A stretch of 63,784 bases of DNA, the filler included, from Folioceros fuciformis (Eukaryota): assembly GCA_049999805.1 (NCBI GenBank). It is 10 parts of 10 records of this genome, joined end to end, with 100 filler letters (N's around TTAATTAATTAA, not from the genome) between each part and the next. Parts side by side here need not be neighbours in the genome. Positions count along the whole stretch, not along the records: positions 11,994 to 27,783 come from JBNGIO010001074.1; 9 more parts are not named here. One strand, 5' to 3'. Shown piece after piece: positions 1 through 63,784 of this stretch. Position 1 is the first letter of the stretch. Each line of letters opens with the position of its first letter. The position numbers and the translations under genes are program-made. The notes under the pieces are model-generated. The model was given only the letters and a program-made list of their open reading frames with translations. It was not told where the DNA came from and made no database searches.

Positions 1-2000
1 GGTGCCTCAATCTCCAATGGTTGTGGCTGAGTGTAAAAGAGGGGGTGTGGCTCTTGGCCTCCTGTTCTTTCTCCCCCCTCCCCTTCTTTTTCTTTTCCTT
101 CTTAGGTGTAGGTGATTTAGCAATTGTAGGATGGGGTGATGAAAGGTGGTTTGTGAGTTGATGAAGGGGCTGCAAGCAGGGCTGTGAGTCATGAGTAGGA
201 GCCTGGATGAAGGAGTCACCAACGTTGAGGTGATTTGCCCTTGGCTGGAAGGAAGTGTGATCAGCAGTGGTAGGACTTGGGCTCAACCAATGAAACATGA
301 AGACAAGGAAGGGCATGGGTGAGACAGAGGGACAGGTGGACTCCACTTCCACCCCTCTAGTACCAAGGAAGGCCCCAAGCAGGAGAAGATACAATTTTTG
401 TGCCTTGCAAGATAGAGGAGCCAGAGGCAGCCCACAAGAGGCAGCCCGACAGATGTGGAACGCACGCCCGACAAACAAGAGATCTTGGGGACACTTGACC
501 CCAGGACAGAAGCTAACGTGCATCTGTCACTTGTGTTGCCTATAGGACAAGAGGAGTCTCTCCCTCCTATGCCTTTGGAGAGCAGCCCAGCAATTGCACC
601 TCAGTCAACCACAAGGAAGAGACCAGCTGATGAGGTGACAGCACAAGAGGATGAGAAGGATAATTGCAGCCAGCAAAAGATCAGAAGGTTCCCTCCCAAG
701 GACACAGCTAGCGGAGGACTATCAGGAGTGAGGTCAGACCCCACTGTTTAGACTTAGTTATGATGGCTTGTGGTGATTGGGCCTAAATGGTAGGCCCATT
801 AAGACTTCTGACACCGAGTCACTTTCTAGGCAAGCCTAGGTCAATGAGCCAAGAGGTTCATTAATTTAGTTATTTTTTATAGTATTGACCTAAGGAGAGA
901 GAAAGCGTGAAGAGAGAGGGGATCTCTTATAAGGCTAGGAGAGTTCCTTGAACTCATTTTGTCACTTGCCAACCTTTAGTCATCAGCTCTTGCTTCTTGA
1001 GCTCCAGATGTGCCTTGTTCCAGCTGACTGATGTGGTCGAGACCTCGTCTCCCTTTCCGGTCAGATGTTGCTAAGTTGCAGATGTAGATGTGGATGAGGT
1101 TGGGGTTTGCTGGCTGATGGTGCAAGTGTCCATGGTTGTTGTCCCTAATGTTCCCGCATGCTAGTCTTGCTAGTGTGTTGCTGGCCAAGGAGACTTGGTG
1201 CCTGGTAGGAGGTAAGGCTAGGTTCCATCAATCTGTGGCGTAGCGTAGGAGAGTTCTGACCTGCGGAGGGGAGAACAAGTAGAGGAGTAGAGGTGAAGGT
1301 TGTTGTAGTGTTTAGAGTTGCAAGGCACCGAGAGTGCTCAAGGCCTGGCAAGGAGCCTGAGGTAGTATTTCCTCAAATCCGCCCTAATTGGTGTGTGTGT
1401 TTCTGACGTCGTGCTGGAGGATGTGACGGGGGAGGGTTGCACCCTGATTGTAGTTTCCTCCTGCAGGTTCTGACTTGTGGTTTCCAGTACTTGGAGTGAG
1501 GGGGCTGTAGGCAGTACCAGCTACAGCAGTTGAGAGTGTGAAGATCTATCCATAGGTCGGCAGTGGCGACCTGAACCATTGGCAGGGTAGGAGTGACAGT
1601 CCTAACCTGTCTGCGGTTGGCAGGTCTGTTGGAAGTTGAGTAGTACCTCTGACCAAAGATAGCAAGGTCAGAGTAATTTGGATGGAAGAGGGATGTGAGA
1701 CGTGAGAAGTGTGAAGTGGGAGGTTGTGTAGTTAGGTCAGGGGTGACAGACCTGATCTATCTGCAGCTAGACGAGTCCTGACTAGGGGTCGCAAGGTCAG
1801 GAGTAGAGGGTCAGTAGTTGGCTATAAGAGTTATGAAGTTGTGGAGTTCGGAGAAGTCCTCTCATACACTACAGATTGAGAACACCAATCACTCTTTGGT
1901 GGGATCGAAACCCATTCTATACTAACGACAGTGGGATAAGTGTGGCCACTATAGGACGGAGCTCAGGGAGCCCCACTCCCCGAGATCCGGCCGCCACAGT

Positions 2001-2195
2001 GCTGGTAATCACAACTCAAGGCACATGGGCAACCATGTGCTCGCCTATTTACGATTAGTACCCATGTGCGTACTACACTTATTACCTAAAGAAGGTTGGT
2101 GCTGGTAATCACAACTCAAGGCACATGGGCAACTATGTGCTCGCCTATTTACAATTAGTACTCATGTGCGTACTACACTTATTACCTAAAGAAGG
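2001..2195. repeat. Direct tandem duplication, 100-bp period, two near-identical ~95-bp copies
   Basis: gctggtaatcacaactcaaggcacatgggc...attacctaaagaagg at 2001 and again at 2101 with ~3 mismatches. Confidence 0.9.
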
Positions 2196-2249
2196 AAGCT
2201 TATACTTCATGGTTGTTTGCTATTCTGTTAACACGAAGTATGTTGTGGA

Positions 2250-3122
2250 GGTCACACCTAGCGGCAATTCTAGCTTAATGCGGGTGACATGAATAGCTCC
2301 TTGGCAATTTGGTAATCATTCCAGAAACCCAGCTCCACCTCACTTGCCTCGTCTTCGATTGGCCAGTTCACATGCTAGGGTGCATGAGAGGTGAGTGATC
2401 GCACAAATATCCACACCACCTTAGACACGGTTGATCAGCCTTGGTGTACTTGGGTCAATTGACTTATCTACACCAAATAATTTGGTAGCTACTTTGAGAG
2501 AATCTCTAGTCCCCAATCTTATGAGAATCGTAGCTACTTATTTGGCAACATGCAGCTTACGGTTTAGCAAGAAGGTAATGAGACTTGGAGGAGGACGTTT
2601 AGTAAGTCCAAAGCAACAACATGACAAATGTAATTGAATGTGGTTGGGAAGACTCTGATAATCTCTCTCCAACGGTCAGGATCTCCACTTGGAACAATTG
2701 TCATGAACTTTGCTGACCAATGAAGTGACTGTGGCTTGATGTAGGACATGTTTACCCTTCTCTCGGGTACAATTGAGTTGCTGTGCATAGTAGCAGCCAC
2801 ATTGTGGTGAGGAAGGTGTCTTCCTCATCTGCCACTTTCATAGAGGAAGAGGAGCACAAATCTGAATATTTCATAGGCAATAAGCTCGCTTGTAGATGTA
2901 GCTATGACTTTTGTGTAGTGTGCGCTTGGGATTGTGAGCATAATGACCATCATTGATGCGAAAATTGGGTCCTCTTTGACGATTAGCCATGATTGCATTG
3001 CTATCAGCAAAGAACCGGTTGTGACGTGCACCACCAAGACTAGCTTGTCGTCTTGGTGAGTGCCCTTAACACCCGCGCTTTTTCGCCACGTGCACAATGT
3101 TATGTGAATATGGAAAGTGCCC
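2250..3122 (-). mobile_element. Decayed PIF/Harbinger (ALP1-like) transposase remnant
   Basis: Minus-strand pieces RWREIIRVFPTTFNYICHVVALDL and, after a frameshift, KLHVAK*VATILIRLGTRDSLKVATKLFGVDKS resemble the Harbinger F-R-M-x-x-x-T-F-x-Y-I-C / LSVEKQVAIAL.RL..G.S...V...FGV region; possible terminus ...aaagtgccc|TAA at 3122. Confidence 0.55.
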
Positions 3123-4104
3123 TAAAACATTTTTGTCCAAATCGTTTTGGGGACACCTGGAAAGCAACTCTAAGCGCCCCATATCGAAGAAAACATTTTT
3201 TTAAAGTATTTGCATCCTAAGCTCCTTACATTGAGCATAGTCAATGTGCCCTTCTCATGGCTCTCCCATGTTAAGCTCACTATATTAAGGATAGATGGAG
3301 TGTACTTATGTAGATTATAAGCTGCCGACAATAAGGATAACCCTACACAAATATTTTTATTAAATAGTAATATAGATAATTATTGAGTTTATTTATATTT
3401 TAAAAATAATTATTTCATCATCATCCTCGTTAACCCTGCAGACATCGGGATACGGTACTATCATTCTTGCCCGATTTCATAGAGCATGGGAGCCGATCTC
3501 CAAAGGTAGGAGAGATTAAAATGCGTAAATTAATTGCTGGGAATGCTGCTGAAGCATCTGATTGCCGTCAGGTGTGTGGAATCGCACCTCAACGACCTGG
3601 GTGTGATTGGCCCATTCTCATGTCAGCCCCGGTGGGCAGGACGACTTGTGGTCCTTTTGGCTTGGCGGGCATCGCCTCAGCACTCGGAGGTCACCTGTGC
3701 ACGGGACTCCCATGTGAAAGCAAATGACTTCCTTCCCGCTTTACCATTCACGTCTGAGAATAGCGGCCGAGCCGAACCGAGCCGAGCTTCCTGTGCTTGG
3801 GAACAGCAAAGCACGACCCACGACGTGGCGTACCGGCTGCATTGCCGCGGTGGGCGAGGCTCGCTTTCGCGCCATTGCGTGGCGTCAGTGAACGCCGAGG
3901 ATCGAAGCCGATGCTGCTGCGCTTAAAGCTTCCCGTGTCCCCATTTTCTGTACTCTATCCGCCGTGGTGTATCTCCGCAGTCCTCTGCCGGCTTCGTCCA
4001 GCGTCACGACAAGGCCCTGGAGATTGCGACCTCAGCTAGCTGGTGGATGGAAATGCAGGTGTGAGCTTCTCTCGCTCTGGATCCGGATCCTCTTACCGCC
4101 CATC

Positions 4105-4629
4105 ATGAGGACGTCCCTCGCCGCCCTCGCTGCCCTGGCGTTCGCGCTTTTGCTGGCAGCGGCGGATGGGTCCAGTCTCGAAGCCTCGGAGGGGGAGGTG
4201 GGATCGGTGCGCGCAGCGTCGCGACGGTACGATCTCTCGGTCGGCGGCCCCGGCGGGCTCCTGCAGCGCGCCCTGCTCTCGCATTCCGAGATCGACGAGG
4301 GGCGGAGGGTGTTCCGGCCCAAGAAGACGAAGAAGCCGAAGAAGGAGAGGAAGGAGAAGACCAAGTATAAGACGCATCACAAGTACCAGGCGGAGAAGAA
4401 GTACGAGTACAAGCACATGCCCAGCGATCCGAACCAGGCTTACGGATCCGGGAAGCATTACTTCTACTCCCGGAAGATCAAGGGCAGGAAGATCCACCGG
4501 CATCCCAAGGCCCCACGATCGCCGCCACCGGTGTACAAGCAAATTCCCAGGTCCCCTCCTCCGGCCTACAAGCCTAAGCCGAAGCCAAAGCCCAAGACTC
4601 CGCTTCCTCCCCCTTCGGCGCCGCCGAAG
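4105..4629 (+). CDS. Secreted Lys/Pro-rich extensin-like cell-wall protein, 3'-truncated at contig end
   Basis: ATG 4105, signal peptide MRTSLAALAALAFALLLAAADG, K/H/Y-rich block, RSPPPVYK and RSPPPAYK motifs, KPKPKPKP; runs into linker. Confidence 0.75.
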
Positions 4630-4729
4630 NNNNNNNNNNNNNNNNNNNNNNNNNNNNNNNNNNNNNNNNNNNNTTAATTAATTAANNNNNNNNNNNNNNN
4701 NNNNNNNNNNNNNNNNNNNNNNNNNNNNN
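4630..4729. other. Artificial contig-joining linker (N44-TTAATTAATTAA-N44)
   Basis: Identical 100-nt spacer with six-frame stop core. Confidence 0.98.
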
Positions 4730-5357
4730 TCCTTACACCGGGATCCCGCCTCCAGAGGAAGCGCTGAAGGGGCTTCCACCGCAATGGGAGGCTGTCATCC
4801 CCTATGGTAAGGTTGTGGTGGCCTTGTCACGTTGTTTCTAACACACACATTGTTGCCCTGACACACCAAGGTGCGCAGTGGAAACTGGTTCTGACTCTGG
4901 GTTGTTGTTTCTGATGCCCAGAGGAAATGGTGGAAAGAGATCGGCGCTGGAGGGAGTTCTTCAAGGACCCGTCTCAGTGGTGGGATCATCGCAGCAGCAA
5001 GTTGAGTCACAAGGTAAGTTTTTCTTTTGCTGAACCCCTCGGCAGTGTGGCCGTGGTCGGAAACCTTTGGAGCCTGCCAGTCCAAAAGTAATCTTCTGTT
5101 CCTCTGGTTATGAGTAATCTTCTTCGTGTCCGATTGTGCAGCGAGATCCGAGGAAGCCTGACTTCGAGCACAAGGTGACCAAGGCGGAACTTTTCATCAA
5201 CAGGTGGATCAACCCTAACTGGGTGGCAGAGGAGCTGAAGATCTTCAACGAGAAGCGTGCTGAAGAGCAGCGGCAAAGAATAGCGGCTCTGGATGCCAAG
5301 GAGGCAGCTGAGAAGGCGGAGAGGGAGAAGATGGCAGCAGCAGCGGCAGATATTTAA
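4730..5357 (+). CDS. 3' part of an OSB-family (organellar ssDNA-binding) PDF-motif protein
   Basis: Exon ~4922-5013 RRWREFFKDPSQWWDHRSSKLSHK, GT-AG intron 5014-5141, exon 5142-5357 RDPRKPDFEHKVTKAELFINRWINPNWVAEEL...; matches the W..FF..P..WWDNR...PDFKHK....LW...P.WV PDF motif; 5' end missing. Confidence 0.8.
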
Positions 5358-6138
5358 GGGACCTAGGAAGGACACGGCATTGCGTCTCCGTTGCACCTCG
5401 TGCCCGTCAATTTTCACCCAAGGCGGGTGTCCACATTTCTCACAGCCGAGTCTCGTCGAGCAGTGTTAACCATTGCATTTCAAGCATTTCGCCCTGACAT
5501 AGCACCACCCACCCGCTTACGCTCCCGCGGTGTCGAGTTCCCAGAGTAGTCGTAGCTTGAGTCTTTTGGCACTCACTGAATGTTTTGTACTACGTTTCTT
5601 CAATTTTGATCATAAATATACGCCGTGCTCGATGTTCCAGGCCCTCACGAACTAGGCCGGTGTGGAATTGTCTGTGTAGGTGCCTCATGCCGATATTTCT
5701 CGATGCTGACCTGGACTGCGAATCTCTGCGTGATCCACCAACAGAACCAATTGCCCCTTGGCATCAACGCTCCTTCCCCTCTCCAAGGAGCAGGACCTTT
5801 CGAATAGGCGACCTTCTGTTGACGCCAATTGTACGTTTTTGTTCTTGAGACGCGTCTTTTTGCATGCTTCCTCCGCTCATTGGCCGCGTTCCCGCGCACT
5901 GATCGCGAAGATGCATTTCCCGGCATGTTGAACTCGATGAGAGCAACAAGATTGTGAGGATTTTTCTCAAAGAGTGGTGCATAATATTCCGGATCGTTGT
6001 GAACTTAGCTGCAGCTGGAGTTGCTCAGCGGAGTTCTCCTATGGAAATTGCTGCGTAGCTGTGAGTCGCAGCCTCGGTTTTCCATGCCCTTGGCCTTCAG
6101 TGCATTTTTTTTTCTCAGGTCTGGAGAGGACGTCAGCT

Positions 6139-9100
6139 ATGTGCGCGACGCAGCTGCACAGTCCTTCACCGGCAAGTAGGGCAACTGTTCAGGCCTGCAG
6201 ACCAGACACACAATGGTCAGGGGGATTCTGCTTCAAGAGCTTCACTGCGAATGAAATTCATCGACAATGCTTGCATGTCCCGGTTGCTACCGGATCCGTG
6301 AATTGCAATTCGTCTCTCAGAATCCGAACCAAGGAGGTGACGTTGTTGCATAGTTATCTGCAATCTTTGGACTCCAGAGATGGACGTCGACTTGTTCAGT
6401 GACTGACGACTGTGCTTGGCGCTATCGTAGATGCCGGCTGTGCTTTCCTTCAACACTCCATCCCCTTGGCAAGTGTTCGGGACAGTGAACAAGAGTGCTT
6501 GCTCGTGCCTGCTGTCGTGGATGTCCTTCACCTTTGGGATAAGTCCACCATTTGGGAGGGTGAAGGCTGAAAGAAGAGCTTCCAAGCTCAGGAAAACAGA
6601 GAAGAAACTGCCTGAGGAACTCAATGTCCGTGCTGAATTTCCCTCAACTGGCGCGCAGGAGGAGTCTGTGAAAGATATTCAAGGCGAGCTTCAGAGCTTG
6701 CTCTGCGACCACCTTCTACATCTTGAGTCCTTCGCTTCGCAATTTGTATTCTGTTTCTGTCCCGCATCCGTAAAATCATTTTCTTCTGACTAGGTCATGT
6801 CGTGCAGGTGCACTCAGAAGAACAGAAACAACCACGGAGAGACAAGCGGGCGCAACACCTGTGGCCAAGAAAACTGAAGAGATTCAACCAGATTCCAATG
6901 GCTGGATACGGGAAGGTGCAGACAAGACGAAGTCTTCATTGAGCATCACAATTTTGGGGGCAACTGGGGACTTGGCCAGAAACAAAATTTTCCCTGCGTT
7001 GTTTGCGCTCTTTAACAGTGGCTGCCTGCCTGAGGTAACGCCACGTTCTGATGAAGCTGCGAAAATGTTGTCAGAAACTTCATCCGTTTGCATTTTGGGT
7101 AGGCAGCCTCTCAAGGTACCCAATGGTTGATCACTTAGAATGTCGGGATTTTTGGATTCTCAAGAAGCAAGATGTCTGATGAGGAATTCAGGAGTCTCAT
7201 CAGTCAGAAACTAACCTGCAGAATAGACCAACGGTATGTACTTTGTATTTACTGTACTTTGTTCTGCTGACATGAGGTTTCAACTTGGACGCCATCAACT
7301 TGCTACCTTACGCTCACTAGCCCATTGCCTTTTGAAGGGAAGACTGTGGGGAAAAGATTACCAAGTTCTTGGAAATGGTACAGTATGTACCTGGTGTGTA
7401 TGAAGCATGTGATGCAATGGCAGGGCTCGTGAAGAAATTAAAACAATCAGAGGTGATCTTTCCATCACTATGCATGATGTCAAACTACTTCAATATGAGG
7501 TCAGCTCCTGCTTATAATGTTGACCAAAGGGGTTTCTTCTCATCTTGACAGGGGAATGGCATAGGAAACCGCATTTTCTACCTATCTGTTCCTTACGAAA
7601 ATGTTCCTGAGGTAGCACGGTGCGTCAGTGCCTACGGGCAAAGCAGTACAGGCTGGACGAGGGTTATTTTGGAAAAGCCATTTGGACACGATGTAGAGTC
7701 ATCAGCAAGGATCACAGATGCCCTACTCGCTGGTCTTACCGAGGAGCAGATTTACAGGTCTGTGACTCTTCTTGTTTCTACTGGAATATGGGTCCAAGAG
7801 TTGAGCTGGACTCTTCACTGCTATTTGCCATTCTGGCAGGATTGATCAGCACTTGGGGAAGGAGTTAATGGAGAACCTGACTGTATTGCGCTTCTCCAAC
7901 CTTGTGTTCGAGCCTCTTTGGAGCAGGACATACATTCGGAATGTGCAAGTAAGACCACTTTTCAGCAAAAATTTGAGGCTTAAATTGCGTATTCACCAAG
8001 CAATGAACTGCAGGTCGTTTTGTCGGAAGACTGGGGAGTTGAAGGAAGAGGAAGGTTTGTTCCCAGTTTCGCACAACGCCAAGATGTATAGTGTTTTCAG
8101 ATGCAAATTCATTTCAAGGTCTTGCCTAAACTGTTAATTAACTTGGATAGACGTGACATGGGGGTATGTTATTACTCTATTCAGATACTTCAATGAGCAC
8201 GGTATTATTCGTGATATTGTCCAAAGTAATGTCCTGCAAACAATTGCTTTATTCGCAATGGAGCCTCCTGTCAGTCTTGATGGTGAGGACATCCGCAATG
8301 AGAAGGCAAGCCGGACTTTCTCTTGATTTCGATCTCTTTATTTGCTGGCAAAGCTGAAAGGCCACTAACATGTATCCAGTGTTCCAGGTCAAGGTGCTGA
8401 GGTCTATGAGGAAACCTACCTTAAATGATGTCGTTCTTGGTCAGTACAAGGCCAGTGTGTCCAAAGATGGGAAGTCGAGGATTCCAGGATATCTCGATGA
8501 GCAAGATGTGCCACCGAATAGCTTGACACCCACATTTGTGGCTGGTGTATTGTACATCGACAATGCCCGCTGGGATGGAGTTCCCTTTCTGATCAAGGCT
8601 GGCATCGGGTTAATCAAACACAAGTAAGCAACTTGCCATCTTTAAAAAGTTTGCGATTCTGCCTAAAATCGTGGTTCAACTGATCTACAACTAATCTAGT
8701 GCTTGTGGATTTCTGAAGGGTTGAGATACGTATACAGTTTCGACATGTTCCTGGCAACCTCTACAGGGAGCGCTTTGGCTTCAACTTGGATCTGGCCACC
8801 AATGAACTGATCATTCGCATTCAACCAGATGAAGCAGTCTTCTTGAGGGTCAACAATAAGGTGCCCGGCCTGGGGCTGCAACTGGACTCACAAGAGCTGA
8901 ATCTGTTCTACAGGGACATGTATGTCTATTACTAGAACTCCTTGTGCTTTTCGTTTCCCTCCCTTAACTCACATGCGCTGACCTATTGAGGTGCACTGTG
9001 CAGATACGCGGCTGAGGACATTCCCGATTCGTATGAACGCCTGATTTTGGATGTCATTGACGGTGATAACCACCTTTTCATCAGGGGTGACGAGTGCCAA

Positions 9101-9244
9101 GCAGCGTGGGAACTCTTGGCTCCCGTCCTGTCGGAGATTAAAGAACAAAAGGTATCGCCTGAGCTGTACTCCTTCGGTGGCAGGGGGCCCGTCGGAGCGT
9201 ACTATCTTGCTGCGAAGCACGGTGTTCGCTGGGCTGATGACTGA
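6139..9244 (+). CDS. G6PD4: Plastid-type glucose-6-phosphate dehydrogenase, G6PD4-like (P0, probably catalytically inactive), multi-exon
   Basis: Transit-peptide-like exons (6139-6336, 6431-6683), [64 protein letters not shown]-terminus HGVRWADD*; start codon inferred. Confidence 0.9.
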
Positions 9245-10075
9245 CTTCGCTGGGCTCTAACTAGAAGAAGCAGTGTCAACCTTCCCCGTAGTCTCGGGAC
9301 AGTCCACGAGCCCTGAGGCCATGCGTATTGCTATCAACGACGAAATTGACACTATATATAATTCTTTGCTATCAATGACACTGCTTCTTTCGTATTGCTC
9401 CCGACGAAAGGGCTTTAGACAGATGACGAAGGGGAAAAACACTTCTGTATGTACAAATTTGAAGGTGAATAGACAAGGGTGAATAGACAGGGAGATGACG
9501 CTTACATCCGGATCAAGACATATCACTCGCGTAAACCTGCAGTCGTCACCCCAGTCTCCAAAGTTTCACCAAGGAAGAATTCAGTGCAAAAAGTCAATGG
9601 ATCGCCACAAAAATTAGCTACCCCTATTACGAGGTGGCCAGACAAAATACCCAATAACTTTCGAAAAACCTACCGTCACCAATACCAACTCTTGGAATAC
9701 CAGGCAATACATACAGAGATTCTATGGATATGGGGGAGCCCTGATCCAAGGGTGTACATGATACATGCTGCAAAATGCTTGTGCCAGCTCTCCAGCAGGG
9801 AAGCGGGGAGAGCTAGTCCACTGGCCATGGTGCCTTACTGTAGATCATGATCATACAACATTTTGTGAAGCTGAATCCCTGATTGCTAACATCAACAGCT
9901 CATGATTCCAACGGTCTCCATATTCACATCACATACTTGGACATCCCCCCAGAGGCCGCCAATGCGCAGAATCATGGATGTCATCAATAGCCGGCTTGCT
10001 GGATTGCTTCAACGATGGTAGTCAAGCAGGGGCACCACCTCCACAGGTAATTTAGTAGTCAGTAGTGTACAAGCC

Positions 10076-11730
10076 TTACTCACTGGAAGGGGACAATCCA
10101 AAATATAGCTCCAGGGATTCCGCTGCAATAACGTTGCTGGCAATTGATACAGCACCCGGGGCCGTAATGTGAAGTGAATGCCGGATAAAGCGCTGGAAAA
10201 AACACGCACACCATTGTCACACAAAAACAGCGAAACCCTGAAGGTGGAAGGACCAATAAGACGGGAAGATCCGACGGCCACGTACAGCGAGTTGAGAGAT
10301 TGTTGCGGCAGATGTATCTACATGCCAGTCCGGTTCCAGTTGCCGTACGAAAGAAGCCCTCCCCGACTCAGAGCTACAGAACAACACCTGAGGAGGAATT
10401 CAAGACCGCACATGTGGAAAAGATGTCCGTGCGGGAGAGAGGATCAGTTTGAAGAAATCCCAGACGACGAGAAAACAGAGACAATAGGCACATGCTGCCA
10501 CTGAAATACACAAAAGGATGCATACCTTATTACGGTTCACAGAGCCCACAGAGAACAACCCCACGGCATCAAGGGCAGCGAGCACTGCCGCCTGTTGGAC
10601 ACATCCAAGCGATACAAGCACGTAAGGTACCGACGAAAAGCCAACGAGCCGGATCCGTTACAGGAAATTATTACACGCACCATGGTAATCCACTTCAGGA
10701 GGACAAACCAAGACTCACCTCACTCTCATCGTCCAGAACCCTTGCTATGAGATACAAATCACAAACCCGAGATATCTCCAGAAGTACTTCCACAACAGCA
10801 GGCCTCACAACAGCATGCTTCTGCATGAATGGTAAATGATAGCTCCTGATCAACAACCACGAAAGGCACTTGGGTTCGTCCGCCCATTTCATCAAAGGAA
10901 AAAAAACCCCAAGTACCTGAAGCTCTTCTGAAGTGCTTTCCTCCAAAACGACACCAATCAGCTGCACAGTCATCTGCAACCACAAACATGTCACCATCTG
11001 CTAATGCTCAACACTTGACGCACAAAAACTTCCTTTCCTACGCAGCTGGCGTACCTTCCGAGCGCCGTCCAGCCGCATCCTCACTATTTGGCTCAACGTA
11101 AGCTGCCACGCGTAACAAAAAGCGCGTGAGAAGCCAGGAAACATGCAGACCAGAAAGATGAAGCCGGGAACTTGAACTAGAAGTAGAACCTGAGCTGGGG
11201 GCTCCCGAATAACAACACCACGCTGAACAGCATGCGTGATAGATCCCGCCGCGGCAGTAGACGTGCCGCTAGCACTGCCATCCCCCGGTCCCTGCCCCGC
11301 CTCGCGAGAGGTGGACGGAGCCTCCCTCTTGTCGAATCTCCGCCGTCGGTTGCTCGGACTCCTAAGTAGTTTCCAGGTGCACACCAACGCAATAGCAAAT
11401 CCCGCAACAGCTCCTATCGAGCTCACATTCTGCAGCATCCACAGGATTCCGATCACTGCCGTTCCAAACATTAAAACCTAAAACCTCTGTGCACGCAGAG
11501 CAAACCTGGATGCCTTTCAGACATTCCTGAATCCCGGCTCTCAATAGCGCAAAGCACATCCAAATTGACCTCAATCGACCTGGCCATCACGTTTGAGGTG
11601 CAGAAATTGCAAGGGAGCAACTCACCTTGTAGCGGAACAGAAAGGCAATGACATGCGACAACTTGAGCGTCAGAGAGGCACTGAATCCCCGTATTAGCTG
11701 CACAAGTTCTTCAGCGATGGAATCGCCCAT
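10076..11730 (-). CDS. PEX22: Peroxisome biogenesis protein 22, multi-exon
   Basis: Spliced reading MGDSIAEELVQLIR..., SIGAVAGFAIALVCTWKLLRSP (TM), LIGVVLEESTSEELQ, LLEISRVCDLYLIARVLDDESE, VLFCSSESGRASFVRQLEPDWHVD, SLELYFG; last exon/stop slightly uncertain. Confidence 0.88.
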
Positions 11731-11893
11731 AGTCTCTTTCGGCATTCAGTGTCGGTCGTGGGCGGTGAGGATCGCGGGGAGGAGGAGCAGGATTTGAGTG
11801 TTCTTGGCCAGGGTTTGGCGAATGTTCTTTTCCGTCTGACTGGCCTTCAAATCCACAAGCCCAACCTGCTGAATGGTGCGCCAAACTCTTACT

Positions 11894-11993
11894 NNNNNNN
11901 NNNNNNNNNNNNNNNNNNNNNNNNNNNNNNNNNNNNNTTAATTAATTAANNNNNNNNNNNNNNNNNNNNNNNNNNNNNNNNNNNNNNNNNNNN
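11894..11993. other. Artificial contig-joining linker
   Basis: N44-TTAATTAATTAA-N44. Confidence 0.98.
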
Positions 11994-12604
11994 CTGCCTC
12001 CTGCTGTTCCCGGCTCTCGTCTCCTCCAACGTCTCTCTCGCAACTCTCCGCTTCCCGCGCCTCAGTGCCGTTCAAACGGTTTTTATGGGCGATACAAATA
12101 CTGTATGTAACAAGGAAATCCCAAACCCCCGCCTAACCTACCCTACCCTGTCCTACCCGGCCAGTTAGCTGCAGTGCCACGTGGGTTCCAACTTGGGAGC
12201 CATGTCCATCACATCCACATCCGTGTCCTGACGGGATTACTCTGCCCCTTCGGTAAGATTCAAGCCCCTATTTCATCCTGCTTAAATCGAGATTTGGGTC
12301 GTGATGTTCGAGATTATCCTGCTAAGCCCGAGGCCATGTATGTACACACATACATATAGAGCTTTTCTTGTTCGATCCTGCGATTCTGCCAGCCCTGCCT
12401 GTGAGAAGCCAGATTTCTTATTAGCACACTACAGTACATAAGTGGCTTTAGTAAGTGACGGTCCGAAGGAGAAAAATAGCGTTCAACTGTTTCGGTGAGG
12501 TCCTGAGGATCAGCTGTGTAGAATTGGAGTTTCAGCTTGGATCGTGGAGCTCGTGATGTCTTCTCTCCTGGGTGGCAGGGCCAAGAATTGCGGAGAGGGA
12601 ATTC

Positions 12605-13808
12605 ATGGCGGGCCTTGTTGCTCCGAGTTACAGATCTCCGTCAGCTTTCAAAGTCCTTGCCAACAAGATTGATAGTGAATTGATGTCAATTGGAGCACAG
12701 AAGCATGGTTATGGCTCAGTTGGGTGTACATGGGGAAGGTGGCCGGGACCAAGTCATCGGTGGACCCAGTTCTCTTCAAGCAGCAGCAGCAGCAGCGCCG
12801 GGTTCCACAACTTGGGATGGAATTCAACGGCCTGTGGGCGAAGGAGCAGTAGTGCTATTGGCAGGAGGAACAGTGGGTCACTGGAGATACTTGCCAAGGT
12901 TGTGAGGCAGAGGCACAAGGAGATAGATGAGTCGGAGAAAATCATGGAGGATCCTTATAACGGGCATGTTTGCGACGTGATGAGCGTCGGTGTGGTGTCA
13001 AGTAATTCTGACGCGATAGTACAAATCAAGGACTCCAGAAGAAGCTCTACAGTTGTGTGGACCATGGATATGGATATCTTCCAACGCTACACTGGCCTGC
13101 CGGTGGTGGACGGCCGCGGTCGCTGCGTCGGGGTGTTCACTCTGGAGGTAAGTAAGGAAGGGTTGAGGAGGGCGCCGATGAATAGCGGGCAGCTCGCTAC
13201 ATCCAGTAATACAATCCATGTCCACATTGTTGACAGGACTACGTGAACAGAGCCAGCAGCTGCAGAGGCGAGCAGTGGGTTGCAGTGGATGACAAGGTCG
13301 GTGCACTAGTAGGATTGCCGGCAGATTTTCTGTTGGGCCTTCCAGTAAGGTACGACACTTCAGCCCATGCTTCGGTGCTTGACATCCACCCATATCCCTT
13401 TTCCAGTGTCCTTTTTCACTGCTTCCTGCTCCTCCTCGTCCTCCTGTGCTGCTACCATGTCTTGAAATGCAGTGCCATCATGTCAAGTCCGGCAATCGTG
13501 ATCAAGGAGCATGCACCCATTGCCTATGCGGCCGCGTTGATGCTCCAGAACCAGGTACGTATGCGAGCACCGGCCATGTCTCCCTCGTGCAACAAACACC
13601 TCTGTGCTGCTCGACTATGTACCCTGAGAATGAATGAATTGGCATGTGACAGGTGCACCGCCTCCCCGTGGTGGGCGCCAACGGAATGCTAGTCGGCATA
13701 GTGACAAGGACAGACATCTTCGAGCCCTTGTCCGAGATCAACCCCATGTACCACGCCCTTGCCGGGAGGCGAAAGGACAGAAGTAAGCAACAGTTCACAG
13801 ACGGATGA
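12605..13808 (+). CDS. CBS-domain-pair protein (CBSX-like) with transit-peptide-like N-terminus
   Basis: Ser/Arg-rich N-terminus, VCDVMS..., YTGLPVVDGRGRCVGVF, IMSSPAIVIKEHAPIAYAAALMLQNQ, VHRLPVVGANGMLVGIVTRTDIF; internal exon boundaries partly uncertain. Confidence 0.8.
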
Positions 13809-14651
13809 CAGGTGCCTGACAGGGATATTACCTACACACCCACACCACGAATGCACAGATGAGCACCACAGCACAGCACATGGTAGGTAGACTAGTGTGG
13901 GATGTTGAAGTTCGAGGGGGGTGAGAAATGTACATTTGTGGGTAGAGGTAGAGGGAGAGGAGAAGGAGACTAGGAGAGTCGTCTGGAGGAGGTTTTACTC
14001 ACGTAGGTTGTAGATACTACTAGGCTGTCATGTGAAGAAGGCACCTCATGTACACTGGCTGACTGACTGACTGCATCACACAAGAGATGTTTTATGTTGT
14101 ACACATAGACGGCCAGGCCGGGCCAGGCCGGGCTGGTAGACAGACGACGTTGATGCAGGAGACGAGGCTAGGGCAAGATGCGTGATGGAGCAGGGAAGTC
14201 TGTACTGTATATGCAATCAGCGAGGCCGTGCGTGGCAGAGACGAGACGAGACGATTCCTGGTGCCGTAGGGCATCCATCTTCTGCTCCGTCCCTTCCTAC
14301 TGCTGCTGCCCTGAGAGCCCTCTGACTGCTTCAAACAGTGTAATCTCCTGTTTCAAACATCAGTGGTTGAGCCCTACAGTCCCAGTCCCGACTCCCCACG
14401 CCGTCCTCTCGATTTAGCAAGAAGCCGGCTAGGCCGACGTCACTAGACGACGAGGCGGTGTCGCCCTAATCTGACGTCTTCCCCATAGCACAAGATCCAT
14501 GCTGTGGCGCAGCGGACGGGGCAGTCTGCCACACTGCCATGCAAGTTGCAAAGCTGCAAGAGGCGACAAAGAATCGTGGATTCGTGAATCGTGGCTGCGC
14601 TCCGGTCCGTCCCTGCCCTCCGAGCCGTGCATAATTGAAGAAACCCTAAAA

Positions 14652-14932
14652 TGACGTGCGACCTGAGGGTGTCAGTGACCCGTTGCCTTTGGCGGGACCT
14701 GCCGGGAGGCGGCAATGGAGACAGGAAGGCGCCGGAGAGCCCGCGCTACCCGAACAGCTGTGTGTGTGAAGTATGTATGTAATAATAATAAAGGAGGTGG
14801 GAGGGGGGCAGTACGAGGTACCTACAATTTGCATGTCCGGACCCTACATAACGCCAATGCACTGCTATGCCATGCAGTGACGTGGCCTCGGAAAACGGAA
14901 CGGGGGCTTTGTGACGTGTTGCGTGTGACGTG
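14652..14932. promoter_or_regulatory. Cluster of four TGACGTG (bZIP-type ACGT) elements between the CBS gene and LRR-RLK
   Basis: TGACGTG at 14652, 14878, 14912, 14926; telo-box AAACCCTAA at 14641. Confidence 0.35.
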
Positions 14933-16593
14933 TGAACGCCGTTACAGGCCGGTATGTCATAACGTGGTCCATGCAGCGGGCCGTGCCAGCCTTTCATCAA
15001 TCATTTAGCAGGTTCCGAGAAGGGGGTTAGGTCGGGGCCCGGTACGGGGCCGCGTTTATTAAGCGCATCATGGTCTGCCGCCGATGATGATGCGCGTTGC
15101 ACATGTTCCCGGCGGCCCCGTTCTGGTGCACGGAACGGAGTCGGCGCAGATACGGCCCGCCGTTGTCCAGGCCTACCTTCACACGAAGCTGCCTGCCTGC
15201 CTGCCTGTTGGGCCGCACCAGCAGCAGCCCGTGTTGTCGCGGTCCTGGGCGGTTCAGATCCTGGTCCTGGTCCCGATCGGACCGCGCTCCTCTTCTCTCC
15301 ACGGCATGTTGCCGATGCTGGTGCCCGGGTTCCCAGGATGCGACGAAACTGGCGGGCTGAGCAGCCTGGAACAGGTCCAGTGTGATGGGAATTCGCGTCT
15401 CGTCTCTCGTCCCGTCTCGCTCTCACCTGTCCAGGGAAGGAGAGGCTGGCGTGGCCTGCCTCTGCCGTGGCCTGTAGCTGCTGCTCATCCAGCTCATCGT
15501 CTGCACCGCACTGCTCTGCACTGCGACATTGCTGTTTTATCTTTGTGTCTGGGAATGCCCCCAGTTTGGCTGCCTCCGTCTCTTGTGTGTCGCCTAGCAC
15601 GGCCTCCAAGCCCTGCTTGCTTGGCCTCATGTGCCGACTTTTTTATCTCCACGTGAACAGAGGAGGAGGAACAGGGCCGCAGCAGCCAGAGCACAGCAGC
15701 AGCAGCAGCTGCTGCAGGTGAAGGTGAAGGTGAAGGAACAGGAGCAACACGCGGCAGGAAAGAGGGTGGACGGCACCACCTCCCTTCGCTTGCTGATATT
15801 CCTCTTGCTGCCCCAAGCCCCTTTTGCACCAGCCATAGCCATAGCCACAGCCGCAGCCTCGAAGAGCGAGCTCCTCCGGCTTCCACGAACACATCTCTCG
15901 GCTGGCCTCGGATCTCGCATGTGCAGCTGCCTGCTGCTGGTCGTTGAATGATGCAGGCAGAGCCAGGGCTCACAGATCGGGACAAGTGAGAAGTTTCTTG
16001 GCCGGCTGTTTGCGTTTCTGTTGCTCTTGTGTTCTGCCTGTGTGGTGATACCGGTGTTGCGGGATGCGGAGCTCTGGTCCGGGGTTGACGTCGTCGGGCC
16101 ATTTACTCGTCGCAATCCGGGTTCTTGTTCAGGGACTGCAGCGCGGTGTGGTGTGGTTTTAGGCAGTCTGTTTGCGCGGTGAGCGGCAACGGAAGTGAGC
16201 AAGCAGATGGTGCACTGTAGATTATCTCCAGTGCTTGGCTGGAGGAAGCGGGTGTGGAAGGGGAGGTGTTACCAAAGGCCTCTCAGGCTTCCTTGACTTG
16301 AATGTTCGCCGAGCCGTTTTGCGTGCCTCTCATGCGGTTGCGCTTGCACCACCGTCAGTCTGGAGCAGGAGGCGCAGAAAATGCGGCAGCCAAACGTGCA
16401 GCACCGCTGGGACGCCTTGAAGAGGTTATCGCCGCTGCCTAGAGACGTGTCAAGTAGCGGCAGCGGGTCGCATACTTCGAATGTGCAGTGCTCTAGAGGA
16501 GACAGCAGGAGCTGCCAGATCTGATGCAAGTTGCTGGGACGGGGTGCTGCATTTTCATATCCCGTGGAGGAGCCGTCTGGCCTACACTCGATC

Positions 16594-19500
16594 ATGAGTG
16601 ATAGAGGAGGGCATAATGCATCCACTACGACATGGCGTCTGATCTCCCTCTCAATTCTCTCGCTCTGCGTGCTGCTGGAGCTTCAGCTGGTTCAGCCTGC
16701 CAGCGTTTCCGCTCCGGCAGACGCTTCCGCCCTCCTAGACTTCAAACAGGGGCTGTCTGATCCGACGGGCTTGCTCTGGAACTGGGGTAACTCATCTGTC
16801 CCTCTCTGCAATTGGACGGGAGTCTCCTGTGGTCCTGGACAGTCGCAGCAGGTTGTCTCTCTGTATCTTCCCCGGGCCCTGCTCAGCGGTACCATCTCGC
16901 CAGCGCTTGGACAACTGTCTGCGTTGAGAGCTCTTGATCTCTCTTCCAACTCTTTGTATGGCGAAATCCCTCCACAGCTTGCCGAGTGCTCCCGGCTCAA
17001 GGCGATCAGGCTGGGCAGCAATGAGCTTACTGGCTACATCCCGGACGAGCTTGCAACTCTTACTCGCCTAGAGGTTCTCGATCTGAGTTACAATCACTTC
17101 GCTCCTGCTGCGGTTCCTGCTGCTCTTGCGAGGCTTACTAAGCTGTTGGAGCTCAATCTTGGGGGCACGAATCGCACTGGTCAGATTCCGCCCGCTTATT
17201 TCGGCGTCAATTTCAAGAGCCTTCAGAAGCTCGAGTTGCCGCAGAACAGGCTTGATGGGGAAATCCCTATCGGTGATGATTGGGTTTGTGGCAACCTCAC
17301 GTACCTGGACCTCAACAACAACTCTCTCACGGGCCCCATCCCTCCGCAGCTGGGTACGTGTGCCAGTCTCACCTTTCTGGATCTGAGCACCAACAGACTC
17401 TCTGGTCCCATTCCGGAAGAAGTAGGCAACCTGCTCTCCCTGGTCTTCCTCTGGGCCTTCACCAACAACTTGAATGACAGCATACCGTCATCTCTTGGCA
17501 ACTTGAGGAACTTGGAGAGCATCCGTCTTGGAGAGAATCAGCTGTCAGGTCCTATACCCGATGAGATTGCTGGATGTACCAGTCTCAAAACTCTGGGATT
17601 TGCATCTGCAGGGTTGTCGGGTCAGATCCCTCCTGGTTTGGGAGGCCTGGAGTTTCTTGAAGAGGTTCGGTTGTACAACAATCGTCTGACAGGCTATTTG
17701 CCCCCAGAGCTCGGGAACTGTAGCCGATTAAATGTCTTGGCTGTGCACAACAACTCCATCGGAGGGAATATACCATCGGAGTTCGGCTCTCTCAGAAATC
17801 TCTCTACTCTTTATTTGTATAGGAATCAGCTTCAAGGTCCTATTCCGGAGTCGCTGGTGAACTGCACTGAGCTGACTGGGCTTGATTTTTCTTACAATCA
17901 TCTTGGGGGTGAGCTACCCGATGACATTGGCAAGTTGGTCAACCTCCAAGTGCTCTCTCTTTTCAACAACAACATCACAGGAACCATTCCTTTATCCTTG
18001 GTCAATCTTGTTGAGCTGCAGACTCTGGATTTGTCTTACAATGACTTTTATGGTACCGTGCCACCAGAAATAGGGCAGATGCCCAAGCTTCTTAATCTTA
18101 TACTGGCAGGGAACTCGTTTGAGGGTATTCTGCCGCAAGATCTTGGACAGAACAGTGTCCTTCAGAAGCTGGACGTATCCAACAATAATTTGTCCGGTCT
18201 CATCCCTCCTGGAGTTTGCCATGGGGGCAATCTGTCTTCTTTGGTGCTTCTCAACAACTACTTTTCAGGAGAAATCAATGGGCCCATTGCAAGCTGCACG
18301 TCACTAGTTCAAGTGCGCCTGTCCAACAACAGCTTCACTGGTTCTGGCCCCAGTGATCTATCTTCTTTTGGTCAGCTGTACTGGATGGACCTCTCCAACA
18401 ATGGGCTTGAAGGATTATTTCCTCGAGGGCTCTCAAGTCTGAAGCAGCTGGCTGCCTTGCAATTGTCAAGTAACAACTTTACTGGTGAACTCCCATCAGA
18501 GATAGGGGAACTGACCTCCTTACAGTTATTCAGTGCTGCCAATAATCTCTTTACAGGAAACATCCCACCGGAGATAGGAAATCTGCAGAAGCTCCTGGGT
18601 TTGAATCTTGCTGACAACCTGTTGACAGGGCCTATTCCGGAGGAGATTGGCAATCTGACAGAGCTTTCCTACCTGTTCTTGCAGCAGAACAATTTGAATG
18701 GCTCTATTCCTCAGGCACTGACCAGGTGTGAGCGCTTGCTATCTCTGGACCTGGGGAACAATCATCTAAGCGGACCAATTCCAACAGACATTGGAAAGAT
18801 GGTGACTTTGCAGTATGGCCTGAACCTTACTCAGAATCTTCTCTCAGGCACCATCCCGTCTTCGTTGGGAACCCTTGTGAATTTGCAGGTTTTAGACCTT
18901 TCTCACAATGAGCTGCAGGGCCAGGTTCCCGGTACATTGACGAATTTACAAGCTCTTATCAATTTCAGCTTTGCAGAGAATCATCTTTCTGGCCCCATTC
19001 CTGGTACTTCGCTGTTCACTACTGCTCCTATAAGCTCTTATGCTGGAAATCCAGGTCTCTGTGGGATGCCACTTCCGCCCTGTGCAGATCCTGGGGCCTC
19101 AGGCAGGGGAGGTAAAGCTAAGAGTGGACTGGGTCTGTCCTTGGGAGCTTTGATTGGGGTCATCTTTGCTGGTGTGGCTGCTATCTTGATAGCAATTGTA
19201 TTTCTCTTGTTCTGGAAGAGACAGTATGACGATGAGGACTACAAGTTGAGCCACTCTATCAGTGGCCGTCGGATGGGTTCCATAAACTCCTCAGTGAAGG
19301 ATTTCGAAGGCAGCACCTCAGGCCTCACATATCGCGACATCATGGAGGCTACTCAAGGTTTAAGTGAGCGGAATGTGATCGGGTCTGGTGCATACGGAAC
19401 AGTTTTTAAAGCAGTCTTGCCCACCGGACAGATCCTTGCAGTGAAAAGAGTCATCCTGCCAATGGACGGGTTCACGGAGAACAATTCCTTCAATGCTGAG

Positions 19501-20354
19501 GTTCGGACTCTGGGACAAATCCGCCACCGGAATCTTGTCCGCCTTATTGGCTTTGCAACCAACATGAACCTGAACCTGCTGCTGTATGAGTACATGCCAA
19601 ATGGAAGTTTGGGAGAAGCTCTGCAGCATCCTGATGTTAGGCTGGAATGGAGTTCTCGGTATAACATAGCCCTGGGAGCAGCACAGGGTCTAGCTTATTT
19701 GCATCATGATTGCCATCCTCCTATCATTCATCGTGACATCAAGTCGAACAACATCCTTCTGGATTCAGAACACGAAGCTCATATCGGGGACTTCGGACTT
19801 GCCAAGTTGATAGATGTCACTAAGGATACGCAGTCCATGTCTGCAATCGCTGGCTCATATGGATACATAGCACCGGGTAAGACGCCGGACTCGTCTCTAA
19901 GACTGTATTCGTGTGTCATGTCTGAATCTGTTCATAGCTCCTTTTTGATGCTGCTTACTTCGTTATCTTGACTGTTGAGATCTTTGCTGCAGAGTACGGC
20001 TTCACAATGCGGGTGACCTTGAAGGGTGATGTGTACAGTTTTGGGGTAGTCTTGCTGGAGATAGTGAGTGGCAGGAAGCCAGTGGTTGATGAAATGACGG
20101 ATTTGGTTTCGTGGATCAAAGATAGCATCAGGAAAAATCAAGGGCCAGAAGGAGTGCTGGATTCCCGACTGGATGAGATGGAAGGGCCTCTGAGACGGGA
20201 GATCCTTCTCGTTCTCAAGATTGCCCTGTTTTGTACCAAGGAGAATCCTGAGGAGAGACCAACAATGCGAAACGTTGTGGAAATGTTGATACAGGCACGC
20301 GATCCCAACAGGTCCCCATCCATTGTGCGGACATCGCTTAGCGACTTCATTTGA
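16594..20354 (+). CDS. Leucine-rich repeat receptor-like kinase (subfamily XI-like), two exons 16594-19876 and 19993-20354
   Basis: Signal peptide, LRRNT (CNWTGVSC), >20 plant LRRs, GNPGLCG cap, TM helix, kinase GSGAYG/HRDIKSNN/DFG; single GT-AG intron 19877-19992 at YIAP|E. Confidence 0.95.
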
Positions 20355-20650
20355 TCTGTTGTACTCCGCTTTGTAGAATCTTAGGCATTTACTCGGTAAA
20401 ATTACTCAGATTAGGTGTAAATTTTCCTGGTACCCGAGGAATAGATTTTCTTTACTGGGCTTGGTTTTTCAGCAGTAGATTTGGGACTCAAGCCTTGGCC
20501 AGAGTAAAATTCCTGACGAAATCCAAGTTTGGACTAGACCAGGATACGTTCTCTGGTATCGACCCAACTTCAAACCCTGCTTTTCATCATAAATCCTCTA
20601 CACTCTCACGAACGATAGCTGACTCGGTTCCTTCTACTCAAATATGTATG

Positions 20651-21228
20651 TTAGACAAGGTTGTCTGCCTTCTCGTTGGAGACGGTAAAGTCGTGTCCGT
20701 CGGTAGTCGATGGCGGATGCAAGCCACTGAGCTGACAGTACATACTATCGACGCTACGCGCAATCTCCTTTCCCAACCCTTCGTTGCACAGAATCAATTG
20801 CCAAGCCTCTCTCGAAGCGCGCTCCAGGACTTGTGGCCTGCAAAGATCCGCACTTCCTGTGAGTCGCTGGAATCAACGGGCGAAAGACAAGAAAGGCTGC
20901 AGAAAGTACATGGACAACTCACTCGAGCTCTTTCCTCAAGGCATCGAAAAGGTCTCTGCGATTTCTCTGCTCGGCTCCAGGTGCGTTCAGCACGCGGCTC
21001 GTCTCCACCAACTTTGTAGTGAAAGTCTTGAGTTCTTCCTGCAGAAAGCCCATGGTGCCATCCAATCATGAGTGCGTCAGTGGAGACGGGCTGCGTGCGG
21101 TTGGGGCCGACCGACTCTCGCTGCCTTACGTTGCTCTTCAGCTGCGCCGTCAGCTTCTGACGCAACGAGTCGAAAGTGCCGTCGTGCATGAGCGACTCCA
21201 GCACCTTGTTCGGAGTTACGCCCTCCAT
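20651..21228 (-). CDS. BOD1/Shg1-like (COMPASS-associated) small protein, three exons
   Basis: MEGVTPNKVLESLMHDGTFDSLRQKLTAQLKSN | ELKTFTTKLVETSRVLNAPGAEQRNRRDLFDALRKELE | PQVLERASREAWQLILCNEGLGKEIARSVDSMYCQLSG...NLV*. Confidence 0.75.
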
Positions 21229-21405
21229 CACCGGCGAGTGCAAACTTTGTAAAGCCCTACGTGTGGTCACAAAAGTCCTTATGGAGCATGAGCGAGGGAA
21301 GAGCGTCCGAAGGCGTACGATTGAGCAACGGGTCCCAGATAAAAGGATCCTTCGGTCCCAATCCAGAAATAGTATTAGGCACATGAACGGCGTATCCGAG
21401 TTAAT

Positions 21406-24012
21406 TCAGCACTGTTCGGCGTATATGTCGTCGAGCTCGCCGTAGGACAGATGTTTCCACGTCGTGTCCACCAAGTTGTCCAACTCGCCCAGCATGCCCG
21501 TTGCTTTATGCTGGCCTTCGTTGTTGTCGGACGACACTCCTGCATCCCGCATCATTTGCCTAATCTGCTCCTCGTCTGCCTTCCTACCAGCCATGCAATA
21601 CATGCTGGCCATAAGGCCATAGGCAGCATCATTTCCTGGCTCCAGCTTAACTAAGCTGTCAAAGACCCGCCGTCCAAGATCCAGGTTGCCATGGCTCTGG
21701 CATGCCACCAACACAGTCATCCACGTTTCTGCTTCAGGTTGGAAGGGCATGGCGCTAATCAGGTCATCTACTTCAGGTAGGTTGCCTGCCCGACTGAGAA
21801 TCTCGACCATGCAGACGTAGTGTTCCTTGCCGTGTACTATCCCAAACTCCTGATCCATGTTCCGGAATATAGAGTAACCTTCGTCAACCAGGCCAGCCCG
21901 GCAACATGCTGAGAGAACAGAAACCATGGTCGCTTCATTCGGCTTCACCCCTTCCTCTTGCATCTGCTTGAACAGCTGCAAGCCTTCCTCAGCTTGTCCG
22001 TGCAGACTGCAGCCTGATATCATGGCATTCCATGACACCACATTTCTTCTGGACAGCTTGTTGAAAACCCTTCGAGCGTCATTTAGGCTCGCACATTGGA
22101 CGTACATGTCAACGAGAATGTTCCCTACCTCCAAGTCGCTGCCCAGCCCACTTGTAGAGATCCTGGAGTGAAAGTGCTTTCCTTGCTCCACGGATGCTAT
22201 GCTCGAACATGCTTTCAAACAGTTCACGAAGGTCGTCTTATCAGGTGACATACCTTCACGCTGCATTTGCTGGAAGAGTCCAAGGGCTTCGTCACCATCC
22301 CCTGCTTCCACATAGCCTTCAATCATGATGTTCCATGACGCCAGATCTTTCTCCGACATGCCATCAAAGACATTGACTGCCTCCTCTTGGCACCAGCACT
22401 TCATGTACATGTTAAGCAATGCATTGCTTAACACCTTATCGATGACCAAACCACCCTTTGTAAGCTCACCATGAATGCGCTTCCCCTCATCTAGGGCTAA
22501 AAGGATCCCACACGCATTCAAGACGGCTACATACGTGAACTTATCTGCAGTAACACCCTCCGCGTGCATTTGCTGAAAGAGCTCAAGAGTTTTCAAAGGA
22601 TGTCCATGACGGACATTGGCGGTAAGCATTTCATTCCACGACACCAGCTCTTTCTTCGCTAATTTGCTAAAAATCATTCGCGCCTCTTCAAGGCTTCCAC
22701 ATCTTGCGTACATCTCCAAAAGTGCAGCTGAAAGAAGTGGATCCTCCTCGAATCCTAAATCCACAACTCGCTCATGTATGTCCCTGCCTTCAGCCAGGGC
22801 TTCTACTTTGGCGCATGCTTTCAGAACAGCGGCATACACGGAAACATCTGGCTCCCCTCCTTGCCGCTCCATTTCCTGAAACAGCTTGAGAGCTTCCTTG
22901 CCTTGATCAAGGTCTGCATGTGCTTTGATGATAGCTTGCCATGACTGTGTGTCAGGGTCAGAAATCTTCTGAAACACTTCGTTCGCCTCCACCAAGCTTC
23001 CACACTCCGCAAATAGCCGGATCAGAGTGTTCCGAATGTCCAAGTTCCCATCATACTTGCTACTCGCAAGCAGTCTTTGCATTCGCTTGCCAGCTGCCAA
23101 ATTCTTGCTTCCGATGCCCTCTTCCAGCAGTCTTAATTCATCCTCAGCAGACCCGCCCTCGTCTTCACTCTCCACGTCTTTGAGAGGCTCACTGCCCCCT
23201 TGCCCACCCACAGCATTCTGCAAACCCTCACCCCCTCCTGCATTTCCTTGAGCAGAGGTTTCACTACCGACAGAGGTAGAGGGATACAAACAAAAAACAA
23301 GTCATGCATAGAAATGAACGTCGCAAACACACGACAACAGCGACCGAACGAAACACGAACACCAGACTGGCAAGACAGCATCTGTTTGCAGTACCACACC
23401 TGGAATTCTGCCCTTGGGATTCCTTCGTCTTCGGAGCATACTCAGGACGATACTCCGCCCTGAAGACTCGGCCCGGTGGTGTATCGTGTATCTTCAACGT
23501 GGCCAACCTTGCAGGAAGCCAGCGAGGGTTGTAAGGGTGATCAACCCACATTGCATCCCCTCCTTGCCAATGCCGAAAGTCTGGATGCCTATGGTCCCTC
23601 TGAGGACCAGCCCGCGTTTCCCACATTAGCAAAACACAGAACAGAAATCCGGCATCGAAAATTTAGGTCGCTGATTAGGTCACAAGCTCCTGCATACCTT
23701 GCTGTACCTAAAATCCCAATACAGATCAGGATTGGCGAAGAGTTTCAACCACAACTGCTCTGTGTACGTTTTCCGGTCTGCACCACGAGCACAAATCGAA
23801 GACTGAGCTCCAATTTCTCACCCCTTCAGGCAAAAATGCCTGTTTTAAGGGAGTCAGATTCACTCACCAACCCTGACGCCGGTTGTGGTGCAATGCCGGG
23901 TCTGTTGACAACCCAATCCCGTCTCGCCAGCTGCAATCAGTGCGACCGCGGCACGCCAAAACTCGAGAACTGGGTGTCCACCCTGGAATGTGCGGCGGCC
24001 GATGAAGGACAT
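21406..24012 (-). CDS. PLS-class PPR protein with E-domain-like end and an N-terminal OSB-type PDF motif; exons 24012-23868, 23777-23698, 23599-23400, 23263-21406
   Basis: PLS repeats (VVSWNAMISG, YARCGSLEEAR, HYVCMVEILSRAG, MPFQPEAETWMTVLVAC), no DYW; upstream exons joined in frame through GT-AG introns give a transit-like peptide MSFIGRRTF... and EQLWLKLFANPDLYWDFRYSK|RDHRHPDFRH. Confidence 0.85.
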
Positions 24013-24168
24013 GATGCTGGGTTCAGCTCCCGCTGGTCACCAGTGACAGCGGCGAGGCTACTCTCCCTACCAGAGGGACTTTCATAACTAAAAAGGGGGG
24101 AAACTAGCGGTTCGAACCTTCCATTAACCGGGGTTAAAATAGGCCTTGTTTTAACGGCCGACCGAATT

Positions 24169-24178
24169 CTAGGGTTTC
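24169..24178 (-). promoter_or_regulatory. Telo-box-like element in the short divergent promoter of RPL37 / PPR gene
   Basis: ctagggtttc = GAAACCCTAG on the minus strand, ~60 bp upstream of the ribosomal protein ATG. Confidence 0.5.
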
Positions 24179-24235
24179 TTTTTGCCCCTCACAGTCGAGT
24201 CACCCCGTTGCGGACGCCGTCGGAACTCGGCAGCC

Positions 24236-24702
24236 ATGGGGAAGGGCACGGGGAGCTTCGGCAAGCGCCGGAACAAGACGCACACGTTGTGCACGCGATG
24301 CGGGAGGCGTAGCTTCCACATTCAGAAGGCACGCTGCTCAGCGTGTGCCTATCCCGCCAAGCGGATTCGGAAATGTAAGATGTGTTGGTGCCGAGGCTCT
24401 GCCGATGAGCTGGACTCAGCTGTTCAGGAATCTTGAATTTTGGAGATGTTTGTTTTGCCTGGTACGCGCAGATAACTGGAGTGTGAAAGCCATCCGCCGG
24501 AAAACCACTGGCACAGGGCGTATGAGGCACCTCCGCCATCTACCTCGGCTTTTTAAGAACAATTTCAGAGAAGGTTAAGCCTGGGTCCCTCTCCTCAGCC
24601 GTAATTTCTCTGAATCGTAGCTCGGAATCTGAACTGTTTTCATTCCTGTGGACAGGAACTCAGGCAGCTCCAAGGAAGAAGGATGCTGCGGGTACTTTTT
24701 GA
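24236..24702 (+). CDS. RPL37: 60S ribosomal protein L37 (eL37); exons 24236-24374, 24472-24573, 24656-24702
   Basis: [68 protein letters not shown]... Confidence 0.97.
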
Positions 24703-25973
24703 AGCGGATGTGAAGTTGCTCCCTAGCTTTACAATTCTTTAGGGACCTTTAAAGGGCTACCTTCGGATGCTAAGCAAACCGTCCACTAATTCTATAGTGG
24801 TGAGAGGATTTCGAGAAGTCTAACAAGATCATTTGTTGTCTGACCTCGAGTTTTTTTTTTGACATAGATCGTGTACTTTTCATGGTGCCCCTTCCATGTT
24901 TGCTGTAACTATGAACAACGGGAGTACCTCGTTGTGTTTTGGTTTTTGGTCGGCAAGTTCAGATCATCTCAATGGTTGGCACAATACTTTCTCCTGAACG
25001 TCTCCAACTCCCTTTTCCTTTCGCAAGCAAGGCTTTTCGGTATCCCTTACTCTTCGGCTTTTGTGTGCTCCGCTGAAACGGCAAACGCAGTACCCAACAT
25101 GGAATGTCTTGGTTGGCCGGTTGGTGCGATAGTCCATCATGTTTGTCCTTCACAACGGCCATTGTGTGGTGAGTACAAAGTCTTTGATCTGAGCTGTTTG
25201 TTACACGCAGCCCCTGTTTTGTATCTTGAGTAGGCCTAAATTGAATTAAAGGAGAGTTCCGAAACTATATTCGCTTTCTTTCCCCTAAGTTGGCTAAGCT
25301 GGAGGATAAGGCGATCAACTCAGGCTTTTTTCTTCAACGTTTTATCTTCTTTGAAAGTTTTTTGGCATGCATTAGTGTTCAACTTCTAGTGTTTGTGTCC
25401 AGCCCATGGTGCAGCCTAATTAGCTACCCTACTTTGATTCACCTGAATTTAGTTGAAGACCCCATTTTGAGCGTAACTCTACATTAATTCGACTTAAGCT
25501 TAGCTCGTGGAGCCTAAGCCATCAGCGAACACAGTTGTTCTTGCGTGCAAGGAGACGATTCACAGCTGCGTATGATGTCCCCGAGTTCCCACTTATCGCT
25601 GGATCCATAAGCATGCATCACATTCTTCCAGGCAACATCAATGCATGTAGTTCACGTATCTCCAAATCTTCCCAAACACTTCGCCTGGTTGCTTGCCAAC
25701 TCAGTGAGAGGCACGAAACACTCCCGAGCACATCCCCAAGCCCATTTTATCGGAGGCAAAATTGCACCTGCAATGCACAAACGAAAAGTAACCAAGTATA
25801 CGGGTAGTTGTTTACACACACTACTCGAGTGTTGGAAGTCAGAGGTACGTCTCTTCTACAAGCTGGAGAGAACATATTCACGGAACTCCTGCTCCCTTGT
25901 AACCGTTAATGTACATCAGACTTGCGGCCTACCGACCATAATCCCTGGGCCAGGAGGCAGCCACAAGACCAGG

Positions 25974-27746
25974 TTATCCGTCAGACATGGGGGATAGAGG
26001 AATATCCCCCTCGGAACTGTGGTCGTCTGACAAGAGAGCCGTGCCATCCAGAGAATGGTACTCCTCGTGTTCATCCTCATCCACCTCATCAGAGCTGGAA
26101 CCATCATTTGGTAAAAACAAGCTCGTCACAGCAAAACTACCCAAGAGCGTGTTGAGCAGCACCCTGTTCCGACGGAGTACTCTGCTAGCCCTAAGTTGTC
26201 TCAATAATGACGGCCAGCAAGAGCCCTCAGGCGCAATCTCAGCTCCCGGCAAGGGATTCTTACCAGAGGTTCCAGCATCAGGGTGATAGAAACTGCGATC
26301 TCCGAAATACTTCAGGATGTACTTCTGTGTGCTTGGCACTTTCTCAAAGTCGAAATCCAAGAGAGGTCTACCGACAACCATGACGTGGCATACACTGCAG
26401 ATGCAGCAGGACACAGGATAAGTAATGGCCAAGATGTCCTTCTTGCACACAGACCTCAAAAGCTTAATCATCACCACAAGCCGTGATGAGCATCAGAACT
26501 CAATTACTGTCAGTCGGCTTTAACCGACGACAGCGCAAAAACATGCCATATCGGAAACCGATGCTTACCAAATGTAATACTTGTTATCGGTCTCCTGAGT
26601 CTGCACACGGCCCAAGAGCTCCACTTGCAGTATACCCCCGATGCAGAGCACTGGCGAGGGAAGCTTAAAACACTGTAGAGTATCCACCTGGCAGAAAAGC
26701 CACACGCAGGAAACCTTAGAGGTCCAGTCACCAAATTTACTGCCACAAGTTCATTCTAGAAGATGCAAAGTCACACAATACCTGCTCCATGGGGAACTCT
26801 GGTGACACATACGCCCACTCAAAATTTGCATCCTTCCACTGACTCGTATCCCAGCTGATCATCATCCCGTTCTCAGAACCAAAATCTAAATTTGCTCCAG
26901 GCAAGCTCCCAAGCCTGATGCGGACACACTTGGCGGAATACACAGGATCTCCTTCCTGGAAAAAGGCTGTGATCACAGCACAGCACAGCACAGCCAGTGG
27001 TGAGACCCTGTCAGGTACACCGCTCGGACGGAGCAGAATTTCACAAACATCCGATGAAAGACGACTGCGACACACGCTGTACGTACCTTTGAAGGGGCGA
27101 ATTCTGACTTCATGCACAACACAGAGGCGGGAGACCAATTGATAGGTCAAAGTCTCCGGCACATCCGGACATGCTTGGCCGATGCTGGACCAATACGACG
27201 GAGTGTGCTCCTCGTCGTTATATGTCGGTCTCGGATAGAGCGTCTGGTTGATACACTCATCTGGAACATTGTCGGTACTGGAAGCCACAAGCGCCTCTTT
27301 GACACAGCTCTTGGGGCTACACAGTCCGTTCAGCTCCTGACAGAAAGTTCTGAAAACGCGGTTCTCCATCTCAATTGTATGCAGATACGAGCTTCTGCTC
27401 GGACTCCCTCCGTCTCTCCCTCTGCTGCTCGAATCCAAGACCGTTCCAAACTTCTCGACATCAGGGAACGCGTTAGTGCAGAGCCTCCTCCACAGGCGAC
27501 CCTCTCGTACTGCACAAAGCAACAACAGGCAGGCATACGTGATCCGCTCGACACAACTGGCACCACAAGACCCCTCCCGTACCTCAAAATGCTTTCACAC
27601 TCACCGAAACGTCTCCAAGCTGCCGAAACAGCCGAGGCCCTAGCAACATCGAGCGGAGACATGAGGTAACTAAGCACGTGCATTGCCGTATCGTCATCCA
27701 GCTTTGCCATCATGTCTTTCCCGCCGTCAAAAACGCACTCCTCCAT
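25974..27746 (-). CDS. F-box protein (At4g00755-like), multi-exon
   Basis: N-terminal F-box LDDDTAMHVLSYLMSPLDVARASAVSAAWRRF; ASSTDNVPDECI, SYWSSIGQ..PDVPETLTYQL, AFFQEGDPVYSAK, VSPEFPMEQ, FKLPSPVLCIGGILQVELLGRVQTQETD. Confidence 0.85.
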
Positions 27747-27783
27747 CCCGCAAGGCCCGATCCTATACAAGACCACAAACAAG

Positions 27784-27883
27784 NNNNNNNNNNNNNNNNN
27801 NNNNNNNNNNNNNNNNNNNNNNNNNNNTTAATTAATTAANNNNNNNNNNNNNNNNNNNNNNNNNNNNNNNNNNNNNNNNNNNN
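27784..27883. other. Artificial contig-joining linker
   Basis: N44-TTAATTAATTAA-N44. Confidence 0.98.
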
Positions 27884-27979
27884 TGCATCCCTTTATTGCC
27901 TGGTGGTTCACCTGGAGGTAGAGGTGGAGGTGGAGATAATGGTTCCCTTGGGAGCCCTGGAGATACTGCATTAGGAGAT

Positions 27980-28085
27980 CCTAGTGATCCCACACAAGGG
28001 CTACCTAATGACCCCACACAAGGGCTACCTAATGACCCCTCACAAGGACTACCTAATAATCCCCCGCAAGGGATACCTAATGATG
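27980..28085. repeat. 24-bp tandem repeat (~4 copies; reads PNDP(T/S)QGL)
   Basis: cctaatgaccccacacaagggcta-type units. Confidence 0.8.
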
Positions 28086-29232
28086 ATGGGTCCCAAGATG
28101 ACTGGTTCTCAGGGGGCATTTAGACATGTTGTAAAAGGTTGCTTATTCCTCCCTCATAAGGAGGTCATGAGTAAGTAAGAATACAAAGTGGAGTTTTTGT
28201 GCGAAAAAAAAATACAAAGTGGTGATAGACAAGTATAGTTAATGTATCTTTGAATTGTGCAAAAAAATATCTGGCTTTAATTTTAGTAATGCGATGGGTT
28301 TTTTTTTATAATTCAAAATTATATTTATTATAAAATAGATTATAATTCTTTTCTCTCATTTTAAAAATACATTACTGCTTTTATATTACAGTAACCTATG
28401 AAATCATGTACAAAGATAGTGGCCAACATTCTAATCCCTATCTACATCTACTCTCACAATTGTCTCTTTTCTTAGAGAAAACTAACGTTGTATATATAAT
28501 TATTATTTTTTAAGTGGTGAACATATTTGTTACCTTTAACTTGATCATGGTACATTCTACTTATTTTAAGAATCAAATTTATTAAATAATTATTAGTATA
28601 ACATAAGATTAACTGCCTAATAGCAAACAATTGTTGAGTAGATGGTTGCTGTAATATCTAAACGGTATGTTATGCTCTTTGTATATGTTATTTATTTATT
28701 TTATTAATATAATATGAAATATGATAATAAATATTTAATACTATAATAAACATGAAAAATAGATAGTTCTTGGGTACATAGTTCTTATTTTAATAAATAC
28801 GCACACACAAAGTTCAAGGAAAGTCAGAATAAAAATTTTCTATGTGAACGTACATTAAGTCAACCAACTATACCAAACATTAGAATGTAACGTTGAAAAA
28901 GTCCACAACACTTGAAGAAGTCCACAACACATGCTATCGTCACCACAAATAGAATATTACATGTATATTTATATTTTTATATTTTTATTTCTCCATCCTT
29001 AAAAATTCTGTATTTGCAAACCACTGCATTTTCCCACTATTGGAAAAGGGGCGAAAGTCAGGTTATTTTCCCTTTTTGCCGTAATTAGGAAAAGGGAAGT
29101 AAGTCCGTAGCTACCAGCATAATTTCGTAATTAGTAAACGTAGGAAAACCTCATAACGGACCCAGGTCCGTTACTTATGGTTGGCACGACCTTCTTAGCT
29201 GATGACCTCAAGTCTGTACTTAAGGCACTTTC

Positions 29233-32200
29233 TGCCCAAAATGAAAGAAGCGTGTCTTGCCCAAAATGAAAGAAGCGTGTCTTGTAGCACTCACAACTCG
29301 CACAATCCTTGCGTTGGAAATTCAAGGTTGTGGCATTTGGTATCAAAGCCTAGTTCTGGTCCTCGACAGCACAGGATCCTTGCAATTGGATCATCGGTTG
29401 TGAACAAGTCTGTAGATACAAGATGAGTGACGTCATACCACTTGCAGAGGTGGAGAAGAGGATCTCCAACGGGAGCGAGGAGGACAATTCCCTGTTGGGC
29501 ATCGGAGACCGAGTGAGAAAGAGAGCCAAACGCTGGCATTAGGAGAGTGACGGGCGCATCACAGATCTGCAGGTTCTTGGCCAGGAACCTGTAGAAAATC
29601 CAAGTCAGAAGAAACGGAGAGAATTGCTTCAGCAGCAGCGCCGGGAACAGGCGGACCAGGAGTTGGAGTTCCTGATGGAAGTATACGCAAGACGAGGAGA
29701 CCCAGAGCCGGAGGTGGAATATGCCACAGAGCCCATGCTGAGGCGAAGGGGCCGATCTCGAAAACGAGGAAATCCAGTTGCCTTCCTGCCGCGAGATAAG
29801 TCATAGTTGGGAGTACATGACGAGGATCTAGATCAATCCTCCTCGGAGCACAAACCGGGACGAACTACACCCATGATGGCAACATTGGACGGCTAGCAAG
29901 AGCGGGACGAATCAATTAGTGGCAAAATTGGGAAGCCCGTACCAAAAGTGTGGAGCATACATGCGCCAAGATTACCTGCAACCTGTCCGCCTAGGGCCGT
30001 CAACTGAGGGAAGTAGAAGCCGCCGTGTCTCGAATCGAAACACATGTGCAGGAGAGCTAGGCCCGCGTCGAACGACAGCTTGATGGAGTTCTTCAGGCAC
30101 TGGGCCACACGGGACCGGCCATGCCTGACCCCTTGCACCTGCCACACTAGAGTAGGTGGTTAGATGAGCAACAGCCCGACTCAATGCTGCCGAGAATGGA
30201 GAAGGCCATAGAACAGGGTTCCGAAGGCACAGCAAGGGATTTACAGGCGGATACCTGTCGGTGCGATGGTCGAGGCTCATTAGTGAGTCCCAGGGTTCAT
30301 GGTGTGACCTAGACTGGGGGCAAAGACAAGGGCCTAAAGAAACTTTTGATAGATCTGTTGCCAGGAGAGTGGGAGAATCTAGAGATCTAGGCCTTAGTCC
30401 GGAGGCTACACATGATGCGATACGAGAATTATGAGACATAGAAGGGAAAATCCACCCCGGACTCCAGATCTGTCGAGGAGGAGCTGATCTCGTTCAGACC
30501 TAGAGGACTCTCGACAAGGACCTGCAACACAAAATCAAAACCTCCACCTTCAAGGGCTCAAACAAGGATGCATAGAACACGTACGACTCGATAGACAAAA
30601 TGGAGAAGTTCCTGGGGTCGAGCGATAAGGACGACGGACAGAAGATCCAGTTCTATGTAATGAGTCTAGAGGGTTGAGACATTGACCAAGTGTTTGGCAG
30701 AGCTTGAGGTGAAGACTATTCGTAACCAAGCACCAAGGAGATCACCATCTCCTGGGATGCACGAGGTATATTGCTCAATTTGTCCACAAGTAGGTCATAC
30801 CAATAGGGAGTGTGCTAGAGCACCGAGACATGCTATCAATCAGGTGGAAGCTTACATGTTAGGTGACTATTGGTATGTGTATGATTCTTACCAAGTGCAG
30901 GTTGTGAAAGCCCCTCGCTTTCCGCAATCATTGAGGCCATCTTACCTACCGGCAGCAGCTCCTGCAATGAGGTATGGGAGGCCATCTTCACCTGGATCAT
31001 GGATGCTTGATCCATCACAAAGGCCTCAAACCGTTCCTCCAAGAGGGTGTTACAATTGTGGAGTGACAAGTCATTACGCAATAGATTGTCCATAACCGCG
31101 CTGACATATTGGTTTTGTACCGTTCTGTTAGATTTGTAAGGATTCAGGACATAGAGTAGGAGATCCTAGGTGTATGGGGATTCCAAAGACGATACCTCCT
31201 AGGACATCTGGAGTAAGGATCATAGAGGCAGCCATGGAGACTGTTGCTGCTGTGATAAAACCATTTGCCCGGTGACAAGTGCGTCAATTCTGTCCGTAGA
31301 GGCTGAGGAGGCGGTCAAGACTGAATTTGAGATGTACTCATGAATTGTGGAGGAAGGCTATGCCAATGAGTACAGTGATGGTGAGGAAATTGCAGTGGCA
31401 AGGGTTGTCACAAGTTCGGAAAGGAGAGAAAAGGAGCGGAAAAAGGGATATCATCAGAGTAGGAAGGACCAAAGGAGGAAGGAAAAGGACAATCCTCCTT
31501 GGGTTGCTGAGACAAGGAGGGCAACGTTGGTCAACAAGGAGAAGGAGGATTTTTCTTTCAGACCGAAGGATCTGTTTGCTCGGAATGACTCAGTTTTGAC
31601 AAACAAGAGTGTGCAGGAGCAGGATACTACAGACTTGAAGGAGGAAGATCCGACTAAAGAGGCTTCAGTCAGGATAGGAGAGTCATTGTTTCCTCCTCAC
31701 ATCAGTCACGAAGTAGCTGTGATGTTAGAGGATTTGGACAGGTTGATGAAGAAGGCTAAGAAGGTTTCATTTTTAGAGCCTTTGGTGACAAGAGTGTAGA
31801 GAGTACTCCTCCGGTGGGAGAGCAGACGGAAGGAGAGGATTGCCAACAAGGAGGAGGAGGGGGGGTAATCTCTCCCCATGAGGTGGAGACAGCCCGAGAG
31901 GCTTTGGCCATGAAGGTGGCAAGGTTTGCGAAGGCCCTGTTAGATCAAGAATTTGTGCTGAGCTTGAGGCAACTTTTGTCAGTCAGCCCCAAAACTAAGA
32001 AAGTGTTAAAGGAGGCCATCCAAGAGATGCCGAAGTCACTACATGGGAGAGATGTGAGGTATGTAGTGAATGCAGCTGTGGAACTTGTGGATCGTGGAGC
32101 CCCTAAAATTAAGATAGAGATAGCTTTAAGATAAGGTAAGCGATGATAAGATAAGCGGTGCCGCTTGCAAATGGCCGCTTGGTGCTGAATGTGCCACTTG

Positions 32201-32270
32201 ACACAGGGTCGGGAGTAAACCTCATGACGGAAGACAACTTATAAGTTGGGGTATACAGAGTTCAATACTG
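29233..32270 (+). mobile_element. Decayed Ty3/Gypsy-type LTR retrotransposon: LTR end, PBS, gag zinc knuckles, protease
   Basis: LTR end ...tggCA at 29335 followed by PBS TGGTATCAAAGCC (29338-29350); CSICPQVGHTNREC and CYNCGVTSHYAIDC knuckles; protease LDTGSGVNLM near 32197; many stops; 25-bp duplication 29233-29282. Confidence 0.75.
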
Positions 32271-32273
32271 TAA

Positions 32274-32672
32274 GGGTCTACACTCACCATTTCCATGTTC
32301 TTCTCGGGGTCTACACTCACCATTTCCATGTTCTTCTCGGGCTCGTGTTCACTCTTGTTTAGCTAGCTAAACAAGAGTCCTGCTCAGAAGCAAGAGTGTG
32401 CAGGAGCAGGATACGCATAGCTTCTGCGTTTGAGAGTGCAGGATACGCATAGCTAGACAAACAAGCATCGAGACGTTTGAGAGTGCAGGATACGCATAGC
32501 TAGACAAACAAGCATCGAGACAGGATGCTTGTTTAGCTAGCATGCGTATCCTGCAAACAAGCATGCTTCTGCGTTTGAGAGTGCAGGATACGCCTAAATG
32601 CCAGAAGCTATGAGCAGGATGCTTGTTTAGCTAGCTAAACGAGTATGCTCATAGCTTCTGGCATTTAGGCGT
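32274..32672. repeat. Mosaic of short direct and inverted repeats with an 83-nt hairpin
   Basis: Duplicated gggtctacactcaccatttccatgttcttctc; repeated gtttgagagtgcaggatacgc and gtttagctagctaaac; perfect 27-bp arms 32590-32616 / 32646-32672. Confidence 0.85.
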
Positions 32673-33329
32673 TTTTAATTGTACTAACAATATTTACAAC
32701 CATGATGAGATTCTAGATGGGTTTGGCCCACCCTTTGTCATTTTCTCTCTCATCTCAACATGTAGTTGTGGAGTTACTATCATCGACTCAAGGTCCCATT
32801 TGAATAGTGTCCCATTGAGAAGTAGCGCATTGTCATCCATGGTGCCGTTGGGATGTCATCAATGACTAGGGAGTGTGGGTTTCACTCATACAAGGAGCAT
32901 CCATATACTTTGCATACTTTGCACAATAGGGTTTCACTCAAATCCGATCCTTTGTTTCATAAAGGAGGAGCATATTTGTCTTGTTGATGTGATGCTCACG
33001 AATCTCAATAAGGATTTGGTTTGTGAGCATGTCGGTATTGACCTCCTTGAATGGGTGGCTGAGGGTTGTGTGATTGCCAAAGTAAAAATATAGCAATTGT
33101 TCCAGTTACGGTACCTCCCTTGCAGGCTTGTCTCGTGACGGTTATAATAACCGCTTGCAAATACGTTATAAATTTTGTGCTATCATCAATGCATTAAAGC
33201 TTTCTATGCTCCTTTGAATTCAATCTTTGTGTGTGGCATAATACATTTTGCTTCTCGGCATCTTGCGATGCCACTTGCATCCTAAGCGGGATGCTTTTAC
33301 AATATCCATTAATATTCTCCCCTACAAGA

Positions 33330-33530
33330 TCAACATGTTTTCATCCCCTTTGCTCTTGAAACCCCTAGAGCCATGGGTAAGGACTTTTTAAGGCTCATCA
33401 AGGAGTGTGCAAAGGAACATCATAATAATAGGAATGAGGTTCTTTCTCTTAGGTCTTAAGGTTTAGGGTGATCTTCTTCCAACAATACGTCCATTGTTTT
33501 GCAAAGGGTGTTGGCCAATGCAGTCTTTAG
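33330..33530 (+). mobile_element. Remnant of the restriction-like endonuclease end of a non-LTR retrotransposon
   Basis: FIPFALET-x-x-AMGKDFLRLIKECAK resembles the F-x-P-x-x-x-E-T-x-G motif of RLE-type elements. Confidence 0.4.
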
Positions 33531-34917
33531 AACAACGACAAAGTGCAGGTCAAGTGACTTCTTCAGCACCAATGCCAAGTAGGTGTTTGGTCATTTTGCA
33601 TCACAACATTTGAGGAAAAGTAAGTAGTTTTGGGAATGATAATAGGAGGAGATAGTCCCCATATTGGCCTTCAAATGGCCCTCTTCATATTGTTCCTTCT
33701 CATCTTTGGGTAGGTAAGATTTTCCATCTCTTTTTCAAAAATATACATCAATTCTTCTTATTTATAAGTAATTATGTATTTTCAAATTGTGATAATTTTA
33801 TGTCTTTTTATAAAACATTGGCTTCATTTTGATTTTTCACTTACAAAGGTAGCTCATGGTTGTAACAAGTGTGAACAAAAACAAAAATGCATAGCCCTTT
33901 TGGTAATTTGCTTATGTGTACTTAAACATATATAATGCTCACGAGCAAACTTGGTCTATGCATCTTGAATGAGCAGGCATTCTTGGAGCAACAAGAAGGA
34001 ATGTTCTATGACCTATATGTCTCAAAATTTAATATCCAAAAAATCTAGTTGATTTAGTTGTGCATGTTCATGAATGTTTTAAAAAAATTTAATAGTCTAC
34101 AGAAGTGGGTTTGTAAATTTTGCCACTTATTTTTAGTGCTATTGGTAGTCATTAGGCTTCAGGGGTTAGCCCCTAGTGTCCCAATCACGATTTATCTCCC
34201 TCTTTAGGGGTGGATGGGTTTTCGCATCTTGTTTTTCTAAAATGACTAAAAATCTCTTTTGCCACTTCAAAAGTTACGCTTTTGTTTGTTGAAGCTTGAC
34301 CAAATGCACAAGGACAATAATGGTGAGCTTTACGTTGATGCACTATGAAGAGATTGAGTGACATTGCTTCTCCCCGTACATTTGACTCATTGCTTATTGA
34401 GCTCATACTCCTTGTGGGGCCAAAATATAGGTAAATTGTGTAGCAAGTCTTGAATGTTGGACATTTATGGTTTATGGCACAATATGGATCAACTGCACTT
34501 GATTCACAAGGATTAACTTATTTTCCATGATCATAGTGATTGGTTTCTTATCTATCAGCATAATGAAAGACAAACAAAACCAACTGCTATTGTCCAATTC
34601 CATTATAGAAAAATCATTAATAGTAATTTTATGGTTAGCTGCAAATTCTAATTAAGACTTGTTGAACTATATTCATATTATTTTATTATTTTTTATACAA
34701 ATTATTTTTAGGGTTTTACGGTAGTGACACTCTCTAATAACCTATATTACGGTAATGACACTATCTAATAACCTATATATGCTTCTCATTAGTGTCATGA
34801 CATACTTACATTTTAAGATTGCATGAAGTAAGCAAACCCTATTCAAGTCTAAAAGTCAAAATTTCACTACACTGCACTACATCAAAAGTTTTTCTTGTGA
34901 AGTTTGCTTTGGTCCTT

Positions 34918-35033
34918 ATGAACATGGGAAAGCAATATAAAATTGGTCTTCTTTTCTTTCTCCTTACAATTTTGTGTATTACATCCTTTTGTAAAGCTGA
35001 GGAAAAAGGTAAAAATGATGGACGGCTTATGAA
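34918..35033 (+). CDS. First exon of a secreted protein (signal peptide only), truncated at contig end
   Basis: MNMGKQYKIGLLFFLLTILCITSFCKAEEK followed by GTAAAA donor; TATA-like cctatatat upstream. Confidence 0.5.
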
Positions 35034-35133
35034 NNNNNNNNNNNNNNNNNNNNNNNNNNNNNNNNNNNNNNNNNNNNTTAATTAATTAANNNNNNNNNNN
35101 NNNNNNNNNNNNNNNNNNNNNNNNNNNNNNNNN
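35034..35133. other. Artificial contig-joining linker
   Basis: N44-TTAATTAATTAA-N44. Confidence 0.98.
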
Positions 35134-35771
35134 CTTGTGGAAGAGTGACTTGTGTTGCATGCTGCAAGAAGAACTTGTGGAAGAGTGACTTGTGTTGCAT
35201 GCTGCATGAAGAACTTGTGGAAGAGTGATTGGCTTGTGAGATATATAAGGCTGGCTTTGTGGAACTCTCCTTTGTTTAAGAGAGTTGTGGAGAGCACTCT
35301 TGTCAAGAGTGAAGCCCAATAGCTTCGTCTAGATTGCTAGACTCTTGTTGTGTGAGTCTTTGGTGGCCTGAAGAGAACCACTTGAAGGAGGCGGTTGGCG
35401 AGTTGTATCTGGTAGTAGTGTGATTTTCTTGTTTGTTAAATAGTGCATGCATCTCACTCTCAAAGTAGTGTGACAGCGCTTGTCCAAGCGGGTGCAGGCA
35501 GCCAAAGTTGCTGTGCTGATGGAGGTGTGGAAGAGGCTCCTTGAGTCCTGCAGGCAACGTGTTCATGTGAGTCCTTTATCCGAGAAACGTCTACTGCTAT
35601 GCTTGTGGAAGCCTGAGGATACATCAGTTCATGAGGTGGAGACCTCGTGTGTGTTCCACGGTACCATGGATTGAAGCTGAAGCGGTGATGAGCAACAGGA
35701 TCGCCGTTCTTAGAGCAACAAGGTGTTGAAGGGGTCCTCCTCCTCTCTTCTTAGCCCGGCGGGCCCTTTAC
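35134..35771 (+). mobile_element. Probable LTR fragment with 40-bp tandem repeat
   Basis: cttgtggaagagtgacttgtgttgcatgctgca..aagaa x2.3, TATATAAGG, plausible terminus ...cccTTTACA near 35771. Confidence 0.45.
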
Positions 35772-35901
35772 AGCACATAGCATGAGAGTCTGCTGTACAT
35801 GTGCAACAGCCCCTGGCGAATTTTTTTCAACTCGGGTTGGAGTGTGAGCATCTAGATGTAGAGGACGGCAGGCGCACGAGGGGATTGTATACCGTTTCAG
35901 A

Positions 35902-37890
35902 ATGGCGATCATAGGCATTCATTTCGGTGATGAACGATGCTCCGTTTCTTGCTGCTTGTACGGGAGCGAGATGATAAGGGAAGTGCCTATAAGTCTGTAC
36001 TACGAGAAGGAAGCGGAATCGCAAAATGGCTCCTGCTCCGACAAGTATAAGGTTTCAGCATGGGGCCAGGAAGCAAACTTGCGTCATGGACGAGACTTGG
36101 CAGCAGAGGCGACGTCGTCGGAAGTAAGGCGCGGCGTGTATGTGGAGAATTTTTGGGGGCATCTTAGCTCGGGCCAGGCGACGTCCCAGATGTGGTGGTG
36201 GCAGGGGGACCAAAGACGTGCAAATGCAGGCGTAGGGGACATTCCCCAAGGTCTTTCACTGGTTACCGTTCTCACGGACTACTTCACTAAGCTCTCTGAG
36301 TCTGCCATTCGTTACGTGAACTGTAATGGTCGCGACAGCATTACGAAAGAGTCCACCCAGTGGAGCCTCACTGTGCCATGCATTTGGGACGAGTCTGTGC
36401 TGGAGACAGTGAGCGAGTGTGTGGAGAGAGCGGGCATGACGGCAGGCCCCCTCTGCCCGCCAGAAGTGGCAGCACTGGCAAGCCCTCATCCTGTGTGCTT
36501 TGTTCCGGAGTGGGAAGCCGCAGCCCTGCATTGTTTTAATGGATTCAGATTGGAGCTAGGATCTGAGGTGTTGGTGGTAGATGTCCGGAACCACGTCACG
36601 AACCTTGTCACTTTGAGGGAGTGTGAAGGAGCCTTTAGCTTTGTGGAAGGCCGCACCATCGCCAGTGGTTGTTGTCTCAATGATATGGACGAGAAGTTCT
36701 ACGACAAGGTGCGGGCAAGCATTGACTGCTTCCACGAGCTGGAGAGACACAACCCTGCCATCAGAACGAGCTTGCGGAAGGGCTGGCACAACTTTTGCTT
36801 TTACTTGGACTTGGTTCACAACATACGCTGGTTCAAGTTGCCTGAAAAGCTGCGAAAAGCTTGGAAGGAACACAACCGGTCCCGTCGTGATGACAAACAT
36901 CGCGTGAGGGGACTTTATGTGGATTGGGAGCAGATATGCGGTCCACTGGCAGACAGAATCGTCAATCTGATAAAAGAGTGCCTGAGGCCAGACGTGAAGG
37001 GGTTATGCATAATCGGGGAGTACTCGTTTCCCAGCTACTTGGGGAAGAGAATAGGCTCAGTTTTCGGAAGCAAGTTTGGTGACGGCATGAAGCTCCCGAG
37101 CTATCCCTCCGGTACTATGTGCCGAGGAGCTGTAAATTTCGGCTTAACCCTTGCCTTGCGATCGCCCCGTAGTATGCGCTACGAGTTGGAGCTCCAGAGA
37201 TCGCGTTCGAAGGAGCTGCTCGATCGGGCTGCCTTGGGACGGGTTGTTCAGAAGCAGTTATCCGAGGTCAATGAAAATGTGATGAATTGTGTTGAAATCA
37301 TAAACAAAGTTTGTCTCGAAGCTCTAAGGAGTGTCGATGCGTCACAAGGTCTTGCAGATTTCATCAGGAAAGTGCACACCCGGAGCATTCGACAATCGGA
37401 ACTTTTCATGGAGGCAGTGGCGGCGTTTCAGTCTAGGAAATCGTGGCACAGGCATTCGGCGACGGAAACAGCGCGTAGTGTCACGGAATCCGGGACAGGT
37501 AATTTCCTCCAGGAATGGCAACCGGAGATGTCAGTTCAAAGAACTTCTTACGAGGCAGAGGTGCAAAGAGTGCTGGGGGAGATGATTGAGGCTATGGGTT
37601 CCGCACGCACCTTGAAGGAGAACAATGCAAAGCTAGAGGCTGAGAACTTGGCTTTCCGGGCTCAAGTGCAATCGCTACAAGTGGGGATGGACAGAATCGA
37701 ATCGGAAAAGCAGAGGATTGAGACACAGATAGTATGTTCCATCTGTCAGGACAGACGTCGGAATGTGGTGATTCTTCCATGCCTTCATGCTCAGTATTGT
37801 GAGGTTTGTCTGGCTCAGCATCGTGCTACGAGAGGAACATGCCCTACTTGCAGAGGAGCGATCAGAGGAACTTTGCAACTGTTTTCCTGA
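35902..37890 (+). CDS. Intronless Hsp70/actin-like ATPase-fold (HSPA12-like, degenerate) + coiled coil + C-terminal RING finger protein, 662 aa
   Basis: IIGIHFGD, WSLTVPCIWDE, PEWEAAA, VLVVD, CRGAVNFG; heptad-rich LKENNAKLEAENLAFRAQVQSL; CSICQDRRRNVVILPCLHAQYCEVC...TCPTCR. Confidence 0.8.
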   Translation: MAIIGIHFGDERCSVSCCLYGSEMIREVPISLYYEKEAESQNGSCSDKYKVSAWGQEANLRHGRDLAAEATSSEVRRGVYVENFWGHLSSGQATSQMWWWQGDQRRANAGVGDIPQGLSLVTVLTDYFTKLSESAIRYVNCNGRDSITKESTQWSLTVPCIWDESVLETVSECVERAGMTAGPLCPPEVAALASPHPVCFVPEWEAAALHCFNGFRLELGSEVLVVDVRNHVTNLVTLRECEGAFSFVEGRTIASGCCLNDMDEKFYDKVRASIDCFHELERHNPAIRTSLRKGWHNFCFYLDLVHNIRWFKLPEKLRKAWKEHNRSRRDDKHRVRGLYVDWEQICGPLADRIVNLIKECLRPDVKGLCIIGEYSFPSYLGKRIGSVFGSKFGDGMKLPSYPSGTMCRGAVNFGLTLALRSPRSMRYELELQRSRSKELLDRAALGRVVQKQLSEVNENVMNCVEIINKVCLEALRSVDASQGLADFIRKVHTRSIRQSELFMEAVAAFQSRKSWHRHSATETARSVTESGTGNFLQEWQPEMSVQRTSYEAEVQRVLGEMIEAMGSARTLKENNAKLEAENLAFRAQVQSLQVGMDRIESEKQRIETQIVCSICQDRRRNVVILPCLHAQYCEVCLAQHRATRGTCPTCRGAIRGTLQLFS

Positions 37891-38629
37891 CAGCTCCTCG
37901 AAAGTAGAAGCTAGACACCTTGGGCCTCCTTCAGTCGATACCGATCATCTCGAGCCGTTATACTTCGTAGCCAACGTCATCCCGTGGTTTTGCTGACGGG
38001 AGTGTATGAATCTGGGTACTGGTTCAGCAGTAGTGCATAGCTCTCGCTCTCAGGGTTAGGCCAGCCTACCCCTTACAACAATTTCTCCTTTGGAATGATC
38101 TCGGTGCAACTGTGGCAGTCATTGCTCATGCGCCGATTCAATTGGCGCTTGGGAGAAAACCCATTCTCCTCAGAGCCCTCCTCGCTAAGCAGTACGTCGG
38201 CCTCATTCTCCTCCGAGCCCTCCGACCACAACCTTGCTTGAGGCAGCCCGGAATACCCAAAAGTCTGGAATTCGGGGGAGGCATCCACCACAAGTTGAAC
38301 GTTCTCGATGGCGATAAGACGAATTATGACCCCCAACCCTCGGGGTGTTTGGGGTAGCTACTACACTATCAACAGAACATCCGCGGAGGGACTGCGCGTG
38401 TCGAAAGGGCAAAGGACTAAAGCTTTTCAGGACTTTGGGATTCCTCTCAGACATTTCAGGGCATAGGTATTCCATAAAACTCGCCTCCATCAGGGACCTG
38501 CCTGAAGTATTACAGACGCACACACAGGAACACACGACTGATCGTCGAGGAAAAACACTTAGCTCAGGTATGTAAACACGCTGAAACTATTGTAGAGTCA
38601 GTCCCCCTGGAACCGCCGCGACAGAAATC

Positions 38630-41600
38630 CTAGACGTGGAACTCCGGGCGGGTGGAAGGGAAGCACCGTGCCACAGCTTTTGCCACAGGACCTTCGGCAA
38701 CCAGCTGCAACGAACGTGGGCCATTTCATACATCAGTGCGCAATAAGCATCGCAGCAAGATGGTCTAGGAGAACAAGTTCAGAGCACTGTTACCTTTTGC
38801 CACAGAATGAGAGCGAAGAGATTTGACAAAATTAACCGCCACAGATGGAACCTCAGCGTAAACGACTTGGAAGGAGATGGTAAGCCACGCTCCTAATGTT
38901 CATTCGGACCACGAACGTGAACGGGTTGGTTATCGCAGGGTGCATCAGAGTTATAAGCAGAATGGTCTAAAGGACAAACCTGATACGCTATCCACAATGG
39001 GGATGTGGAATTTGACATGTTAAAATCTTCGCTGGCGACATGCCACAAGCTGGTGAAGCATTTGTGAGGAAGAAGGACAGTGGACATGAACGCAAGAAGG
39101 CTCCCGTACGTAACCTACACATCAACAACTGAGTAAGCGAGTGTCTTCCCCCGAGAGACAAATTTGCCTCACACACCCAACAAAGTGAGAACTTACCATG
39201 AGGAGCCAATTTGTGAATACGTTTTTCCGAAATCTCGCCGAATGTGAACACGCATGCTGCTGTAATAAATTGGAAGTACACGGTAAAAAATAGGACTGTG
39301 GACTCCCGGTTGTCACCCAGAGTCCACCAACTCACAGAATGGGATTCTCTGCAGTGTACGCGAAGAAATTGTTAGGAAAGTTCCAAGCTTATCACATGCT
39401 TTTCGCAGGAGCGAAGCATTCCATCTTACTCTGCTGGCCACTTCACATAATCAGTTTGGCTACTCATGAGGGAGACGGCTCCAACGAGGAAGACGAGATT
39501 GATAACCCACACACCCAGAACAGATGTAACATTTATCGGTCCCAGAAGACTTGATGTCGGTCGCACCTAAACGCAGACCGAGGTAAGGTTGCAAGCACTC
39601 GACATGTTTTATCCCACCAGATTCATGAAAAAGCAGCAAGAGGGGATACCTTCGCTAGTTTGTCCTCTGGATAGCTCAGAGTCATGCAGTAACAAAGGCT
39701 CTAAACGGCCACTCCATCAATATACGCATAATCCATCTGGCAAGGGACGATTCCATAGCTACCAAATAAACAATTATCAACCATGTCAACGGACTTTATC
39801 ACCACTTGCTTCTAGGCACACTAAGACGAGTTAGACCTATTGCCAGAAGGCACACAGCTTGAGGACAGAGAACATCAATCCGTAAGTGATCAGAAGCTTG
39901 TAGCAAGCGAAAGAGGTATGCAATGCACCTCGACCCTCACGAAGTAAAGCTACAACTGCAGAAACTTGCAGAGCGAAAGAAGTTTTAGCCTTACTGTGCC
40001 TTCGAACTGCCCAAAGATGAACTTTAGCAACGTATGCATACTGATTTGTCCCGAGAGGTGAACCGAGAGACAACAGAAGCCTCTGGTTCACTAAGAGCTA
40101 CGCCTGCACGGGCTGCCTTCAATACGCCACAATCATTCCCGCCATCTCCACACATTCCAACTATCAAGCCCCGATCCCTATGCATGTTTGCCGCATTCAC
40201 CTGAAAAGAGACGGCAAAGCACATGAATTCTTGAAAACACTCACACTTGCCACATTGAAGTGAAATGCCATGGAACGTACTTTATTTGAAGGGGTGAATC
40301 TTGCAAATATACGAGTGTAGAAGAGAAGCGTATCCATCACTTCCGACCTTGTTATGACTTCAAATGCTTTTCCCGTAATAGCTAGCTCCACAACTCCTTC
40401 ACGCATTCCTTTCAAGTTGTAGTTCAAGAGCTCCTCAGTACTTAGTCATCTTTCACCTTCATCACTCGTGCAAGACCACCTGATACTGCAAATCGCCTCA
40501 CAACTCACGGTTGTGTGCAATACGCGAAGACACAGTCGTGAAATGTCAAAACCGGAGAGCCAATTAACTTGATGGACGTGCATTAACCTGTCAGACTCCG
40601 TGATATTGCCCAGTAGAACTTTGACCTCAGGAGAAATCATGCCACATTCTCCAGCAATATACCTTCCGAATGGAGCATTGCGACCAGTGACCATAACAGA
40701 ACGAACCTACGTCAATACAACAGATAAACAAGGATTAAATTGGGAAAACTTTCCTCACTGAGAAAATCTGTAATGCTGTAATCTAACCATAGCGCCAACT
40801 GCACCTACCTCACCCTCCTTCAATGCAGATATAGTAGCACGGCTGGTTGGCTTCAGCTCGTTCCGGAAGAGTATGATAGCCAAAAACTGTAAATCCGTTT
40901 CTAGTTCATCTCTTGATAGAGCTGCAACTTCAGCCAAAGATAGATTTGAAGGAAGTTTTCTGTAGATGGTTCTGTAAAGTATCAGAGAGGACGTTCAAAG
41001 CCCCTCAGAAACTTCAGATAATACTATGCAATGTAACCTGCCTGCAAGCAAGACCAAGCACATAGCAGCCATCAAGAGCATGAGCGCGAGCTCGTTTTAC
41101 CTAGTCATGAGGAATGCTGTTGTCATCGTTCAAGTCCTTCATCTTTCCTAACGCACCCTGTTGTGGCCTGAGCTTGTAAGGATACACCCAACAACTTTGA
41201 AAGAGTCCAAACAAATGGCAAAGCAAACTCTCACCTTACAGTATATATGGAAGATGCCATCCTTCTCCCGAACAATGACACTCATCGTTGTTCTAGAGTG
41301 TTCAAATTCGTTGCGCTTGACCATGTGCAGCTCCTCACCTCTCTTGCTCCGTACAATTGGTGGATGGGCACCTTCCACTAGTTCTCAGCCAATTGCAGAG
41401 AACATTTTAACCTGTGACACAAGTTGATAAGTGAGCTTACCACTGAAAAAATCCAACGACCGGCCTTATTGCGCTTGAGAACACTAACCTCAACTTGATT
41501 CCCAACGAACTCCTCGCCAAATTTGGAAACAGTATGGCACGTTGCCAAACCATACAAAGTCAAGTCATCGACACTATCGCCGTTATGGGGTGCCACGATG

Positions 41601-44600
41601 AGACCAAATAGAGGCCCATTTTGTCCAGTGCTGAGAACGCTCTGGACACCTAGAAAGTGAAGTCCTTCTCCAGTTAAAGTGCCCGTCTTTTCGAAACAGA
41701 ACAGGCGAATCTTGCCAGCAATGGCTATGCGCTTTGGGTTTAGACTAAATATGCCCCTGGCCTGCAGAAAACATTTCCGAGCTGGGAGATCATGTTTAAC
41801 ATTGTTGCTGATGCAGTAAGCAATTGTGTGTGGCAATAACGTCTGAGTAGTAGCATCATGCCTTCAAGCGTTCAACCGCATGGAGTTGACCAACTTCAAG
41901 AGCAACAGGTAGCAATGGCGACATTATCTGATTTATAATTGCCATGCAGAGTATCCATTTTGTCACCCAGATGTTCTGAGCCCCAGTATTATTCTGCGGC
42001 AGTCCGAATTGGAATCTTATTTCAGACTCTGCAGAAAATACAAACAGTAGGATATTGCGCTTCTGGTGACAGCAATCTTGTTAGAAAAAGGATCAGTTGT
42101 AGATAGAATACCAGTTGGCATACCTGAAACATCAGAGCAATGATGAAGCAGACTATTGCATACGATAGCAAAAGTAGCACCACAATCGGAAGTTCCTCGT
42201 CGTACCTGATAACCATCTCCTCTGGATACAATATGCTGGATAGTAGCTTGCCTTTCGAGGTTGACATCCCTGGTCCATGCAATCCATGTCAAGTGAAACC
42301 AATCAGGTGGACCAAACACATACACTCCCCAACATCTTCCATAAGGACAACAAACCTGTGGCTGTGACTATTGCTGTTACTTCCTCATGGCCCTTGCCAG
42401 CCTGAAGCACAATGGTACCAGAGAAAAGTGTAAATCGAGCGTGATAGATATCAGGTTGGTATCCATCTGGTGTGTTGGAGGAAAAGTACTTTTGTACGGG
42501 CATAGCCTCACCAGTGAGCATGCTCTCATTGCAGACACAAGATCCTTGAGAACAGATAAGCAACACACTTAGTGGACAAGCAGAATGTTTCTCCTTTCTC
42601 AGGGTGCGTCTTTAGGATGTGAGTGCCTGTTGAGAAGTACTCACCGTTTAGGATGAGCATGTCACATGGTAAGATCCAATCACTCTTCACTCTCAAAACA
42701 TCTCCTGGGACTAGATGAGCTGCACTGATTTTCTTCCACGTGCTGTCACGGAGAACATCGGCATCTGTGACATGTTTGGTGATCTGTAACCATTGTGAAG
42801 CGTCAGCTCAAAATTCTGCGGGTTATTTAAGCTTCTTTTGAGGCTGGCTCATAGCACGAAAGTCTTGACCTTGGCAATGGCTAACTGACTTTGCCGGCGA
42901 CTGTAGATAGTAACAGCAGCACTAAGTAGCACAATGGACGTCATGAGTGAGGCAACGAATAGGTAGCTGTTCCAGAACTGCAATATATACATGACTAGCT
43001 GATATACATGGAACAGGGTGAACAATTCGTCAAATGTAGTGAAGATCAGAGATTCAGGCTTAAACGGAATCTCGTTGAATCCAAAAAGCTCCAACCGACG
43101 TTTGGCTTCTTCTGTTGTAAGCCCGGAATACCCCTGCAAAAGCATGTCAATGTTGCAAGTGCTTACAATCTGAAATGTCTTTCCCAGCTTTTTCATGATA
43201 CTTGGTGATACCTGCAGATAATCACTTAAAGTTTGCCCCAGAGACAGGTGTGCTCGCTGAAGACTATCACCATCGATCAGATATCGCTGTCCTTGAAACA
43301 GGAAGAACCTCTGGCCCCCTTCAGTTTGCTCGATGGAAATCGTCTCAAAATGGCCTTTACTGCCAGGTGGTACAATGAAGTTCTGAAAAGCCAATTATTG
43401 GTCACAAACAGGGAAGGAAATTAGAGGTTGCTATCCAGTTCAGAAGTTGTTCCATGTCTCTAATACTGACACAACCACAATGCAATCTGAGGGTTCTCAT
43501 TACCTTCACTCTCCTGACGACGAGCACAAGAAAGAAGACGTGAGCTGACAGAATTTCTCGGTGATCCAATGCCCAGACATGAACCACGGTTGCTTTAGAC
43601 AACGCACATGGCATTTGAAACCAGTTGTGCACTTTACCCTTGTTCACCACCCAAAGTGTGAACCATACTGATGACAGCCACCAGATCACAAAGAATACCA
43701 GAAAACCAAAATCAGCCCGTAGTGAACAGGACGTCAGAGATGGAGGGACCTCTCGACGCGGCCGTGAGCTGCATGACACAGCTGCGTTAAATAATATACC
43801 AGCTTTACCTTCCCATTCAATTGATAGGTACCAAATACCACATTGTTCCCAAAGAAGCATAAGTTGTCGATGCCGCCCACCTCACACCCATAATAAGTGT
43901 CGACAAGCACAAGCAAATAGAGGGCAAACCAGTGTAGAGAAGTAAGTATGCACAAAAAATAGCAAGCTTCTCCAATAGGTGTCCATGTATAACCAATGAA
44001 TTTCAGTAACCCCTTATCACGTTCAATATCCAGATGAACCTCGTCGCCCCCTACATCACTCGGTAAATTCGAGGCCCTTTTAAATCCTCTGTGTGCATTC
44101 GCAGTCTTATCGTCTGGTACCCCGGTGTCGGCATAGGAGCTGGACTCTTTTACCAGAACCGCCTTCGCAAGTCGTCTCCTGAGATATGCTCGCTTGTAAA
44201 GCTGGAACCCACTGCAGGCTGTGACTACAAGACCCCAGAAAGCGAATACGACCAAGGGACCCGGATCGGTCATACTGGTAATTAGTACATGGCATGACGG
44301 GTCGGCAGTGTAGACCTCTGGGCCTGTTGGATATTTGCCCATTTCCGTTTCACTTCAACTCACCCGCTCCACCCTGATGTAGAAACAGCCTCTGCGTTGG
44401 CGTCACATTTTCTCTCGGGAAAAGCAGTCACATCTGCCTGGCAAGCAGCATTTCAGTGCTGATTTGAGTAAACAGACATGCATCTCCTGGAAGTATAGGA
44501 GTCGTCCGTACTAATCATTCTCCGCTTGCAAAAAACGGTGATGCCATAGACTAGCACCATCAGCGCCATTGCTGGACCCGCTAACTACGATCGGAACAAC

Positions 44601-44945
44601 CAGTGTCATGCTGAACTCGAACAAAAGGGAACAAACGTCACAAGACACATGCAGATCCCCTCCCATTTTGTCCCCTTCCTGTCCAGGAGCTCCCATGACC
44701 AGGTAGTTGACATGTGACGCCCTGCAAACCGCAGCATTCCGCCCAAATATCGTCACAAACGTCCTCCAGGGCGCACGGTCTATGGAGTCATGGAGCCTGC
44801 GTAGGCCAGGACAGGAAGGATGCCCAGAATTTGTGAACAAGACAAATATGTCCGGTTCACCAGCCCGGAATCTACCACCATCTTGGAGTACAAAGGAAAG
44901 TAGATATCTCTCAACAAGTGGAAGCGAGTGCTGTACTGGCTGCAT
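38630..44945 (-). pseudogene. P5B-type (ATP13A-like) P-type ATPase pseudogene, about 20 exons; 5' end uncertain
   Basis: CNESMLTGEAMPVQK, SPLLPVAL (TM4), [34 protein letters not shown]; in-frame TAG at 41101-41103 and 39701-39703, frameshift near 39235; stop TAG 38630-38632. Confidence 0.8.
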
Positions 44946-45489
44946 TAGCGGAGCGACTTTGGCTGAACTTCAAGCAGCTTGAGGCTGCAGATGGCACTTG
45001 GTAAACGTGAGAGGTCATAGCAACGACTTTGGCCAAACGAGGAGGCTGGCTGTCAAGTATACGCAGTTCCTCGTGAAGGTTCTGCTCCTGGTTTCTTCCA
45101 AGAACGCAGCTGTCTGCAGAGTCTCCACAGACCCGGACCCGTGGGTGAACACAGGCAACGACTTGTGCCGATCCTCTTTGCCTTTGACGGGATTGAAAAC
45201 GACTTGTGCCGGAGACGCAATCACTTGGATTTCCGATGCAGAGCGACAACTTGCTCGGGCACCGGTATTTTTTTCTCTTCACCTTCTCCTCGGTTAACAA
45301 ACACGAATATTGCTTATTGACTAGAAAGCATCCCAGGAATTATAGGCCAGCTCGTGATAAAGTAGGTGAAACAACTATATCAAAACAGACCGCCTTGGAT
45401 CTTAAAGCTAGACGTCTTGTGCTGGTTTCTCCACACTTGATTCAAAAGTTTCTTATCATTTTTTATTTCCATCAATAATCTTCTTCCAA

Positions 45490-45912
45490 ATGGAATTTCT
45501 TCGCAAGTTCTTTGTAAGTACACAACTTCTCATAGTACTAGTCGTCACACTTGTCAACATTAATTTTCTGGCAGCAGAAACTTCAATCAGATCGCAATGT
45601 AACACAGAAACAAAACTTGATGAATATCCAAACATCAAGACTCATGTTAGTGATTATGTTAACACCAACATTGTTGATTACTACTTATTCGGATCAACGG
45701 CAAAAGTTTGGAGTTTACAATTTGCAACAGTAGACAAGACAGAAAACATATATGTTCAACTTTCTTGTGCTACAAACTTTGCTGTAGTTTGTAGGGGATG
45801 CATAAGAAATATCTTATATTACCATTTCTTTCAAGTTTGTGGTAATTCAAAAGGAGGTCTTATACAGTTAAACAGCTGCACTTTGCATTTGGAATATTAC
45901 AACTTTTTATAA
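45490..45912 (+). CDS. Secreted single Gnk2-homologous (DUF26) cysteine-rich protein
   Basis: Signal peptide, then C...C-X7-C-X2-C...CGNSKGGLIQLNSCTLHLEYYNF resembling the DUF26 C-terminal C....GG.I....C.LRYE.Y.F. Confidence 0.65.
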   Translation: MEFLRKFFVSTQLLIVLVVTLVNINFLAAETSIRSQCNTETKLDEYPNIKTHVSDYVNTNIVDYYLFGSTAKVWSLQFATVDKTENIYVQLSCATNFAVVCRGCIRNILYYHFFQVCGNSKGGLIQLNSCTLHLEYYNFL

Positions 45913-46369
45913 ATATCACTTAAATGTACCAAACTAAAAATATAAAATATTATTTCTTTTAATGTAAACACACACATTAGCTTCCATGTGTTGCGACACT
46001 AGTCTTAAATCTTGCGTTTAGTACTTGAGTAGTGTTAGTTAATTACATTAATAATTTTCAAGTCTACATTATTAATTAAGAACTAGGATGTACATTAATT
46101 AATTAGTATTGATTAGGGATAACCAAATAGATATACACCAGCAATATGTTTTGAAAAACTTTTTAAATTTTACTGCATTCTTAAAATTTTCTTATTGTAT
46201 TACCATCATCTTAACTGCTACAACTAGACAAATGGTCAGCTGTTAGAATTAGAGGTAAACCTAGTATAATAAGGATTAAATTAGTTATACTTTTAGACAC
46301 TAGCTTAAAGAGGTAGATTGATTGTGTTATCTTACTAAGGTATTGGCTGTGTACATGCATTGATTCTTC

Positions 46370-46469
46370 NNNNNNNNNNNNNNNNNNNNNNNNNNNNNNN
46401 NNNNNNNNNNNNNTTAATTAATTAANNNNNNNNNNNNNNNNNNNNNNNNNNNNNNNNNNNNNNNNNNNN
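46370..46469. other. Artificial contig-joining linker
   Basis: N44-TTAATTAATTAA-N44. Confidence 0.98.
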
Positions 46470-46530
46470 AGTGAACAGGTGGAATGCGAATGGGAGTGGT
46501 TCCTGCATGGCAGGCACCTCGAGGGAGAAG

Positions 46531-46756
46531 AGGAGGTCAAGTGACTCTCTACTGAGGAGAGTCGGCCGGAAATCGATGTATGGAGAGGAAATTACAAGCT
46601 GGAGTGGGAACGTGAGTAGCAGGAGCGGGAGGGCTGTTGCTAGGAGAGGAGGAGGAGGTCAAGTGACTCTCCATTGAGGAGAGTTGGCCGGAAATCAATG
46701 TACGGGGAGGAAATCACAAGCTGGAGTGGGAGCGTGACCAATAGGAGCAGGAGGGC
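46531..46756. repeat. Diverged direct duplication, ~122-bp period
   Basis: aggaggtcaagtgactct...ggccggaaatc...acaagctggagtggga...gggagggc at ~46531 and ~46653. Confidence 0.8.
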
Positions 46757-47499
46757 AGCAACTGATGCTAGTGCCGCAAATCAGCAGTGTGTGGGGAACT
46801 CGTCTTGGGTGTGAAGGTGGAAGTTGCGGAGCCCTGTGGAAGCCCAATGTGTTAGCAAAAAGTTGACAATGTCCATATTTGCTCTATTGCACCCGGATGA
46901 CATCACGCTGTAGCGGAGGAGGAGCATGAATGGTGTTTATAGGGTTCTTGGACATGCCTGAAGGGCTGCGGGGTTGCAGGGTTGTGTTGCTCCTACCGCA
47001 ACCTCACCTTCTACGCATGCTGTCAGGTCGTGGAAGCTAATGCAATCGGTTGGGTTGCAGCTTACCGTCAGTTTTAACCGTAATGGAGGAGGAGGGGGGT
47101 ATCGCAAATCTTTAGACGTGTTGGAGGTGAACCACAAAAGGCAAGGCAAGGCCAAGTACCAACTTGGTTGCGTGAGCATGCTTCCACCTGCAAGAGCCTA
47201 GAGTTTGATGGTGGGTGGTGTTGTTCACTCTTGCTGATTGCTCAGCTGGATTTGCCTTGTCCTTCATAGCCTTCACTGAATGGCTCGAGGTGTCATCATC
47301 TTGGACATATCTCCCTCCCAACAATATTTTATGCGACTTCTATATTACATGTGACCATAGCTTTGATGTAGGTAGGAGGGATTCGTTCTTGTGTTGCCAA
47401 CACGGTTGGTTCAATTGTTTATGCATGTGTGTGATTGTCTGCAAGATTTAGACGATCTAGATTATTCAAAATCTTTTATCAATAGTTTTGGGCTGTCCT

Positions 47500-49560
47500 G
47501 TTTGACAATGATTTGGCCTATGTTGTGAAATGCTCACAAGTTTCATCGTTATGGCCAACAAAACAAAATGAAAACATGCTAACATGCAACTACACCTCTG
47601 GTTTCCATGTCACTTTCTTCTTCTTGGGTCGTGCTCGTTCCTCCATACTTTTAAATTGCATAAGACTATTTGTCCCTTTATTCGAAACTATTCCAAGGCT
47701 GGTTTGCTAGTTGACGCTTCGTCCACCCTTGCTGAAACCTGCATAAGGAGACCTTGCGCTTGCTTCATTATCGCGTATGCCTCATCCAAGATAGCAGATT
47801 TGGCTTGAACCATGCTTTACAGGTTCATGTAGATGGCATTCAAGCCCCGACGTCGTTTCATCCTCAAATCTGCTAAGTTAGATGGGTTGCTATGAAGGGC
47901 GGCCACATCTTCATAACTACATGGCACATGATCCTTATCCATTACCCTGTCACATGCCTGGCCTTCATCACTTACTGCATCGCATTTCAAGTAGGGCAAA
48001 GTACGTCCCTCCTCTTGCCCTACAACATATCCTCCATTGGTACATCAAGAAAGCTGGACTAGTTGAGAAGTTTCTTGAAATATACCACAAACCTGTTGCA
48101 ACTTTACGACATGCTTGCATAGAAAACCTCGCTGCCCCATTCCACATGAGCAAAAAGCCCAAAGAGAGTGTGCAACCTCAATACAATAAAAGTGATCATT
48201 GTCATCAAACGACATGCAATATGCAACAATAGATCCAACAGTTGTGGAAAAGATGATAGCCTACAATACTCGTATACAATACTAGCTGCTGGAGCAATGA
48301 CATGTTCATACACCTTTTCCAACTTTGAATTAGGCTTGTAACCTCCAGCCTTAGTGAAATCAAGATACCAATAATGCAATCTCGTTCACTAGTAGATGCA
48401 ATTACCAATCTATGTGCCTACCTAGCCACTCCGCTTTGGTGAATGACACTCTTTCTTTCAGAAAACGGTGAAAAGCCTCCAAGTCAAACATTGTGTCTTG
48501 CCCAGCATGAGGGTATGCCCTACAATTCTTCATCCACATTTCTATGAAACAAAAAAAAGCCTTGTTAGCAAAAATGACGAAAAGGAACAATATAACTAAT
48601 TTACACTAACCTTGAACATCGCAACATATTACCTACGGCGTCTCCCCACTGCTTCTAGAAGTAGTCAACGAATCCTGGCTCAGTAACATTCCACTCCGTA
48701 TAGAAAAACTCCAACAGCACCTTACCCCATACTTCAGTCTCATCTTGTGTCTTGTGACTCCTGACATACATAATGTCTGCAAGAGCTGCCCATATCGCCT
48801 TCCTTGCTATAGGAGACTTAACCTTCAAAAGGTTTCATTACCATGCCTTTCTAACATGCCACAAGCACAAAACAACATGTATGTTTACCCCCCATACCTG
48901 TTTGAAGGTAGCTATCTCTACCAGACAATCATCCACTAGAAAACAACTAGGTGTTCATGAAGAACTTGTGTTCAATGCAATCCTTTTGAGAGGCCCCAAC
49001 CAAGACACCAGAGACATTGTGGTAGCTTCTTGGGTTAGTGCCCATGCCACTTGAATACCATTCAAGTGGTGATAAAAAATCGGAACAGTGAATAGATGAT
49101 AACTGTACTTATTCAGCAAGAATGTAGCGTCCACCGCTAAAACACTATTGTTGCCATGTTTGATCAACATGTGCCACATAAAAGGGGTTTGCAACCCTAA
49201 AACTAAAGGCTCATCCGGTTCTGATCTATGGCAGACGAGATGAGCATGGAGTTTCAACCACATGTCCGTGGACTTAGCATCATCAGGATCCAACTGCCAC
49301 TCACCCGCTTCTACCTGTCATTTGATGTTTGAGACATCCTTTTGCTGTATGTAATCATCAAGAACATCCCCGGTGTGTTCTCCATGTATGTAGTGACTCA
49401 TATTCTCATACACAACTGCAACATGTCTACACATAGTTTCAAAGACGGAAACCTTGTAATATAGACAATGTTTTGCTTAGTCCTTCTTGCATTTTTGAGA
49501 GCCAAGGGGTCTTGACAATTTGGGGTGACCATCATAATGGGGACCATGACAAACATCATC
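47500..49560 (-). mobile_element. Decayed Mutator-like (MULE) transposase with probable SWIM finger
   Basis: LVLGLQTPFMWHMLIKHGNNSVLAVDATFLLNKYSYHLFTVPIF...NGIQVAWAL is a MULE DDE segment; stops and frameshifts throughout. Confidence 0.7.
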
Positions 49561-50559
49561 AGCCCGATCTGTATGTTGTCCTTGGTGAAGAATGATCTGA
49601 GCTAGTTCATATCATTCTTCATCTGAGCTAGTACTTCAGGAAGCATTAACAATTGCTTCACAATGAAATTAGCCATACAACTAGTCTTCATTTGAACATT
49701 TCTAGGTGTGGTAGCTGCTCGAAAATCTTCTGGTCCAAAGGAGCACCAATACCCACACAAGAGGAGAACATGTATTTCAACATAGCTTCAATCACCTACC
49801 ATATGTCCTACAACCAAAATGCCACAAGATTGTGGAAGGGTGTACACAGGTGCATAGACATGTTAGCCTTAGTTGTTCGACCGTTTGCCAAATGCAGCAG
49901 GGCAGATTAGATCAGCCATACTTAGGCCCTGAAATAATATGGCAGTGCTTTCACGAGCAATCCTAGTCCGAAAATAGAAGGCATAGCATGTCTCAGCAAC
50001 AGCTCTGCTTAGAAACGGTGTACAAATAGTGTCATCCCGAAACAGAAGGAACACGAGCAACTTGTAGAAAGGATCTTGGGTCAATTATGTTTCAGCTTCA
50101 CAAGGGTCTCACGCTCCTCATGTACAACGTTGGTGTGTCCAGTGATGGCACAACAGCTGGCCGCTGGGCATTTCAACTCTTCGAATCTTTGAGATAAATG
50201 TTGGCTGCACACTTGAGACTTTCTCTGGCCACGAAATCCTACACACGAGTCCAAGGAATGTATGCGACTTGCAGTTGCTTTCAGATTTGCCAATCTAATG
50301 TGTCTGTATTGAAATGTCCGAGTGGTGGGATCTGGATGTTGAGCGAGCACTCCATCGGAACGTAAGCATGGTGCAAAGCATACTTGCTTTAGGGTGTAAG
50401 CCAAATGGTTGTTGAAGCTTAAACCCGGTTTCACGGCTTAGACTAGAAGGTCGCAAAAGTAGGCGATACGAGTACAGTCAATCACAGTATGTGATTTCCT
50501 GTACATAGAGATGGGTGAAGAGAGATGCATGGTGGAGGATGGGGATGCCATGCCACGGG

Positions 50560-51010
50560 GGATTTCTCACGGGAGAAGCATTTATTGGATTTGAGTTTGA
50601 GACGCAGACGGGATGTTCCCCCTCGGGTTTCGCAGGTTCTAGGGGCAAGTAGGTTATTGGCCAAAAAAAAAAAAGCCATTCTTGGGGTGCGTCTAATCGC
50701 TATGGGAGAGGCTTTCTTGTGGCTCATCAGTTGGCGTATTGCTATTCAGCTTCCATATCATTTCCAATCTCATCTTAGTACTCACCAATTTGGGATTGCG
50801 ACTCCAGGAGGTTGTGAATCGGTCACATTTGGGGTTTTGGCAATCCTTGAGTCTCACCCAGACTGGGTCGTTATGCAAGTGGACGTAGAAAATGCCTTTA
50901 ACAACATCTGAAATAAATCGGGTTTGTCCTCAAACACTTCTTTTGCCTTCTTCTCTAGGTCTATGGCATCGCACCACCCTCCAAAAATGCCATCTACTAC
51001 AGGTCGAGGG
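50560..51010 (+). mobile_element. Reverse-transcriptase fragment of a CRE-like non-LTR retrotransposon
   Basis: GVRLIAMGEAF...HQFGIATPGGCESV...HPDWVVMQVDVENAFN. Confidence 0.7.
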
Positions 51011-51704
51011 TTTGAGAAGGCCAACGGCGGCTATTGCTATGCAAATTTACACAATTCTATTTTCTGTTGAAATCGGACATTGATATAAGGTGCACTTGAA
51101 ACTTGATTTCCAAATTAGCTATTTTTCTAGTAAACTATAGTACCAAGGCATGCACAAGTGTATGCCCGCCTACTCATAGACATGCAACCTATCAAGCGAA
51201 AGGTCTTATCCTTTGAATCTTGTAGATTCTAGCTTTTCAATCTTGGGGACAATAATGTAGGGTTGGCATTGGTCGGGTTGCCATCGGATTTGGCTCTTCA
51301 AGTTCATTTGCTAGACTCTTTAGGTTCGTTTGTTGGAGAAGTGGCGCTGGAGAATGTTTCTAACGAAAGTTTATTGTAAAAGGTGTTTAAACATCCAAGG
51401 ATATAAAACATGCTAAAAGTCCTCACTACTTACTCAAGGTTTAGATCATCAAGAAAAAGATGAGTATTAGTCAAGTTTCACTGCAAAACTGTGCAAAAAA
51501 GGGGTTAAAAACAATCAAAATGAACTTTTTATACACAAAAAAATCCAAAAAATAGTAAAAATAGGGGAAAAATACCTATAAAATCTTGAAGCCATGGTGT
51601 GCCGATGTGCGTGCCAATGACTAGAAAACAAGATTTTTTTGGATTTTTTTGCTATTGTTGTGGATTGTTTTGACCATAATGCACTTAAAATGTGTGCTAA
51701 CTAC

Positions 51705-51864
51705 TTTATGGAGTGCACTTGTGCACGCCAACTTGGTCATGGTGCACACTTGTGTGCACTAGCTTGGTTATGGTGCATGCCAAGGAGGTTATGGTGCGCA
51801 CAAGTGTGCGCCAGTGTGGTCATGGTGCGCACAAGTGTGCACAAGTGTGGTCATGGCGCACATA
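51705..51864. repeat. ~30-bp satellite-like tandem repeat at contig end
   Basis: gtcatggtgcgcacaagtgtgcgccagtgtg variants, ~5 copies. Confidence 0.8.
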
Positions 51865-51964
51865 NNNNNNNNNNNNNNNNNNNNNNNNNNNNNNNNNNNN
51901 NNNNNNNNTTAATTAATTAANNNNNNNNNNNNNNNNNNNNNNNNNNNNNNNNNNNNNNNNNNNN
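51865..51964. other. Artificial contig-joining linker
   Basis: N44-TTAATTAATTAA-N44. Confidence 0.98.
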
Positions 51965-52088
51965 TACAGATTCACAGGTTGCCTATCCCACCTACAAGGC
52001 TGAAATCAGATTCCCAGAGTTAACTGGTGAACCAAGACTGCATGCCTTTTAGCTCCGAGAATCAATTTGAGTCACGTAGGTACTCCAG

Positions 52089-52394
52089 GTGAAAGACTGC
52101 CTCCCAGTTTTCTCCACCAGTCCTGGAGATGCCTCTTTGAGAGATGTCGAGGAAGGCACAAACTTCATCATAACTTTGATGGACGCCTTCGTGGAGGGCT
52201 CTGAAACAGAAGATGTCTTGAGCATTCTGACAATCGCCATTGGCAAGGCGACGGACAAGGAGGGCCAAGACAAAACCAAAGACGGGGACTATGAGAAGAA
52301 ATATCAGTGTCCTGAGTTGCGCAGCACACTTACCAAAACGGTATACTGGTCTCGACCACCCCCGACTCCTGTCATGCCTGGCTATAGTGAATAG
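52089..52394 (+). CDS. Terminal exon encoding a caspase p10 (small subunit)-like domain; upstream exons lost at contig start
   Basis: KDCLPVFSTSPGDASLRDVEEGTNFIITLMDAF...EDVLSILTIAIGKA...KKYQCPELRSTLTKTVYW aligns with the caspase small subunit; in-frame TAG at 52077 with phase-0 AG acceptors at 52079/52088 implies an exon. Confidence 0.7.
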   Translation: MKDCLPVFSTSPGDASLRDVEEGTNFIITLMDAFVEGSETEDVLSILTIAIGKATDKEGQDKTKDGDYEKKYQCPELRSTLTKTVYWSRPPPTPVMPGYSE

Positions 52395-53429
52395 CATGTG
52401 GCCAGGGCCTGCAATGCCGTCAATCAAGAGTCAGGTATGCTCTTGAGCTACATGTTGGTGGTCTATTAAATACGGCCCCTGATAAGTCTTGTCACTTCTC
52501 CCTTGCCTGGCATTCTTTCCTGTTTGGCTAGAGAGACCTCTCACAGCGTCCTGATGGGGTGAATAGATGATGCCCCATGGAGGCTATGCGTAGGGAGGGA
52601 AGAACGTGCGCGCTTGCACACACACAGTTGCAGCTCTTGGTTTTCGCAGGCAAGTGAGTGACCCAGATTTGCGGCCTCGTGGCTTTCACATCACTTGCAC
52701 ACTGTCAGGATGTATGTTTCATCATCCCGACCAGCCGAAGCTTGGTCCCTCAGTGAACTGGCGTGTGGAGCTTCTGCCTTCAAGTCAGAGTGACTCGAGA
52801 CAGAATCGAGGGGTAGCTCACTAGTTTGTGTTAACTGGATCTGCTTTGCTAGCGCATCAGCTGTAGCACATGCACATGAACAGGCATAGGCATAGTTTTT
52901 TATCATCCAATCGAGGAGCAGACGTGCGCGCTATGTGTGCCTCCCTTCCTGTGGCCATAAGAGAAGATGACGGAGATGAGAAAGAATTAGCCGCTACAGG
53001 AGCATGGCAGCAGGACAGGCCCTTCTTCACCATGTGTCCCCTGTTCGGTTTGCCAAATCCACAAACCCCGGCGCCTACACGCATGTTCACCTGCAAAAAA
53101 CGCCGTCTACTCGGAATTCATCGTCCAACTCCCGCTCCGTTGCCCGCGGATCCAGATTCCCCACATACACGCGAGCGAGACAAAGGGAGGGTAAGGGTTT
53201 CCGAGCGCGGGGTCTCACCATATTCTTAACATAGCCACTTTGCTTTGCTGACCTATTGGGGTGCAATCCGATTGGCTCGCTGATCGGACTCTGGCTTTGC
53301 TGACCTATTTATTCTTCTACCCTTGTCGGCTTTTGAGTCAAACCAGCCAACACCGCAACCTCGTAACACATTTACTGCATTTTGAACTTAGATACACATT
53401 TTAGGACTACGAACTTTAATTACATATTT

Positions 53430-54689
53430 AGTAACACCCCCTTCGACGGGGTGGGGCAGAACCACAAAGTTAAGAAGCCAAAGCAAGGGTTAGTTTTAAA
53501 CACCGGACACAGCACTAGGCCTCCAAGTAGCCCGCCCTCCTCTTCTAGGAGGACTCTTCTAGGAGGACTCTTCTAGGAGGACTCGCAGCCAGCACCCTTG
53601 CTGCAGCTCTTTATTCAAATCACAAGTCAACAAGAACATATAGAATTGGAGGGCTAGAGAGAACTCCTCATCTTTGCCTAAGCTAGGAGTTTAGCTCTCC
53701 CTTCTCTTGACCTCCTCCCACAGCTCCTTCACAGCACCTTTCATGTGCTCTCACAGCCCAAGCAACACATGCTCTCAAGGCATAGCCCAAGCACCCAGTG
53801 CTCTCAAGGCTTTGAGGAGATACTGATCTCAACTCCACTGTACTGAACTTGCCTTAGCCATTGGCTAGGTCCCCTTTTATACACAAGCTCAAATCACTAA
53901 CTTAGCAACTACTTACTTAAGCACTTACTTAAGCCTTAAGCTATTATTCACTACCTCATACTCTTCCTAGGGCTGCATGCTTCTCATGCTCTTAGTAACC
54001 TGCTCTGCTAAACATGCCTCTGCATGGAGCTTACTTGCTTGGCACTCAAACCAGCGTTGTTACTTCCTCCTCCACTAGGAAAGAATCACAGCCCTCAGTG
54101 ATAACCAATGTAGCAATCATCCAGGAGCCTCTCTGGATATCCTCTAATGTTACCCAAACTGGTGTTGAGATCCCACGCAACTTTATCATATACTGTGGTA
54201 GAGTTCCACGTCTTGTAGCCACGCTACCTTCTGCAAGGAATTCCTCAATCTCCCGCAGTCCTTGATCATGCTGCACTAGGATACTGTACTTCTTCCTGTC
54301 CATATCCTCTTTCTCTTTGCCTAGCACAAATGGTTTCAACATAGATACATGAAACACATGGTGTGCAAAAATCCAATCAGGCAAGTCCAACTTGTAAGCC
54401 ACTTCTCCAATGCGCTTCAAGACAACATATGGACCTCCATACTTTGGTCTCAACTTTAAAGACAATCTTTGGGGTAGTGTGAAATGCTTCAGTTTCACCC
54501 AAACTTTATCCCCAACATTGAAGACAGTTTCTCTCCTATGCTTATCAGCATCTCTTTTGACGAGCTTGAGCCTTGGCTAATATCTTTTGGGCAACCTCAT
54601 GCCTAGCCTTCAATTGCTCAACAAATTGGCGTGGATCTCCAATGGTAGTGTCGAAAACTTCAGCATTTAGCATGGATACCACATCCAAA
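53430..54689 (-). mobile_element. 3' end of a plant Ty3/Gypsy element (integrase C-terminus, chromodomain-like tail, LTR)
   Basis: KLRPKYGGPYVVLKRIGEVAYKLDLP...HHVFHVSMLKPF; LTR-like end gtaacacccc at ~53431; (ctcttctaggagga)x3 at ~53540-53584. Confidence 0.8.
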
Positions 54690-54789
54690 NNNNNNNNNNN
54701 NNNNNNNNNNNNNNNNNNNNNNNNNNNNNNNNNTTAATTAATTAANNNNNNNNNNNNNNNNNNNNNNNNNNNNNNNNNNNNNNNNNNNN
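54690..54789. other. Artificial contig-joining linker
   Basis: N44-TTAATTAATTAA-N44. Confidence 0.98.
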
Positions 54790-55313
54790 AGGCGGCGCTG
54801 GTGCACCGCACCGGGGGAGGGAGCCGGCGGCAGCTCAAAGCCGTCCATCTGGGGACGCAGCTGCTGGCGCTGGGACTGGGGTGGGTCGGGATCTGGGCGG
54901 CCTTCCGCGCCCACAACGAGAGCTCCCCGCCCAAGGACAACCTCTACAGCCTGCACTCATGGGTGGGGCTGGGAGTTGCGATCCTGCTCTCCCTGCACTG
55001 GCTCGGAGGATTCTTCGCCCTCTGGTATCCATGGGCCGGACCCGAATTCCGGGCCGGATTCCTGCCGTGGCACGCCCTCGGGGGACTATTCGTGTACGGC
55101 CTTGCCGTGCTGGCCGCCGAGACCGGGATTCTGGAGAAGGTGACGCTGCTGCAGCTCCGGGGCCAAGTGAAGCACTTCGACTCTGAGCCCATGCTGGCTA
55201 ATCTGCTGGGGCTGATTCTGGCTCTACTGGCTGGGTTCACTGTGCTGGCTGCCGTCGTGCCTGATCCCCGCAGGGACAGGGACAGGGAGAAAGGATACTC
55301 TCCTTTGCAATAA
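54790..55313 (+). CDS. Cytochrome b561 (transmembrane ascorbate ferrireductase), 5'-truncated
   Basis: KAVHLGTQ, HNE...DNLYSLHSWVG, FLPWHALGGLFVYGLAVLAAETGILEKVT: heme-ligand His motifs and TM helices. Confidence 0.9.
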
Positions 55314-57726
55314 CAATCACTCTCGTTGTACACTGACAACATTTCTGCAGCTGATTCTGACTTCGGGTTTCCTCCACATTTCCATCTCTTGTTTTAGCGT
55401 CTTTGCAGACATTTGCCCCAAGGCTTGCAAAGCATTAGTGTGGGCAGCCAATCAACCTCCCTCATCGGCACAATGTGCATCTGGTGAGCGACTCCACCAG
55501 CACACTTGAAGGTGCAAAGCCTTGGTCGGATACTATGTCTTCCAGAAGTGCAACACTCCTTGTACAAAATGATAATGGAATATGTAGTTAACATACAAAT
55601 TCCTGCTATAGTGCAGTTGGAGGAGAGAAGTGAGCAGTTCCACATTACAATAGAGACGTCAACAGTGAGTGATTGTCTCAGGTTGCAGAAGAGTCGTCTC
55701 TGATGAATTCTCCATGAGCAGATTTCGTAGTTTCACTGTTAGAGAAGAGAGGAACAGGTCGCTGTTCCAGGGGCTAAGTGCTCGGTTCCAGAACATGGGT
55801 TCCAGAAGAGCAGTCCAACTTCTCTCGAAGGTTCCAGAACATCGGTTCCAGGAGAGTCCTGCCACTTTCTCAGATCAGCAGTTTCACAGGACGTTTTCAC
55901 TTACCAGTTTAACAGTTCGAGAATGTAGAAGAGCAGTTTCTCGTTCTTGTTTTTCCAGACGTGTGATTTTAGGATTTCATGTTTACTCCCAAGAGCGGTG
56001 TTAAGTTTACACAACCCAATAAGTTCGAACCCACATCAACCTCGCATTGGGGTAGTGGAAAGCTAAAAACCCAGCCTTTGATTAAATATTAAAAACAAAC
56101 CATGCATAATTTTGTAACACTTTTCCCTCCTTTTACAACAAAGTTGAGCGCCTCCATTCAAAACAGCTATGCATCTTTGTGGTGTAGAACAGCTACATAT
56201 CTTTGTCATCCAAAAGAGTTAGGTGTGTTTGTCATACATTGTGGAGCAGTACAATAGGGACTTGGATGACAAGTTTTCTTCCAACAAACTTCTAATCTTT
56301 GTATAAGATGAAACCTTGTTAACAAATGTTGGAACAAATGGAGCACATTTTTCATGGAATCGACCTTGAACGTCACTTCTTGCTGGGGATCAAAGAGCTA
56401 AGGAGGTTACATGAGAAATTCTGGTGATTGGACACCATAATGATTAACCATTTCAAAGATTATGCATACATCTATGTGGACATAGGGTACTTGGATGTTA
56501 CTACCTTAAAACTAGTGCGCCCATTTGGGGCACATGGAAATAAGGAGGGGCTCAAATGTGAATGTAAGATCCTCAAGATTACAAGGCCCTAAACATCATG
56601 GTGACGAGGATTCCATCAAGACTCTCTTGAAGAGTGCAAACTGGGTTCAAAGTTATGGTGAGAGCACGAAAAGTGGTGAGAGCAAGAAAACAAAAAAGAG
56701 CCCAAGTACCTCGAAAGAGCAAGTGCAATCAAAATGCAAGAACAATGCCCTCTTACCATCAAATCAGAGTCCGCCAAGCTCATCTTGTAAGGATAAAAAG
56801 GAAAATGCTGAGGGATGCATTATGTCACATACCACTAGCAACAAGAAACCTAGTGCAAATGATTCTGTTAGGCCCTTGTATATATGGAGTCCGCATTACA
56901 ACTACCCTTGCAAGTTTGCTCCAAACAATTCTACTCAGTCCCTTCGTGTGCGGAACACAATTCTTGCAGACAACTCGAATAGGACTTCGAGTGATCACAA
57001 GTCTACTAGGCCCTGCAATACACCGGATCACCCATTTCTATCGCACTCCCAAACATGTTCATCCTCGAAAAAGAGTAGCCTTTCTAATTCAAGAGAAAGA
57101 GAAACCGACCCCTCCAAAGTGCAAGCCCTCCAAATGCAAGCCTATCAAGTGCAAGCCCTTCAGGCCCAAGAGAAGACCAAGATTTCTTTTGAAAAGTTAG
57201 TGGCAGCAGTGCTTGCCTTTCAAAGATGGCGCCATTACCAGTTAAAAGTACTAACAAACAAACCCCTTGGTTTTCTGGTCCAAGTTTTCAATGTGGCTTC
57301 ATGGAAGTGCATCAACACTAGCCTTGATTGCACTTCCTTGTCATTTTTCTTAATGCCATGCTTTGTATGTAGAAAGTGTTCAGTAGGGAGCTGCGGAAAC
57401 TAAATTGGCAAGAACATCCAGTGAGTTAAAAGAAGAAAACCTTGAAGCTACTTACATTGTACTTACAACCCCAACTTTCATGTCTCTTGACTAATAATCA
57501 TAACCCAACGAGTCTATGTGCATGATTAGATCACACCTTTTCAACAAGACACTACTAAGGCACATCAAAGGGCAAGATTACCAGAAGGAGAGCTTAACCT
57601 TGCTGATCAAGAGATCCAATGGCTTCATACCAAGTTGAATCCTATGCAAGGAGATTCAAACATAGCTTCTTGTGCCATACGTATTCAAAGACCAACAAGA
57701 AGTGCTTGTCCTAGCCATGAAACTAT

Positions 57727-57826
57727 NNNNNNNNNNNNNNNNNNNNNNNNNNNNNNNNNNNNNNNNNNNNTTAATTAATTAANNNNNNNNNNNNNNNNNN
57801 NNNNNNNNNNNNNNNNNNNNNNNNNN
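57727..57826. other. Artificial contig-joining linker
   Basis: N44-TTAATTAATTAA-N44. Confidence 0.98.
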
Positions 57827-58840
57827 ACCTCATCACTCTCTGCACTACTGCCCAATGAGCTTGTCCATAGCATGTCAAGAATTGAGATGTTACTCCCACT
57901 GCGTAGGACAAGTCAGGCCTCGTCCAGTTCCTGCAATAGATGAGCGAGCACACTGCTGACCTGTACGGGATGCTTTCCATCTGCCGTCTCTCCATTTCTG
58001 TTTTAGGTGCCTGCTCAACACTCAATTTTTCTCCAACAGCCATTGGCGTTGCAGCAGGTTTGCACTCTGACATTCTGTATCTGGCTAGTACCTGACTGAT
58101 GTACTGAGCCTGATGTATGTGGATGGTGTGTTGTGACATGTCTTGCAGGATCTCAATGCCAAGGAACCATGTGAGTTTCCCCAAGTCTGTCATGGAGAAC
58201 TCAGAGGTGAGTATAGATTTCACCTTGGTCATTATATTCGGGTTACTCGCAATAAGTACAGCATCATCCACATAGAGTGCCAGGAAGACAACTCCGTCTT
58301 TGTCCTCCAACTTGTACACATTTGAGTCCGATTCTGATTGGAGGAAACCTGACTGTTTGAGGTATGTATCAATGCGTTTGTACCAGGCTCGAGGGGATTG
58401 CTTCAGTCCATAGATGGTTTTTATGAGCCTGCATACCTTTCCTGGCTGCTTAGCATCTACAAAACCCTCAGGCTGACTCATAAAAATCGTTTCCTCCAGG
58501 TTCCCGTTTAAGAATGCAGTTTTTACGTCCATGTGTTCCATGGCGTAGTCTCTTTGTGCTGCAATTGCGAACAGGGTGCGAACTGAAGTTGCCCTGACAA
58601 CTGGTGAGAAGGTTTCTGTATAGTCCAGGCCTTCCACCTGGCTATACCCTCTTGCTACAAGTCGAGCTTTAAATCTTGCTATACTTCCGTCAGCTGCAAG
58701 CTTTTTCTTAAATACCCACTTGCAGGTTACAGGTTTCCTGCCAGCAGGTAGGTCCACCAATTCCCATGTCCCATTATCTAATAGAGACTGGTACTCAGAT
58801 GCAATTGCTGCATTCCATTTTTCAGCTTCAGGTCCACTAA
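57827..58840 (-). mobile_element. Ty1/Copia reverse transcriptase, uninterrupted fragment
   Basis: KWVFKKK, RFKARLVARGYSQ, MDVKTAFLNG, YGLKQSPRAW, LYVDD. Confidence 0.95.
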
Positions 58841-59825
58841 CTGCACCTCTGTCAACGGAGGATATACAGCTCATGGAACGAATTCCATATAGAAATGCAT
58901 GCGGATCGCTGCAGCACTTGCAAGTTTCGACTCGTCCAGATATTAGTAAAGCTGTATCACAAGTATGCCAATTTTTTCAAGCATACGGGAATGAGCACTG
59001 GACTGCTGTGAAGAGAGTTCTGCGCTACCTTAAAGGCACAACATCATATGGCTTGATCTATAAAGCAAACAGAAGTCCAGGACGCAGTGTAGCTAAGTTA
59101 CAACTCACAGCATATTCAGACAGTGATTGGGCTGGAGATTTGGAGAAGAGGCGTTCAACGTCTGGCTACTCAGTGGTTGCAGCCTCAGCTACAATTTCGT
59201 GGAGTAGCAAGCGCTTATAGACAATTTGTCTTTCATCTGCAGAAGCTGAATATTCAGCGTGCACTGAAGCTGCAAAAGATGTAGTGTGCCATCGTCAGTT
59301 TGCGCAGGGGTTAGGGATGCAATATGATCAAGCAACAAAGTTGCATTCAGACTCACAGTCCGCCATTGCCCTCAGTCAGAATCCGGTTTTCCATTCGAGA
59401 ACGAAGCATGTGGAGCTGAGATTCCATTATATACGTTAGCTGGTGGAAAGAGGCGATGTCGAATTACATTACATTCCAACAGAGGAGAATCCTGCAGACA
59501 TCCTCACGAAGGCCTTGGCAAAAGCGAAACATGAGAAGCATGTAGCGACACTCGGTTTGAAGAGTATTAATTAGAGTGAATTCGTAGTAATCAAAGATTA
59601 TTTTATCTAACCTAACGGCTAGAAACTGAGGGAGTGTAAGAAACCCGTAAGAAACCCCCAGGTATTTAATGAACCGGTTTAGTTTCGTCGCTCGTTAGGA
59701 GCAGAGTTAGTTACTTTCATAGGATTCAGTTGATAACTGAATAACTGATAAATCGCATGTATTTAAGAAACATAAGCCTGAATAAAGTGTGTGAGTATTC
59801 GTGCAAGCTCCGCCTTTGCTTAGCA
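58841..59825 (+). mobile_element. Second Ty1/Copia fragment: RT C-terminus, RNase H, PPT and 3' LTR (59635-59825)
   Basis: IPYRNACGSL...TRPDI, YSDSDWAGD, SSAEAEY, HSRTKH, ENPADILTKAL; TAG at 59218; PPT ctgagggag then TGTAAG...ttagCA with AATAAA. Confidence 0.9.
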
Positions 59826-61724
59826 TGACCAAGCTTCATGCAACTCATCAAGAAAACCTTGACCTACAGTTGAAGGTAGGGGCGATGGAGGCTGAACGGG
59901 ATATCTACAAGAGTAGATGCGAGGGTGGGGATTGGGTTGTTGACATGGATACCATAGATCTAGCTCAACAGAATCGCAACCTCCACCTACACCAACGTCT
60001 ACTCGCTCATCACAAGGAACTGGCAGCATTGGCAAGGCGAAGGTATCTTGGGCCACATGATGACGATCGTGAGGCCCTGGAGATAGTGCCCCTACCAACA
60101 GACTTTCAAGAGGACAGCAGTATGGACCTGGAGAGCTCGCAATGGGAACCTGAGGAGCTGCTATGGGCTAGGAAGAGCACGCAACAAGGGGTACCTACTC
60201 CCGTAGGGAACCTACCTACGAGAGGAGGGGTAGGGAACTGTGGAGTGATTTCTTGCACCCAAGAACCACCAAAGGACCACACATCCCCTTATTATCGTTG
60301 CAGTACTATGATTCGCTCCCAAGGGAGTGAACTAGTGTCAAGGTTTTCTACAATCTTCCCACACTGCCCTAATCTAACCCTATGTATCAGCCGGCTCCTA
60401 GCCCTAGCCTCACTATAGCAAAAAAAAATCAGAATCCTTAGCCATGTCTTCAACGCCAACCACAGCTCCAGTTGAATGAGAACTCCAACATCATCTTCAG
60501 CTCCCACCTACAGCTCCAAGTATCAGCCACCTCAGCAACTGGGAGGAGGTCCCAGCCCTAGCCTTGGCCTCCACTCTCAGCCCTAAATGCTAGCCACCTC
60601 AACAGCTGATTGAGAACTTTAGCACCTAAGCTCCTCACCTCAACACACCAACTCCACACTCCAGCACTTCAAATCTCTACTCCAGCACTTCAGCTTTTCA
60701 ACCCTTCATCCCTTCACCCTCACGGTTCACTTTGATTTTGGAACACAACAACCCCTCACTTGCAGTCCGTGAGGCAGGGATGTGCAGACCCAGGCTGCAT
60801 AGCCTCCTTGGCTCATAGCCCTTGCGGATTTGGCCACCTAGATCTCAGCAATTTTGGGAGCCGCCATGTTCCCCTAGTGGCATGGGGAATCAAGGCCAAG
60901 TTGTATCTGCACACTGGATTAACCCTCTAACCCAGCAGCCTGCACACAAGGTCAAGGGAGCTCTTACCAAAAAAAACCTCCCCCTAAATAACAGGCTTGG
61001 CCTCTTATACTCCCTTGGCCCGGAACCCCTATCACTGTCTGCTGAAAATGCCTCATCCAGAAAATCATCTTCTTGGTCCTGAACCACCTTCTTCGTTTTT
61101 AGCCTAGATAGAAAATCAGCATTCACATGCCTGCGCCCTTCCCTTGTTTCCACGGTGAATGTGAACTTCTGCAAGAGCAAGATCCAGTGAGCTATGCAGC
61201 CCGATAGGTCTGCCTTGTTGACCAGGTGCTTGAGAGCAAAATGATCAACATGGAAGACAAACTCATAGGAGAGGAGGTAGTGGCGAAATTTACGACAAGA
61301 GTAGACCATGCCAAGTGCCTCCCTCTCGGTTGTGGGGTACTTGTGTTCAGCCTCCGTAAGTTGACGTCCAGCATAGTAGATTGGGTAGTCCCTCCCCTTC
61401 TCATCCCGCTAGCTAAGGACTGTCCCAATGGCAAAGGTTGAAACATCCACGTACACATGGAATTTCTTGTTCCAATCAGGCCCCTTGAGTGTTGGTGCTG
61501 TCACAAGAGTGGTCCTCAAGTCTTGAAACGCAGCCTCCCTCGCCGCTGTCCACTCCCAAGATTGCTCCTTCCTCAATAGGCCCGTCAAAGGGGCAGCCCG
61601 TCTAGCAAAATTTGGCACGAACCGGCGGTAGTATCCCACCATCCCAAGGAATCCACGCAGCTCCTTGAGTGTGGCTGGTGACAAGTGTCGAGTACGCGCG
61701 GAAGGCCGATAGGCGTAGGCAAGA
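59826..61724 (-). mobile_element. Decayed Ty3/Gypsy RT-RNase H region and associated sequence
   Basis: LRGFLGMVGYYRRFVPNFA, FHVYVDVSTFAIGTVL, FRHYLL...DHFALKHL, HVNADFLSR (60890-61684). Confidence 0.85.
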
Positions 61725-61824
61725 NNNNNNNNNNNNNNNNNNNNNNNNNNNNNNNNNNNNNNNNNNNNTTAATTAATTAANNNNNNNNNNNNNNNNNNNN
61801 NNNNNNNNNNNNNNNNNNNNNNNN
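61725..61824. other. Artificial contig-joining linker
   Basis: N44-TTAATTAATTAA-N44. Confidence 0.98.
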
Positions 61825-63784
61825 AAGAGAGAATACTAGCCTCGTCAAAAGTGACAGTTCGAGCATAAACATGTGTCCGAGTAGCTACGTCAATCAACTT
61901 GTACGCCTTGCGATCTTCACCATAACCCACAAACACCAGCTTCCGTGCTCGGGAAGAAAGCTTATCACGGAGCTAGGAGGGGACATAGGCATAAGCAGGA
62001 GAGCCAAAGACGCGGAAATGGGTGATCAAAGGCTTGTACCCATGCCAGCACTCAAAAGGAGTATGGCCAACAACGGATTTGGTCAATAACCTGTTCTTGA
62101 TGTAGGCTGCAGTAGAGACTGCCTCAGCCCAAAAAAGACTTAGGAAGCAAGATTGGGCTAACATAGCCCGCGCCATGGCCATAAGATTGTCATTGGCCTT
62201 CTCAGCAATGCCATTCTGAGCAAAAGTGTAGGGAACATTGAATTGTCTCAAGATCCCACATGCCTCACAGTAGTCTTCGAACTGATGGTTGTTGAGTTCT
62301 CCTACATTATCGGATCTGATGCACCGCAGCTTGCAGCCAGTGTGCAACTCAGCCATAGAAACAAAAGGTGAGAACACAGCAAAGGAGTCACTCTTGAGAC
62401 GAAGCGGGTACGCAAAGGAGTAGCGGGAATAATCATCCACTATCATCATAAAATGGTGTGCTCCGCCTAAAGGAGTAATAGGGAGAGGTCCACACAAGAC
62501 TACGTGAACTACCTCCAAAGGCTGAAGAGCTCTATGAGCAAAAAGACTTGAGTAGGGAGAGCTCAGCTGCTTGGCAAGGACACATGCTTCACAAAGAGGT
62601 GGTGTCTTGGCCAAGGAGGGCAACTTATCTCGATATAAGTCCTGCTGAGTCATGGCAAGGAGCTTGGCAGGATTGAGGTGCCCAAGTCGACAGCTCCAGA
62701 GTAGGGCATTCCCAGATGGAGGGAGCACTGGTGGTAGGCAACCTTAGTAGTTGCTACCACTCCAGCAAGTGAAGTGTACACAGGGGTGCCAGTGAAGATG
62801 TAGAGATCACTTCGGGGCTGCCCTATGGCTACAACTTGCTTTGGCTGAGAGGAATGATAGAGGAAACAATCCTCACGTCCAAACTCCAGCCAAAAAGCTC
62901 CATCAAGCAGAAGTTGGCGAACGGAAATCAAATTCTTAGCCATCTATGGGATGTGGAGCACACTATGTAGCATAAGGGAGGAACCATCCTCCAGTGTGGA
63001 TGTCACGGAACCAACTCCAGCAATAGCAAGGCCAGAGTCATCGCCCAACAGAACAAAGCATTGAGTATTAGTTGTTGCCGTGTAGGTAGTAAACATGTGC
63101 TTGGAACTGTAGATATGGGCAGTGGCTACGGAGTCCAACAACCAGGAAGTTTTGAACTCTGAAGCTACCAAGCACATGATTAAAGCAACCTCAGACTTGG
63201 ACTGGGGCTTGGCCTTGGAAAAGACAGCTGTATTGGCTGTCTTCATCTCACGCTTGGCCTCACCGGCTTGCTTCTTCCTACACTCCCGCTCCCAATGGCC
63301 GGGTGACTGACACCAATTGCACGTCCCTTGGCGTTTTGCAGGCTTAGAGGAGGAAGAGGCAGACGGAGCAGCCTTTGATGTGCCAAAGTTGTTGTTTCTC
63401 CGGGGGTTAGTCCCTCTCTTTTGTTGTTGATTTTGTGACCGTCCTTGAGTCACAAACATCACTTGCTCTCCACCGTGTTTAGATGTGCCAGAGTTGAAGC
63501 AAGATGCCTCCTCCTGAAGGAGCCTGCCAGCAAGCTCGAACACAGTTAGGGTGGATTGTCCACCAGCCGCCAGTGCTCGTTGTGAAGTCCAGACCGACTA
63601 GTTTTGGGAAGAGACGAACAACCAATAACTAGCTAGAAGGCTAGCCAACACCTTGACAGCAGCATCAAATTCAAACATTGTAGTCCCCAGTGCAACCGAT
63701 TGTGCCCATAGATACCTGAAACGGCTTACGTGATGAGCAATACTATCACCTTGTTGCATCCGAAGAGTGTAGAACTCTTGTCGA
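61825..63784 (-). mobile_element. Decayed Ty1/Copia gag-protease-integrase
   Basis: CNWCQSPGHWEREC knuckle, WLLDSVATAH protease, RLGH...CEAC pre-integrase, VDDYSRYS / IRSDN / QNGIAE integrase; stop at 62944 and frameshift near 62728. Confidence 0.92.

Follow-up and report, generated by a model that had tools for sequence, protein, structure and literature searches.

OSB proteins, which are targeted to organelles, combine an OB-fold/SSB domain with a PDF motif of about 60 residues; according to the accessible text of a 2026 OSB survey the motif is C-terminal and present in one or more copies (PMC13393729). It is sufficient for ssDNA binding in OSB1, as stated in the accessible parts of PMC6963530 and likewise of PMC6451138. 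The PLS-class E-subgroup editing specificity factors have the architecture (PLS)n-P2L2S2-E1E2 without DYW, and the described members carry only a targeting peptide at the N-terminus. One of them, CRR4, works with DYW1. PPR factors that lack a DYW domain rely on another protein for the deaminase (PMC10226603, accessible text). The candidate U-to-C editors of hornworts are DYW:KP proteins, whose GRP and DRH types are hornwort variants of a class shown to catalyse U-to-C editing; synthetic KP editors consist of PLS triplets and P2-to-DYW consensus parts, with no PDF described in the accessible text (PMC9478123). PPR arrays extended by a further module are also known (PPR-RRM, -SMR, -NYN, -LAGLIDADG, -CBS and -SAP, MORF-PPR, RanBP2-PPR). 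The accessible list of added domains in Physcomitrium PPR proteins does not include PDF (PMC9459714), and neither PDF nor OSB occurs in the accessible main text of a kingdom-wide 2026 editing-factor survey (PMC13386178). For inclusion the OSB survey required a PDF together with an OB-fold, and its accessible main text contains no occurrence of PPR (PMC13393729). The main text of two hornwort genome papers does not mention OSB (PMC7027989, PMC8075897), and the accessible supplement of the former names OSB for one gene only. In the literature searched by title and abstract opening no description of a PDF-PPR fusion was found, though subscription papers may contain one.

The gene studied here occupies positions 21406-24012, minus strand, of the window, the 63,784-nucleotide stretch of Folioceros fuciformis DNA that was analysed. 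Like OSB proteins, its product has a homologous PDF motif of about 60 residues and, probably, organellar targeting, and the gene shares an intron inside the motif with the genome's own OSB gene. It differs from OSB proteins in lacking the OB-fold/SSB domain, in having a PLS-E array after the motif instead, and in carrying the motif singly and N-terminally. With the E-subgroup factors it shares the (PLS)n-P2L2S2-E1E2 architecture without DYW, whereas the PDF motif and an acidic linker are additions at the N-terminus and three introns interrupt the 5' part of the gene. Many DYW:KP members of the same genome also have an N-terminal PDF, but they possess a DYW domain and the studied protein, which falls outside the KP clade, does not. 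As in the known PPR fusions, an extra module is attached to a PPR array. Judged by its sequence, the protein is a PLS-E PPR protein with a probably OSB-derived PDF domain, and neither an OSB nor a DYW:KP editor. Its parts, all on the minus strand, are as follows.

23868-24012, minus strand: exon 1, with the ATG and a probable organellar transit peptide, residues 1-48 (from splice model, contigs and composition)
23778-23867, minus strand: intron 1, 90 nt, GT-AG, phase 1 (removed in X1 and X2)
23698-23777, minus strand: exon 2, with the 5' half of the PDF motif (helix and W-x-D-x-R-x-x-K part), residues 51-75 = 23772-23698
23600-23697, minus strand: intron 2, 98 nt, GT-AG, phase 0, inside the PDF motif (from contigs and locus comparison)
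23400-23599, minus strand: exon 3, with the 3' half of the PDF motif, residues 76-111 = 23599-23492, then a 31-residue spacer
23264-23399, minus strand: intron 3, 136 nt, GT-AG, phase 2, between the PDF exons and the PPR exon
23119-23263, minus strand: Gly/acidic linker, residues 143-190, net charge -11
23044-23148, minus strand: degenerate first L-type repeat, residues ~181-215 (by eye)
21733-23043, minus strand: PLS array of 13 motifs, (S1-P1-L1)x3, S1, P2-L2-S2, residues 216-652 (hand parse and Pfam)
21532-21732, minus strand: E1-E2 motifs, residues 653-719 (PF20431, 36.3 bits, above cut-off)
21406-21531, minus strand: 41-residue tail and stop

The sequence-only reading had joined three small 5' exons in frame to the PPR frame, and this model held. 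The exons (24012-23868, 23777-23698, 23599-23400 and 23263-21406) add up to 2283 nt, that is 760 codons and a stop, and the spliced frame has no internal stop, whereas one-base shifts of the boundaries in four trial models gave 28-31 stops apiece. An in-frame stop lies upstream of the ATG in exon 1. The PPR frame had been given as 627 codons; from stop to stop it measures 631. As had been noticed, it has no early ATG of its own, its first Met being residue 203 of the spliced protein, within the degenerate first repeat.

Contigs from two sequencing runs agreed with this structure. Those of run X1 matched the gene with 0 mismatches and contained all three junctions exactly as predicted (23263/23400, 23599/23698, 23777/23868). 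Run X2, from a different organism and study, yielded a single 2443-nt contig spanning 21398-24043, in which the first two joints were the same and the third was 12 nt longer with the frame kept. Both runs were taken as RNA because the introns are absent (those of neighbouring genes as well); the record label is a guess ('RNA?'). X1 is possibly a sample of the assembled genome itself, and X2 provides independent support. X2 is also the stronger proof of a single transcript, because the X1 contig is merged with neighbouring genes. Runs X3 and X4 contained short pieces of paralogs only. Mis-splicing, or two separate genes, was ruled out by these junction-spanning contigs from two studies: the gene is genuine, spliced and expressed.

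A divergent neighbour, whose product we take to be ribosomal protein L37, is located at 24238-24700 on the plus strand, with its ATG about 225 nt from that of the PPR gene; one 32-aa exon piece of it had no match in Pfam. Between the two ATGs, near 24176, there is a telo-box-like element, AAACCCTA, and with this spacing and element the two genes may share a bidirectional promoter. On the other side a spliced gene (21229-20600, minus strand), presumably related to SHG1/BOD1, starts 177 nt after the PPR stop; a 33-aa piece of it had no Pfam match. Since the X1 contig is continuous over both genes, UTR overlap or read-through is suggested. Convergent with the SHG1-like gene is an LRR receptor-like kinase (16525-20354, plus strand, spliced 19875/19992). 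Elsewhere in the window we noted a 680-codon frame (35848-37890, plus strand) with a C-terminal RING finger and an N-terminal part that looks Hsp70/actin-like by eye and had no Pfam match, exons of a P-type ATPase (41378-44354, minus strand) and of a cytochrome b561 (54738-55313, plus strand), and, by eye, pieces resembling copia- and gypsy-type retrotransposons (54046-63597).

The 48 N-terminal residues have a net charge of +3 and are rich in Arg, Thr and Gly (judged from composition). The acidic linker that had been seen between the PDF motif and the PLS repeats was found again (residues 143-190). In the array, motif lengths range from 31 to 36 residues in the hand parse, and Pfam PPR families match. 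In the PPR code, N/D or N/N corresponds to U or C/U. Of the eight P and S1 motifs, six have N/D or N/N at the code positions, and two have the non-canonical combinations Q/D and A/E. The assignment to the PLS-E class without DYW was confirmed by the P2-L2-S2-E1-E2 end, with PF20431 above cut-off and no PF14432 match in the protein; no DYW remnant was present in three frames down to 21230. The protein lacks a PG box as well as the KP box, the HAE active site and a GRP/DRH-type end.

The identity of the motif was examined with two profiles. The first, built from 16 unspliced paralog motifs of the Folioceros fuciformis genome and run against 1.84 billion proteins, matched 1083 proteins at E up to 0.001; of the 150 listed, an SSB domain is present in 37 and PPR repeats in 10, the remaining 103 containing neither, and the named members include OSB1, OSB2 and OSB3. 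The second, OSB-only profile was made from 89 motifs of the 37 SSB+PDF proteins. Against it residues 51-111 scored 56.8 bits (E 8e-20, one-sequence search), a value that is slightly circular in that the OSB motifs had been gathered with a profile from the same genome's paralogs. The isolated segment reached 63.9 bits, compared with a maximum of 11.1 for shuffled sequences (987 reported of 1000 shuffles), so that the OSB-type identity first proposed by eye is upheld. Near-invariant OSB positions are mostly kept, the departures being W to Y, K to W and L to M. For the motif of a paralog a compact fold was predicted with confidence (pLDDT 90.9). Other searches with the PDF motif gave no model in Pfam, only weak CP29-type matches in the PDB by sequence (E 0.046 or worse), a best Z of 2.8 and no Foldseek match at E 0.001 in fold searches, a single lead at 0.75 in the ESM Atlas, which was disregarded, and no match in a word-indexed protein search using one motif. 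Only 50 residues precede the PDF motif in the studied protein, and none of the three matches to the OB-fold/SSB domain (PF00436) in the genome is on the contig of this gene.

A single chimeric protein had been proposed, and while the PDF-PPR fusion proved genuine, the gene is not a one-off: it belongs, as a member that has kept its introns, to a very large architecture found mostly on DYW:KP proteins. Exon 3 alone as query identified 37 places in the genome, the whole motif at least 150 (all listed at E 2e-17 or better), and a codon pattern 169 matches versus 3 with a control; the merged lists comprise at least 202 distinct PDF places, which rules out a one-off chimera. Typically there is one PDF motif per protein, with two in some genes. 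From 100 fetched regions we obtained 99 distinct frames with a full motif. Their ends were GRP-like in 43, DRH-like in 35 and of another KP type in one (79 DYW:KP in all); the remainder were four with a cut-short PG/WW-box end, three long frames without DYW, nine short ones and four running off the locus edge. With a DRH-type motif as the main query, this sample leans to KP genes. Several PDF-PPR copies are frameshifted or truncated (L059, L061-L066, L145) and point to rapid birth and death in the GRP-like expansion. PPR proteins with a PG/WW-type box and a cut-short or decayed DYW (L111, L129, L133, L143 and neighbours in L051, L052 and L054) form a well-supported clade, in which the PDF was present in 4/4 members tested.

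Seen from the deaminase side, 57 of the best 150 DYW matches in the genome have a listed in-frame PDF (56 by coordinates, and L060), 67 of the 150 having been compared with the listed PDF places by coordinates only. Among 40 DYW frames outside PDF-derived loci, a sample biased against PDF and scored over the frame and about 700 nt upstream, the motif occurred in none of six PG-clade and four of 34 KP frames, two of the four being decayed (decayed motifs: L217, L218). Thus the PDF is common on editors of this genome but not obligatory.

Pairwise omega over 56 PDF codons had a median of 0.14 for 42 GRP-like genes and 0.20 for 28 DRH-like genes, as compared with 0.07 and 0.04, respectively, for the DYW part. 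No pair exceeded 1 in the PDF, dS was 0.7-1.2, and the pairs are not mutually independent. The PDF values are biased low because intact motifs were chosen. The PDF of the KP genes is under purifying selection.

Fusions were also found on record, unnamed as such, in Diphasiastrum, Adiantum, Pteridium, Sphagnum and Calypogeia, so the co-occurrence of PDF and PPR extends from this hornwort genome to clubmoss and ferns, and to moss and liverwort as well. Several of these proteins end after E like the studied one, and some, in Sphagnum and Diphasiastrum, end in HSE..DYW. The fusion as a marker of U-to-C lineages was thereby ruled out: Sphagnum and Calypogeia have it, and it is also attached to DYW domains of the C-to-U type. 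Of the PDF-PPR proteins noted, 18 are named and six unnamed; no seed plant is represented among the 18 (from the 150 listed of 1083 profile matches). Two angiosperm records (P0051, P0042), both single-member clusters, join OSB-like PDF repeats to a kinesin or an ICR-like coiled coil and are probably fused gene models.

The OSB gene of the genome lies on contig C6415, where a PDF motif (L222) comes after the SSB domain in the same orientation; this motif is interrupted by a phase-0 intron after a conserved Lys, five codons ahead of Pro-Asp-Phe. An intron of identical position and phase was present in all nine intron-bearing loci examined: the OSB gene, the studied gene, L051-L055, L057 and L204. 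In the seven other loci, whose introns are predicted from sequence, a PPR frame lies just downstream of the motif. Eight of the shared introns have GT-AG borders and one has GC-AG; the latter, at L054:4510-4610, is the conserved PDF intron with a GC donor in place of GT. Motif similarity together with the shared intron, which is good evidence, points to the OSB gene as the source of the PDF exons by exon shuffling. There is good evidence that the intronless KP copies have lost the intron, which would fit the retroposition that drives hornwort PPR expansion according to the accessible text of PMC13386178. A quick tree built from 74 C-terminal regions has PDF-bearing proteins in every main clade. 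The studied protein belongs to a group with 97% support that contains canonical DYW:PG proteins and the moss and clubmoss PDF-PPRs, outside the KP group (95% support), and it sits on an end branch of 0.62 with no well-supported sister. The tree is compatible both with one early fusion followed by many losses and with repeated captures.

Taken together, the gene would be nuclear and encode a PLS-E PPR protein that is sent to an organelle and most probably serves as a specificity factor for C-to-U editing. The PLS array of this protein would read a pyrimidine-rich RNA stretch, and its E1-E2 motifs, from what is known of the family, would recruit a separate DYW deaminase. A PPR protein lies on its target RNA with the N-terminus towards the 5' side. 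Because the PDF stands just ahead of the first repeat, this polarity would put it on the 5' side of the bound RNA, where it might grip the strand just upstream of the PPR site and so raise affinity or keep the site unfolded. The architecture appears to be spread across seed-free plants and amplified in this genome as intronless DYW:KP genes. We see about an even chance that the PDF is such a sequence-independent single-strand clamp on an organellar editing factor, and this role is ranked above the coupling to ssDNA, nucleoids or R-loops that the sequence-only reading had favoured. Against it stand the reported binding of PDF to ssDNA, with no passage on RNA binding found in the accessible texts, the many KP/PG editors that have no PDF, the decayed motifs, and the synthetic editors that function without it (PMC9478123, accessible text). 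Editing by the studied protein is itself not certain, because it has no PG box and two of its P/S1 code positions are non-canonical. The protein might instead splice, stabilise or process organellar RNA, aided by the PDF; this would suit the missing DYW and PG box, the divergent tail, and the long end branch of 0.62 without a well-supported sister; we consider it improbable, as the complete P2-L2-S2-E1-E2 end is typical of editing factors (PMC9478123, accessible text).

If the PDF retained its OSB activity, it could hold the editor at nucleoids, transcription bubbles or R-loops by binding ssDNA there, permitting co-transcriptional editing of nascent RNA. ssDNA binding is the sole activity reported for PDF in the accessible sources, and the studied motif keeps most OSB-invariant residues; but here there is typically one motif per protein, whereas AtOSB2 binds as a tetramer in the accessible account, and the sequence gives nothing to separate a DNA from an RNA preference, so that we hold this to be rather unlikely. 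The small, Trp-rich motif with its compact predicted fold might instead make protein contacts, dimerising editors or recruiting OSB, a DYW donor or another part of the editosome, an idea that would fit its presence on DYW-less E proteins in need of a partner, the studied one included. Its presence on 79 frames with their own DYW, and the conservation of basic and aromatic residues in common with OSB, which suit nucleic-acid binding, make protein contact an unlikely main role. Very unlikely, finally, is that the PDF is a passenger of a captured OSB exon block, copied by retroposition and of little function. Such a passenger would be expected to be often absent or decayed in related KP genes and scattered over the quick tree, both of which are seen, and retroposition does drive hornwort PPR expansion (PMC13386178, accessible text); however, the PDF omega of 0.14-0.20 at dS 0.7-1.2 and the presence of the motif in moss, liverwort, clubmoss and fern proteins argue otherwise, as do the differences between the X2 contig and the gene, which amount to 8 of 200 nt in the PDF-bearing exon 3, compared with 20 of 176 nt in exon 1 and 168 of 1876 nt in the PPR exon.

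Going beyond the clamp role, it is conceivable, though we think it somewhat doubtful, that the PDF enhances editing in cis in seed-free plants, having been captured from OSB at an early stage of land-plant evolution, and is equivalent to the affinity boost that MORFs confer in trans in seed plants; it might also allow the deaminase to act at transcription bubbles or on ssDNA. The lack of seed plants among the 18 named PDF-PPR proteins (from the 150 listed of 1083 matches) speaks for it, and MORFs are reported as restricted to seed plants in the accessible text of PMC13386178. Since many native GRP and DRH editors carry a PDF and the synthetic ones were built without it, adding the motif would be expected to raise the activity of synthetic DYW:KP editors. 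Routine annotation misses the PDF: Pfam offers no match, an intron often divides the motif, and a 2026 OSB survey retained a protein only if an OB-fold accompanied the PDF (PMC13393729, accessible text).

In seed-free plants the editing of hundreds to thousands of organellar sites proceeds without MORF helpers, and native U-to-C factors have received little characterisation. A putative single-strand-binding domain that is conserved, under selection and apparently unannotated, and that sits on a large share of editors, is a candidate for the missing helper function, and would link OSB, a factor of organellar DNA maintenance, to RNA editing through a traceable exon-shuffling event.

Follow-up and report, generated by a model that had tools for sequence, protein, structure and literature searches.

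The coding segment at 52089-52391 of the window (the whole stretch of 63,784 bases analysed here, from the Folioceros fuciformis assembly) is, according to its sequence and its modelled fold, a real caspase-type (C14A-like) small subunit, or p10. On balance, it appears to belong to a host-resident family of caspase-like proteases, of which the window holds most likely a 5'-truncated or disrupted paralogue and not a working gene.

The interest of this finding lies in the prevailing view that caspases do not occur in plants. The reviews PMC10896300, PMC9104976, PMC11121540 and PMC6895675 present caspases as restricted to animals and plants as having metacaspases only. A full-text literature search brought up no account of caspases of the C14A type in land plants, and the caspase-like family is undescribed so far in the literature searched. 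It is tentatively proposed, with more doubt than confidence, that a land-plant lineage encodes and expresses complete prodomain caspases with an animal-type Asp pocket beside its metacaspases, through either ancient retention or transfer. If true, this lineage would possess a caspase-based death or immune protease alongside metacaspases. The origin of the plant 'caspase-like' activities that cleave DEVD or YVAD has long been debated. If the caspase fold, the catalytic dyad and both arginines of the Asp pocket were united in a family resident in a plant, this question could be tested directly in a bryophyte. Such a family would also bear on the age of clan CD's caspase branch. The locus in the window is probably broken, and its value is that of a pointer to the family. 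The object of interest is the family as a set of complete caspase-like enzymes, apparently expressed, that are linked to bryophyte data.

A caspase-type small subunit on a short contig

The p10 reading frame belongs to an ORF of 104 aa on the + strand (52080-52394), which stays open up to a TAG at 52392-52394. The initial annotation had described here an animal-type p10 exon in a plant genome, and the reading that it gave of this exon, VKDCLPVFSTSPGDASLRDVEEGTNF through QCPELRSTLTKTVYW, is exactly that of the + strand frame; the Arg codon that it placed at 52140 is indeed there, as AGA. The HMM search that it proposed as a check yields a match of the ORF to the Pfam profile Peptidase_C14 above the cut-off (29.7 bits vs 21.4, E 6.3e-07), spanning profile positions 159-233 of 233, i.e., the last third. 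Comparison of the ORF with PDB by phmmer gives 107 distinct chains at E<=1, the best being caspase-7 (E 2e-05), and the best 60 of these 107 chains are all of the caspase-3/-7 type. In these alignments, the S-L-R of the window falls on the S-x-R of caspase-7 and caspase-3. Against 1.84 billion representative proteins, the best phmmer match reaches E 3.9e-10.

The structure prediction, which had also been suggested as a check, leads to the same assignment. The AlphaFold (AF2) model of the p10 piece has a pLDDT of 80.8 and gives 138 Foldseek matches at E<=0.001. All of the matches listed are caspase small-subunit chains, mostly from caspase-7 and -3, also from -8 and -2, which the model fits with TM-scores of 0.66-0.81 at 20-31% identity. 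Furthermore, 11 out of 13 rows in a p10 alignment retain the Arg of the S-x-R motif, among them all six rows of the plant-like group; P0007 and P0014 do not have it. Pfam, PDB matches, fold and P1-pocket Arg thus agree with the earlier view of this exon as a caspase-type small subunit and not one of metacaspase or bacterial type.

When 13 caspase-type proteins were compared with the window by tblastn, all matches at E<1e-3 were located within 52080-52448, the next best match having an E of 0.063. As the initial annotation had stated, the p20 half is missing: neither the catalytic His-Gly nor a QACxG-like Cys was found by these 13 proteins on the contig, which starts at 51965, or in the whole window. 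When the 104-aa piece was compared with protein collections by word index, neither longer proteins nor those of similar length gave a match, and no relatives were found in viral contigs or in JGI metagenome contigs.

The window consists of ten contigs of 2.0-15.8 kb each, split by nine identical linkers, each made of 44 N, TTAATTAATTAA and 44 N (Table 1). The caspase-bearing contig (51965-54689, 2725 bp, GC 0.484) begins with the first base past one of these linkers. Since the window is a chain of linker-joined contigs, the p10 exon is physically linked only to its own 2.7-kb contig, and inferences from linkage across the nine linkers are unsafe. The sharing of a contig with a Gypsy element, put forward in the initial annotation, therefore holds within these 2725 bp and does not extend to the plant genes of the window, which lie on other contigs; the linkage of the p10 segment to these genes is an artefact of contig concatenation. 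One of the other contigs carries both a gene for an LRR receptor kinase with LRRNT_2 and one for a PPR protein with an E motif, and further contigs carry copia-type reverse transcriptases. These genes and elements indicate that the assembly is at least partly land plant.

Table 1. Location of the features of the window discussed in the text.
Feature	Position	Strand	Remarks
Linkers, nine	4630-4729, 11894-11993, 27784-27883, 35034-35133, 46370-46469, 51865-51964, 54690-54789, 57727-57826, 61725-61824		
Assembly linker N44-TTAATTAATTAA-N44	51865-51964	no strand	parts the caspase-bearing contig from the preceding contig
Upstream segment, non-caspase	51965-52088	+	about 95% alike elsewhere with a different right-hand continuation; earlier taken for an intron
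Caspase-type small-subunit (p10) segment	52089-52394	+	101 codons and TAG stop; Arg of S-L-R at 52140-52142
3'-UTR-like stretch	52395-52874	+	X4 depth 290-350 to 52874, 24-73 beyond; covered by related transcript-like contigs
132-nt GT..AG intron in the 3'-UTR-like stretch	52435-52566	+	spliced out in one X4 contig; retained in the window
RRM-start exon-like piece (RVYVGNLDPRATERELDDEF...)	53091-53221	-	ends at a CAG/GTGAAC donor (slash, exon end); downstream exons absent from the contig
High-copy repeat, probably gypsy 3' LTR	53421-54057	-	directly downstream of the integrase stop; LTR ends approximate
Degenerate Ty3/gypsy integrase C-terminus (SH3_Tf2-1)	54049-54689	-	frame change upstream; reaches the contig end
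Intronless LRR receptor kinase gene	16525-19971	+	with the PPR gene, marks its contig as land plant
E-motif PPR gene	21406-23301	-	with the LRR kinase gene, marks its contig as land plant

No second copy of the caspase-bearing contig is present elsewhere in the window, and neither terminal inverted repeats nor other telling repeats were seen on it. An Rfam scan of the window gave no matches. Elsewhere in the window, an intronless ORF of 680 aa (35848-37890, + strand) has HSP70-12-like proteins from fungi, animals and bacteria as its language-model neighbours, with scores of only 0.78-0.84. Its C-terminus, examined by eye, is a RING-type Cys-rich motif. Such a protein is unusual for a plant contig.

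The rest of the caspase-bearing contig was examined with the help of public sequencing runs. X1 and X2 come from one sample and are guessed to be DNA; X4 comes from another study under the same species label and is guessed to be RNA. The kind of each run is a guess of the tool used, with which the depth profiles agree. On the - strand, the match to SH3_Tf2-1 (54049-54576; 76.6 bits, E 1.6e-21) has a frame break upstream, the reading going on before 54576 in another frame, and no Chromo domain was found in this gypsy tail by Pfam at E<=0.1. Integrase tails of the SH3_Tf2-1 type are not specific to plants. The adjacent repeat at 53421-54057 has a depth of 770-3180 in X1 and 630-2300 in X2, whereas the unique bins at 52875-53329 have a depth of 7-43 in these runs (22-34 over 52966-53329 in X1). 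The repeat is thus about 100 times deeper than the unique parts of the contig in both DNA-like runs.

Between the p10 part and the repeat, the piece at 53091-53221 matches RRM_1 with 15.2 bits (E 0.019), below the cut-off of 20.7, and RRM proteins from PDB with E 0.008-0.05. An X4 contig shows a loose end of 255 nt at 53097 that, by hand translation, continues this exon as an RRM of the SR-protein type. The RRM-start motif presumably resembles that of plant RSZ-type SR proteins. This piece may be a second gene fragment. With its p10 piece, its RRM exon-like piece and its degenerate gypsy remnant, the contig seems to be patched together from gene fragments and a decayed retroelement.

The junction at 52089 and the state of the window copy

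Numerous contigs in X1, X2 and X4 resemble the caspase-bearing contig, at a level of 90-99%. The sampled 31-letter words of the stretch are found at a fraction of 0.31 in X1 and 0.28 in X2. At 52173, 52188, 52264, 52339 and 52341, among other positions, every aligned run contig differs from the window, and the window's own p10 variants occur in none of the run contigs listed. These word fractions and exon mismatches suggest that the runs hold paralogues or copies of another strain and not this exact copy; they also leave the p10 copy of the window and its junction at 52089 without independent confirmation.

The related copies appear, from the run sequences, to be transcribed and spliced in the run of the same species label. 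The X4 depth is 240-760 from the p10 up to 52874, but about 21 in the bin 52420-52510, which lies inside the 132-nt intron, and 20-80 over the 53421-54057 repeat. This pattern, with a high exon and UTR and a low repeat, is the reverse of that of X1 and X2, in which the p10/UTR part has a depth of 20-205. The UTR intron is indicated by a joint 52432->52565 (cut +2) seen in X4 only, together with matching loose ends at 52408 and 52565. This GT..AG joint, corresponding to 52435-52566, and its loose ends point to transcription of related copies from the + strand, followed by splicing. X3, a further run of the X1 sample, left 51965-53420 uncovered, and no RNA dataset is listed on record as containing the stretch.

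In the initial annotation, the p10 exon was thought to follow an intron of 100-110 nt, running from a GT at 51978 to an AG at 52088. The sequences lend this intron no support: the donor at 51978 is a misfit, 51965 is the edge of a linker and 52089-52091 is a breakpoint. The 13 nt that precede the GT at 51978 are unlike the sequence preceding 52089 in the related transcript-like X4 contig. To the left of the junction, 51965-52091 is matched at about 95% by an X1 contig of 299 nt and an X4 contig of 898 nt, both of which diverge from the window beyond this stretch, and the 13 caspase-type proteins show by tblastn no caspase similarity in 51965-52088. To the right, the X4 contig that matches from 52089 onwards carries 111 nt of other sequence before this position, of which the last 30, translated by hand, continue the p10 frame without a stop. 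The DNA-like run X2 has the same last nine letters as this X4 extension, joined directly to 52089. As both flanks of 52089-52091 occur elsewhere in different company, this point is a breakpoint, and the direct joining in X2 suggests an intron-free junction in at least one genomic copy. In the simplest reading of these sequences, at least one genomic paralogue would be continuous here and the window copy would have lost, or been parted from, its 5' part. The junction evidence from X1, X2 and X4 comes from 32 listed pieces out of 1107, so that a bridging record may exist among the others.

Another part of the argument comes from the differences between the window copy and its relatives. Thirteen of 16 listed differences in the ORF, a small subset made of those that the comparison listed, are non-synonymous, versus 78% expected by chance (binomial p = 1.0), which gives no sign of purifying selection on the window copy relative to its relatives. 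The ORF has neither stop nor frameshift, but a frame of this length would still be open in 36% of cases after 24 random changes. The differences from related copies look neutral, and they would fit a decaying fragment or diversifying evolution. The window copy is probably truncated and evolving neutrally.

It is conceivable, if unlikely, that the window copy is instead an undamaged terminal coding exon belonging to a functional gene, with a true 3' splice site at 52088/52089 and a p20 located beyond the contig edge. The AG at 52087-52088 is a usable acceptor, 52089 is in codon phase 0 and an intron running off the contig is possible. The intact ORF keeps all the conserved p10 residues, and the UTR intron is retained downstream, as expected of a genomic copy, but the lack of any excess of silent changes relative to the paralogues does not fit a gene at work. 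The transcript-like X4 contig switches sequence exactly at 52089 and stays in frame, as it would at an exon boundary; however, the DNA-like run X2 joins the same upstream letters straight to 52089. The recurrence of 51965-52091 with another right flank in X1 and X4 and the misfit of the donor proposed at 51978 also stand against an intact exon. A truncated or disrupted paralogue remains the preferred reading of the window copy.

A small family of complete relatives and its host

The HMMER scan of the 1.84 billion representative proteins gave 16 matches at E<=0.001, none of them below 1e-10. A Pfam scan of ten of these 16 matches identified six C14 proteins and four non-C14 proteins. The latter (P0005, P0006, P0009 and P0010) look like compositional matches and were rejected as relatives. 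The nearest relatives of the window p10 are P0001 (43%), P0002, P0008 and P0012, with identities of 38-45%. A later profile search, which returned only four proteins among 8000 scored candidates (P0008 and P0012 not among them), added P0019, a protein of 394 aa that is the full-length form of P0001. P0001, P0002, P0008 and P0019 (source 'lgn') come from run assemblies, and P0012 is a transcript of the hornwort Nothoceros aenigmaticus from EukProt. Names are attached to three of the ten clusters looked up: besides P0012, P0014 is assigned to the ostracod Darwinula, and P0016 bears the label 'hypothetical protein'.

The window and its close relatives have the motifs D-C-L-x-V-F-S, S-x-R-[DN], G-T-x-F, Q-C-P and V-Y-W in common. 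In a maximum-likelihood tree of the p10 (18 rows and 95 columns, with no metacaspase outgroup), the window and five relatives are placed on one side of a branch that has an ultrafast bootstrap of 80 and an SH-aLRT of 78, this split being found in 78% of 200 bootstrap trees. The other side is composed of 11 animal-like rows, and P0007 is a weakly attached neighbour. Two animal-like proteins among the 16 scan matches, P0003 (1011 aa) and P0004 (465 aa), harbour three tandem caspase domains each (three stretches by Pfam) and may be fused gene models.

P0019, P0002 and P0008 are complete, with an N-terminal extension, the p20 motifs, a long acidic linker and a p10. They carry the motifs R-x-G-x-x-V-D (Arg179 position), [N/A]-G/A-H-G and [N/C]-[A/C]-C-R-G. 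The catalytic His-Gly and Cys are present in these three proteins and in P0012; complete relatives thus possess the p20 His/Cys dyad, and a dyad-bearing one comes from a hornwort transcriptome. The N-A-C-R-G variant is also seen in one insect caspase, P0020. The N-terminal region of P0019 (about 90 aa) is modelled as five helices, and its low-confidence segments have mostly a pLDDT <50, so that a death fold is only a lead. No CARD, DED or PYD was found by Pfam in the prodomains of the family (no CARD even at E<=10). Neither these prodomains nor the P0002 C-terminal tail could be given a family by Pfam or NCBIfam. The inter-subunit linker of P0019 (about 240-290) contains tandem repeats of the G-A-E-T-P-x-L-S-L type, and linker length is very variable between members.

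The p10 at 52089-52391 would represent one copy of a small family of caspase-type cysteine proteases of clan CD. In its complete members, a helical prodomain at the N-terminus would be followed by a p20 carrying His-Gly and [N/C]-x-C-R-G, then by a long linker of acidic composition and finally by the p10. The conserved residues and the enzymology of caspases suggest a zymogen that would be activated by prodomain-driven proximity or by cleavage of the linker, and whose Cys and His would carry out catalysis. Since neither of the pocket arginines (Arg179 and Arg341, numbered as in caspase-1) has been lost, an acidic residue (Asp) would be preferred at P1. We infer this Asp specificity by analogy with caspases, the pocket position Gln283 being occupied by Asn or Cys in the relatives while the Arg of R-x-G-x-x-V-D is kept. 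The family would be present in the plant's own genome as several copies that are 90-95% alike, of which at least one would be transcribed and spliced. The window copy would be the one that lies on a 2.7-kb unplaced contig beside a decayed gypsy element.

Host residence had been deduced in the initial annotation from the supposed intron and the shared contig. The intron argument fails and the linkage to plant genes is artefactual, but host residence itself is still plausible on other grounds. The GC of the contig (0.484) is within the range of the other nine contigs (0.418-0.522), and the GC3 of the p10 is 0.574 versus 0.542-0.585 for three genes located on other contigs, two of which are plant-type (LRR kinase and PPR). 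Furthermore, related copies are found in runs of two studies carried out under one species label, eight years apart, and the high-copy repeat is linked to the p10. This support from composition, GC3, linked repeat and two-study copies is circumstantial. Residence in the host is considered reasonably probable, and the caspase-like family is probably host-resident and multi-copy.

The contig could otherwise derive from another eukaryote present in the sample (animal, protist or fungus) and carry the ordinary caspase of a poorly sampled organism, which seems improbable. The contig is small, unplaced and part of a chain of leftover contigs, and its exact copy is without independent confirmation; however, its composition and GC3 match those of the plant contigs, and the DNA-like runs contain its repeat in very high copy number. 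The named matches of known function are all animal caspases and the closest named families are all animal, as an animal source would predict, but the closest animal protein reaches only about 36% identity and the nearest relatives form a group of their own. Ty3/gypsy integrase tails are widespread among eukaryotes and are thus compatible with a foreign contig, whereas the RRM-start exon of the same contig presumably reads like those of plant RSZ-type SR proteins. Apart from run assemblies and one field-type transcriptome, the large protein collection shows no member of the family, and the hornwort relative P0012, as a transcriptome contig, is itself possibly a contaminant. Yet P0012 is the named relative and it comes from a hornwort data set, and related copies are present in both studies of the same species label, eight years apart. 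A host-resident family therefore remains the preferred reading.

Comparison with caspases, metacaspases and paracaspases

For the fold comparison, 48,161 PDB representatives were aligned with the P0019 model, whose pLDDT averages 68 and lies mostly at 84-94 in the protease core. The best matches, 4jj7, 1jxq and 4pry, whose titles name caspase-8, -9 and -3, have Z scores of 27.6, 27.5 and 27.3 with 26-27% identity. They are followed by Sf-caspase-1, caspase-4, Dronc, CED-3 and c-FLIP (Z 22.4-24.5), MALT1 (Z 21.6, 15% identity), AtMC4 (Z 18.4), AtMC9 (Z 17.2), legumain (Z 16.7) and Yca1 (Z 15.4). Overall, caspases give Z 22-27.6 with 19-27% identity and metacaspases Z 12-18.4 with 11-14%. When the P0019 sequence is compared with PDB, the best match is caspase-8 (E 4.5e-09) and the best 60 of 113 matches are all caspases. 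This fold ranking and these sequence matches suggest that the family is caspase-like rather than metacaspase- or paracaspase-like. In language-model features, P0019 is nearest to the clusters of the CARD-bearing Dronc and caspase-4 (0.95), which is a lead only.

That the p10 is a region of a metacaspase, orthocaspase or paracaspase (C14B) mistaken for a caspase is extremely improbable: Pfam PF00656 spans all C14 subfamilies, so that a match to this profile does not by itself discriminate between them, but the best 60 PDB matches are all caspases for the window and for P0019 alike, the P0019 model ranks caspases over MALT1 and metacaspases, and the arginines of S-x-R and R-x-G-x-x-V-D are present. 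The best matches are not C14B proteins, the pocket Arg of the window is of the caspase type (metacaspases having an acidic S1 pocket for Arg or Lys), and for P0019 both MALT1 and every caspase rank above the metacaspases.

The family has the clan-CD caspase-hemoglobinase fold in common with metacaspases (C14B) such as AtMC4 and AtMC9, which are the known C14 proteases of plants, but these fit P0019 less well than caspases do and have only 12-14% identity with it. Metacaspases cleave after Arg or Lys and do not possess the pocket Arg of S-x-R. In the same way, the paracaspase MALT1 has a caspase-like domain that fits the P0019 model, whereas its identity to P0019 is low. MALT1 is Arg-specific and its domain context is different.

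The CARD-bearing initiators (Dronc, CED-3, caspase-4 and -9) are closer. P0019 aligns with caspase-9, Dronc and CED-3 at Z 23.4-27.5, and its five-helix N-terminal region and its language-model score also recall these enzymes; unlike theirs, its prodomain is not recognised by Pfam as a CARD.

Finally, the animal caspases (-8, -9, -3 and -7; MEROPS C14A) share with the family the p20/p10 fold (Z 27.3-27.6 for P0019, TM 0.66-0.81 for the window p10). The relatives also have His-Gly, C-R-G, both S1-pocket arginines and G-[ST]-x-F, and the same layout of a prodomain followed by the protease. However, the identity of animal caspases to the family is only 26-36%, and the family stands apart by a distinct signature (D-C-L-x-V-F-S, Q-C-P, V-Y-W) and by a separate branch of the tree. 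It has Asn or Cys in place of the Gln of QACxG (QACRG) and Leu, Cys or Phe in place of the Trp of S-W-R. Its linker is long, acidic and repeat-bearing, its prodomains are without a CARD, DED or PYD that Pfam recognises, and its source is apparently a land plant.
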